Shown here: piece by piece, positions 1 to 64,000 of the stretch | Numbering within the stretch: position 1 is the first letter of the stretch | Layout of the letters: every line of letters begins with the position of its first letter | NCBI GenBank assembly: GCA_964199315.1 | Contig: OZ116699.1 | Location: forward strand, 37,014,001-37,078,000 | Direction: 5' to 3' | DNA: 64,000 nucleotides | DNA from: Orbicella franksi | Taxonomy: Eukaryota | Position numbers and translations under genes: made by a program | Notes under the pieces: generated by a model | Databases searched by the model: none | What the model saw: the letters and a program-made list of their open reading frames with translations, nothing else | What the model was told of the DNA's origin: nothing

Positions 1-1188
1 CTTAAACTGAAAGGTGTTCTACCTACGCTAAATTAGTTTACAGAAAGCAAATATATATAATGTTGATATTGTTTACATCTCTTTCATACGACTCAGAGGT
101 TCTGAAACGTTCTATCGCAAACATTAAGGTAGGTCCGCCTATGTTTTGGTTCTACTTACAGCTAAAAGTTCACGAAGGAAAAACTTCTTTCTCAGCTAAA
201 TTTCTTAAACGTAGCTTATTGGTACAAAATAGATTTTAGCATGATTTTTTTTATGATAGCATTTGAAGACCACAGTTAAAATGTTCGATTTGTTCTCCGC
301 CTTCTATTGGAGGCCTTAAAATCTGTAAGTTCCGTTTATTGCTACAAAGAGATAGCAGGCTGTGTTTATCTTTCTTTTAACAATATAGCTGATTTATACT
401 CGCTACTGGAGCTGAATGTGCCTTATTATTGTTTTTAGAGAACACGGAACATCATATATTTTTTTAATTTTTGGTAAATAACGCTTTTTGTTGCGAGTTT
501 GTTCCAAACTACTGGCTTCGTTCATGTACGTCGTCACGAATTTGAAAACAAATATTTGTCGTTTCATTCTGACTAAACAGTTCACGGTCGTAGTGAATGG
601 TTAAATGAAAATAAACGTGAACAGAATTATAAAAATGATGTATAATCGTCGTGACAATGCAAAGACAGAACTATTGTTGATTCACCAGTGAACTCGAACT
701 GGCCGTAAAGTAGGATTGTTTATAATTCGTTCAAGTCATCCATTAGTTAGCTTAAGCGCTTGCCTTTTCTTTAAGTGTTGTTTTGTTTGAACAAAGTAAG
801 ATATAAAACTAATTTTCACTACATCGATCTCTTCGAAAAATATTAATAACACTGCTTTCTCATAGTTCTTTTCTGATTTATTTTCCGTCAAGCGGGTTGC
901 TTTGAATAATTAAGACACTACACCACTTAATCGGCTAAAGGGGAGATATTGCAAGATTCAAAATACACTCACGAACATTACTAGCAGTCTCCGCGCCTGC
1001 TTTGTGTTCCTGTTTCTAAAATAAAGTACCACTGAGTAGCAGAGATATTTTAGCTTAAGAGGCAGGACAGGCTCATTTGTTTATCACCTGCAAACACAAC
1101 ATTGTTGTAGTGAATGAGGACTTTCAGTTTATAGCTGGTAGAGCTAAACTTTCAAACGAATACAAAAAGTACCCACGCTGGAAAAGAC

Positions 1189-1197
1189 TATTTAAAA
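1189..1197 (+). promoter_or_regulatory. Possible TATA-like element upstream of precursor 1
   Basis: TATTTAAAA about 300 bp upstream of the ATG; the 5' UTR exon was not resolved. Confidence 0.25.
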
Positions 1198-1495
1198 AGC
1201 AGGAGGGTTTTTTTGGATAAAGCTTCCTTTAGTGCACCCTCTTGTCAAAAGAGTTATGAGAGTTATGTTTGGTTCTTGTGCAAACTTTCATTCTCGCGGT
1301 GCCAAGATCGGACCAAAATTCCGGTGTGGGGCGTTGTCACCTTCGATGGGCGAGACCTACATTCGGGGAAGTTAAGGGCTGTTCTGATAAACTACCTTTG
1401 CCCGTAAAATACTTTAACCTAACTAAGATCTCTCATTCAGCAGGGTTCCGTGAAGTTAACATTTTTTTATTGTTACAACAATTTTAATCCGGCAG

Positions 1496-4331
1496 ATGGT
1501 TTCCAAGGCGCAAACAACTATCGTTCTCCTGACATGCGCAGTATTACTGCTCCTTGTCCAACCAACTGTGAGCCAACAGGATGCACTGCGATGGGGCAAG
1601 AGGGACAGCGGTCTATCGGAGGAGTATGCGCCAGAAAACGTACGAAACTGGCGGAGACAACAGGAAAACAAACGAGAATATTACGGTATGCCTGCATGCA
1701 TTATGGTCATCTTAAACACTTAGCATATGCTTACATGGTGTAGTTATTTCTTCGATGGATAGATCACTAGCTTTCTGTTTATTTGCGTCTTTTTTTTTTT
1801 TTTTAAATCACAATCGCTTATTTTTTTACTGTTATCTATTTTCGGCTGCAATCAATCGAACGGCGATAGCCATAGCAGATAACAGAGTGTCGGTAACTCT
1901 TTGACATAAATAAGTGATACATTTTAATTTGAATATCTTATTGAGCTCGACCCACTTTGATCCCTACGCCTTCGGGCTGCCTTTCTCTAACGACACGAGC
2001 CTTAGCGGAAACATAGGATTAATTTAATCAGATTATCAGCAAATCAAAATTGTGATCGGGAGAGTTCCACATGAATAACTGCGAACTGATGATATCAATA
2101 TTTGGAGAAAAGGAAAAAAGGAATTACTTTGTTTTCCATATGTTTAAGTACTATTCTCTAATTATTTCTTGAAATTTCATACCATCTAAAAAAATACAGG
2201 TGATGTGATGAAGAAAATGGTCCCACTGTCGTTTATAAATGTTTTTTATCTTGAGGCGGTTATGATCTTTAGCATGTTTCATAGTAAACTGCCTACATCC
2301 AGTTTACTAAAGAGATCGAAGAAAATGGAAAACTTCCTTTTCTAGACTGTTTGGTAAGCCGCGACAACAACGAACTGCGAACGACAGTGTACAGAAAACC
2401 GACGCGTACCGACAGTTAACTTGACGAATCATATTACAACCCGACCTCACACAAAGCCACGGCTATAAAGGCTTCGAGGAGACGAGCGTAACTAGTTTGT
2501 GACACACCGGACAGCTTACGTGACGAAAACAGATACCTTGAACTTGTTTTTCAGAAAAACAACTACAACGCTGACTTTATTAGACGAAACATTTACCGAA
2601 CTACTGAAGCTGACGCAACGAACAGGAACCCAACACCTGTTACTACAGTGACTATACCTTACATTATGGGCACTTCTGAGACCTTCTCACGGATCCTGCA
2701 GCCCTACATGTACAACATCCTTGTAGGCCACAAACCTACAACTACGTTACGGCACTTACTGACCAACGTGAAAGACAGCGACGAACCTAACAACAGACAG
2801 GGAGCCGTTTACAAGATCAAATGCTCCGACTGCCAGGCTTCCTACAATGGTGAGACTGGCAGAAACCTTAACACGAGACTGACTGAACACAAACGAGCGA
2901 CGAGAAATGGTGATGCCAACAATCACATTGCTGTATATCATCAACTGACAAACCACAACATTGACTGGGACTCTGCTCAGTGCTTAACCTCTGGACTCTG
3001 GAAAGCTGGTACACTAACCTAGAACAAACGCCAACAGATGTCAACAACTACCATCGCATTACAAACCTTACGTCGCCTTACATGACGGAAACGAAACCGA
3101 CAAACGGACTTCTGACAGACTGACTTAATTTGACTAACAATACACGGACCAAAAACCGACCAGTTTGACTAACAATAGACGGATCGAAACCGACCAATGA
3201 CTGATGACAAACTTAACACGAGTCCTTCAGCCAATACCATCATGGCTAAACTGACCAGACTTACAACATCATCGACTGACAAACATTCACTTGACTCTGA
3301 AGATGACTTCCGCTCAGGTTGTCGAAACGTCGGTCACCAACAACAGTTCTTTTCAGAACTACCCTCACCCGGACAATCACACTATACGAACTACTTTTAA
3401 CTTGTTTGTGAAGAAGAGAAAGAGATGACGATTAGCGAATTTGATTTAAAAAATAAATTTGAAATATACAAGGAAAATTCAAACTAAAATAAAGATTTGA
3501 AATAAGAAATTTATAGTAATCTTTAGATGAGCCCCATAGACTTCCACCCCCAGTCCGAAGTTCCAAAAGCGGTTTTCTACTTTGTTATGTACTTGCGTTT
3601 CCTTTGCCCCATTTGTTAAAAAATAGCTTAGTACTCGTTTTACCCAGAAGTCCGTTACATATTTGTACGCTGCTGTTATTGGCTGAGCTAACGCAAAGTG
3701 GGATTTATTTTTTTTTAATATTGTAACTGTTTTGCATCAGCTTCCTTAGCTCTTAGGTAAGTACATAGCTATGCCTAACCGAAATGTTGATTCACACTAA
3801 TGCACAAATCCAATTGTTTGATGGGCCCCGCATTTTTGTAGCTTTGTTTTGAAATCGCAGCCTGATCTAATACTTCCCTTCAGTCAGGGAGAAACTACAT
3901 GCCTCGTCATATTTAGTTGAAACTTATACAAATGCTTCAAATTTCGATCACATCAACTAGTAAAAAAACTTGTCAAAGTCCCCTTTCCCCTTTCAATCTT
4001 TGAAAATGCCAAAACACATTTATACGTCCCTTCAAAGGTCAAATTATTTTGTCAACACTGCACAGGGGTGGGGAGGGGCAAAATGTGTGAAAACTGAAGT
4101 GTTTCAACAATTATGATGAGGCTTATAGTTCTTTGAAACGCACGTGTGAATTCCTTAGAAGCTCATCAGACGTTACAGGGAGTAAAATGACATGGCTTAA
4201 TAGTTTAGAAGGCTATTTTAGTACAAAAAGCATTGAACGTAAAATCGGTTCTTTTTGACTGAATTATGACTTCATTTATTTTAACAGGCCAAGAGAGGCG
4301 CAGAGATGTTCCAGAATATGTCTACAATTGA
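1496..4331 (+). CDS. RWamide (LRWamide / Antho-RWamide-like) neuropeptide precursor 1; exons 1496-1685 and 4288-4331; 77 aa
   Basis: Acceptor (ttttaatccggcag) directly before the ATG. Hydrophobic signal peptide MVSKAQTTIVLLTCAVLLLLVQPTVS is followed immediately by QQDALRW-G-KR (amidation Gly plus dibasic site). Phase-1 donor G|GTATGC at 1686 joins acceptor tttattttaacag at 4287 in frame, giving ...KREYYGQERRRDVPEYVYN*. AATAAA at 4413. Confidence 0.85.
2295..3395 (+). mobile_element. 5'-truncated, degenerate Penelope-like retroelement (RT C-terminus plus GIY-YIG endonuclease) in intron of precursor 1
   Basis: Translates to IQFTKEIEENGKLPFLDCLVSRDNNELRTTVYRKPT (PLE RT end) and GAVYKIKCSDCQASYNGETGRNLNTRLTEHKR (GIY-YIG), with stops and frameshifts. 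Ends in a typical PLE tail. Confidence 0.9.
3292..3336 (+). ncRNA. Minimal type-I hammerhead ribozyme motif in the PLE tail
   Basis: TGACT-CTGAAGA-T-GAC(ttCCgctcaGGtt)GTC-GAAAC-GTC-GGTCA: both core boxes (CUGANGA, GAAA), a GUC cleavage triplet (cut after 3331), helix I TGACT/GGTCA with one G-U, and a palindromic ACGT in place of helix III. PLEs are known to carry such motifs. Confidence 0.6.
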
Positions 4332-4412
4332 GACATCGCTGAGGCGTGTATTTTAGTTCAAAAGGAGAGAGATATTGTGTAGAATATTTACGTACATCAT
4401 GTGTATGACTGT

Positions 4413-4418
4413 AATAAA
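4413..4418 (+). terminator. Polyadenylation signal of precursor 1
   Basis: AATAAA 82 bp after the stop at 4331; a second one at about 4430. Confidence 0.5.
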
Positions 4419-5342
4419 ATCAAAGACCAAATAAATTGCTTATTCTGCTGATCAGCTAGGTTGAAACACTTGTTTGTCTTAATTTTTTTATTGTAATCTT
4501 GTGCTGGAGTGCAACTTCACTTCTTAGTCTTGTGCCTCCCCTTTTCCAATATCTTTTTGACTTTACCTCGGGATATTTGGTATGATGGAGGGTTATGACG
4601 CCAAGAAAATGGAAATTGGAGAAGGGATATGATAACAAGACACCATATTTGTACGCCTGTATTCACTTTTCTCCTTTTCGTTTCCCTTTTTTGCAATACT
4701 ACACTGTTTTTCGATTATTTTAGCCACCCATTTCGCAGTGACCTTCAACTTTTCCTTCGTTTTCTGTAAATCAGTTTTAACTCGACATATCGGTAAACAA
4801 TCCTTGTTATCTGTCAAATAGTTGAAAAATAATAAAACATGCTGTCTGCTACTACTCAGCCTACACATCTAACGCTTCATGGGGATGAAATGGATTCCAG
4901 CCCAATCAACTCTATCCTTATATTGGACCCCAATAATTTACATCTCTCCGGAACGTTGAAAGTTGAAAATGACCTCAAAACATATTAAACAGTTCACGCC
5001 ACCAATTGAATTTACTAGGTAATCAATTTTTTATGTAACTTCAGTAACCAAACACTGATTGTGCTTCCGACATTGAAGTAAGGAATTTTTAACTTCGATT
5101 TCTTTTAGCAGTTACATAGATGACGGAATTGGTAATGACTGACTGAGAATCCGCTGCAAATCACTGTGCGTTAATAAAAAAACACACTGTGAGATCGGTC
5201 CCGAAAAATGTCCGATATGGCTCAGTTTTGATTATTAACAACGCGAAATAAGTACAAAACGCCAAAATCACAAAAGGTAAAAGGCGCATTAAAGGAAATT
5301 GTGTTCAAATTATATGATGCGTTTTGTAATCAATTGGTAAAG

Positions 5343-5604
5343 AGTAGTGCTTTCGTATAAATTCTTGGTCTTCGGCCATCGTAGCTTGATTAAAAATATA
5401 AAACAAACAGCGGTGATAAACATTTTAAAAACATGCATTTTATGAACTTGACGTTTCGTATGCTAGTCAACACACATTTTCAAAAATATAACCGTTAAAA
5501 TTTAGTGAAAAGCTATTTATACTGCATCAGTGGAGGTCTGGAACCTGGACAAAAAACATCTAGACAGAAAACATCGTATCTGAATTAGAAAGTAGTGCTT
5601 TCGT
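5343..5604 (-). repeat. Short insertion flanked by a 14-bp direct repeat, containing a PLE-tail-like remnant
   Basis: AGTAGTGCTTTCGT at 5343-5356 and 5591-5604. The interior on - reads TTGAAAATGTGTGTTGACTAGCATACGAAACGTCAA, a degenerate hammerhead-like tail. Confidence 0.4.
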
Positions 5605-5689
5605 TAACCCCAAGGCGCGATTTGCGCTTATCAAAGCTACTGATCCAAATTGTTTGGTCTTTCGACTGAAAAAAAACTCGGGTCCGTCA

Positions 5690-5830
5690 TTTGACGTTGT
5701 TATTTTCCAGAGGACAGCTACGAAATGTACCAAGATTTATAACGCATGTGCACAGCCATTGTCCTGCTCATTAACTTTTTTTTTCGCTGACGTTTTCGTT
5801 TCCGTCGAGGTTTGCTTAAGTTCCCTATGT
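5690..5830. repeat. Fragment of an interspersed non-autonomous repeat, also seen at 13008-13320 and 29672-29985
   Basis: Shares agaggac..aaatgtaccaagatttataa.gca.gtgca.agccattgt with the 13240-13310 segment and ends in gcttaagttccctat. Confidence 0.6.
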
Positions 5831-8495
5831 TATTGAGAAGCAGCATAATGGTTTTTTCAAAACTTAACGCCAAGTGAATAACATTTTCCTCGCACTCTTA
5901 TTGGTTGACTGAGACGGTAAATATCCTGTCATGTTGCCTGTTTTGTAAATATTACAAACCTATCTGTTTTAGGCGTTGTAGTTGGCAGCGGAAATATCCA
6001 CTTTTTATCTGTTGACGTTGTCGCTGTTCGTTGTCAGGTATGGTTTACATAAAAACAATTATTTGCCTCCGTGTCAGAGGAAAGAACAAGATATTTACCT
6101 TCCCCGCGATTTATTCCCTTGTAAGTTCACGTCGTCATTTTTTTATTCCTCGGAGTACACATCTGAATTAAGCTAAGTTTACTTCAAAGCTCTAATTTTA
6201 CAAAGCCTTTCTCCTTGGCTGCAATCGTTTTTGGAGTTAACATTAATAAAACCACATCGATCAAATACAGTTCAAGCAATTCAAGTCATATGCTAACATA
6301 AGCGGTACATTTGATGGAAAAACCGAAATACTAAGTGCGGTTCTCGATAATGTCACTTCAGATAAAATTTATAAACTTGAAGGGTAATATGCCTTTACCG
6401 TGAATTACTTAGTAATTGCTAAAACTATTTTTCCATAGGCTCTTCGATTCATTTTCTTTCTTTTTTTTTTCCTCTTTATTCTGTCTTTTTTATTTTCTGC
6501 TTTTTATGTGTATGTATGTGTGTCTAAAGAGTTTACTGTAAACCGTGCAAACATGTACGATGTTGTACTTGTTGAAGGGATTTCCTCTGCTTCAGTCCAG
6601 TCATCTTTGCTATAAACAGGACACCATTATTATCATCTCTTGTTATCAAACAGATTTGACAATCCGCCCGGAGTGTAATTGACGACAAGCTCTAAAACGA
6701 AATGGAAGCGAATTGCAATGACGGAAATGATGTTGACCACCACATTAGCAAAAGCAAACTTACAACGACACCTCGCTTCCTAGCAATTTAAAAGTTCATC
6801 ATTGCTACTAACGCAGGTTTAACACTGTTTATTGACCACTTTATGGCTTCTTTAAAGAGTGTCGGCGATACTTTTGGAAAATTCACATTACAAATGATGT
6901 TAATTGGAGCGTTCGAAAAGTCGAACAAAGAGAGGAAAGTCGAAGAATTAAGTTCTAATTTGGCTATCCATGAAAACAATGTTGGCTCCATTTCAGAGGC
7001 GAAGAAATTAAAGTGCTAAGCCTTTACCATTCATTTTATCTTTGCCTTATATGTGGGTTGTGTTATTGATGAAATATTTCCGACCAAACATGGTTCCGAA
7101 GTTTATTGTTTTCTAAATCAAAAAGAAAACAGAAAACCCTTGATTATATTTGCAATAAGGCGAAAACGCCAGCTGAAAACTGACGTCGACCATTGACCGC
7201 GATTTGATCTGAAGCCAACATGTGAAGTCTGGAGCTTAAAGGTTGAAAAAATTTAAAAGATTTAGCGTGCTACACTCTTCAATAGAGAGAAACAAACGAA
7301 AAACCGTGTACATCGCCGGCCAAAGGAACAATTCAATAACCAAAATTACCGCAGTCATTAACAGTGACTCGCGCAGTTAATTAAGACGCCAACGACTGAG
7401 AGCTTCTAAGGTATTAGTCTTAGATAAAAGAGGCATTGAAAGAGTAAAGGTTTTGACAAGTGGTTTAAGAACAGGAAGCTTCTACTCTAGATCGGAGTAA
7501 AGCATCAGTCGTACAAGTCAAACGCGAACAAGCGTAAGGTATGATTAACTTTCTGTCAATTTATAGGAAGGCAGGGTAGAGATAGCTAAAAATGACGCCC
7601 CCGTCCAATTTCATTGAAAAAGGCTGTCATTCCCAGATGATAGATCAAGCTTTAAAAGTCAAAGCAAGGTTAACGTGAATTGCGCAAAAAGTACGAGGGA
7701 TAGAAATAACAGTCAGAGGCCTTCGGTAAGCTGAAATAATTGCTATGCTTATTATATATGTCTCTTTGTGATTCCAGAGCCGTAAAAGTTTTTGTGGTAT
7801 TCACTATAATTTTATGAAAAAGAGCTAAACTATATTTCGTTGCTTTATAGCTCTAGAAACGACATTAAAATGGAGGCTAAAAACTTAACAGACTTCAAAA
7901 GGAATGCCAAAATTATGCGCGCAAGGAGTATTCAATGGTCGTTTTCAGCGCAGATGTTTACATTTTGAAGTTTACAGAATCAAAGCGTTTCTGTTTTTTT
8001 CTGCACTGTCATCTATATCCATAATTATGTTGAATTTAACATACCTTCCTCGTCCTCCATAGATTTGTAAAACAGTATTATAAAATCACCCAACAAAAGA
8101 TCTTTTTAAAGGGTTCCAGCGACTCGAAACTAAAACACTCTGATTCAACAGCTCTTCAACTTTTCAATTTGTACCGGAAATTACAGCCACTACATAATTA
8201 CAAGTACTGTTGTTCGCAATGTTTCAGAAGGGTTTCGTAAGGAAGCAAACAAAAGAAATAGAAACTCAGATTGAATCAGCTGGTATATGACACAGTTACA
8301 TCGGTCTTCGATTCTAAATTCTGAATTTAAGGCACCTCTCTGCTCAGAAATAGGAAGCTTTAGCAAACACATGGGCAACGGATATGAAAACGCCACCAAA
8401 AACGCCACCAAAGCAAGGGTTTAATTAATTAGCAGTGTAATGGTTTAACACGTGCGTTTAAATGAAGTTTTTTTCCCCTCCTTTTTGTAGAAAGC

Positions 8496-9197
8496 ATGAC
8501 GTCATCTTACAAGTTAGCGTTGTTATTGATCATTCCTTGCGTTCTTCTTTCGATGTACTCTCAAAATGTTGAGGGACAGCTTCCCGGAATTCGCTGGGGA
8601 AGAGGTTTTCAAGAAGGCGATGGTCTTCAAAGAGAAAGCGAGGGAAAACTTTGGGGACTGCTGAAAAAGAGGCTTTATCGACTTCAACTGGATGGTAACG
8701 TTTTATATAGTTCCAAGTTTATTTTGCTTCATGTTTTGATCTTATATGGACTATAGGCATAGTCATAAGAGAGAAAGGCAAACAGTATCATCTGAGATAA
8801 GTGCATTATCACTGACAGATCAGTTCTGTCTCAGTAAACAGCAGGCAGTTTTTGAATTCTAAATATAGGATAAGTGTAACTTATGTTTTCACATGAGACA
8901 GTGGGTAGCAGGGATGGCGCAGTGGTGAGAGCACTCGCCTCCCACTAATGTTGTCTGGGTTCGATTCCGCCCCAGTGCCATATGTGGGTTGAGTTTGTTG
9001 TTGGTTCTTAGGGTTCTCCGGTTTTCCTCCCGCCCTCCACAAAAACCTACATCTCCGAATTCCTATTCGACTAGGATAGAGGACCCGAATGAAAACCAGT
9101 TAAGGCTGATGTGGCTTTCTCTCTAAATATTGCAGTTTTGTCTGTTTTTAATTTTCTTCTCTCGGCAGATACAGCCCAAGACAAGGAGGTATCGTAG
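8496..9197 (+). CDS. RWamide neuropeptide precursor 2; exons 8496-8694 and 9169-9197; 75 aa
   Basis: Strong acceptor at 8490. Signal peptide MTSSYKLALLLIIPCVLLSMYSQNVEG is followed by QLPGIRW-G-R. Phase-1 donor G|GTAACG at 8695 joins acceptor ttcttctctcggcag at 9168, giving ...KKRLYRLQLDDTAQDKEVS*. AATAAA near 9446. Candidate 5' UTR donor AAG|GTATGA at 7539. Confidence 0.85.
8903..9133 (+). mobile_element. tRNA-derived SINE (V-domain-like core) in intron of precursor 2
   Basis: Pol III A-box TGGCGCAGTGG (8915) and B-box GGTTCGATTCC (8958), followed by GGTTCTCCGGTTTTCCTCCC, which resembles the V-SINE core. Confidence 0.75.
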
Positions 9198-9646
9198 GTC
9201 ATCCAGACTACTTGACAAAGTCGTCGATAATGAAGGAAAATGATAAGGAATTTACAAATACGAAATTTATTTACATTTTACCATTCATTGAAATCTCATC
9301 ACGAACAGGTTTCGTATAAATTTTAGGTAATTACAGAATGGAAATCCTTGTGTTGTTGGACGTCCTGAATTCATTCTGTATTCCTGTTGCTCTCTATTTA
9401 AATGTAAAAGGTTAAAGTTTCGGTTTATTGTCTATATCATCCATAATAAATTCAATGAGTACGTCAGTCATTAAACAAAAGTACATCGACCATTGCTGTA
9501 ATCTAAATTAGAAGCTATTAGAGAATATCCCAGTTCTCAAATACTAGCCAATCTAAATAAAATAAAGAATATGCCAAAGGCCTGTCGTTTTTTTTTATGA
9601 CTGAATGAGATGTAAGAAGGAGTATTACAAATGGGTTGAGAAAAAT

Positions 9647-9776
9647 TCGCTCGCTCGCTCGCTCGCTTGCTCAGTCAGTCTGTCAGTCGGCCAGCAAGTT
9701 GTGTAATTTTGCTGACCCGTTTTTTGTTGTTGTTGTTGTTGTTTTGTTTTTTGTTTTGTTTTGTTGTTTTTTTTTA
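9647..9776. repeat. Compound microsatellites (GCTC)n, (CAGT)n, (TTG)n and (TTTTG)n
   Basis: Directly visible in the sequence. Confidence 0.9.
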
Positions 9777-10129
9777 TCAAGGGATTGTTCGAAGAGAGGG
9801 TTTTAAGAGGTTGTGGAGAGCGAGGTTTTAGGGATTCTTAATTAGTAAATAGATAACTGTTACGCTTGGACAAAGTTGGAAAAAACGTAACACAATGACC
9901 CACTCCAGACGCATAGTATGCATAAAATAAATATGTTTGAGCCCAGTTGTGCATAAGCTTGTTCAAAAGACTGTGATATCTTGCTTGCTGCAATCATGAT
10001 TAGATTGATACTCCTTAAAATGTTTCTACTGATACAAAAGGGACATCTCCCACTCAGGCTTTCACGTACCAGTTAGTTACTGGACGAGACTAGGACAAAT
10101 ACAGAAATGCCTTTTCTATTTTGTATGTT

Positions 10130-10368
10130 ATAGAGAGTGAGCATGACGTTTAAGGCAGATGGCAAACGGCAAAAATTACTTCTAACCCTAAGTTTTATTC
10201 TTTTCTTGTAATCATTAAATTAATCACGCAAAAATAGAAAAATGTCTTCTACTATTCACCACAAATACAAATATTTTCACTCTATTGTACAGACAGCTTG
10301 AGACAGACGGCAAAAGTTTCATTTTTGCCCTTTACCGTTTGACGTAACGTCATGCTTAATCTTTCTAT
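10130..10368. mobile_element. MITE with ~48-bp imperfect terminal inverted repeats; its right end overlaps the DEG/ENaC stop codon
   Basis: Left end atagagagtgagcatgacgtttaaggcagatggcaaacggcaaaaat versus reverse complement of right end atagaaagattaagcatgacgttacgtcaaacggtaaagggcaaaaat. Confidence 0.75.
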
Positions 10369-13300
10369 TGTACTGTAATAACTCGTGAGATCTTGCTGCA
10401 AAGTCTTCGGCAGGCGAAGTCAACGAACTCAAGAACAGTCAGCATGCTCATGCCAAGAAACAAGCCAAAGGTGCCACCCAAAGTTGCTTAAATGAAGAAA
10501 AATAAAATCATTCCTTATTTCAAAGGATACTATCAGGGCGATTTTCATAGCTAGTTAGTCCGTCAACGTAACATAGAGGGCAACTTACCAAACAGATTCC
10601 ATGTTTCAAAAACTGGAGTTTGCTCAATCCTGTCGTAACTCAAATCTTGAAAATAGATGTCCAACGAAACTATGTTTTCACTGCGGAGGCAAAAAAAGGG
10701 GTTTACCCGGCTCTTCTGTTGGTAATTTTAAATACTACTTATGTACAATCTCATGAACAATACACAACCTGCATTTCTGTAAGCCTGGAAGATTCAGTTG
10801 AAGAGTGCTATAAGCCAGATGAACGTGTCAAGAAAACGCTCAAGATTTTTCGAAAACGCTTACTCTATGTATTCCTTCTGCTCGGAATAGGACATCTTTC
10901 GGAAATCGTCGTAGATTGAGAAAGGAAAATTATCGGTTTTGTTCAGATGTGATTTCAGCCTTTTGATGAAAACATTCCTTTGCAGACCAGCGTATGACAA
11001 TGACATCTCGTAGTCGGTATGTTCGCAAGGCTCTGGGCAGTCCTCCTCACATTTGACCTTTTCTTCTGAAGTATCAAATCGAACTAAACATATGCAAAAT
11101 ATACAGATATATATCAAATGCAAAAGCATACCATTCTGGCCTGTCATATATGTAAAGGTCGGAAGGACTCCGTAAGTACTCTCATTATGGATTGGGTGGA
11201 AAATACAAGAATCCATGCTGTTCAACGTGCTTCGCCCGACTTTTTCATACATTTCAGTCCCGATGAGTGTCCCTTCAGTCAAAACATATTAACTGGCGAA
11301 CTTGCAATGGTCGCGTGTACAGTACACAGGATGACCCAATACCACATACTATGATTACCAATTGAGTAAGGCGCGACGGGATTTTAGTAACCAGGTTTTA
11401 ACGTTCTAATGGTGTTGTTGTCATGGGAAACAGGTTCCGTTTCCAGTGGCAACTTGTCGACCTTTGACGTCAATAGAAGCAAAGCGTCCGAAATTTAGGA
11501 GACGCTTGGCTGTTGGTTTTGTTACCAAGACGAGAAAAGTTGCCCGTGACAGCACCGTCACGTTAAGGCCAAAACCTCGTCACCAAAGTTCAATCGTCCA
11601 TTACTCGACTGATAATCGTAGTACACTGAAATTCACTAAAGACGGTGAGGTATCAGACCCCATCGACATTTAGCTAAGACCTTATTTATGTGATTGGTTT
11701 AGATGAAATAAATCACTGAGCCCAAGAAGGAGCGGCACAAAGACGACGAGACGAGTTCCTAATTATTATGGGATCGCTAGCAGGTACTGATTCAAGTGCC
11801 AAAACGTGATACCACACTAAAAAGTCTTCAGTGTGTGAGATATTACAGTGATGTTTCCTTTAACTTATTTCTTACGGAGTCTTTCAATTACTGTCAAAGT
11901 GTAACACATTCTTACATTTATAACGAGGCAATTTTGACTTGAACTATACAAACCTATACATATTCTGAACCGTCACTAAATTGTCTTTAAGATGAAGGTA
12001 ATGATTAACTTTTTTGCATAAATTAGCCTTGTCATTCATTATCTTTTAATGTCATTTTTCTTCAAATTTTTCAAGTTTTGAGATTCTAACAATGGTTTAA
12101 GGCAAACCGTTTGCTAAAGTTATGCTTCCTATGATACATGTAAGTTTCACAACTCTTCTACAATAGATTAGAATTCAAAAACAACAGTTAACAGGCAACC
12201 ATTGATACAAATAAAGAAAATTATAATTTATGCATAAATTTGCATGACTACTGTTTTTCGCTTCTTTCAAATTTGTGGTGTTCGATCTTCAATTGGTTTT
12301 TCAACTGTTTCTGAGTAATACACAAGGTAGGACATTTGAACTGTCTGTATGTTTTCTGATAATGATATGAAATAATAATGAACGAAAATAATAACAATAA
12401 TAATAATAATAATAATAATAAAAGAACATAAAATACTGTAAATGTTAAATAATCTTAGTTATCTTGGTCTACAGTTTATGATAAAGTCAGCCAAGAATAG
12501 GTTTTCTCCAATCCAAATGTGTTAAATAAATGTACTATAGTAAGTCTGCCTTGGTGTGCCAGGTAACTCACCACTATACTATTTGATTTTAGGCACAGAC
12601 TGACTGCACAGAGCTCACAGGAAGTGATTGAACAAGGTGGTCGAGGCCTCTTTCCTTGTTCCTCATTTTCTTCTTGAGCTCTCCTGCGTAGAGCTGAGTA
12701 AATATGAGAACAAACAGCACAAACAACTGGCAAATGGGCCCCTACATTCCTAAGTCGCAGTGCAGTAATTGGATCTTTCTTTGGTCGGCCTATCGCTTGA
12801 CTCTTAATTCTGTAGCTCTGGTTAGTGGCCTCCGGTCAGGCACTGGTCTTTATGATATCTGCTTATTTAAAGCTTGACCACAGAGGACCCGAACACTATA
12901 TCAGCAGCAAAAATAAATGTGCTGTTATTTACCTGTGTTCCTGTGTCTTTTTCAGTCGTTTAGAAGGGATTTGAATGAAGCGAAGGCGGTTTACATTTCC
13001 GAGTATTAGGGGGTTTAAGAAACCAGGACGCGACACGAAGAACACCGTCGATTAAAAAATTATATCATATTTTACCTACGAATCTTGCGATACTCTTAAG
13101 TCATTTTCCTTTGTTTCCTAGTGTTAAAACCATCACGAAATTGAATCTCGGACAGGGCGAAACATTTGAAAAAAAAAATAGAAAAATTAGCCGTCGTGGT
13201 TCACGTTCTCTAGACAACGCAGAATTTGGTCATTTCACGTTGTTGTTTTGTAGAGGACGGCAAAGAAATGTACCAAGATTTATAAAGCACGTGCAGAGCC

Positions 13301-16300
13301 ATTGTTTTGCTCTCCTCGTGATTATAACCCTCAGGTTTCGACTAACATCGTGAGAATCTCTCCCCTCGATGCGAGTCAATAGTTAACGACGGTAACAGAA
13401 ACTTGCAACCTACACGGAGCGTCATAATTACAAAGTGGCAGACGAGATAATATTCGGAAATATAAACCGCCTTCGCTCCATTCAAATCCCTTGTAAACGA
13501 CTCAAAAAGACACAGTAACACGGTTAAATAACAGTACATTTATTTTTACTGCTGACATAGTGTTCAGGTCCCCTGTGGTTTGACCTTAATACGCCACATA
13601 TTTAACCATGGATAAGAAAGAGAATATCCATGACTCGATTTAACTGAATTTTCTACTTACAAAACGCAGGAAACATACAAAGCACAGTGTCATTTGGGGC
13701 GCAAAATGGGACCTTTGCATCTGATAGAGAAAACAAAGCAAAGATGTTATAAGAGTGTTCATTTTTTTATGAAGCAAATCTATATTTCGGCAATTGATCA
13801 AAATACAATTATGATCCCGAGTAGAGAGAAGCAATGTGATAGTATCTCACCAAATAAACAATAGGAAAGAAGGATCTTTCTTGAGTAGCGGATTTTGGAC
13901 CTGTTCATGCGGAGAGTTGTCCCTCACGGGAGAGTTTCCCTGCCCCCAGAGTCATCTTTCGCCGAGCCATCAGCAATGTTTCTATTAACTAACGTACTCA
14001 GAGGCTACAAGAAGAATTCGCAACTAGGTGGTGGATTTGTGTCAGAGTTGCCTCGGTGATAACGCTGTTGTCCTGGCTGACCGAACCAGAAATTGGCCCT
14101 CCCGTTTGGTTTGGCGTATGTGCCTCGCTTTGTCTCTGGTAGGGGAGCCAAACATATTTTAAATCCAGGCCCACCTAACCTTCAATGCAAGTGACCTTCC
14201 ACCCAGGATCACCCTATCTTCAGTGCGAGTGACACTCCGTCTACGGTCACTTGGCTCATTAGCCAACTTTGTGATTACTCTGATTAATAATATATGAAAA
14301 GCTCTATCGCTAAGGTGCTCGGTGTGGAGGGTGACCCTCCAACCAGGAACAGCTTTACTCCATGTAAACAGGTCCTAAGAAAGAGTGAGCTTAGCACTAT
14401 ACACTGAAGAAATTTCACTGCAGTGTTAAAACGGAAACATCTCACCTCCATATTCTATGGGATGACAACCGCATTTCTTGATTACAAACTCACTCATGCA
14501 CTGCATCAAACAAGCTGACTTTGAATATGTGTAGCCGGTGTCTCGCAACATGTAGAGTGTTCGGTTGGTGCAGTTGGTGGAGTAAGGTGTTTTCAAATTT
14601 ATTATCTGTGGAGGGAAATTGTGGTTGCTTTGTGCATTTTTGGAAAGAATAAGTATTTAGATTTACACCTTGTTAGCGTGTCCCCTAAACGATCTCGGTG
14701 ATATTTTATATTTGTTTTTTCAAGGGGGCAAGCTCCCAAACAAGAAATAGTAAAGGTTAAGTTCCATTTATAATCAGTCCTGGTTCCAGGTCAAGTTAGT
14801 CTTCTCATCGTTCAAAAAGCACTTGTGGAAATTGGCTGAAAATAGGAATGTTAACTGTAAGGTGAATGAATACATTCTCGACCAAAAACCACAAGTGTGC
14901 CATTTTCACATTACTTGTTTCTCTTTCTGGGAGAACCCTAAACTCAGGTTTTTGCAATGCCAGGCTGATGAGGCTTAACAAGACCTAACAAGGCCAAAAA
15001 AAAAGCCGCTGATGGCTGCTCTTTGTATTTTTTTAGCAGCCACAGAGTCTTCCACCTCTACCATTGTCGCCTTTGCGCGCATTCGATCGTTGTCAGCTTA
15101 CCCCTGCACGTTCTGTTCTAATACAAAGGGTAGCCACAACTGTAAATAGGTACGTATGCCATCATAGATGGGGTCGACCTTCTTAGTTTCTCATTTTCTT
15201 CCCCTGCTGTCTCTTAATAAAATGAGGTTAACAGAGAATCAGGAAATATTTACTGTTGTAAGTTTACAACACCAAAGAATATCTAGTAAGAAACAAATAG
15301 CTTCGAACTCTCATTGATCAATGCGCATCCCCACTGACCCCTCCCACTGGTTTAAGCTGTGGGTATACAAATGTAAATAACGAGCAACATGTAACTAGAC
15401 TTTTGATCAAACCTTTTTCCTTTTTATCGAGCACAGAGTGCGAACCCCTGGATGGACAGCAAAGCCAAACTGTTCCATCAAAGGAAAGGTGTGTTGATCG
15501 TGCACGAGAACTCTGAGGCCGACGATGGGGATCCGCGGATTATCCAGGTAACTGTTTCTCTCGACATTCAACGAAAGCTTCAAGCCATTTAGGTCACCAG
15601 CAGCGGTAGCATCAATTACGAGGCTATCATCGTGCCCAGAATTGAATGTATAGCATTGACCATACATAGAGCTAAAAAACGCTGTAAAATTATCGGATCC
15701 ACAAACCATATTATTAATAAAACAAGAATCAAATACTGGACTTGGAAGGAGCATGTCTTCAATTCGATGACCAAACATTTTGATATAATCGTGTTTTGGA
15801 ACTTTGCCGCCATGGATGCGGTGAAACAATTCAGGATAGAGTTCCTTTGATTTGTTAGTAAAGGCATCTTTTGAATTTGCAATCGTTTTTGTATAGACCT
15901 CAAGTATTAATTCGATTTCTTCCTCGGTGTAGTTTGCCGTATTTAATAAGTCTTTCAACCGTCTCCTGTTTACGGAGTTGACATTGCAGATCGTCACGGC
16001 AGGGAAGCGTAGTTTTTCGTTATTGCTGGTCACTGTTAATATTCTCGTTTGGAATGGTCGACGATAGAAAGCCCTCACAGAACTAAAAATGTCATAACTG
16101 CAGTAACTAAAGGAACCTATGAGGATCAAAGCCCAAAGTAATCTCATGAAAATGCTTCCAGTGAACACAAATCGAATTCCATGTAAGGTAGTCCTTTCAG
16201 CGAAAGAACTTAACGTTTCTGGTCTAGGTTGGTAAACCGATTTTGTATTCGTCTTGTGGTTGGCAACTGTAACCTCGTCAGCAGCTTTATGATCAATCTG

Positions 16301-16330
16301 GTAGCTGTTTCTTTTCGGTGTAAAGGCCAT
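10365..16330 (-). CDS. DEG/ENaC (ASIC / HyNaC-like) ion channel subunit, complete; exons 16330-15413, 14605-14446, 13720-13661, 11083-10864, 10680-10589, 10486-10365; 523 aa
   Basis: Family motifs occur in order: TTLHG, TM1 (RLLWALILIGSFSYCSYDI), FPAVTICN, GQCYTFN, thumb cysteines (YSKSACLMQC..KCGCHP, VPFCAP..LC, CEEDCPEPC), ENIVSLDIYF, TM2 LFATLGGTFGLFLGMSMLTVLEF. All six exons have GT/AG boundaries with compatible phases (0,1,1,2,1); total 1572 nt. Confidence 0.93.
12871..13585. mobile_element. Non-autonomous DNA transposon with ~135-bp TIRs and TTAA flanks (Kolobok-like), with a nested repeat; copy at 29535-30249
   Basis: 12871-13004 is the inverted match of 13451-13585. TTAA at 12867-12870 and 13586-13589; termini AG...CC fit the RR...YY rule of Kolobok. 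In copy B the right TTAA is mutated to GTAA. Confidence 0.65.
13897..14375. mobile_element. PIF/Harbinger-like MITE in DEG/ENaC intron 2 (also in copy B, about 30561-31039)
   Basis: Imperfect TIRs ggacctgttcatgcggagagttgtcc and (reverse complement) ggacctgtttacatggagtaaagctgttcc. Confidence 0.45.
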
Positions 16331-19300
16331 CTTTTCTGCGAGAAAGGCTGGCAAAGCATACAACGCGACACGAGGAACGAAATGCAATGATGTGGTCCTT
16401 CTGGTCAGAAAGAATAAGGAAAACTTATAATTCTGTGATAATTGCATCGAAGTTAAATTGCGAACCAGACAAGAACTCAGTTGGGGGCAGGTTAGATTTA
16501 AGACTATGTTTTTATCAAAAAAATTGTTTGGTGAACTAATATTAAAACTGACTAACACTATCCAAATAATTACCAAAAGAGATAGGAACAGATGATAACA
16601 AGTTTGCGCTATATGTTTCAAATTGTTCAGGGAAAGCGTTCTCTTTAATTTGTGACAAATTTTGTTTCCTGTGTTATTGAGACCAACTGACGTTTTGCAA
16701 ATGCGATTGTCAAAACTGGTCTATTGAAGGAATTCAGATACTTGCTGATAAATAAAATTGTGATCGTGACTTGAAAAAGTGGCGCGCAAACTCAATTGTT
16801 AACGATGGGAACAAGTGTCTCGCTGTGATAGCAATTTCGTTTGGACTATGATTTTCTTGGTTTTAATATCCATCGTTTTTCTTTTACCTGGATTGAGTGG
16901 CTTTGAAAAATTACGACCTCACAACTAGTCGTTATTAAATCACCTTGAAGCAAATTTCGCGATCAATCGCTTGGACGCGGCCAATCGTGCTTCAGAAAAA
17001 TAGGACATCATCAGCATCCTTCAGGTAATTTGATCACGAAACGTTTATTCAAACCACTGATTAACAAAAGCACCTGCTTCAAGCAAGATTCCTGTTATAA
17101 TGAGGAAAGCACTTGTATCTATGATGGTCAAAAACTCGCGACGAATCTTTTTTAAACTTGCACTTCGAGGATCTCACTGAGTTTCAAATTCATTGAAACA
17201 TTTTAAGACCGTTAACTTTTAGCCTCAATCGGGAAAATGTTTGGCTGATTTTGACGCTTGTCAATCGCCATACCATGTACATCTCTGCGTATCATGAGTT
17301 CTTAAAACGCGTGGTTGTTGTACTAAATTTTCCGGAAGTATGCCAAAATCTGTCAAGCTAGCATTACTGTCATCCCTTTGTCTTATGCAGTCTTGATTGC
17401 CAACCACTGCTCCGTTTAGCAGCTGCCACGAGCCGTGGTTGATCAATCTGCCAAGGTAGCATTACAGTCATCCCTCTGTCACTTATCTTACGGACGGTTG
17501 ATTCCTTTCAGACAGATAATTCGTCTATGGTACAAATTCGGCCAATGAGCGTGACCCAAATTATAGCCATTTTCAACGAGATAAGTGCGGCAGTTTATTT
17601 CCAATGAAAAATATTTTCCGATAGTCTTTTGCACTATTAACAATTTCCAGTTTCTTTAAAATTGGTATCTACAATTGGTCTCGCATGCGCAATTGGTCTT
17701 GCATGTCCAATGAAAATCTTCAGTCAGAAATATTTCCCGCTAATTTTTTTGCAAATAATATCACTTTCTTTCGATTTTCTGCGACTGAAATCTAGGATTT
17801 GCTGAAAGATCCGCTTGCAATATTCGTTGACGCAGCTGTATGTAAACGATGAGTAAATGCGGCTTATGACGCAACTTTCCTGCTGTCTGACTCAGGAAGG
17901 GGTCATGAAAGACAGAACAAACATCCCATGACGTGTAAACGCTGTCAACAAAAATCTTCCTCGCGTTCAATGTGCGTTTGTTTATGCGCAGCATGGTATA
18001 CTGTGTTGTTTTCCACTATACCTTCCTAGTTTTAATGATTTGGCCACTTTTGCATTAAGATGTTATGAAGCTCCATAATTTTTTAGAATTTTCGAATTTT
18101 CTATGTTTGGTTCGTGATCACCATTTGCTTATCATTTTGCAGCAAACACGTTGTTGTCCTGTGATTCTGCCCATACACTGAGTCTTATGACTGCAAGTTG
18201 TTTATCTCAGTTTTTCGTGAGTACTTAGGCTCCGAATAATACCCATCGATGGTCATGTTTGGGTTCGTCTACTGGCCACAAAAGATCCGGTTTAGGTTTT
18301 GGATGAGAAATAAATTATTCTCGTTGTTGTTCTCTAAGCTTCTATTGGTTGTTTCAAGAACTTTGTAGTTTGCCTCTGAAAGCCGCCCGGGTATTTAAGT
18401 GCGTGTGCATTTGTTAGTCAAGAAGTAGAAGTTAGACGAATATTGCGTTAGACAGAGAAATTAAAGACCCACAGACAGATTCTCGGTGCCTCCTCGTACT
18501 AGCAGCTGCAAACCAGCAAAAAGGTTGGAAATTTAGCGCCTGCGCGCAATTACATTGCTAGCCCTTTTTTCATATTTAACTGAGGAAAATGCAACTCTGT
18601 AACTGAAACTTTATAGTCAGTATACATTTTGATTTCAAAGCCTCCATGTAACGTTCCTGTTTTGCATTTTTCATATTCACAACATCATTACCAAATAGGC
18701 CAAGTCTTAGAAAATTGTAACAATCCTTTTTCTGAAATCATCAAAACTACTCCACCCCTCATCATAGGCAAACTCCACAGAGTAAGTACCGTGGTGTTGC
18801 AGTGAACAGTTGAAAGCAAAAACGTTTTTTATTAATAAACAAACCTTTATTTGACCTCAAAACGCCTTGACGACAGGAACTGAAATTGGACGTAAATGTT
18901 CTACACTAACGCGATCGCTTAAATCATAGTTCATGGAGGGAAATGGTTATGAAACCCGACAAATTTCTTTGTTTTTGGTTTTTGTTCGCTTTTTTTGCCT
19001 TGACCTTGCGCAAAACACAATGGTTGTTTACTCCGTACTGAGGAACTAACCAATAGAAACGTTTTGGTTACGTAATTCAAGGGCACAATGCATGCATGAG
19101 CGAAAAACGGACAAAGATTGTGCGCGGTCATAGACTTGTTTGCTCCTTTGATGTTTGCCGGGCTTCAAAACTATTTCCCTCTAAAAACTACCCTTAAACA
19201 TATTGTGCTTTAAATATTTCACGTTCTGGGGTGTTTGGCAAATGCAGACTACGGACCTAAAGACTTGTATATTATTTTAAGAAATGAACATATACGTGCT

Positions 19301-19355
19301 TTCTATTTAGCTCGTTAACACTCTTTTACACTCTGCACACTCTACAATCTAGCGC

Positions 19356-22300
19356 TCAAGTGGCTATATTCAGATCACCATCCTGCTGCTTCTTGGTGCG
19401 TTTGCGCACTAAAAGGCAGACGGCTGTGCAGATGGCTATGGCGATAACACCGCTGACCGCCACAATGGTGACCAAACTGGTCGAAAAAGACTGGGATTCC
19501 TCCTGTTCGTCAGATTCACCTGAAGAAAGGAAAGTGTTCATAATTAACATCTACTTGTTTATTTTTTATAATTATTTTTCTGTGGAGGCACGGTGGTCTA
19601 ACGGTCAGCGCGCTGGACTCCGGTTCTGTTATAGCTAAGTTCTGAAAAACGATACGCAGCAGTGTCTATGCCTAATTGATAATTTGCGATAAATGAAAAC
19701 TCCCGGCGTCATAGCAACTGCATGTCGCGTCTCCTTCCTCTCCATGATTGAGATAAATATCTTATACAGTGTTGATTGGAATCCGTTTATCCGTTTAGCA
19801 GCTGCCAGGAGGGCCTTGGTTGGTGAATTTGTATTAATTAGTAGTCAATTTTTGAGATAAGAAGCGGTTTGTTCAAAAGCAATAACTTTTTCATACCTTC
19901 TTCTTCATTCGCTTCCTCCTCGTCTTGGTCGTTCTTAAAAACGAAAGGGCCTGATGTCACATAATACAGCTGTGATTCATCCACTATGACATCATTGACT
20001 GAACGCCTCTTCCTCGCATTAGTGGCACACTCGGCTGGAGAAGGGCAATCACAAGCTGTTGTAGCAGCCGACCGGAGGCAAACCCTGAATTCACAGTGGA
20101 AGAATACTGCATCTCCTTCGTTCGCGCCAAAGTACCTAAATGTTTGGATGGAGAAGGTTTCTTTGATATCGTCGTCGGTGCATCTGTACGATAATGTATC
20201 GCCAAGGTCTTCACTCACTGTGTCATTACCGCAACTGGTTTTGAAAAGAGACAAGAGCAATTATTAAATGTTTCAAATCCAAACAAACTGCCTCAGTGGC
20301 AAAGTACAAGCATCGAGTCTGCAGTATGTGTAAGACTGAGGAGCCTATGTGGTGCAGCTATGTGTGAATTGACTGTAATGAAACTGACCAGTGTAACCTG
20401 TGTGCGACCTATCTCTCATCTAAATGACGTATGCCAACTTTGATTGGACCCAGCTAAGTTACAATATTCCCTAGGGAGTTAATCGCCCTCATAATGTTTT
20501 TTCCCCAAGGTAATTCCTCTCAAGCTATTTCTAAACATAGTACCCAGTTTTTTCACGGATACCTCTTGCTATCACATGCGATGTGTAGATATATTCGTCC
20601 CTCATAAATGCGTGTAAAGCTTCTTGGGTTGCAAAATATGGCTATTTCTAATCCCCCCCCGAGATTTCCGAAACCGTGAATGATCTGGAAATAACTTTAG
20701 AAGGATCATCTTGGGAACAAGGCCTATATAGGGAATAAACTCTCTCATACTGCATTCTCTCTTGTAAAAACCTATTTGGATAATTACGCGCATTGGTGAC
20801 TGTATGAAAAGCGAAAGCTAACTACTTAAAACTGAAAATCGACAAAAAACGACAATTTTTTATCATTTGTGTTATCAAATTTCCAGCTGAGGGTTAAGCC
20901 ATTTTGATAGCCAAAAGAAATGTATTAACAACTAACAGAGTTCATCAATATTTCGCCAATCTTCCTCAGAACCATGGAGTTAAATAAAGACTACTCAGTT
21001 TGTAATCAGATCACCTCACAATCAGTTTGGAATGTTTCCAAAAAAAAAAAAAAAAGTACTGTGCAAACAGTACTATAAACTTCTACCGGAGAATTTTACA
21101 TTTTTGCTGATATGGTTTTCCAGGATTAGGTGACATAAAACACTGTCCTTTTCTCGTCTTGATGTTGTTGTTTAATGGGAAACAGTAATATAATCCTTAC
21201 CCTTTTATTATTAGATCTAAGTTACCATCATCTATCATTGGGTTGCTGCTCCTTGATGACCAACAGTGTTCGGGAAAAAGATCAAGGTTGGATGTGGAAC
21301 TTTGTGTCACAACGTTAGCCTTGAAATATAAAGTTTTATCCAGCTCGACCGGGCTGGGGACGTCACCGGTATGATTGGGGAAATAGAAAGCCTGAAGAGA
21401 AAAGGTAAAAAATCCAGTGCCTGGAGGAGACAAACAAATAATCCTCAGTAAGTAAGAACAGAGAGACAAATCCTATCACATTTAAGTCTATTTTAGTGAC
21501 CTGATTTTACAATAGTCCATTAACTTATGGATCTTTTTTTATTATTAAATTTTTTCAAACAATTTTACTATCATCTTAGCCTGTAGATATTAGTTGTCGC
21601 TTGTCGCTTGTCGCTTGTCGCTTGTCGCTTGTCGCTTGTCGCTTGTCGCTTGTCGCTTGTCGCTTGTCGCTTGTCGCTTGTCGCTTGTCGCTTGTCGCTT
21701 GTCGCTTGTCGCTTGTCGCTTGTCGCTTGTCGCTTGTCGCTTGTCGCTTGTCGCTTGTCGCTTGTCGCTTGTCGCTTGTCGCTTGTCGCCTGTCGCTTTT
21801 CGCCTGTCGCTTGTCGCCTGTCGCTTGTCGCCTGTCGCTTGTTGGTTGTTGGTTTATGACGAGGATAATCACAGTAATGATGATAAGGTTGAGGAGGAGA
21901 AAAAGGTGGAAAAAGAATGGGAGGAGAAGGAAGAAAAAAGAAAGGGGAGGACGAGGAGAGGGGAGGAGGAGAAGGAGGAGGAGGAGGAGAAGGAGGGGAG
22001 GCATTGATGTTGATGATGATATGGGGACTACACTTAACACCCGCCAATGGAACATGTCTGAGTAAATGTCAATTAGCGATTACTTAAAAGCCTTTTCATG
22101 TAATATGTGTAAAGTGCAAATCACAATTGCTATTTTTACATCGTATTTTACATACTTGAGTCATTGTTGCCTCGGTTTGTGATCGGTACAAAGCTTGTTG
22201 TTGATCTGTTTTGATTGTCATAGTCACATGACACAAAATACAGCTGGTCGTACACACGTAACTGGCCTGTACCTCCTGGGTTGGGTGTTATAGGGTTGAT

Positions 22301-23189
22301 TTTGAGAATGTATTTAATGCTTTCGGAAAGCTGTTCCGCAGCCAGCGCACAGTCAGGTAGAACGAGATTAGTATAGGTTACTGTTTCATTGGCACGTGAA
22401 AATGTCGGTTCGCATTCCGGTTTATCTTGTAACCTCCACTGAGATTCGTTCCATCTGCTTAGATCTTCCACGTTGATGATAGTTATATCGACTGTGTGAT
22501 TGTTGTGGCAGTAAACGCTACCGATAGTGTTAGCCTGACCTGAGAAAAAAGAAAATCATTGAATGAAGTCAGGAACCGAAGAACTTCTCTGTAGTATGAG
22601 CTGTGCAATATATTTGCACTTGATTACAATACATCGCACGATATAGGCGGCGTCCGAAGTTGAGGCCAACTTCTTAGTTAATACCTACATGACACTCGAC
22701 AGAGCCAGAGCTGCCTCGTTTATATTTCAGGTGTCTTTATCATAGAGATAAAAATGGTATAAACTGCGGTTTTTGAACTTTTTGTAATATAAAGAAGTAT
22801 CTGAATGTATGGAGGTGCCTGTAAGGAGCGGTGCGACTGTGTCTATTGATATTGAGCTTGTTGTGTCGCTTGCGGCCCTACCTTTTCATCGATTCATTCG
22901 GAACATTATGTAAAACGTCACAGTGTGTTTGCATAACAGTGAAGCACTGGGATGCTTAGAAGCCACTTTTATTAAAAGTTAGACGTTTGAGACAACAATA
23001 GCGATCGCTCGATTTTCAGTTAATTTCGGCTGATGTCGAGAGATTTCCAGTTTGCACCTTACAGTAGAGTCAGTAGACTGAACCTCTCCTTACAGCCTCA
23101 GCTTTGCTCTTGGCTTTGCGTCAGCTGTAGTTACCTTTTACGGGCTTCGAGACGAGTCCAAATACCAGAAGTAGAACGAGTTCCTTCAT
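19356..23189 (-). CDS. ZP (zona pellucida) domain membrane protein, copy A; exons 23189-23135, 22539-22156, 21420-21201, 20234-19897, 19519-19356; 386 aa
   Basis: Signal peptide MKELVLLLVFGLVSKPVKG; ZP-N and ZP-C cysteine pattern (YFVSCDYDNQ, LFPEHCWSS, FRYFG..VFFHCEFRVC); furin site RKRR; YVTSGPF external hydrophobic patch; TM LVTIVAVSGVIAIAICTAVCLLV; basic tail. Phases are consistent; total 1161 nt. Confidence 0.9.
21594..21838. repeat. Heptamer tandem repeat (TTGTCGC)n, about 35 units, ZP intron 2
   Basis: 245 bp, directly visible; followed by a GGA/GAA-rich purine tract. Confidence 0.98.
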
Positions 23190-25050
23190 GTCTGACAGTA
23201 ATATTGAAGAATTCAATTCCGATTTCACTCTGTTAAAACAAAAACGTAACAAACAAACAAACAAAAATACGACAATTATCACGTTGTTGATTGCACTGTT
23301 GACCATGTTTATTCATTTAAACTTGGAGGTATTTTTATAAGAACCATTAATTATAACACAGGGCGACAAAGTTACAGCTGAGAGCGTCAATAACTGAAAC
23401 CAGCCAATCAGAATATGTCAGTCCGATATTTTTTCAGTATTATTTCAATGGCTCTTTCGATAACAAAATCTTGCAATAAATGTCTTAGTAACTACAAGCT
23501 TGTTCGGGTCGTTGTTAAGAGGATATTTGCCCTGGTTTTTTTTTTCTATGTGGATCTCACTGTCCAACTCCAAAGAACCTTGTTAAAACCCTCTTCTCTT
23601 CTGCATCATTTTTTTTTCTGCGGTGGTCGGTCGCACATCATGAAGTATTAATTGTTCTGGTATAATCGCACCGACCGTTAGGGGTCATTTCGAGCCAAAA
23701 ATGATTTATCTTAGAAAATCCGATGGTTACCATGACGTTTATTAGAATGAATGAGTATCAGTCTAGAAGACGCCAATTATACAAAAAAAAAGTGAAAAGA
23801 GGGTAATAGTTTCTGTGCACTTGGTTGCCTACGCATTTTTACGAAATCGAGTTAATTTCTTTAAATTCATCTCATAGCTGGCTGCCCAGAATATTCTGAG
23901 ACAGTAGTGGTTTAAGTGGTAGTTTGTTCTGTATTCAAATGATTTGCCTGCAGGCATGCTGTATGTCAGGGTCTTGTCATGGCTAAAAGCACATAACACT
24001 AACCTCAATATCTACGTTTAAATTGTTTTTGAAAGTGAACACATCGATATTCTCAGAGTATAGTCGGTCGATGAAAAAGTATCTTTTTTACTAATGATGA
24101 ATTACGATAAATGAAAAATAGTTAGTTGTACTACACCCAGCGAGACGATAAAATTGTATTAAACGTGCTTTTCAGCATGAATGGTCTTCGAGCTTTTCTC
24201 TCAGAGAATTGCTTGTGGCAATTAACACAATAAAACGAAATTCTGTAAATTTCTTGCATCTTATTCCTGGAAGACATATCTACTGAAAGCAAACGATCGT
24301 AATTCAAAATCATTTCTTGTCGCAGGGGAATTTGCCGGCTGACCTATGAATAAAAAAGGAACGCGATTCTTGACCAGTAATCAAGTGATGATAAAATGCT
24401 CTCTTTGATTAATTTCTTATCAATCTATTTGTCACTATGGAAAAGGTGATCCCAGTAGATTAAAAACTTCACCGTCAAGTTCCATCAACTTCTTGTTTAG
24501 GAGAAAGAACATGATAGGATTTTTTGTGATGTGCGAAATAGTGATTTATGTCTTTTATAAAGGCCAACCCTTAGCCCTCCCTATGATAGGAACTGAAGAC
24601 AATGCTTTCGGGCGAGTGTAGAACTTACCAACGTTTGAATCCAATGCTCGTGTTCGCACCCAACTTGGTTCCAGAGCCCTTAGTATAAAGAGCCAGCTAC
24701 CCTGAGAAAAAGGCGGGACAAAAATCCCTGTGAGAAAAGATAGAACACTGAAAAGCGCATTATAAAATAATCACCTCCTTGAGCTTAGCTGCAGGAATGA
24801 GGTACTTTACGCCTGTCCGACTTGCTAAGCAGAATAAAGCACAAACAAAGGAAAACTGCAGAGAAACAGGCATCTTTGTTATTATCATTTTCAAAGACAA
24901 AACAAGTGTAGACGTCAAGACACACTTCAAAACGTAGGAATAACAGTTGGTGTCATTGTGTGTGTGATTTCAGCCGTGGATTCTAGAAACCACACTGAAA
25001 ATGATATGTTAATCAACGGAATGAAAGTCGAGTAATCGTACACATGAATA

Positions 25051-25760
25051 GAGGCGGAGATACACTAGGCGACAAGTCGCTGGGACAGGTCACTGCGATA
25101 GGTCGCTCCGTGTATACTGCTCAGTTCAAAACGAGTTGCTGCGAAAAGAGGCTTGTTCCTGACAAGCACCGCAGTGACTTCGGATTGGGAGGATTGTGAA
25201 CTAGTTTTCTAATTCAACATAGCGGACCTACAGCGAAGGTGAAAGAAAAGGAAGCTTTTAGTTCTGTTAACGATGCTATTAGATAACGAAAAATATAAAC
25301 ACGTTGAAAGAAGATACTGGACGCGACAGTGAGTGTCAAGAAGCTGCAAGAAAAGAAGAAAGAGAGGCTTATTACCCTCTTGAAAGAACCTGCTATCGAG
25401 GATTTATCCCACAGGAGTCTATTGTCTTTATAGAACTGAATTACCACTTAAGTTGCAATTATATTCCATGTTGAAAGCGAAGAATCCTCGGATCGCTCAG
25501 ATTTTTGCCCATCCATATGTTTAGTCGCCTTTTGAACAGGTTACTGAGGGATTATAGGAAAAAAATGACGCTCTTTCATTGGTTGATTTATATTTTGTCG
25601 TAGCGACGCGTCGCAGAAGTGTACACACGCTGCGACAACGCTGCTTTCAGTCATGTTGTCGCTGCGGTTAGTCGTACGAATTCCAACCAGTTTGAATTCG
25701 TGCGACTAATCGCAGCGACAAAATTCTGTCGCAGCGACTTGTCCCCGCGACGTGTCGCGG
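25051..25760. mobile_element. Degenerate Harbinger-like element with a possible MADF/Myb remnant (copy at about 41680-42385)
   Basis: gcgacaagtcgct / agcgacttgtc subterminal inverted motifs; minus-strand VIQFYKDNRLLWD resembles the start of a MADF domain. Confidence 0.35.
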
Positions 25761-26739
25761 TAGTGGTTAGCGAAGGCAAAAATGTTTACTAGTAATCCCA
25801 TAAAGCGTTTGCCTCCCTTGTCGTTAATGCCATTAACGACAAGGGGGCAAAAAAGAGAGAGCCTAGGAACTAGGTTGGTTGGTGTTCTCAAACAGAGAAA
25901 TTTCTCTTTGTAAAAAAAAAAATAGTTTTCTTGTTGAAAACTTTCCCCTGATTGCTTGGGGAATACCAATATGGCCGCCATTAAAACGCTTTATTACATT
26001 ATATTTTTCATTTACTTATTTACTGTTTTCCTCTCTGTACTGTTTCAACCATTCTTACTGTTTTTCACCATCTTAAAAGCTTTTAAAATAGCTGCTCTAT
26101 CTACAACTCTGCTGTCTTTCCCTCCCTACTGTGCCAACATATGTTACTGTTTTTACCACCCCAACAGGTATTTTGAAATAGCTACTCTATCTGCTGTCTC
26201 TGCTGTCTTCCTCTCTGTATTGCGTCGACCGTTCTTACTGTTTTAACCGTCATCTTTACAGTTGTTACCATAGCTACTCTATCTGCTATGTCGACTGTCT
26301 CCCTCCCGGTACTGTTTCAACCATCCAACCTGAACAACTTGAACAAATTCAAACAAGATTTCGTTGCATCATATGTAAGCTTGAGATTTACCTGGCAAAT
26401 TCTAGGCATCATATTACACTTTTTTTTTATTTTTCCGGCGACCTCTTCTTGCCTTTCCATCCTTTATATCGGTGTTTAGAAGATGTCTTTTTATTATGCC
26501 ATTTCCTCGCGGCAAGTTGGCGAGAAAAATAAGAAATTGGAGAACCCGACGGGATCCGAGACGAAGCGACGCGATTCTGATTGCGTCATTTTGACAACCT
26601 GACATTTCATAGCTTTCTGGGATGTGCATATTTTATTTGGGGGCTAAATGACAAGAACAATCGCGTGCTTGCAGGCGTTCCCTTCCTTCCCCTGATCGCG
26701 CTTCTAGTTTCCTCTCTGTCCCTCCTCTATGAATGCCTC

Positions 26740-27395
26740 CCACGCAGGCTACAAAACCTAATAATATTCTTGTTGTCTCTGACACCACAGGAAAGTCTGC
26801 TCATACCATCTTGATAGTCAAGGCGAGCGACAAGATCCGTGATATGTCACTGAGCCTTGACTTTCTGAGCAAAGATGGCAAAGTTCTTAGCACAACCTCC
26901 GTCAGTCCAGTTGGTTCAAGGGGTGCCCATTTCTCGGCTTCTTTCTCAGCTCCCACGGTTCCCTTCAAGCTGAAACTCAGAGACAAGACCGAGAAGATTA
27001 CGATTTTGAACGCAGCTCACGCAACATTGTTCACCCGAGTCACACCCTAGTTCGGATTCTGTACGCAGACATGAATTCACAGTACCGATTCATGGGAAGG
27101 AACTGGTGATATTCTTTGTCTACAACATGCCGCGACTGAGATATTCGACCTGAAAGTCAAAGATTCCTCAAAGTTCAACGCTTTAGTGTTGAGTTCCGCC
27201 GACCATGTTTACAAGAATCTTTCCGGTTTCTTCTTGGTCTATTTCTCTGCAAAATCCACCGCCACTTTCGGAGCTAACAACGTGATAGTGACCGCCACTG
27301 GGCGAACGTCCAAAGCCAGTGTCAATCGCGGTTTTAGCTTAATGGTAGTCAAAGCCACGCACGCCTCGGATCCCACAGTACCTCCTTTGGACTGA
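26740..27395 (+). pseudogene. VWA7-like C-terminal fragment, frameshifted (copy A)
   Basis: Conceptual join across three apparent single-base deletions: SAHTILIVKASDKIRDMSLSLDFLS..FSASFSAPTVPFKLKL / DYDFERSSRNIVHPSHTLVRILY / HEFTVP..LVIFFVYN / ATEIFDLKVKDSSKF..ATGRTS. Family assigned from my recollection of VWA7-like proteins; no upstream exons found. Confidence 0.55.
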
Positions 27396-29019
27396 ATCAC
27401 GACCGATACGGAAATGATGGACAATAAACTGGATCTGAACAATTTTTTTTTATCTATTTGCTGTGCTAAATAAAGAGTAAAAGAGCGGATTATTACCAAT
27501 ATTTGCTTCTCCTGTACAAGTTAATCAAATCGTAAATCGGTCTTAAGGGTCTGATACATTACATTTTGTCAGTTGCCGCGTTGATTTGTTAAAGTGACCG
27601 AAAAAATTGCAAGAGATGATTATTTCATACTTTTGATTTGAGTTCGTCTTAAAGTGAACAAATCACGCGTGGAGTGGTGTTTGTTTAAAACGAGGGATAC
27701 TATCGGTATCTTAGCTCTTAGAGGAAGTTTCGATTTTGTTTGGTGTTCGGGAATATGTCGTGATTCTACTGCTTTGCTTCATGCACGGCTCAAGTTGGTG
27801 AAATTGCAACGATTGTGGATTTGATACTTTCATATTTTTCATAATTCATTTGAAGTTATAGACGAACGGGAGAAGCTGTAGACTTTTTGTATTAATGAGG
27901 ATGCTTTTCGCTTCTTAATAAAATAAAATGAAAAAAAAAACAAAAAAAAAACACGTGTTATTGCTTACTGATCATTCGGAATTCACCAATTTATGAACGC
28001 GATCGACGAAATTTTTATTGTCCCAGATATAAGGATAGGTTTTAAAACCTGATAAATCTGCACAGTTTTCACTGAGTACCTGAGGTCCCGTCCACAGTAA
28101 GCCAAGAAATTTGAGAACGCAGCTTTACTTCTGCGGTTAAGCTTACTGTCCACACCAATCCGTCACGACATGGGGCTTTTCGAAAAGGCTCTTCAAACCA
28201 AAGCCAAAACCTCGTCACCAAAGTTCAATCGTCCATTACTCGACTGATAATCGTAGTACACTGAAATTCACTAAAGACGGTGAAGTATCAGACCCCGTCG
28301 ACAATTAGCTAGGACCTTATTTATGTGATTGGTTTAGATAAAATAAATCATTGAGCCCAAGAAGGGGCGGCACAAAGACGGCGAGACGAGTTCCTAATTA
28401 TTATGGGATCGCTAGCAGGTACTGATTCAAGTGCCAAAACGTGATACCACACTAAAAAGTCTTCAGTGTGTGAGATATTACAGTGACGTTTCCTTTAACT
28501 TATTTCTTACGGAGTCTTTCAATTACTGTCAAAGTGTAACACATTCTTACATTTATAACGAGGCAACTTTGACTTGAACTATACAAACCTATACATATTC
28601 TGAACCGTCACTAAATTGTCTTTAAGATGAAGGTACTGATTAACTTTTTTGCATAAATTAGCCTTGTCATTTATTAACTTTTAATGTCATTCTTCTTCAA
28701 ATTTTTCAAGTTTTGAGATTATAACAATGTTTTAAGGCAAACTGTTTGCTAAAGTTATGCTTCCTATGATACATGTACGTTTTACAACTCTTCTACAATA
28801 GATTAGAATTCAAAAACAACAGTTAACAGGCAACCATTGATACAAATAAAGAAAATTATAATTTATGCATAAATTTGCATGATTACTGTTTTTCGCTTCT
28901 TTCAAATTTGTGGTGTTCGTTCTTCAATTGGTTTTTCAACTGTTTCTGAGTAATACACAAGGTAGGACATTTGAACTGTCCGTATTTTTTCTGGTAATGA
29001 TATAAAATAATAATGAACG

Positions 29020-29057
29020 AAAATAATAACAATAATAATAATAATAATAATAATAAC

Positions 29058-29085
<28 letters not shown>
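29020..29085. repeat. (AAT)n microsatellite, longer than its copy A counterpart at about 12390-12420
   Basis: Directly visible in the sequence. Confidence 0.9.
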
Positions 29086-29088
<3 letters not shown>

Positions 29089-30324
29089 GAACATACAATG
29101 TTGTAAATGTTAAATAATCTTAGTTATCTTGGTCTACAGTTTATGATAAAGTCAGCCAAGAATAGGTTTTCTGCAATCCAAATGTGTTAAATAAATGTAC
29201 TATAGTAAGTCTGCCTTGGTGTGCCAGGTGACTCACCAATTACTATTTGATTTTAGGCACAGACTGACTGCACAGAGCTCACAGGAAATGATTGAACAAG
29301 GTGGTCGAGGCCTCTTTCCTTGTTCCTCATTTTCTTCTTGAGCTCTCCTGCGTAGAGCTGAGTAAATATGAGAACAAACAGCACAAACAACTGGCAAATG
29401 GGTCCCTACATTCTGAAGTCGCAGTGCAGTAATTGGATCTTTCTTTGGTCGGCCTATCGCTTGACTCTTAATTCTGTAGCTCTGGTTAGTGGCCTCCGGT
29501 CAGGCACTGGTCTTTATGATATCTGCTTATTTAAAGCTTGACCACAGAGGACCCGAACGCTATATCAGCAGCAAAAATAAATGTGCTGTTATTTACCTGT
29601 GTTCCTGTGTCTTTTGGAGTCGTTTAGAAGGGATTTGAATGAAGCGAAGGCGGTTTACATTTCCGAATATTAGGGGGTTTAAGAAACCAGGACGCGACAC
29701 GAAGAACACCGTCGATTAAAAAATTATATTATATTTTACCTACGAATCTCGCGATACTCTAAAGTGATTTTCCTTTGTTTCCTAGTGTTAAAACCATCAC
29801 GAAATTGAATCTCGGACAGGGCGAAACATTTGAAAAAAAAAATAGAAAAATTAGCCGTCGTGGTTCACGTTCTCTGGACAACGCAGAATTTGGTCATTTC
29901 ACGTTGTTGTTTTGTAGAGGACGGCAAAGAAATGTACCAAGATTTATAAAGCACGTGCAGAGCCATTGTTTTGCTCTCTTTGTGATTATAACCCTCAGGT
30001 TTCGATTAACATCGTGAGAATCTCTCCCCTCGATGCGAGTTAATAGTTAACGACGATAACAGAAGCTTGCAACCTACACGGAGCGTCATAATTACAAAGT
30101 GGCAGACGAGATAATATTCGGAAATATAAACCGCCTTCGCTCCATTCAAATCCCTTATAAACAACTCAAAAAGACACAGTAACACGGTTAAATAACAGTA
30201 CATTTATTTTTACTGCTGACATAGTGTTGAGGTCCCCTGTGGCTTGACCGTAATACGCCACATATTTAACCATGGATAAGAAAGAGAATATCCATGACTC
30301 GATTTAACTGAATTTTCTACTTAC

Positions 30325-33001
30325 AAAACGCAGGAAACATACAAAGCACAGTGTCATTTGGGGCGCAAAATGGGACCTTTGCATCTGATAGAGAAAACAA
30401 AGCAAAGATGTTATAGGAGTGTTCATTTTTTTATGAAGCAAATCTATATTTCGACAATTGATCAAAATACAATTGTGATCCCGAGTAAAGAGAAGCAATG
30501 TGATAGTATCTCGCCAAATAAACAATAGGAAAGAAGGATCTTTCTTGAGTAGCGGATTTTGGACCTGTTCATGTGGAGAGTTGTCCCTCACGGGAGAGTT
30601 TCCCTGCCCCCAGAGTCATCTTTCGCCGAGCCATCAGCAATGTTTCTATTAACTAACGTACTCAGAGGCTACAAGAAGAATTCGCAACTAGGTGGTGAAT
30701 TTGTGTCAGAGTTGCCTCGGTGATAACGCTGTTGTCCTGGCTGACCGAACCAGAAATTGGCCCTCCCGTTTGGTTTGGTCTATGTGCCTCGCTTTGTCTC
30801 TGGTAGGGGAGCCAAACATATTTTCAATCCAGGCCCACCTAACCTTCAATGCGAGTGACCTTCCACCCAGGATCACCCTATCTTCAGTGCGAGTGACACT
30901 CCGTCTACGATCACTTGGCTCATTAGCCAACTTTGTGATTACTCTGATTAATAATATATGAAAAGCTCTATCGCTAAGGTGCTCGGTATGGAGGGTGACC
31001 CTCCAACCAGGAACAGCTTTCCTCCATGTAAACAGGCCCTAAGAAAGAGTGAGCTTAGCACCATATACTGAAGAAATTTCACTGCAGTGTTAAAACGGAA
31101 ACATCTCACCTCCATATTCTATGGGATGACAACCGCATTTCTTGATTACAAACTCACTCATGCACTGCATCAAACAAGCTGACTTTGAATATGTGTAGCC
31201 GGTGTCTCGCAACATGTAGAGTGTTCGGTTGGTGCAGTTGGTGGAGTAAGGTGTTTTCAAATTTATTATCTGTGGAGGGAAATTGTGGTTGCTTTGTGCA
31301 TTTTTGGAAAGAATAAGTATTTAGATTTACACCTTGTTAGCGTGTCCCCTAAACGATCTCGGTGATATTTTATATTTGTTTTTTCAAGGGGGCAAGCTCC
31401 CAAACAAGAAATAGTAAGGGTAACCTCGTTAAGTTCCATTTATAATCAGTCCTAGTTCCAGGTCAAGTTAGTCTTCTCATCGTTCAAAATGCACTTGTGG
31501 AAATTGGCTGAAAATAGGAATGTTAACTGTAAGGTGAATGAATACATTCTCGACCAAAAACCACAAGTGTGCCATTTTCACATTACTTGTTTCTCTTTCT
31601 GGGAGAACCCTAAACTCAGGTTTTTGCAATGCCAGGCTGATGAGGCTTAAAAAGACCTAACAAGGCCAAAAAAAAGCTGCTGATGGCTGCTCTTTGTATT
31701 TTTTTGGCAGCCACAGAGTCCTCCACCTCTACCATCGTCGCCTTTGCGCGCATTCGATCGTTGTCAGCTTACCCCAAAACGTTCTGTTCTAATACAAAGA
31801 GTAGCCACAACTGTAAATAGGTACGTATGCCATCACAGATGGGGTCGACCTTCTTAGTTTCTCATTTTCTTCCCCTGCTGTCTCTTAATAAAATGAGGTT
31901 AACAGAGAATCAGGAAATATTTACTGTTGTAAGTTTACAACACCAAAGAATATCTAGTAAGAAACAAATAGCTTCGAACTCTCATTGATCAATGCGCATC
32001 CCCACTGACCCCTCCCACTGGTTTAAGCTGTGGGTATACAAATGTAAATAACGAGCAACATGTAACTAGACTTTTGATCAAACCTTTTTCCTTTTTATCG
32101 AGCACAGAGTGCGAACCCCTGGATGGACAGCAAAGCCAAACTGTTCCATCAAAGGAAAGGTGTGTTGATCGTGCACGAGAACTCTGAGGCCGACGATGGG
32201 GATCCGCGGATTATCCAGGTAACTGTTTCTCTCGACATTCAACAAAAGCTTCAAGCCATTTAGGTCACCAGCAGCGGTAGCATCAATTGCGAGGCTATCA
32301 TCGTGCCCAGAATTGAATGTATAGCATTGACCATACATAGAGCTAAAAAACGCTGTAAAATTATCGGATCCACAAACCATATTATTAATAAAACAAGAAT
32401 CAAATACTGGACTTGGAAGGAGCATGTCGTCAATTCGATGACCAAACATTTTGATATAATCGTGTTTTGGAACTTTGCCGCCATGGATGCGGTGAAACAA
32501 TTCAGGATAGAGTTCCTTTGATTTGTTAGTAAAGGCATCTTTTGAATTTGCAATCGTTTTTGCATAGACCTCAAGTATTAATTCGATTTCTTCCTCGGTG
32601 TAGTTTGCCGTATTTAATAAGTCTTTCAACCGTCTCCTGTTTACGGAGTTGACATTGCAGATCGTCACGGCAGGGAAGCGTAGTTTTTCGTTATTGCTGG
32701 TCACTGTTAATATTCTCATTTGGAATGGTCGACGATAAAAAGCCCTCACAGAACTAAAAATGTCATAACTGCAGTAACTAAAGGAACCTATGAGGATCAA
32801 AGCCCAAAGTAATCTCATGAAAATGCTTCCAGTGAACACAAATCGAATTCCATGTAAGGTAGTCCTTTCAGCGAAAGAACTTAACGTTTCTGGTCTAGGT
32901 TGGTAAACCGATTTTGTATTCGTCTTGTGGTTGGCAACTGTAACCTCGTCAGCAGCTTTATGATCAATCTGGTAGCTGTTTCTTTTCGGTGTAAAGGCCA
33001 T
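30325..33001 (-). CDS. Partial DEG/ENaC duplicate: exons 1-3 only (33001-32084, 31269-31110, 30384-30325), open with intact splice sites
   Basis: Exons 2 and 3 are identical to copy A. Exon 1 has six substitutions by eye (T>M, T>A, E>D, V>A, S>L and one synonymous). Exons 4-6 lie outside the duplicated unit. Confidence 0.85.
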
Positions 33002-36000
33002 CTTTTCTGCGAGAAAGGCTGGCAAAGCATACAACGCGACACGAGGAACGAAATGCAATGATGTGGTCCTTCTGGTCAGAAAGAATAGGGAAAACTTATA
33101 ATTCTGTGATAGTTGCATCGAAGTTAAATTGCGAACCAGACAAGAACTCAGTTGGGGGCAGGTTAGATTTAAGACTATGTTTTTATCAAAAAAATTGTTT
33201 GGTGAACTAATATTAAAACTGACTGACACTATCCAAATAATTACCAAAAGAGATAGGAACAGATGATAACAAGTTTGCGCTATATGTTTCAAATTGTTCA
33301 GGGAAAGCGTTCTCTTTAATTTGTGACAAATTTTGTTTCCTGTGTTATTGAGACCAACTGACGTTTTGCAAATGCGATTGTCAAAACTGGTCTATTGAAG
33401 GAATTCAGATACTTGCTGATAAATAAAATTGTGATCGTGACTTGAAAAAGTGGCGCGCAAACTCAATTGTTAACAATGGGAACAAGTGTCTCGCTGTGAT
33501 AGCAATTTCGTTTGGACAATGATTTTCCTGGTTTTAATATCCATCGTTTTTTTTTTTTACCTGAATTGAATGGCTTTGAAAAATTACGACCTCACAACTA
33601 GTCGTTATTAAATCACCTTGAAGCAAATTTCGCGTTCAATCGCTTGGACGCGGCCAATCGTGCTTCAGAAAAATAGGACATCATCAGCATCCTTCAGGTA
33701 ATTTGATCACGAAACGTTTATTCAAACCACTGATTAACAAAAGCACCTGCTTCAAGCAAGATTCCAGTTATAATGAGGAAAGCACTTGTATCTATGATGG
33801 TCAAAAACTCGCGACGAATTTTTTTTTAAACTTGCACCTCGAGGATCTCACTGAGTTTCAAATTCATTGAAACATTTAGAGACCGTTAACTTTTAGCCTC
33901 AATCGGGAAAATGTTTGGCTGATTTTGACGCTTGTCAATCGCCATACCATGTACATCTCTGCGTATCATGAGTTCTTAAAACGCGTGGTTGTTGTACTAA
34001 ATTTTCCGGAAGTATGCCAAAATCTGTCAAGCTAGCATTACAGTCATCCCTTTGTCTTATGCAGTCTTGATTGCCAACAACTTCTCCGTTTAGCAGCTGC
34101 CACGAGCCGTGGTTGATCAATCTGCCAAGGTAGCATTACAGTCATCCCTCTGTCACTTATCTTACGGACGGTTGATTTCTCTCAGACAGATAATTCGTTT
34201 ATGGTACAAATTCGGCCAATGAGCGTGACCCAAATTATAGCCATTTTCAGCGAGATAAGTGCGGCAGTTTATTTCCAATGAAAAATATTTTCCGATAGTC
34301 TTTTGCACTATTAACAGTTTCCAGTTTCGTTAAAATTGGTATCTACAATTGGTCTCGCATGCACGCAAAGTTCAATGAAAATCTTCAGTCAGAAATATTT
34401 CCCGCTAATTTTTTGCAAATAATATCACTTTCTTTCGATTTTCTTCGACTGAAATCCATGATTTGCCGAAAGATCCGCTTGCAATATTCGTTGACGCAGC
34501 TGTATGTAAACGATAAGTAAATGCGGCTTATGACGCAACTTTCCTGCTGTCTGACTCAGGAAGGGGTCATGAAAGACAGAACAAACATCCCATGACGTGT
34601 AAACGCTGTCAACAAAAATCTTCCTCGCGTTCAATGTGCGTTTGTTTATGCGCAGTATGGTATACTGTGTTGTTTTCCACTATACCTTCCTAGTTTTAAT
34701 AATTTGGTCACTTTTGCATTAAGATGTTATGAAGCTCCATATTTTTTTTTAGAATTTTCGAATTTTCTATGTTTGGTTCGTGATCACCATCTGTTTATCA
34801 TTTTGCAGCAAACACGTTAGTCTTGTGATTCTGCCCATACAGTGAGTCTTATGACTGCAAGTTGTTTATCTCAGTTTTTCGTGAGTACTTAGGCTCCGAA
34901 TAATACCCATCGATGATCATGTTTGGGTTCGTCTACTGGCCACAAAAGATCCTGTTTAGGTTTTGGATAAGAAATAAATTATTCTCACTGTTGTTCTCTA
35001 AGCTTCTATTGGTTGTTTCAAGAACTTTGTAGTTTACCTCTGAAAGCCGCCCAAGTGACCCATACATATCTACCGATAGCCAAAGGGTATTTAAGTGCGT
35101 GTGCATTTGTTAGTCAAGAAGTAGAAGTTAGACGAATATTGCGCTAGACAGAGAAATTAAAGACCCACAGACAGATTCTCGGTGCCTCCTCGTACTAGCA
35201 GCTGCAAACCAACAAAAAGGTTGGAAAATTAGCGCCTGCGCGCAATTACATTGCTAGCCTTTTTTTCATATTTAACTGAGGAAAATGCAACTCTGTAACT
35301 GAAACTTTATAGTCAGTATACATTTTGATTTCAAAGCCTCCATGTAACGTTCCTGTTTTGCATTTTTCATATTCACAACATCATTACCAAGTAGGTCAAG
35401 TCTTAGAAAATTGTAACAATCCTTTTTCTGAAATCATCAAAACTACTCCACCCCTTAACATTGACAAACTCAATAGAGTAAGTACCGTGGTGTTGCTGTG
35501 AACAGTTGACAGCAAAAGCGTTTTTTATTAATAAACAAACCTTTATTTGACCTCAAAACGCCTTGACGACAGGAACTGAAATTGGATGTAAATGTTCTAC
35601 ACTAACGCGATCGCTTAAATCATAGTTCATAGAGGGAAATGGTTATGAAACCCGACAAATTTCTTTGCTTTAGGTTTTTGTTCGCTTTTTTTGCCTTGAC
35701 CTTGCACAGAACACAATGGTTGTTTACTCCGTCAGTCAGGAACTAACCAATAGAAACGTGTTGGTTACGTAATTCAAGGGCACAATGCATGCATGAGCGA
35801 AAAACGGACGAAGATTGTGTGCGGTCGTGGACTTGTTTGCTCCTTTGATGTTTGCCGGGCTTCAAAACTATTTCCCTCTAAAAAACTACCCTTAAAAATA
35901 TTGTGCTTCAAATATTTCACGTTCTGGGGTGTGTGGCAAATGCAGACTGCGGACCTAAAGACTTGTATATTATTTTAAGAAATGAACATATACGTGCTTT

Positions 36001-36053
36001 CTACTTAGCACGTTAACACTCTTTTACACTCTGCACACTCTACAATCTAGCGC

Positions 36054-39000
36054 TCAAGTGGCTATATTCAGATCACCATCCTGCTGCTTCTTGGTGCGTT
36101 TGCGCACTAAAAGGCAGACGGCTGTGCAGATGGCTATGGCGATAACACCGCTGACCGCCACAATGGTGACCAAACTGGTCGAAAAAGACTGGGATTCCTC
36201 CTGTTCGTCAGATTCACCTGAAGAAAGGAAAGTGTTCATAATTAACATCTACTTGTTTATTTTTTATAATTATTTTTCTGTGGAGGCACGGTGGTCTAAC
36301 GGTCAGCGCGCTGGACTCCGGTTCTGTTATAGCTAAGTTCTGAAAAACGATACGCAGCAGTGTCTATGCCTAATTGATAATTTGCGATAAATGAAAACTC
36401 CCGGCGTCATAGCAACTGCATGTCGCGTCTCCTTCCTCTCCATGATTGAGATAAATATCTTATACAGTGTTGATTGGAATCCGTTTATCCGTTTAGCAGC
36501 TGCCAGGAGGGCCTTGGTTGGTGAATTTGTATTAATTAGTAGTCAATTTTTGAGATAAGAAGTGGTTTGTTCAAAAGCAATAACTTTTTCATACCTTCTT
36601 CTTCATTCGCTTCCTCCTCGTCTTGGTCGTTCTTAAAAACGAAAGGGCCTGATGTCACATAATACAGCTGTGATTCATCCACTATGACATCATTGACTGA
36701 ACGCCTCTTCCTCGCATTAGTGGCACACTCGGCTGGAGAAGGGCAATCACAAGCTGTTGTAGCAGCCGACCGGAGGCAAACCCTGAATTCACAGTGGAAG
36801 AATACTGCATCTCCTTCGTTCGCGCCAAAGTACCTAAATGTTTGGATGGAGAAGGTTTCTTTGATATCGTCGTCGGTGCATCTGTACGATAATGTATCGC
36901 CAAGGTCTTCACTCACTGTGTCGTTACCGCAACTGGTTTTGAAAAGAGACAAGAGCAATTATTAAATGTTTCAAATCCAAACAAACTGCCTCAGTGGCAA
37001 AGTACAAGCATCGAGTCTGCAGTATGTGTAAGACTGAGGAGCCTATGTGGTGCAGCTATGTGTGAATTGACTGTAATGAAACTGACCAGTGTAACCTGTG
37101 TGCGACCTATCTCTCATCTAAATGACGTATGCCAACTTTGATTGGACCCAGCTAAGTTACAATATTCCCTAGGGAGTTAATCGCCCTCATAATGTTTTTT
37201 CCCCAAGGTAATTCCTCTCAAGCTATTTCTAAACATAGTACCCAGTTTTTTCACGGATACCTCTTGCTATCACATGCGATGTGTAGATATATTCGTCCCT
37301 CATAAATGCGTGTAAAGCTTCTTGGGTTGCAAAATATGGCTATTTCTAATCCCCCCCCGAGATTTCCGAAACCGTGAATGATCTGGAAATAACTTTAGAA
37401 GGATCATCTTGGGAACAAGGCCTATATAGGGAATAAACTCTCTCATACTGCATTCTCTCTTGTAAAAACCTATTTGGATAATTACGCGCATTGGTGACTG
37501 TATGAAAAGCGAAAGCTAACTACTTAAAACTGAAAATCGACAAAAAACGACAATTTTTTATCATTTGTGTTATCAAATTTCCAGCTGAGGGTTAAGCCAT
37601 TTTGATAGCCAAAAGAAATGTATTAACAACTAACAGAGTTCATCAATATTTCGCCAATCTTCCTCAGAACCATGGAGTTAAATAAAGACTACTCAGTTTG
37701 TAATCAGATCACCTCACAATCAGTTTGGAATGTTTCCAAAAAAAAAAAAAAAAGTACTGTGCAAACAGTACTATAAACTTCTACCGGAGAATTTTACATT
37801 TTTGCTGATATGGTTTTCCAGGATTAGGTGACATAAAACACTGTCCTTTTCTCGTCTTGATGTTGTTGTTTAATGGGAAACAGTAATATAATCCTTACCC
37901 TTTTATTATTAGATCTAAGTTACCATCATCTATCATTGGGTTGCTGCTCCTTGATGACCAACAGTGTTCGGGAAAAAGATCAAGGTTGGATGTGGAACTT
38001 TGTGTCACAACGTTAGCCTTGAAATATAAAGTTTTATCCAGCTCGACCGGGCTGGGGACGTCACCGGTATGATTGGGGAAATAGAAAGCCTGAAGAGAAA
38101 AGGTAAAAAATCCAGTGCCTGGAGGAGACAAACAAATAATCCTCAGTAAGTAAGAACAGAGAGACAAATCCTATCACATTTAAGTCTATTTTAGTGACCT
38201 GATTTTACAATAGTCCATTAACTTATGGATCTTTTTTTATTATTAAATTTTTTCAAACAATTTTACTATCATCTTAGCCTGTAGATATTAGTTGTCGCTT
38301 GTCGCTTGTCGCTTGTCGCTTGTCGCTTGTCGCTTGTCGCTTGTCGCTTGTCGCTTGTCGCTTGTCGCTTGTCGCTTGTCGCTTGTCGCTTGTCGCTTGT
38401 CGCTTGTCGCTTGTCGCCTGTCGCTTGTCGCCTGTCGCTTGTCGCCTGTCGCTTGTCGCCTGTCGCTTGTTGGTTGTTGGTTTATGACGAGGATAATCAC
38501 AGTAATGATGATAAGGTTGAGGAGGAGAAAAAGGTGGAAAAAGAATGGGAGGAGAAGGAAGAAAAAAGAAAGGGGAGGACGAGGAGAGGGGAGGAGGAGA
38601 AGGAGGAGGAGGAGGAGAAGGAGGGGAGGCATTGATGTTGATGATGATATGGGGACTACACTTAACACCCGCCAATGGAACATGTCTGAGTAAATGTCAA
38701 TTAGCGATTACTTAAAAGCCTTTTCATGTAATATGTGTAAAGTGCAAATCACAATTGCTATTTTTACATCGTATTTTACATACTTGAGTCATTGTTGCCT
38801 CGGTTTGTGATCGGTACAAAGCTTGTTGTTGATCTGTTTTGATTGTCATAGTCACATGACACAAAATACAGCTGGTCGTACACACGTAACTGGCCTGTAC
38901 CTCCTGGGTTGGGTGTTATAGGGTTGATTTTGAGAATGTATTTAATGCTTTCGGAAAGCTGTTCCGCAGCCAGCGCACAGTCAGGTAGAACGAGATTAGT

Positions 39001-39817
39001 ATAGGTTACTGTTTCATTGGCACGTGAAAATGTCGGTTCGCATTCCGGTTTATCTTGTAACCTCCACTGAGATTCGTTCCATCTGCTTAGATCTTCCACG
39101 TTGATGATAGTTATATCGACTGTGTGATTGTTGTGGCAGTAAACGCTACCGATAGTGTTAGCCTGACCTGAGAAAAAAGAAAATCATTGAATGAAGTCAG
39201 GAACCGAAGAACTTCTCTGTAGTATGAGCTGTGCAATATATTTGCACTTGATTACAATACATCGCACGATATAGGCGGCGTCCGAAGTTGAGGCCAACTT
39301 CTTAGTTAATACCTACATGACACTCGACAGAGCCAGAGCTGCCTCGTTTATATTTCAGGTGTCTTTATCATAGAGATAAAAATGGTATAAACTGCGGTTT
39401 TTGAACTTTTTGTAATATAAAGAAGTATCTGAATGTATGGAGGTGCCTGTAAGGAGCGGTGCGACTGTGTCTATTGATATTGAGCTTGTTGTGTCGCTTG
39501 CGGCCCTACCTTTTCATCGATTCATTCGGAACATTATGTAAAACGTCACAGTGTGTTTGCATAACAGTGAAGCACTGGGATGCTTAGAAGCCACTTTTAT
39601 TAAAAGTTAGACGTTTGAGACAACAATAGCGATCGCTCGATTTTCAGTTAATTTCGGCTGATGTCGAGAGATTCCCAGTTTGCACCTTACAGTAGAGTCA
39701 GTAGACTGAACCTCTCCTTACAGCCTCAGCTTTGCTCTTGGCTTTGCGTCAGCTGTAGTTACCTTTTACGAGCTTCGAGACGAGTCCAAATACCAGAAGT
39801 AGAACGAGTTCCTTCAT
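36054..39817 (-). CDS. ZP domain membrane protein, copy B; exons 39817-39763, 39167-38784, 38118-37899, 36932-36595, 36217-36054
   Basis: Near-identical intact duplicate of copy A; the only amino-acid change I saw is P to L in the signal peptide (SKPVKG vs SKLVKG). Confidence 0.88.
38292..38466. repeat. Heptamer tandem repeat (TTGTCGC)n, about 25 units, copy B
   Basis: 175 bp; 10 units shorter than copy A, which matches the 70-bp shift in the A/B offset. Confidence 0.98.
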
Positions 39818-42800
39818 GTCTGACAGTAATACTGAAGAATTCAATTCCGATTTCACTCTGTTAAAACAAAAACGTAACAAACAAACAAACAAAAATACGA
39901 CAATTATCACGTTGTTGATTGCACTGTTGACCATGTTTATTCATTTAAACTTGGAGGTATTTTTATAAGAACCATTAATTATAACACAAGGTGACAAAGT
40001 GACAGCTGAGAGCGTCAATAACTGAAACCAGCCAATCAGAATATGTCAGTCCGATATTTTTTCAGTATTATTTCAATGGCTCTTTCGATAACAAAATCTT
40101 GCGATAAATGTCTTAGTAACTACAAGCTTGTTCGGGTCGTTGTTAAGAGGATATTTGTACTGGTTTTTTTTTTTTCTATGTGGATCTCACTGTCCAACTC
40201 CAAAGAACCTTGTTAAAACCCTTTTCTCTTCTGCATCATTTTTTTTTTTCTGCGGTGGTCGGTCGCACGTCATGAAGTATTAATTGTTCTGGTATAATCG
40301 CACCGACCGTTAGGGGTCATTTCGAGCCAAAAATGATTTATCTTAGAAAATCCGATGGTTACCATAAAGTTTATTAGAATAAATGAGTATCAGTCTAGAA
40401 GACGCCAATTATACTAAAATAGTTAAAAGAGGTTATAGTTTCTGTGCACGTGGTTGCCTACGCATTTTTACAAAATCGAGTTAATTTCTTTAAATTCATC
40501 TCATAGCTGGCTGCCCGAAATATTCTGAGACAGTAGTGGTTTAAGTGGTAGTTTGTTCTGAATTCAAATGATTTTCCTGCAGGCATGCTGTATGTCAGGG
40601 TCTTGTCATGGCTAAAAGCACATAACACTAACCTCAATATCTACGTTTAAATTGTTTTGAAAGTGAACACATCGATATTCTCAGAGTATACTCGGTCGAT
40701 GAAAAAGTATCTTTTTTACTAATGAGGAATTACGATAAATGAAAAATAGTTAGTTGTACTACACCCAGCGAGACGATAAAATTGTATTAAACGTGCTTTT
40801 CAGCATGAATGGTCTTCGAGCTTTTCTCTCAGAGAATTGCTTGTGGCAATTAACACAATAAAACGAAACTCTGTAAATTTCTTGCATCTTATTCCTGGAA
40901 GACATATCTACTGAAAGCAAACGATCGTAATTCAAAATCATTTCTTGTCGCAGGGGAATTTGCCGGCTGACCTGTGAATGGAAAAGGAACGCGATTCTGG
41001 ACCCGTAATCAAGTGGTGATAAAATGCTGCCTTTGACAATTTCTTATCAATCTATTTGTCACTATGGAAAAGGTGATCACAATAGATTAAAAACTTTACC
41101 TTCAAGTTAAGTCAACTTCTTGTTTAGGAGAAAGAGCGTGATATGATTTTTTATGATGTGCGAAATAGTGATTTATGTCTTTTATAAAGGCCAACCCTTA
41201 GCCCTTCCTATGACAGGAACTGAAGACAATGCTTTCGGGCGAGTGTAGAACTTACCAACGTTTGAATCCAATGCTCGTGCTCGCACCCAACTTGGTTCCA
41301 GAGTCCTTAGCATAAAGAGCCGGCTACCCTGAAAAAAAGGCGGGACAAAAAACCCTGTAAGAAAAGATAGAACACTGAAAAGCGCATAATAAAATAATCA
41401 CCTCCTTGAGCTTAGCTGCAGGAATGAGGTACTTTACGTCTGTCCGACTTGCTACGCAGAATAAAGCACAAACAAAGGAAAACTGCAGAGAAACGGGAAT
41501 CTTTGTTATTATCATTTTCAAAGACAAAACAAGTGTAGACGTCAAGACACACTTCAAAACGTAGGAATAACAGTGCGTGTCATTGTGTGTGTGATTTCAG
41601 CCGTGGATTCTAAAAACCACACTGAAAAGGATATGTTAATCAACGGAATGAAAGTCGAATGATCGTACACATGGATAAAGGCCGAGACACACTAGGCGAC
41701 AAGCCGCTGGGACAGGTAACTGCGATAGGTCGCTCCGTGTGCACTGCTCAGTTCAAAACAAGTCGCTGCGAAAAGAGGCTTGTTCTTGACAAGTACCGCA
41801 GTGACTTCGGATTGGGAGGATTGTGAACTAGTTTTCTAATTCAACATGGCGGACCTACAGCGAAGGTCAAAGAAAAGGAAGCTTTTAGTTCTGTTAACGT
41901 GCTGTTAGATAACGAAAAATATAAACACGTTGAAAGAAGATACTGGACACGACAGTGAATGTCAAGAAGCAGCAAGAAGAGAAGAAAGAGGGGCTTATAA
42001 CCCTCTTGAAAGAACCTGCTATCGAGGATTTATCCCACAGGAGTCTATTGTCTTTATAGAACTGAATTACCACTTAAGTTGCAATTATATTCCATGTTGA
42101 AAGCGAAGAATCCTCGGATCGCTCAGATTTTTGCCCATCCATATGTTTAGTCGCCTTTTGAACAGGTTACTGAGGGATTATAGGAAAAAAATGACGCTCT
42201 TTCATTGGTTGATTTATATTTTGTCGTAGCGACGCGTCGCAGAAGTGTACACACGCTGCGACAACGCTGCTTTCAGTCATGTTGTCGCTGCGATTAGTCG
42301 TACGAATTCAAACCAGTTTGAATTCGTGCGACTAATCGCAGCGACAAAATTCTGTCGCAGCGACTTGTCCTCGCGACGTGTCGCGGTAGTGGTTAGCGAA
42401 GGCAAAAATGTTTACTAGTAATCCCATAAAGCGTTTGCCTCCCTTGTCGTTAATGCCATTAACGACAAGGGGGCAAAAAAGAGAGAGCCTAGGAACTAGG
42501 TTGGTTGGTGTTCTCAAACAGAGAAATTTCTCTTTGTAAAAAAAAAATAGTTTTCTTGTTGAAAACTTTCCCCTGATTGCTTGGGGAATACCAATATGGC
42601 CGCCATTAAAACGCTTTATTACATTATATTTTTCATTTACTTATTTACTGTTTTCCTCTCTGTACTGTTTCAACCATTCTTACTGTTTTTCACCATCTTA
42701 AAAGCTTTTAAAATAGCTGCTCTATCTACAACTCTGCTGTCTTTCCCTCCCTACTGTGCCAACATATGTTACTGTTTTTACCATCCCAACAGGTATTTTA

Positions 42801-43364
42801 AAATAGCTACTCTATCTGCTGTCTCTGCTGTCTTCCTCTCTGTATTGCGTCGACCGTTCTTACTGTTTTAACCGTCATCTTTACAGTTGTTACCATAGCT
42901 ACTCTATCTGCTATGTCGACTGTCTCCCTCCCGGTACTGTTTCAACCATCCAACCTGAACAACTTGAACAAATTCAAACAAGATTTCGTTGCATCATATG
43001 TAAGCTTGAGATTTACCTGGCAAATTCTAGGCATCATATTACACTTTTTTTTTATTTTTCCGGCGACCTCTTCTTGCCTTTCCATCCTTTATATCGGTGT
43101 TTAGAAGATGTCTTTTTATTATGCCATTTCCTCGCGGCAAGTTGGCGAGAAAAATAAGAAATTGGAGAACCCGACGGGATCCGAGACGAAGCGACGCGAT
43201 TCTGATTGCGTCATTTTGACAACCTGACATTTCATAGCTTTCTGGGATTTGCATATTTTATTTGGGGGCTAAATGACAAGAACAATCGCGTGCTTGCAGG
43301 CGTTCCCTTCCTTCCCCTGATCGCGCTTCTAGTTTCCTCTCTGTCCCTCCTCTATGAATGCCTC

Positions 43365-44020
43365 CCACGCAGGCTACAAAACCTAATAATATTCTTGTTG
43401 TCTCTGACACCACAGGAAAGTCTGCTCATACCATCTTGATAGTCAAGGCGAGCGACAAGATCCGTGATATGTCACTGAGCCTTGACTTTCTGAGCAAAGA
43501 TGGCAAAGTTCTTAGCACAACCTCCGTCAGTCCAGTTGGTTCAAGGGGTGCCCATTTCTCGGCTTCTTTCTCAATTCCCACGGTTCCCTTCAAGCTGAAA
43601 CTCAGAGACAAGACCGAGAAGATTACGATTTTGAACGCAGCTCACGCAACATTGTTCACCCGAGTCACACCCTAGTTCGGATTCTGTACGCAGACATGAA
43701 TTCACAGTACCGATTCATGGGAAGGAACTGGTGATATTCTTTGTCTACAACATGCCGCGACTGAGATATTCGACCTGAAAGTCAAAGATTCCTCAAAGTT
43801 CAACGCTTTAGTGTTGAGTTCCGCCGACCATGTTTACAAGAATCTTTCCGGTTTCTTCTTGGTCTATTTCTCTGCAAAATCCACCGCCACTTTCGGAGCT
43901 AACAACGTGATAGTGACCGCCACTGGGCGAACGTCCAAAGCCAGTGTCAATCGCGGTTTTAGCTTAATGGTAGTCAAAGCCACGCACGCCTCGGATCCCA
44001 CAGTACCTCCTTTGGACTGA
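43365..44020 (+). pseudogene. VWA7-like C-terminal fragment, frameshifted (copy B)
   Basis: Same three frameshifts as copy A. Confidence 0.55.
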
Positions 44021-47000
44021 ATCACGACCGATACGGAAATGATGGACAATAAACTGGATCTGAACAATTTTTTTTTATTTATTTGCTGTGCTAAATAAAG
44101 AGTAAAAGAGCGGATTATTACCAATATTTGCTTCTCCTGTACAAGTTAATCAAATCGTAAATCGGTCTTAAGGGTCTGATACATTACATTTTGTCAGTTG
44201 CCGCGTTGATTTGTTAAAGTGACCGAAAAAATTGCAAGAGATGATTATTTCATACTTTTGATTTGAGTTCGTCTTAAAGTGAACAAATCACGCGTGGAGT
44301 GGTGTTTGTTTAAAACGAGGGATACTATCGGTATCTTAGCTCTTAGAGGAAGTTTCGATTTTGTTTGGTGTTCGGGAATATGTCGTGATTCTACTGCTTT
44401 GCTTCATGCACGGCTCAAGTTGGTGAAATTGCAACGATTGTGGATTTGATACTTTCATATTTTTCATAATTCATTTGAAGTTATAGACGAACGGGAGAAG
44501 CTGTAGACTTTTTGTATTAATGAGGATGCTTTTCGCTTCTTAATAAAATAAAATGAAAAAAAAAACAAAAAAAAAACACGTGTTATTGCTTACTGATCAT
44601 TCGGAATTCACCAATTTATGAACGCGATCGACGAAATTTTTATTGTCCCAGATATAAGGATAGGTTTTAAAACCTGATAAATCTGCACAGTTTTCACTGA
44701 GTACCTGAGGTCCCGTCCACAGTAAGCCAAGAAATTTGAGAACGCAGCTTTACTTCTGCGGTTAAGCTTACTGTCCACACCAATCCGTCACGACATGGGG
44801 CTTTTCGAAAAGGCTCTTCAAACTGGAGAAATTTAAAAACGCCGGGTTAATTAATTAACAAAAACCCGTCTAACATAACGGCTGATCAAGGAGGCGTTCT
44901 CGTTGCCTTACACATTGTTTTCTCCCACGCCCTGAAAGCAGAATATCTGAACTCGCTTGGCCACGCCTAAAGAAGTATGAGGATAAACTGACGTGACAAA
45001 AATAACCTAACCTAGCGCGGGAGTTTCACCGTGCCGCTTTCACGTCCTGCAAACGTCTGCAACAGGTAAACTGTAGGAGGACGAGAAAAGCACGGCTCGA
45101 GCCAGGTGTGTCAATCATAGGATCGGTTGACTTTCGAACAGCGAGCGGTTTGATACATCTGTTTTGCGTTATTGCTTCAGTGTTATGCGGCGAGTTTACC
45201 TGTACTCTAACGGAACATACTTTGCGAGCAAGCTCTGCTGGAGTATGGGGTAAACTCCAAAAGATACCTCAAGACCTTGCTCGCAGGCTGTACGAAACAT
45301 AAAGTTTACCTTTCCCATAACCAAATGGACGATAACCTACCAAAGCTAAAAGGAAGTTTTTCCGCCTATGAAAGTACAATGCCCATATTTCAGTGCTAGT
45401 TTCAGCGGTTAATTATTCAGTTTTATAGAGGAGGGGGTCCTTGCCGGCCTTACAACTCTCAGTTAGGATGAAATAATTTACCCCTAAAAGTAATTAACCA
45501 ACCACGCACGTCCGACACCGTATTAAGAGCTCAGTGCACTACAAGTGCGATAATGAAGTTAAGTGTTCTCGGCGTATCGTTTCACGTTGTGTTGAAATGG
45601 TCCACACTCCACAACCCAAATAAAGGCCCATGCTGACTTTGTCGTTTTTTTCCTACCGGGAGACTACTTAACGTTTCTACCGGGAACTTAACAAAACCGT
45701 GCCTTGCAAATCTGTTCTAACTGCACAATTTCAATGGAGGTAGCAAAGTATTTTTGAAAGTTCGATTTTATACAACAAAGAAGAAGTCACAAGAGGAAGA
45801 AAAGCCGCCAGGGTAAGCAAAACAAAACCGGCGTCTCTCTGCCCTTCCCCACCCCCCCAGCTCAAGGTCTGGATCCGCCAATGCAACCCACATACAATTT
45901 AAACCAGAACGTCCCCAAAATATGTACTGTATTTCTACTCGGCCTAATTTTATTTGTAAAAATAAAAATTCTGACTAGCTTTATTGTAAAGTTGTTTCAA
46001 CTAATGACAGTGTATTGATTTCAGTCCCCATCTATTCCTATCCTGTAAGCAGAATTTAACTTACAGCTGAATAACTATTATTACTGGTTACCATCACGTC
46101 GTTTGAACTGATAACCTACAACGTAACACCATTTGTTAAATAAATTTATTTCCCTTTTAAATAACTCACTAAAATATAACCCTGTAAGTTTTTTATTCCC
46201 AATGTAAAAAAACCTGTAAAACCACAGGTATGCGAACTACCTTTGTAAGTAAAAATGAGTTCAGCGAGAAATTTAACGAACGCATTTAGTTGCTGTTGGA
46301 ACTACGGAAGAGAAATAGAATGAAAACCGCTTCACCTCTCTACGTTGGTGCATTTCTTATGTCGCTGTAGAGTTTTGGACTACTTTAAAGTTATTCCAGT
46401 AAGTTTTAGATTACTTCACTGTTTCCTCTCGATACATGATACATAGAAAGAAAACAGTTAACGAGAAGTGAAACCAGAACTTGTTATAATCGCTCGACAA
46501 CACATGCGGAATACAAAAGGAGGCGAAGAAAGGCGTTTCTTCTCTATCGTGTTTCCAGCAACTGAATACGCTCGTTACAATCCCATATAATACTCAGACG
46601 TTTCGGCTATAAACTCTACAGCCATCATCACTTTTACGAAAGCTTGATGTCATTACGCGTGATTTAAATATTTTGACCAGACGTGACGCGAGTTCTACAC
46701 GCGTGACTACAAGGAATGGTTCCCACATCGAAGCTTTCATGAAAGCTGCTGAACACAGATGGGTTTCCCTGAAAATTATCACTAATTGTAAACCTAACAG
46801 CAATATATACTTTTTTTCATTTTCTAAAGAATACGTTAACTGAATCACACTGTTACTTATTTGACGCCTTAACCAGCAAGGCTCTAAACAATTCTCTACA
46901 CGCTACAGCACAGTCTAACAGTGCAAGTAACAGTGCAATAAAATAACAATGTATATCTAAATGAACATGATACAAATATACTCATATAAATATCGTGACG

Positions 47001-47970
47001 ACTATTGTCAAGAGCAGGAGGGCAAAAGGTAAAAACTCAAATTAGCTGGCGCGTCCTGTAGACTCTGCTTAGGAAGGCTATGGGAAGCACAGAGTGTACG
47101 ACCAAGTAAAAATACATTGTCAATGTCTCTGACTATTTGTCTATGTCTACGTGTACTTATTAACAAGAGCACTATGTTCTACCAGTCTGCTCAGAAAAAA
47201 AGAAACATTATAAGAGGAACACGTGGCCTGGGAGATGAATTACCTTGTTCTTACTAATTTTCGCGTGTACTTAATTTCGTGAGAATTTGGGAGATGTCAT
47301 TCACGAGTGTTATACTTGTCGCGATCGATGCCAGGGGAAAAAAAAAACTATTCACAAGCAGATTTAATTTCGCGGTTTTGCAATTGCCTTAATCGCCCAA
47401 ATACCTGATTCACTACAAATGCAAAATTTGATGACTGTAATTAAGAGGTTTTGGCGGATTTACAAACAACAGATAACAGTGAATCGTACAAGGAGTGCTA
47501 ACTTGTTGAAGGCAAGACCATAAAGACTGTATATTTTCAAGAACAGAACTAAATTGAACAATAAATACCAATGTGCCCGTGACTTGGAAATTTAACGCCA
47601 TGTATTGTCTGTCTTACATGGTTTGATATTGAATTTCGGGAGTTTAATTTTGGCACTCACTTTCTTTTCGAGAGTTTTCGCGATTTTTCGCAAAATGCGA
47701 ACATCGCGAAATTTAGTACTATGCGAAAACTGTAAGAATAAATTTTTCGAATGTATTTCTATAGTACGTAGGAATAAAGATCATTACCATACGTGGCATA
47801 AAACTTTTTACTGCTGTACATGGATTGTATGGCTATTGAAGCTGCGCATACATGTAATTAAATATCAATGGTAGTTGATCAAATGCATTTTAGGCTAACC
47901 AGCGAATTTACATGTACATGTATTTAACGCATACTACTGAAAACCTAATGCATTGTTTTACAGGCATTAC

Positions 47971-50245
47971 CTAACGTTTGTGCGAAGAGAGGAGATAAGA
48001 ATACATGGCCTTTTGGCAACAACTAATGAAACAATTTATAATGTAATTACAGATTGAATGAATGTATACAGTACACAAGTTTCTAAATAAATGCATATGC
48101 ATTGTATAAATACCAATAAAATAACAAAGAAACATACAGGAAGTGCAATAAAATATTACATTTCTCAAACGGGATAAATAATATCTAACTGACAAAAGCT
48201 CTCAGGAACATTTAAATAACAGCATCTTGTAAAATATTAGCAGTGTTAAAAATATTCTTTAAACAGCTGCTTTTACCTTATTGAAGATGTGTAATCTCCT
48301 GATGCAAATTTGAGCTAAAATAGTAGAATAAGTCAAATTTGGCATTTTTTAGAAACAAAGAAGACTATAACTGCAACAGAGTGCACACATTGGTTTTTCT
48401 TAAGGGAGGGAAACAAGTGAAATTGAACTTGAACAACATTGGTGGAAGGAAACTACATCTACTACCAGCTACGCTATCACTACACTCCCCTAAATAGCTT
48501 TTATTAGTTATTGATAGTTGTAGTTGCAAGATTCACGAGTTAGAGTAAAATATCAATTCATTTGTTGTCAGCATTGCACTCATGGTTATACATGTACATG
48601 TTAAGTCCCTGTTATATATGTACCGGTAGAGAGTCATGCCAGCAGAATTAAACCCACCGCTCCGATTGGTTGTTGTTTAGAGGCAGCAGGGTTTCCAGTG
48701 AATTATAAGAGGCATCCTCTGAAGTCATGTCTGTAGACTCAGGCTCTTCATAAATTCCAGGTTGCTGTACATAGGGACAGACAAAGAGAATTAGTTTATT
48801 AATCCATTACCATGAAAGAGGAAGGATGTGAGTTGCTAACATCAAATTATCTCCTCACTTATTTAATTATCTTCAAAAGATTCTAACATCACTAGTCAAG
48901 AATTCTTCCAGAGGGGTGGGCAGGAAAAACTACCTTTTATGGGCTATCTAGGTATGCATGAGACCAAAGGGTAATTGGTACATGTATTTGAGCCATTTTG
49001 GTCTGAAATATGTTTTGGTTTCTTTTTTTTAGACGATACTCTTTTATCATTTCAAGAACTTAGCATTTTAAGATACATATTCATTTGACAAATTGAATTT
49101 AGTTTTCCATGCGTCTGCTCTGTTATTGATCATGAATTTTGTCATAGCATTGTCAAAGTAGCTGTGGATCGACCAAAGGCTACATGTACTTTGACAATGT
49201 AATGATGAAATTCATCATCAATAACAGGACAGACAAATGAAAAACTGACATCAATTTGTTTTTTACAATATTTAACAAATTGTCAAATTGCCCACTCTCG
49301 CTTGTCACATCAACATTGCATAAACTATAAATTCATGTGCCTGTCCACTTATTGACGATGAAAATTAGCCAATTAGCCTGTGAGATTATTTCTGCAGTTA
49401 TTGCAAAAACTGTATTTGATAGATTTTAATTTAATGGTTTGTCTTGTATGGGGTTTTGACCTTTTTGATGGACCATGCTTATGGCTTACTTATTTATAAC
49501 ATATTATTTATAAAATAAATGAATGAATAAATAATAATAATAAAGTTTTTTGGGCACATTTAGAAAACTCAATCTGCTTACATTACTATATATTGAGAAA
49601 AAAAAATAAACAAAACATACCAAATCTCCTATCACATTGTGGAGTGCCTGACGGTTTTTTGACCTGTTGAAAAAAAAAATCAAAATTCAACATAAGGTCC
49701 CATGATAAGTGAATAATATTTAAAGCCCCCAGTGTAACTTAGGGTTTTCAATAACATTATCAAACATGCAAAAGTAGCTCATCAAGTTCATTATATATGC
49801 AGTATCTTGTGAGAGACAACTGTGAGATCCAAAATTAACACTAAAAAAATTAACAACATAATATGGCATTGGAGCCCCCTCCACTTTTACATGCATTCAA
49901 CACCTGAGTCACCTCATACTTTTTCATTGAACAGAGAACAAACACATGTATAAAAGGGCATCAACTCTGTGTAAATGAGCTTTAAAGTCCAATGGTAACA
50001 ACCCATAGTTCTTTTGGATTTAGCAGCCTTTCACTGCCTCTACTCTCAAGGGTCTTTATTGAGAGGGGGAGGGGGGAGGGGGTTATGTTGGGTGTGAAAA
50101 CCTTCAACTGAACATACATGATTTAATGTGAAGTTTATATGAAATAATTCATATATGAACTGCAGTTGTAGATGAAAGTGAAGAGTAATCATCGCAGTTA
50201 ATTTTCCAATTTAAGCAATTGGAAAGAAGAAGCCTGAAAAAATCA

Positions 50246-50278
<33 letters not shown>

Positions 50279-50496
50279 TGATACCGGTGCGATGCTCTAC
50301 CAACTGAGCTATGAAGCCACACTTTGGGAGCGAGGTCAATTTATTGAGTTCATATCTTCCTGTGAGGAGCGAAATGATGTGAAGTTTATATGAAATAATT
50401 CATATATGGACTGCGGTTGTAGATGACAGTAAAGAGTGATCATCGCAGTTAATTTTCCAATTTAAGCAATTGGAAAGAAGAAGCCTGAAAAAATCA

Positions 50497-50529
<33 letters not shown>

Positions 50530-50747
50530 TGATACCGGTGCGATGCTCTACCAACTGAGCTATGAAGCCACACTTTGGGAGCGAGGTCAATTTATTGAGT
50601 TCATATCTTCCTGTGAGGAGCGAAATGATGTGAAGTTTATATGAAATAATTCATATATGGACTGCGGTTGTAGATGACAGTAAAGAGTGATCATCGCAGT
50701 TAATTTTCCAATTTAAGCAATTGAAAAGAAGAAGCCTGAAAAAATCA

Positions 50748-50780
<33 letters not shown>

Positions 50781-50909
50781 TGATACCGGTGCGATGCTCT
50801 ACCAACTGAGCTATGAAGTCACACATTGAAGATATGAACTCAATTAATTGACCTCACTCCCAAAGTGTGGCTTCATAGCTCAGTTGGTAGAGCATTGCAC
50901 CGGTATCGT

Positions 50910-50941
<32 letters not shown>

Positions 50942-51159
50942 TGATTTTTTCAGGCGTCTTCTTTCCAATTGCTTAAATTGGAAAATTAACTGCGATGATC
51001 ACTCTTCACTTTCATCTACAACCGCAGTCCATATATGAATTATTTCATATAAACTTCACATCATTTCACTCCTCACAGGAAGATATGAACTCAATAAATT
51101 GACCTCGCTCCCAAAGTGTGGCTTCATAGCTCAGTTGGTAGAGCATCACACCGGTATCA

Positions 51160-51192
<33 letters not shown>

Positions 51193-54100
51193 TGATTTTT
51201 TCAGGTTTCTTCTCTCCAATTGCTTAAATTGGAAAATTAACTGCGATGATCACTCTTCACTTTCATACATGATTTAGTCCATTTTAATGCACCTACATTG
51301 TAATTGTGTCAATTGTTTGTACATATATCCCTGCACTAAAGGAAGAGATCAAAGGATGGAATTTGAATTTTACATCAGGATACACTTTCCATCTAGTTTT
51401 CTCCACTGTTGTTTTACATATTATGTATTTTCCACTCACAATAAGATTTGCTAATCAAGTAAATTGTTAGGGATCAAGGGATTAGAACTTTGTTTTATCC
51501 AGGTCTTAACAGCATGTGGATTTGTACAAGATGTTCATGAAAATTAGTAATTTAAAACATGTCACCTCCTCTTCTTGTTGATGACTGCATAGAAAACAGC
51601 TACAATCAAAACAGAGACTGAGACACCAACAGCAATTGCTGGCCATTTAGCACTCTTTGAGTCCGTGGGAGTTCCTGATGATGTACCTGAAAAAGTGTTA
51701 AAAAAGAATTTTACCTGCTATAACATACAGCTGTAGCCAGGCCAGTTGAAACAGAACTGTACACCGACCACTACTCACAGGAGAAAACATTTTTCTGGCA
51801 ATGCAAACTAAGCTAACTAACATTAACTAACGTGGATATGCAACATTGGATAATGACATGCGCTTATGTACATTGTACAGTGTATAAACTAGGAGTTTGA
51901 TGGTGCAGCTTTAATTTGCTAGCTACTGTATTTTTATGTAGTTCCACCACCTTTGGTTTACTCCAAATTGAAACCACTGAGCATACCTGCCACTGACCAT
52001 ACCTGGAACTCTCAAAGATTCACAAACATCACAGCCTAATGTTTGTGCAATCTCTGGACCACATCCACCATTTGAACAAAACTGCACTTTAGCAATGTGC
52101 CTAGAGTGGATGGTGAGGTTTCTGATAGTGAGTGTCTCTAATGAGCCATTGTAATTAGGCTCCAGTGGAACAGCAAAGATAGTGGTAGGAACAGGAGATG
52201 AGTGATTGAATATCCTGATTACAGAGGTTTTTGGAATGCCATTCATTATTAAGTTCTTACTTGCCTGTAAGAATAAAAAGGGAAACAGAACATTACTTTC
52301 AAGGAGATGACTTTAGGTTAGCTTTTATTGATACCAGGTTAACTTTTTTATTGAATTTTCATTGAATTTTTTAATATTTACTTTAACACATTTTGTTATT
52401 TTTAAAAACCATTGTAAATTTATGACTTTTATGATTACAACCCCACCCTCGGGAAAATGGATAGTGGCTGCTAAAAAGGGGTTGGCCACTTAACAGAGGT
52501 AAAAACAATAGAAAAGCCCCCATCAGGACTTTGATTATAACTGGCCACCTAATAAGAGTGGCCATTTAATAGGTGGCCACTTAATAGGAGTTGGACTGTA
52601 GTTTTAAAACATTTAAAGCACACTCTGATCATATCATGGAAAGTTACACTATATAAATTTTTTAATATTACAATTGTGGGGAACCCCTATAAAGCAGCAA
52701 GTTATTAGGCAGCCAGTAATCAAAGTTCTGATGAGGGCTTTTTATTTAGTTTTTACATTTATTAAAAAGCCAGCCCCCCCCCCCCCCCCCCCCTCCTTTA
52801 TTAAGAGGCCACCATCTATTTCCCCAAGGATGGCCGTTTAATAGGGGTTGAAATGCACCACTTGTATATTGGTGACATGCATGAAAACATTTTAAAACTT
52901 GAGCCTAAGGGCAAAATCAAATCTAAACTAGTAAAATCTAGTGAATATTAATTAAGCAACTAAAACTTGACTTAACAATTGAGTACCAGTACTGGTACCA
53001 GGGCAGCGGCACAAAATGGTGTACATGTAATGCATGTAGTTGTGTTCAGACACTGGGTAATCCAAGTACCCATAATTTACGCCAAGTTCAAACATTAGAG
53101 CCCAGCAAGAATCATACTTTTGCACACAATTGTGAACATAGCCTAATTATTTTCCCCCATTCAACATGTCCTTGCCATGATCCTAGCATTCATTCTAGAC
53201 TAAGTCAATAGCAATGTACCAATGCTCAGTGTCACCATACAGTAATGTCTTGCACCAAGCTATAGCTAGGGAGCTGACAGTTTTCAATGAAAGATCAAAA
53301 ACAGTCCTCTTAATGTCTTAGAATCTTTAAAGGTACAAGTACATGTAGCAAATTTATTCATCCCTTTGTAATGTAGTTCTTTGTCACTACATCGAACTTA
53401 AAGACAAATGATGTAGATCCTTACATAATTATTTACTATTTATATACATGTAGTACAATGACACCTTCCATTTCAGGATGACGGTGAAGTTTGAGTCATC
53501 ACAAAATGCCTGACATGGCTCTAGCAAGGGATGCTCACTTGGCTCTGAGAAAACACACAAACATGGTGATTGTCAAACCCTATTCATGTATCAAAGTCAA
53601 AGTTTTTATTTATTTTTCCATATTAACCTTATTCATGCATCAAACCAGACCAGTGAGTTTTAATTTTCAATGGACTTGACTTTTTTATTCATGTATCACG
53701 TCTTTGATGCAGACAATATTCAAACATACAAAATTGCCTGCTCTGGCTTAATGTGCAGCTGCCATATTAATCCCAGACAAGTGTGTTCATGTTAATTTTC
53801 TCTTTATTTTTTTCCTCTTCATTCTAATTTCAGGTTGGGTTTTAAGTTTTAGCTTGGGAGGGGTTCAATACTAAAGGCCTTGTAGGGGAATTGTGTCCTT
53901 TTGTCTAATTTGGACTACCTACCACTTAACAAAGCTGTAAATAAATAATAAACAAATATTAAATAGATTGTATGTAGATTGTCAGTCCCAAAAACATGAC
54001 AGGCTACAATCTTTTTCAATAAAAAGGAAAGACCCCAATCCTTCCCCTAGATCTGTTGAACTTACTTTCTAATCACAGATTATTGATTAATAGCTATTGG

Positions 54101-57100
54101 AATAGTAAGTACTGTACCTTCAGGCAATGTACGGGTAAAAACTGGCCCTCCTGGAATGTGATGGTCATCACCACAAGTGCATGCTGCTCTATTTACTGAA
54201 ATACGTAACAACTGAAGCCCGCCACAGATAGTCACAGAATACTTCCCCCATGGATTTAAATTGATAAAGTTGAACATCCTATTTCCAGACTTAATCTGAA
54301 AGACAAAATAATTTATTAAATAAAAATTCAAAACTCTCATAATTTATACATGTATACAGATTGTACACGTTCACAAATATGCCAGTCTTAGCTTTCAAGT
54401 ATTATTTATAACCAATAAATACTTCTAAATTGCAGCCTGGAACATGCTCATTAGTCTAATTACCTCAAAGATATTATTTGAACATTTCCCAAACTGATCC
54501 CGCAAAATTAGTTTATATTTCATCTCGGATCCCTTTGGTTTTATTCCGTCTGGGTGTTCCCACTGAACAGTAAGTTGTTTCTTTGCTGTTGCTACAAGCT
54601 GTATATTCTTTGGTGGCGGAAATACTGTGGAAAAGACCAAATAATTAATGCCTACTGTACTACATTATAAAATCTAATAAGGCACTCTGAGCCCGGAAAG
54701 AAATACCATTAAGTCCCTGTGGTGAATTTGTTTTGTTAATGTAATACAAATATGACTGGAAGTAACCATTTATTAATTGAGTATTAAATGTCCAGTCTTT
54801 GCATTTGGATTGCAGGTACATGAAAATATGAACATGTACCTCGATCTTTGCATGTTCATTAATTTTAATTACTGGTACATCAATTAAACAAATTAAATTA
54901 CAGGTAACTTCAGTACTTGTTAGTTTTGAAATGCCGATCACTTGTCAATTTCCATTGAAACTTCCTACTGATTTATTATCAGTTATTATTCAAGCCAAGT
55001 ACGTGATTTCTAAATCAAAGCTTCCATAAAATCGTGATTTTCACACGTATGTAAGAGTTCTGGAATTTTTGCGGGCTAGGAAGTTGTCTTTATTGTGGGC
55101 GCAACGTTTTTCGCAATGCCCTAGTTTTTTCACATAGCACTGGCTATAAAAGACGACGTGCAACTCCTTTTAGTCAGAGATTGTTAGTGAAGTTACACCG
55201 CTACCGTGCTACGATCAGAGGATCCAAGTTACTGCTATTTCAAGTGTATTTCGCTGTCTCTCTGCCACCTTTTCGTGCGAGTCATCAACCAAAGTATGTA
55301 AGTTCTTATTGTTGTCAGTAGTCATTTGCTAAGTCGTGAATTGTTAGTCTTTTCTTTGTCACGAAAAGATTTCATTTTGTTTAATATCTAAGTTTTGTTG
55401 AAATCGCTTTCACCAGGTCTATTATTGCTGAGGCTTATTGTCAAATACTTTATCAGTCTAATTGTCATATGATTACCAAATTGCGACTCTTTCTCTTCTT
55501 TCACACTATATTTAGCTATTTTGCAAGACAGCCATTGATGTCTTCATTTGTTACAATAAGAGTTGTTATCATCTCAGTTTTATTAGTTTCAAGTATCAAT
55601 TGTCACGTCTATTTGTTTCACACTATGATCTTGTTAGTTTATTATGATTGTTCTATTCTGTTAGATTTATTTTTATGCCTGATCTAAGTAGGATGTATTC
55701 TTAACTATGGTCTTTCAATCAGTTTGAACCTACTTGTACGACTACTACTCCTATTTGTATCTGCTACCACTACTTGTAATCTACTGGTTTTCGCTATTTC
55801 TTCAGTCGCTACCTATTGTGAACTAGACCTATGGACTTGATCTGTCATTAAATCAGTTTGAATCTACCAAGTGGAGTCTGAATCACTTATCAACTCGCAC
55901 CATGCTACCCTGTAGTTGTTTAAGATTTGAGTAAGAAGTAACCTCTAGAATCTTTACAACTACAGTACTCACAGATTTCATATTTGACACTGCGCTCCAT
56001 ACAGATATGCGCAAAGCCAAAAGATGTGTTTACCCTTAGGCACAAACACAAATCATGGTCCTTTGAAATCCTCATATGAGCACACTCCTTAGTGCTGTTA
56101 CAAATAGTACAGCTTAAAACCTTGGATGAACTTGATAACTGATTTTCCATTATATGGCAACCATCAACTGGGCTTAGATCTACTACAGCCATGGAACAAT
56201 TTGCATTGAAACACATGAATGGACATGTCAAGTTGTAAAACAAGTCATACTGGATGGTTCCTTTTATAGGTATGCTTTCCATGGATGCAGTCGCAGATGT
56301 GATATTAGGCCAACCAAAAACAGCCAGTTTAGGTTTCTTGGGAGTGGGAATTTTGCCATCTCCTGAAAATGAAATAAATCATGACATCAAATACACCAGC
56401 CAGGAATAACCTACAAGATATACACTTTTAAGGTGTTTCCAGCAATTTCTAAGACGTGGATTTTGATGGGTTATTATAACCACTCCATATTGGTTGATAC
56501 CACAATCATGGTATCACAAAACTGCCCAATCATTGGTGAACATTTTGGTGTCAATTTCATGGCACAATGGGTTACCATAGCAACAGTACTGACATGCTTA
56601 AAGCACCATGCTATTCATGTTAGCTTTAAGTTCTTATAACTTAAAAACGAGCTTGGTGACCCTCATTTATCAATTATTGAATTGTGAAAAGTATTGATAA
56701 GACGCAAAGTTCAAAAAATTCTGTAGAGAGGATTTAGAGCCAACTTCAATTGTTGGAAATGATCATAAATGTAATTTGCAGTCTTTGAAACCTCATTACC
56801 TAGCATGGAATGATCTGCAAAACAACTGAATAATAAATATACATTTAAATACAGCAAGAAATAACAGCAAGTTGTGCTAAAAATATACTTGCGGTGAAAC
56901 TGGGGGGAGGTTCGTCGAAACTCATAAGCGCATCTATCCCAACTCGCCTCCCCCCCTTCCCCCATCCCTCCCCCCACCCCCCGCCGCTCCCGCTACGCCA
57001 GTCCTTGCTTCGATTGTCTGGCATGGAATGATCTGCAAAGCAGCCAAACGGGCCTCGGGAGTCAATGCACTCTTGTTTTGCTCCTTCAAGAGCTTAGATA

Positions 57101-57483
57101 CCCTTTAGAACCGCAAACAAACAAGCTCCAGCTTATTCGCTGTTAGATGTACTCAATAATGAAACGTACGAAACCGAAAATGTAAGCTTAAGTTGAGCAG
57201 GGGGCTTATTTCCGCCATCTTTTGCAATATTGTAAGGTGATGACGAGGAACGCACGCAATACTCGTCAATCTGCTGACCTTTTGGCAGAAATTCAATATA
57301 TGAAATCGGATCATCTTCGGCATTAACAGGCGAGTCGACCTCGACGCATAGCTAAGGCGCCAAGGAAGTCATCAGTTGTTCTTTTCAAATTAGAAAGTTC
57401 CAGCGCTTACCTGAGACATGATATATTGTACATGTAGCTGGCAGCAAAACTAGCACATGAATTAGTCCATGGAATTCAAGCAT
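47971..57483 (-). CDS. Single-pass receptor-like protein: signal peptide, Cys-rich FN3-like domain, two further FN3-like domains, TM, tyrosine-motif cytoplasmic tail
   Basis: In-frame exons 57483-57411 (MLEFHGLIHVLVLLPATCTIYHVS), 56362-55943, 54624-54464 (FPPPKNIQLVATAKKQLTVQWEHP), 54295-54118 (FINLNPWGKYSVTI), 53544-53465 (PSEHP..TVILKW), 52264-52003 and 51686-51566 (TM WPAIAVGVSVSVLIVAVFYAVI-NKKR). Tail exons are less certain: 49819-49766, 48764-48658, 48022-47971. One phase-2-to-0 exon after the TM exon was not found. Confidence 0.7.
50126..51263. mobile_element. Foldback array of ~251-bp tRNA-derived units (3 direct plus 2 inverted) flanked by a direct repeat of up to 13 bp
   Basis: Unit period 251 bp. 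tRNA-like core GGCTTCA..TAGCTCAGTTGGTAGAGC..GGTTCGAATCC..TGAAGCC (for example 50869-50940 on +). CATACATGATTTA at 50113-50125 and 51264-51276. Confidence 0.85.
52490..52850. repeat. MITE fragments (Tc1/mariner-type TACAGT.. end)
   Basis: Reiterated ggccacttaata / ggccacctaata motifs ending in ggagttggactgta at about 52600. Confidence 0.45.
55145..55293 (+). promoter_or_regulatory. TATA box plus Inr plus 5' donor, antisense within receptor intron (possible solo LTR or antisense transcript)
   Basis: TATAAAAG at 55145, TTAGTC at 55170, donor AAA|GTATGT at 55294. Confidence 0.35.
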
Positions 57484-58106
57484 GCTTTTGGGGCACAGAC
57501 CAAAACTCGCCAAAGAATTTGCTAAAAAACATATGGCTCTTCCACAGCTCGCTTTCTTCGAAGACCGGATGTTAAAGTTTTCCGAGAATTTTCTTGCATC
57601 TGATTGGTTGTTGAACTGAACAAACATGGCGGGTGTGTGAGCTCGAAGCCTGTGGCTTTTGGGAGCAAATTATGCTAATGAACATGCTGGCAAGCGCTCT
57701 TTTATTCTTATTTATTGGACCGTTTAAACATGTAAGCAGTGGAGAAACAAAAGAGGCAGGTGGGAAAGCATTGTTTGTTACAAGTTAGTGTTGTTTGTCT
57801 GGGCGTCTGCTTGCAAAGGAATGTTCAATGTGTTGCGCGCGTGAGCTTCTTACGCACAGAAGCGGAAGTAATCTTTCCTTGTGCAAAATGGATGTTTCAT
57901 TCTTCTTCACTGTGACATAGTTCTTTCTGATTGTCAATTGCTGAAGTCTGCAAACTTGGAACGTGAATTAGATTATTTCGCAAATTCAATCTGGTTGGAT
58001 ACGACGGTTAATTAATGTTGGTCTAGCTAAGTAGTTGCGTGTCAATGAGTTGTCTTTTGGCACATGCCGTTTTACCTGCAGAGCTTTAGACTGCTCGTAC
58101 AGGGTG
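57484..58106. promoter_or_regulatory. Putative bidirectional promoter between the FN3 receptor and the Ig-domain gene
   Basis: Divergent gene orientation; CCAAT box (gattgg about 57602), ETS-like GCGGAAGT (57862), donor GTG|GTAAGT at 58107 on +. Confidence 0.4.
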
Positions 58107-59544
58107 GTAAGTTGGACAGATAAATAGAGGATAAGACAAATGTGTGAGTTGGCACAAAGATTAGAATTGGATGGACGTCCATAAATAAAACTAAAAGGTC
58201 ACGTTGTGATCAGTTGAACAAGACTTGAGAAACTCATGACTTCCAATTGACAGCATGTGTACATGTAAGTTTATGCAGTGAAACCAGTATCGTACTTGTG
58301 TTAAGCCTTGTAAAGAGAGTTGCAAGTAGAACTTGGCAGTAACTCTATTTGAGCGTTTGGTCACTGAACTGGCTAAATCGCACAAAATGGAATTCAATCA
58401 TCTGTAAATTGAATTTGATTTAATGTGTTGGACAAAATCGACCGAAATCGAACTAAATGCTAATTAAATTTTTTCTGGACTCTTGATTGGTCAAAGAAAC
58501 GTTTTGCGACATTTCAGAACAGATACATCCTGTGGCTGACTCTTATAAATTTGGCTCAATTTTTGCTGTTCTCTTTTGTCCATTGCCCTTGGCTCTCATA
58601 TTTACGCACTATTTATATTTTCTCACTAAGTATGCCTCAATCAGCACATGTACTTTTGTTATAGTGTTGTTTTAAATTAAGACCTCTTCATATTTATTGA
58701 TGTCACGCTATTCTGATTTTTTCAAAGGAAAAAATAAACCTCACCACTTGATTTATTATCAGTGGGGAATTCAGTAAAATAATAAAATTATGCGGAGTTT
58801 CATGATAATCGATACATTGCAAATGGATGGAAATATGGGACCCCAAACTTGCCAATTTTTAACAAAGACATGATTGTATGCCAAGGGGTAAGCACTAGCC
58901 CCATGAGATACATTTCTTTATTATAATTATAATGTAAAATTAGGCAAGTTTGGAGTCCCATGTTACCCTGCATATATCAGCTGAAAGAAAAAAATCTAAT
59001 TTATTCCTAAGAAAAAGACAAGAAATAATATTGTTGATATTGCATGATTGTTGCCATTAGTGGTACGTCAAGTCAGTTTATTGTTTTCAAGTTGTGCAAA
59101 AAAGTTCTTGCATTGTGTTAATGTTATATTAGTGTATGAGGCAGTCTCACCTGTCAACGCTGTTCTTTACTAATTAAATCCATTATCAATCCTTATTCCC
59201 CCGTGCACAATTATTATTATTTGTTTCTCATTGGTACAGTGTATTTCCCAAGCAAGTACACTTGCAAGAAAATTTGCAAGGTCATTAACTTTGCAAGCTA
59301 GCTTCCACTCAAGTTGCATTCAAGTAAAACAATTGAATAAATTAAGTCATGTCAATCAGAGCTGATAACTTTAGGTACATGATTTATGGTATTCATATGA
59401 TTCTATTATGTGTGCATGCACTAGCTGATATACAGTCTTTATATTTTTTTTTGTGCTTCACTAATTGCCTTTTTTTAGATTACTGGTTGGTTACATTACT
59501 GTTAACTTTCTGCAGTAAACATAATTATTTGCGTTTTGTTTCAG

Positions 59545-59823
59545 GTGTATCCACCTCACCAGTGAAGGAAGTGTACATTGCTGTCAATGATACACTTGAA
59601 CTAAACTGTTCTATCAATGCAACAATTCATAATATTCACCCAACACAGCTGGGATGGAAACATCATGGACTGATACTTATTAACTTCACATGTATACTCA
59701 ATAACAACACAATTCAACTGAGGAAAAACCACACTCAGTATGACGATGCAGGAGTTTATGAATGTGGATTGTTCAATTCTGCAAAGTTTCAGTCTGTACA
59801 GAAAATTGTGGTCGTGGTTGGAG
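59545..59823 (+). CDS. Ig-like domain exon of a cell-surface protein (remaining exons unresolved or outside the window)
   Basis: Acceptor ttttgtttcag at 59544 and donor G|GTATGT at 59824 (phase 1-1). VYIAVNDTLELNCSIN..LGWKHHG..IQLRK..DDAGVYECG..VVVVG has the Ig C-W-DxGxYxC pattern. Confidence 0.8.
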
Positions 59824-61904
59824 GTATGTTGTTGTGATTTAATCTACTAAGTTCGTTACATTAAATAAATTTGTAAGAAGAGGCCTTTTGTAAATTAAAG
59901 CCCTGTGTTGCATTCACCTTCAGTGCTGTTGTAATATCTCATCATTATGTGAGTGCTTATGATGATAGCGGTGCATCTGGTATATTGATTAAGACTTACA
60001 TCAACATCACTGCGCATTTGAAGATTGCCGAGAACACTGGAAATAAAATCCTGCAGAGAATACACACATGTACTTTAGAATTCTGAAAGAAACAGCCTCC
60101 ATTAGTGTCAGATTTAGCAGGCAAAAGGGGTCGCTACTTTCAACTTTTGGGCGGCCTTTACTTTCAGATGGTTAAAAATCGTTTGTGTTTTTTAGACAAA
60201 GCAGACGATTATCATGAAATTAAAAGTTTTGTTTATGTATGGTACTAATTGTATATTAACTCAGTACCCACATAAACAAATAAGATTGTATAACAAAAAG
60301 GCCCTTAATGTTGGTACTGTAGGGCGAAAGTATAATTGTTGTATTATATCGCAATGTTACTAAATGACACTGTATCATTTGACCCTGCTGCCAGACAAGT
60401 ACAGCTTATAAATATTAGTATAAATTATTATTAAATGTTAGTTTCAAGGTAAATTCAGTTAAGTTCGATATAAAACCACAAATTAATAGCTCTTTAATTT
60501 GCTCAGTCCTGCAGTCAGGCTGATCCATGTGTGTGATGTACACTTGAGTTTCAAAGGGCTGCAACTTTCGGGTGGGCTGTTACTTTCGGACTTCAATAGG
60601 AAGGTGAAAAATTAATGTTATTTTCAGGTGCCATCATTTTTTTTTTGGGTGGGGGGGGGGGGGGTGTTACTTTTGAATTCTACAGTAATTTACTTCCTTG
60701 TTGCAGAAAAAGAAATTTGGGTCAGACTTTTGTTGCTCGATCAACATCAATAATAACATGTCAGTTAAAGTGTAACATGAAACTTATCAAGAAGACATGA
60801 TTGATCATCACATTTATGGCACTGTCTTAAGCAGCTGTGAAATATTTCAGCCTGAAAAAATTTCAGGCTTAAATTTCACACCTTACTGCTTAAGTTGTTG
60901 TCAGTGGTATGTAAGAACAGCAGTTGTACATGTAAAAGTACACATCTGAGAATATAGTACTAGGGCTGGAAGAGTCAGTGTTGTAATGTGTGCAATTACT
61001 GTATGTACAAAGGCTGCCCAAGATCACAACATCTTTTTTTTTTTACTTTTAAATATGCAAACGTTCAGCGATTCGTGACATATATGGCATATACTATTAC
61101 ATAACAACTGAATTTGGATCAAAGACGAGATGTTGAAGTTCCACTTCAGTTCACTTGCTATCCAATTCCGTCCACAAGGGCTTTACTAATGACAACACAT
61201 TTCCATGTATTTCGAGACTGCTCCACTCGCAAATTCAAAAATACATTTAACCTTGTCAAAAATGAGTAACTAATAATTAGCTCAACGGGGGTGGTCAGCA
61301 ATGATTTGTCAACAGCTTTACCAAAATGCTCCCCAAGTCCCCTCGTACTTTATTTGTCAAACCCACCAAGAGGCACGTTTTTGTTTCCATCGACCTATCA
61401 AATTAAGTCGAGCCGTGTTTACAAAATTTAAAAAAAACAGCTGAGGAAATGTAGTTAGTTTCTATACCAAAAAGTGATCTATGCCAGAGCAATGACTTCA
61501 TCGTGGACATGGTAGGTTTTAAAGTATACTCAATGCTTAATGTGAAAATTTATCCCCAAAGCTGACACTTATCTCCATGTGAAATGAAACGTTAGCTGGG
61601 CCTAAGCTTACATCGGTCATAATTACTTTGTAGCTTGTTTTATTTATTCTTACACCATTGCATTCCCTGTGATACAAACCTAATTATAAATTCAAATTGT
61701 TGTAACACAACACCTCCATATGCTGCAAGGTGAGAGTCACGTTTTTGCGTAGTCAAATTTGGTTGTTTTGTAATAGTATAAGCGGTATATGTCACATAAA
61801 ATTAAATATAAAGATAACTCCCTGCATTGCGAGTTTGGGCAGCCTGTGGTGTGTACTGTTGTCTTTCGCCTTCGTGGCTGCCTTTTGTGGAAACAATCAT
61901 ATCA

Positions 61905-64000
61905 GTATTACATCGATGGAAAGGGAATCACAAATCCTTCTCAGAAAAAGGCTCAGTTACTTCATTTAGAGGGCATGGAAGATATTTACGAAGATCTTCC
62001 AGTTACTGGACCAACTGAATGCTGACGAGGATAATGAGTATGTGGTGTGTCTTCAAAAGCTAGATGCTCATTTTTGAGGCGAGGAAAATGTACTGTACGA
62101 GTGGTATGTCTTTTGTCGACTTGCACCAACATGAGGAGACCTTTGACAAGTTCATGGTTCGTTTACAGAAACAAGCTCGTCATTGTAATTTTGGTGCAAC
62201 TTTGGAGGAAAATTTGCTGACCAATTGATTGAAAAGTTGCCTATTGTTGAGCTAAAGAAGAAGCTATAATATTACTCTGGAAGGTGCAATGGATAAAGTT
62301 CAAAAGTGGGAAGCCTTGCGTGAGCAGGCAAGTCAAATGGTCAGGCCAAGCCAAGAACCTGGAGTAGGCACTAAATACAGTTGAAGAGAGTCCTGGATGT
62401 GGAATCAAAGGAAAAATTGTTTGTTTCAACTGTGGTAAAGAAGGTCACTTTGCTCAAAGTAAAAGTTGTCCAGCCTGAGGTCAAAAGTGCAGCAAGTGTG
62501 GTAAATATGACCATTATGCTAGCTGTTGCAAAGGGTGAAGGAACCCAAAGTCTAGAAAACAAGGCACCACCCAACAATGGGGAGGCAGACAGCAGCGTTG
62601 TGGTAATGGGAGACAGGCCAATCAAGTTGAGGATCATTGTAACATTCTTTGCTTTTACTATTAATGGAGGAACAGACTTGTGCTCTGTCAAATTCCGCAG
62701 AGCCAGTGATCTTGGTGAACATTGGTGGATTCTGCAGAGATGTGTTAATTGATTCAGGTTCTGCAAGTAACCTTATTAGTAAAGATACACTGCAGCAACT
62801 GAAGTATCAGGGGCTAAAGATTGAATTCAAACCTTGCACCAAGAGATTCTATGCTTATGGGGGTCACGAGCTTGGAGCTGAAGGACAGTTTCAGTCACAA
62901 GGTTCCATATCAAAAACAAAAGTTGTGGCAAATTTCACTGTTGTTGTCCGGTTGCTGTTTGCTGGGATATTTGACTGCCACAGATCATGGAATCCTTCGT
63001 TTGGATCCCATGGGAACTCTCGGGACAGCTGACTGTAACACTGTTGATGATACCTTTGTGAGAGATCTCAAAATACCCCAGTGTGTTCCAGGGAACTGGA
63101 AACTTCAAGCTACACATTGATCCTAGTGTAACTCCAGTCATTCAAAATATGCGTTGAGTACCTTTTTCTCTAAAGGACAAAGTAACTGCCAAGGTTGATG
63201 AACTCCTTGAAAAGGACATAATTGAGAAAGTTGAGGGACCTATAGTGTGGGTAAGCCCAGTTGTTGTTGCTCCAAAACCATTGGGGGACATAAGGTTATG
63301 TGTTGATATGCAAAGAGCTACATGAAATGAGGACATTATTCAGGAAAGATTGCCTATACGAACCATAGATGAAGTCCTTGAAAGCCTTAATGGGAGTGGT
63401 GTTTTCTTGAAGTTATATTTAAGGTGAGGTTTTCACCAAATTGAGTTGTATCCTGAGTGAAGGGATGTCACTGCTTTTGCCACCTGTGATGGTATATTCC
63501 GCTGCAAGCATTTGAGTTTTGGTGTTAATGCCGCACCAGAGAAGTACCAGCTTACCATCATCCAGTCAATGGCAAGTCTACAAGGAGTGGCAAACATGGC
63601 AGATGATCTTATTGTTCATGGTCGAGACACTGAGGAACATGATAAGACTGTACACAGTGTGTTGCAATGTCTTAGTGAGAAGCAGCTGACTTTGAATGCT
63701 GAGAAGTGCATCTTGCGAATGACTAAAGTGGTATTCATGGGTCTTTTGCTTAGCAAGCATGGAGTCGGCCCTACTGAGGAAAAAGTCAGAGCTGCTGTAG
63801 AAGCGAGTCAGCCTCAGACACATTCAGAGGTTCGTAGCTTCTCAAGTCTCGTTTGATTTAGTGCCACCAGGGTTTATACCTGATTTTGCTACCACTGCTG
63901 ATCCCCTCAGAAAACTTGTAAGAAAAGGAGAATCGTTCGTGTGGGGCAAGGAGCAGGAGCAGTCATTTCTGAGATTGAAGAGTCAAGTTGCAAGTGCACC
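61905..64000 (+). mobile_element. Degenerate Ty3/Gypsy LTR retrotransposon (gag, protease, RT; continues past the window)
   Basis: gag-like IDGKGITNPSQKKAQLLHL; zinc knuckle CFNCGKEGHFAQSKSC; protease VLIDSGSASNLIS; RT motifs IRLCVD, FGVNAAPEKYQ and MADDLIVHG; many stops and frameshifts. Possible short LTR TG...CA at about 61701-61897. Confidence 0.9.

Follow-up and report, generated by a model that had tools for sequence, protein, structure and literature searches.

Two single-copy RWamide precursor genes and a convergent DEG/ENaC channel gene in the coral Orbicella franksi

The RWamide precursor genes

Models based on open reading frames and splice sites, built for the 64,000-nt window (the whole stretch of DNA analysed here), place two paralogous single-copy RWamide preprohormone genes, hereafter referred to as P1 and P2, on the forward strand, and a DEG/ENaC gene on the reverse strand (16330..10365) converges tail-to-tail on them. 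Both precursors were located at the positions given for them in an earlier note on this DNA, and the complete DEG/ENaC gene described there was recovered as a six-exon model of exactly the same length, 523 aa. The stop codons of P2 and the channel are separated by 1167 bp, in agreement with the gap of about 1.2 kb noted earlier, and no gene, conserved ORF or Rfam match was found between them. The features of the locus are as follows.

1496..1685, forward strand: P1 exon 1, with the ATG at 1496, signal peptide, QQDALRW-Gly-Lys-Arg and an acidic spacer; based on the ORF and a phase-1 GT donor after 1685
4288..4331, forward strand: P1 exon 2, with the last 14 codons and the stop; acceptor and frame conserved in comparison with L003
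6659..7656, forward strand: conserved non-coding block upstream of P2, containing the P2 5'UTR exon and presumably the promoter
8491..8694, forward strand: P2 coding exon, with the ATG at 8496, signal peptide, QLPGIRW-Gly-Arg and a propeptide with a conserved GKLWGLLKKR motif; RNA contigs in X1 and X3
9169..9353, forward strand: P2 last exon, coding at 9169-9197 and with a 3'UTR to at least 9353; conserved in L003
10365..16330, reverse strand: DEG/ENaC gene of 523 aa, with coding exons 16330-15413, 14605-14446, 13720-13661, 11083-10864, 10680-10589 and 10486-10365
28200..44823, unstranded: second copy of a 16.6-kb tandem duplication (first copy 11565-28198; self-BLAST, 97-98.7% identity)

The P1 product comprises 77 aa, its C-terminus agrees with the annotated Oculina protein P0085 and AATAAA signals are present at 4413 and 4430. 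The signal peptide runs directly into a single Gln-led copy of the peptide (...LLLLVQPTVS/QQDALRW, cleavage by the -3/-1 rule), which predicts pQQDALRWamide as the mature peptide; cleavage at a different site could instead give pQDALRWa or a longer form. An identical peptide is found in the orthologues of L003, L004 and L005 and in the proteins P0082-P0090, the amidation and processing signal RWGKR is kept across all the homologues, and the dN/dS of the gene is 0.18. Antho-RWamide family 10, as published (PMC7523074), lists no DALRW peptide of the P1 type, the nearest entry being the Montipora QKHGLRW precursor. The predicted pQQDALRWamide is a new and widely conserved RWamide contributed by the present analysis, together with precise models of the two precursor genes.

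The P2 product comprises 75 aa, with poly-A signals at 9445 and 9470. Its splice junction 8694/9169 (GT..AG) is present in the RNA contigs of two poly-A RNA runs and is also supported by the JGI transcript product P0089, which ends in DDTAQDKEVS. A single Gln-led copy again lies directly after the signal peptide (...MYSQNVEG/QLPGIRW, by the same rule), and the signal RWGR is kept across all homologues. The predicted mature peptide, pQLPGIRWamide, is identical to the family 10 peptide already described from Discosoma and Ricordea (PMC7523074). A profile search yielded 34 coral homologues (P0072-P0105), and the propeptide can be aligned to the Discosoma, Ricordea, Acropora and Montipora sequences of Additional file 10 of the same study.

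P1 and P2 share with the Antho-RWamide single-copy preprohormones (family 10; Koch and Grimmelikhuijzen 2020, PMC7523074) the single peptide copy placed after the signal peptide, the N-terminal Gln and the C-terminal RW-Gly followed by a basic site, and as judged by sequence the two genes are tandem paralogues in this family. Several RWamide genes on one scaffold have been described in Montipora and Discosoma, and a linkage of RWamide genes with DEG/ENaC genes goes unmentioned in the family 10 description (PMC7523074).

The conserved block upstream of P2 shows 70-79% DNA identity to L003, L004 and L005 and carries stops in every frame. The part of an RNA contig that overhangs upstream aligns at 7507-7536, within a P2 5'UTR exon of at least 83 nt whose 3' end lies at 7538 and is followed by a GT donor at 7539. 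A hidden gene or RNA in the block was considered and rejected, as the block holds this exon and contains neither a conserved ORF nor an Rfam match. Several smaller conserved non-coding blocks also lie inside the cluster.

The DEG/ENaC gene and its relatives

All introns of the channel gene are of the GT-AG type. Matches to the Pfam ASC family (PF00858) were obtained for exon 1 (E 2.3e-45) and, at the profile end, for the last exon (E 1.6e-5). The product carries HG at residues 50-51, FPAVTICN at 109, a GMS filter at 495, two hydrophobic segments (about 52-78 and 490-509) and an ectodomain with 15 Cys between residues 115 and 399, and would form a trimeric amiloride-type cation channel. A five-exon model of 503 aa was dropped when Oculina paralogues exposed the 60-nt exon 13720-13661. 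Identity to the orthologues is 64-68%, and the dN/dS against two of them is 0.35.

The nearest named relatives of the channel are ASIC-like. Among the solved structures, ASIC2 and ASIC1 are the closest (E 1e-27), whereas FaNaC scored 6e-16 and 1.5e-10; the channel is far closer to ASIC1/2 than to FaNaC and is therefore placed outside the FaNaC/WaNaC clade B family. What the locus shares with the peptide-gated clade B channels, Platynereis MGIC and molluscan FaNaC, is the idea of one amidated peptide family using both a GPCR and a DEG/ENaC, the channel itself being excluded from the family. The earlier note had proposed a phylogenetic placement, and in our trees, which left out the HyNaC, NeNaC1 and NeNaC24 sequences (database searches gave no Hydra sequence), the channel groups with NeNaC27/28 of Nematostella in one well-supported anthozoan clade. 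NeNaC27 and NeNaC28 (Aguilar-Camacho et al. 2023, PMC9822975) share with it motifs spread over the entire protein, namely LHG, FPAVTICN, KVLVHD, QPGxxTFCS, CxxNDT, CPxPC, LSYA and GLFLGMS, at about 33% identity and in a many-to-many rather than a 1:1 relation; the text of that study does not place the two in a subclade. The channel probably belongs to an anthozoan-specific, ASIC-side expansion of the DEG/ENaC family, with NeNaC27/28 as its closest Nematostella members.

The two convergent genes differ in their representation in bulk RNA contigs, P2 being spliced and abundant and the channel low and unspliced. No spliced channel transcript was found in the RNA contigs examined, which gave unspliced, low-depth coverage only. 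In the raw-read runs X22 and X23, of which 12% of the reads were sampled, no read fell on P2 or the channel and the matches were to repeats only.

Conservation of the gene order in anthozoans

The order P1-P2-channel, followed by a ZP gene, was also observed in L003, L004 (Oculina patagonica) and L006. In four coral genomes, among them a deeply diverged, Montipora-like one, P2 has a DEG/ENaC of the same subfamily as its tail-to-tail neighbour, and an RWamide-adjacent channel is present at four of the six coral loci, one with a paralog switch: in L006, the deepest comparison, P2 is flanked by a channel from a different paralog clade (AU p = 2e-5). The remaining two loci, L005 and L012, have lost it. 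In L005 (Pocillopora-like), P1, P2 and the ZP gene are intact, only the last exon of the channel remains and 1.4 kb stands in place of about 6 kb of Oculina sequence. In L012, a close relative, P2 is joined directly to the homologue of window positions 45885-49975 and the whole channel block is absent. Each of these losses was seen in one assembly. The peptide genes survive without the neighbouring channel, and the linkage is thus dispensable. A metagenome scan gave eight loci, of which four were usable coral contigs and one was long enough for synteny.

In the sea anemones, no RWamide ORF was found within 10 kb of the nearest channel homologues of Actinostola, Actinia and Nematostella; the Oculina paralogue likewise has none within that distance. 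In Nematostella, the NeNaC27/28-like genes are arranged head-to-tail in tandem, and the 28.5 kb sampled there contained no RWamide gene. The lack of linkage at the actiniarian loci is a soft negative, as orthology to the coral channel is weak (30-34% identity). The microsynteny that the earlier note proposed to examine is thus borne out for the order in L003, L004 and L006 and fails in L005, L012 and the three actiniarian loci.

The synteny of the ZP gene beyond the channel equals that of the channel itself, and dS to Oculina and L003 is about 0.6. The linkage therefore looks like ordinary retained gene order, and linkage above background synteny and across orders, as expected of a functional module, was not found. 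Across the apparent deepest split sampled it is, nevertheless, more persistent than pure chance, and an old local association, such as an array of channel genes that stood next to the peptide genes in an ancestor, would fit this persistence.

Interpretation of the linkage

P1, P2 and the channel are most probably ordinary, separately functioning neighbours by descent, kept together by the slow rearrangement of coral genomes, a reading to which we assign a probability of roughly 0.68. Processing by the known steps of peptide biochemistry would remove the signal peptide after ...TVS in P1 and after ...VEG in P2, the exposed N-terminal Gln would be converted to pyroglutamate, and cleavage at KR (P1) or R (P2) with amidation from Gly would give pQQDALRWamide and pQLPGIRWamide. 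The coral RWamides would most likely act via class-A GPCRs, by analogy with Nematostella, where, as the earlier note had pointed out, LRWamide-type peptides have been matched to GPCRs; four high-affinity GPCRs respond to them with pM-nM potency (PMC11087051). The block P1-P2-channel-ZP would then represent inherited stony-coral synteny rather than a demonstrated ligand-receptor unit.

Corals carry about 21-29 DEG/ENaC genes (PMC9822975). Chance alone may place a DEG/ENaC immediately beside some neuropeptide gene with a probability of a few percent in one genome, a figure that is our own rough estimate and assumes about 25,000 genes per coral genome. The adjacency is unremarkable when many windows are scanned; the earlier note had likewise cautioned that it could be due to chance.

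Alternatively, the channel and the peptide genes could be co-expressed through shared enhancers in the same sensory-motor neurons, the channel contributing to sensing or excitability in RWamide neurons with no ligand-receptor relation to the peptides. The 1-kb conserved block and the smaller ones in the cluster are consistent with such regulation, as is the presence of P2 and channel sequence in the same poly-A RNA runs. However, the promoter and 5'UTR exon of P2 itself account for the large block, P2 is well expressed whereas channel RNA is low and unspliced, and in L005 and L012 the peptide genes persist although the channel is lost, which makes a shared regulatory neighbourhood unlikely.

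The neighbouring RWamides could instead directly gate the channel, as a homomer or as a heteromer with its paralogues, or modulate it strongly, the linkage persisting through co-evolution. This is favoured by the tail-to-tail order kept in four coral genomes, the deep comparison included, and by the peptide-gated precedents HyNaC, FaNaC and MGIC. HyNaC and Hydra-RFamide present a likeness, a cnidarian DEG/ENaC combined with short pQ...R-aromatic-amide peptides that are released at neuromuscular sites; HyNaCs assemble only as heterotrimers and belong to subclade II, whose named Nematostella members include NeNaC1 and NeNaC24. We know of no genomic linkage between HyNaC and RFamide genes, and clusters of ligand and receptor genes are rare in animal genomes. 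The direct response of isolated muscle cells to Antho-RWamides (PMC7523074) also speaks for gating, although the earlier description of these as fast excitatory peptides is overstated, the cited physiology being contraction of slow sphincter muscle and an increase in a Ca2+ current. High-affinity GPCRs already explain LRWamide signalling; a parallel ionotropic receptor is, however, compatible with it, since Platynereis Wamides signal through both receptor types (as cited in PMC9822975), and the deorphanisation study points to DEG/ENaC-related channels as the group to search next (PMC11087051). The screen of Nematostella channels found no peptide-gated member (PMC9822975), and NeNaC1, 2, 5, 8, 14 and 1+24 showed no current in response to pQGLRWamide (PMC9822975 supplement); the NeNaC27/28 branch, the closest to the coral channel, lies outside the tested set. 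Taken with the resemblance of the channel to ASICs and not to FaNaC, the different paralog in L006, the unlinked actiniarian loci, the two lineages with intact peptide genes and no neighbouring channel, and the failure to see spliced channel mRNA in the RNA contigs, these observations make gating by the neighbouring peptides improbable.

A broader version, in which NeNaC27/28-like channels are ionotropic RWamide receptors of an ancient anthozoan pairing beside the known GPCRs, with paralogues elsewhere buffering turnover or loss, is likewise doubtful. If true, it would provide the first anthozoan peptide-gated channel and a ligand and receptor whose genes are linked in the genome, a rarity among animals. 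Gating by RWamides, if real, would add a third DEG/ENaC lineage in which peptide gating evolved and would account for the direct effect of Antho-RWamides on muscle; if false, a plausible lead would be closed. The linkage yields a concrete and inexpensive shortlist, in which three or four RWamides are paired with the channel, its 531-aa Oculina orthologue and NeNaC27/28, and the lineages of L005 and L012 offer natural comparative controls.

Finally, the channel copy may be silent or turning into a pseudogene in a structurally unstable region, a functional link being then moot in this species; the tandem duplication is partial, its breakpoint lies in intron 3 of the channel gene, the second copy carries only exons 1-3 (33001..30326, by tblastn) and dN/dS between the copies is about 1, to which may be added the missing spliced transcripts, the relatively high dN/dS against orthologues and the deletion of the gene in related lineages, yet decay is hardly probable, as the ORF of the first copy is intact, its six exons are canonical and no family motif is missing, its dN/dS against both orthologues is clearly below 1 and coverage of the channel 3'UTR and last exon in a poly-A library suggests some transcription.

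Gene models and transcription in the window

Two RWamide preprohormone genes (P1 and P2) on the + strand and a DEG/ENaC channel gene on the - strand were located in the window, which is eukaryotic stony-coral DNA, has a G+C content of about 38-40%, contains no assembly gaps and has its nearest annotated proteins in Oculina patagonica; coral RNA and metagenome libraries are the public runs in which its sequence occurs. The earlier note had described such a precursor pair and a complete channel of 523 aa, with about 1.2 kb and no visible gene between them, as a candidate linked ligand-channel module. All of this was confirmed: both precursors were recovered where it had placed them and the six-exon channel model gives the same length; the P2 and channel stops are 1167 bp apart, with nothing coding and nothing Rfam-like in between.

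Features of the two precursor genes and the channel gene
1496-1685, + strand: P1 exon 1, ATG at 1496 and GT donor after 1685 (phase 1); MVSKAQTTIVLLTCAVLLLLVQPTVS then QQDALRW-G-KR
4288-4331, + strand: P1 terminal coding exon, 44 nt, from alignment with the second coral L003
ending at 7538, + strand: P2 non-coding first exon, from an RNA contig, followed by a 952-nt GT-AG intron
8496-8694, + strand: P2 coding exon, ATG at 8496 and intron after 8694; MTSSYKLALLLIIPCVLLSMYSQNVEG then QLPGIRW-G-R
9169-9197, + strand: P2 terminal coding exon, 29 nt, product 75 aa
16330-15413, 14605-14446, 13720-13661, 11083-10864, 10680-10589 and 10486-10365, - strand: channel exons 1-6, from homologue-guided tblastn and splice-site reading

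The acceptor, the frame and the downstream AATAAA of the P1 terminal exon are all kept in L003, and the 77-aa product has a C-terminus, ...EYYGQERRRDVPEYVYN, matched by the end of the annotated Oculina protein P0085. The phase-1 intron position is identical in P1 and P2. Contigs from two poly-A RNA runs directly span the P2 splice junction, as does a JGI transcript whose product ends in ...QLDDTAQDKEVS; an RNA contig extends further upstream, with an overhang mapping uniquely to 7507-7536, and P2 thus has a non-coding first exon. A 1-kb non-coding block at 6659-7656 (70-79% identity in three other corals, stops in all frames, no Rfam matches) contains this 5'UTR exon and presumably the P2 promoter or enhancers. 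Mobile-element remains include a GIY-YIG-like ORF in the P1 intron (2648-3022, transposon debris), a tRNA-like SINE in the P2 intron (about 8900-9130) and another repeat in channel intron 3 (13080-13280, transposon debris).

All channel introns are GT-AG. The first copy of the gene is intact and is under purifying selection, because its dN/dS against two orthologues is about 0.35. A 16.6-kb tandem segmental duplication (11565-28198 and 28200-44823, identity 97-98.7%) may be a genuine duplication of recent date or the product of haplotype collapse or expansion; its left boundary lies within channel intron 3, so the second duplicate carries channel exons 1-3 only (33001..30326), with a dN/dS of about 1 against the first.

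Poly-A RNA libraries of one coral contain both P2 and channel sequence. When RNA reads and contigs were mapped onto 8480-14479, P2 was found spliced and well covered, and the channel was represented by low-depth contigs running unspliced through introns 4 and 5, limited in one library to 10030-10634 (the 3'UTR, last exon, intron 5 and part of exon 5). None of these reads and contigs showed a channel splice junction, and channel transcription is therefore possible at most. Of the 12% of reads sampled from two deep raw-read runs, none fell on P2 or the channel. The repeats in the P2 intron and channel intron 3 reached summed RNA-contig depths of hundreds to thousands, and such depth can mimic expression.

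Families of the peptides and the channel

All three genes add new members to known families. All hexacorals were shown to have preprohormones in which the signal peptide is followed immediately by one RWamide copy (Koch and Grimmelikhuijzen, PMC7523074); the peptides listed include pQLPGIRWamide in Discosoma and Ricordea, pQGLPGIRWamide in Pocillopora and pQLLGIRWamide in Acropora and Montipora. In the sequence file of that study, several RWamide genes share a scaffold in each of Montipora and Discosoma, and no DALRW peptide occurs. A profile search recovered 34 coral homologues, which split cleanly into a P1 type, with an almost invariant QQDALRWGKR (variants QMDALRW, QEQALRW and QKDALRW), and a P2 type, with QLPGIRWGR, QGLPGIRW, QGKLPGIRW or QLLGIRW. 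The P2 peptide is thus already known, and P1 is a new, well-conserved member of the described family. Its mature N-terminus is predicted by the -3/-1 rule, and pyroglutamate and amide ends would be expected in the peptides from standard processing. A further conserved element, GKLW(G/E/S)L(L/M)K(K/R)R (P2 residues ~49-59, window 8640-8680), occurs in every P2-type precursor, including those of Discosoma, Ricordea, Acropora and Montipora; it may represent another product that is not amidated, or serve as a motif for sorting or processing.

The channel protein matches the Pfam ASC profile (E 2e-45) and has a His-Gly before TM1, a post-TM1 FPAVTICN motif, a Cys-rich ectodomain and a G-M-S filter in TM2. 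Among proteins of solved structure, ASIC2 and ASIC1 match it best (E 1e-27), with FaNaC (E 6e-16 and 1.5e-10) and partial ENaC matches far behind. Motif matching in the sequence file of PMC9822975 identified NeNaC27 and NeNaC28 as the closest Nematostella relatives, in one group with Actinia tenebrosa 6, Pocillopora 00008814 and Stylophora 15983. The earlier note had proposed placing the channel in a DEG/ENaC phylogeny; in our own tree, the channel and these relatives fall within one well-supported anthozoan clade (SH-aLRT 99) apart from bilaterian ASICs.

Conservation of the linkage and its interpretation

The genomic surroundings of channel orthologues and precursor homologues were compared. 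Microsynteny, another check proposed with the module idea, held at the stony-coral loci L001/L003, L004 and L006, was lost at L005 and L012, and was not found at actiniarian loci. L001/L003 (an ENA coral assembly; channel exon 1 65-68% identical) has P1(+), P2(+), channel(-) and a ZP-domain gene(-) in the order and orientation of the window, and gene order is the same in L004 (Oculina patagonica chromosome CM126636.1; annotated channel 531 aa). P1, P2 and a convergent DEG/ENaC are also present in L006, from a third ENA assembly, whose Montipora-like precursors suggest a 'complex'-clade coral. Synonymous divergence of the window from Oculina and L003 is only about 0.6, so that conserved gene order is what would be expected by default. 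The most economical reading, to which we give a probability of about 0.68, is that the three genes are independent and have stayed neighbours because stony-coral genomes rearrange slowly; their linkage counts as a lead and not as a finding.

Two coral lineages separated by a deep split both have a DEG/ENaC of one subfamily next to P2, and this keeps alive, as an improbable alternative, the idea that the RWamides act on the neighbouring channel. However, the tree places the L006 channel (12707-17068) outside the window/L003/Oculina orthologue clade and with another paralog lineage containing Oculina G004369 (by locus-tag spacing an estimated tens of megabases distant on the same chromosome). 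Constraining the L006 channel to the orthologue clade cost 111 log-likelihood units (AU p = 2e-5, for a constrained group named after the tree had been seen). This paralog switch counts against the idea and points to a local array of channels in the ancestor or to replacement of one paralog by another.

Further evidence against it comes from two natural cases in which the channel is gone and the peptides remain. In L005 (12714-14247) P1, P2 and the ZP gene are intact and the channel is reduced to its last exon (80% identical); exons 1-5 and the promoter are gone, with 1.4 kb in place of about 6.1 kb of Oculina sequence. The precursor there carries QGLPGIRW, as in Pocillopora. L012 (1-10297), on a 15-kb JGI coral-metagenome contig from a close relative (P2 80% identical), is collinear with the window from 8435 to about 10019 and then homologous to 45885-49975, so that it lacks the 36 kb in which channel, ZP gene and duplication lie. 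Moreover, the unrelated ZP gene on the far side of the channel is equally conserved (window, L001, L004 and L005), and the linkage is missing in sea anemones: no [RK]WG[KR] reading frame lies within 10 kb at the nearest homologues in Actinostola (L007), Actinia (L008) and Nematostella (L009), a soft negative since these are only 30-34% identical to the channel. None occurs within 10 kb of the Oculina paralogue locus L002 either.

High-affinity receptors of another class count further against direct action: as the earlier note had mentioned, LRWamides are matched to GPCRs in Nematostella, where the three LRWamides activate four class-A GPCRs with EC50 values of 7e-11 to 9e-8 M (PMC11087051). 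At nanomolar doses, sphincter muscle and isolated muscle cells contract in response to Antho-RWamides (PMC7523074), which also raise an inward Ca2+ current; these effects are compatible with both modulation and direct gating. Neither an RWamide-gated channel nor RWamide-DEG/ENaC linkage turned up in full-text literature searches. No currents were obtained when Aguilar-Camacho et al. tested 27 peptides on NeNaCs; pQGLRWamide was tried on NeNaC1, 2, 5, 8, 14 and 1+24 only, and NeNaC27/28 were not expressed (PMC9822975). The NeNaC27/28 branch thus lies outside the published peptide screen, which makes the ligand-channel idea easy to check. In Nematostella (OW051997.1, 10.70-10.73 Mb; L009 1-28500), a stretch of 28.5 kb contains three NeNaC28-like genes in head-to-tail order, and at least six such members with 90% identity or more are found on this chromosome; the array is a recent tandem expansion of the NeNaC27/28 subfamily.
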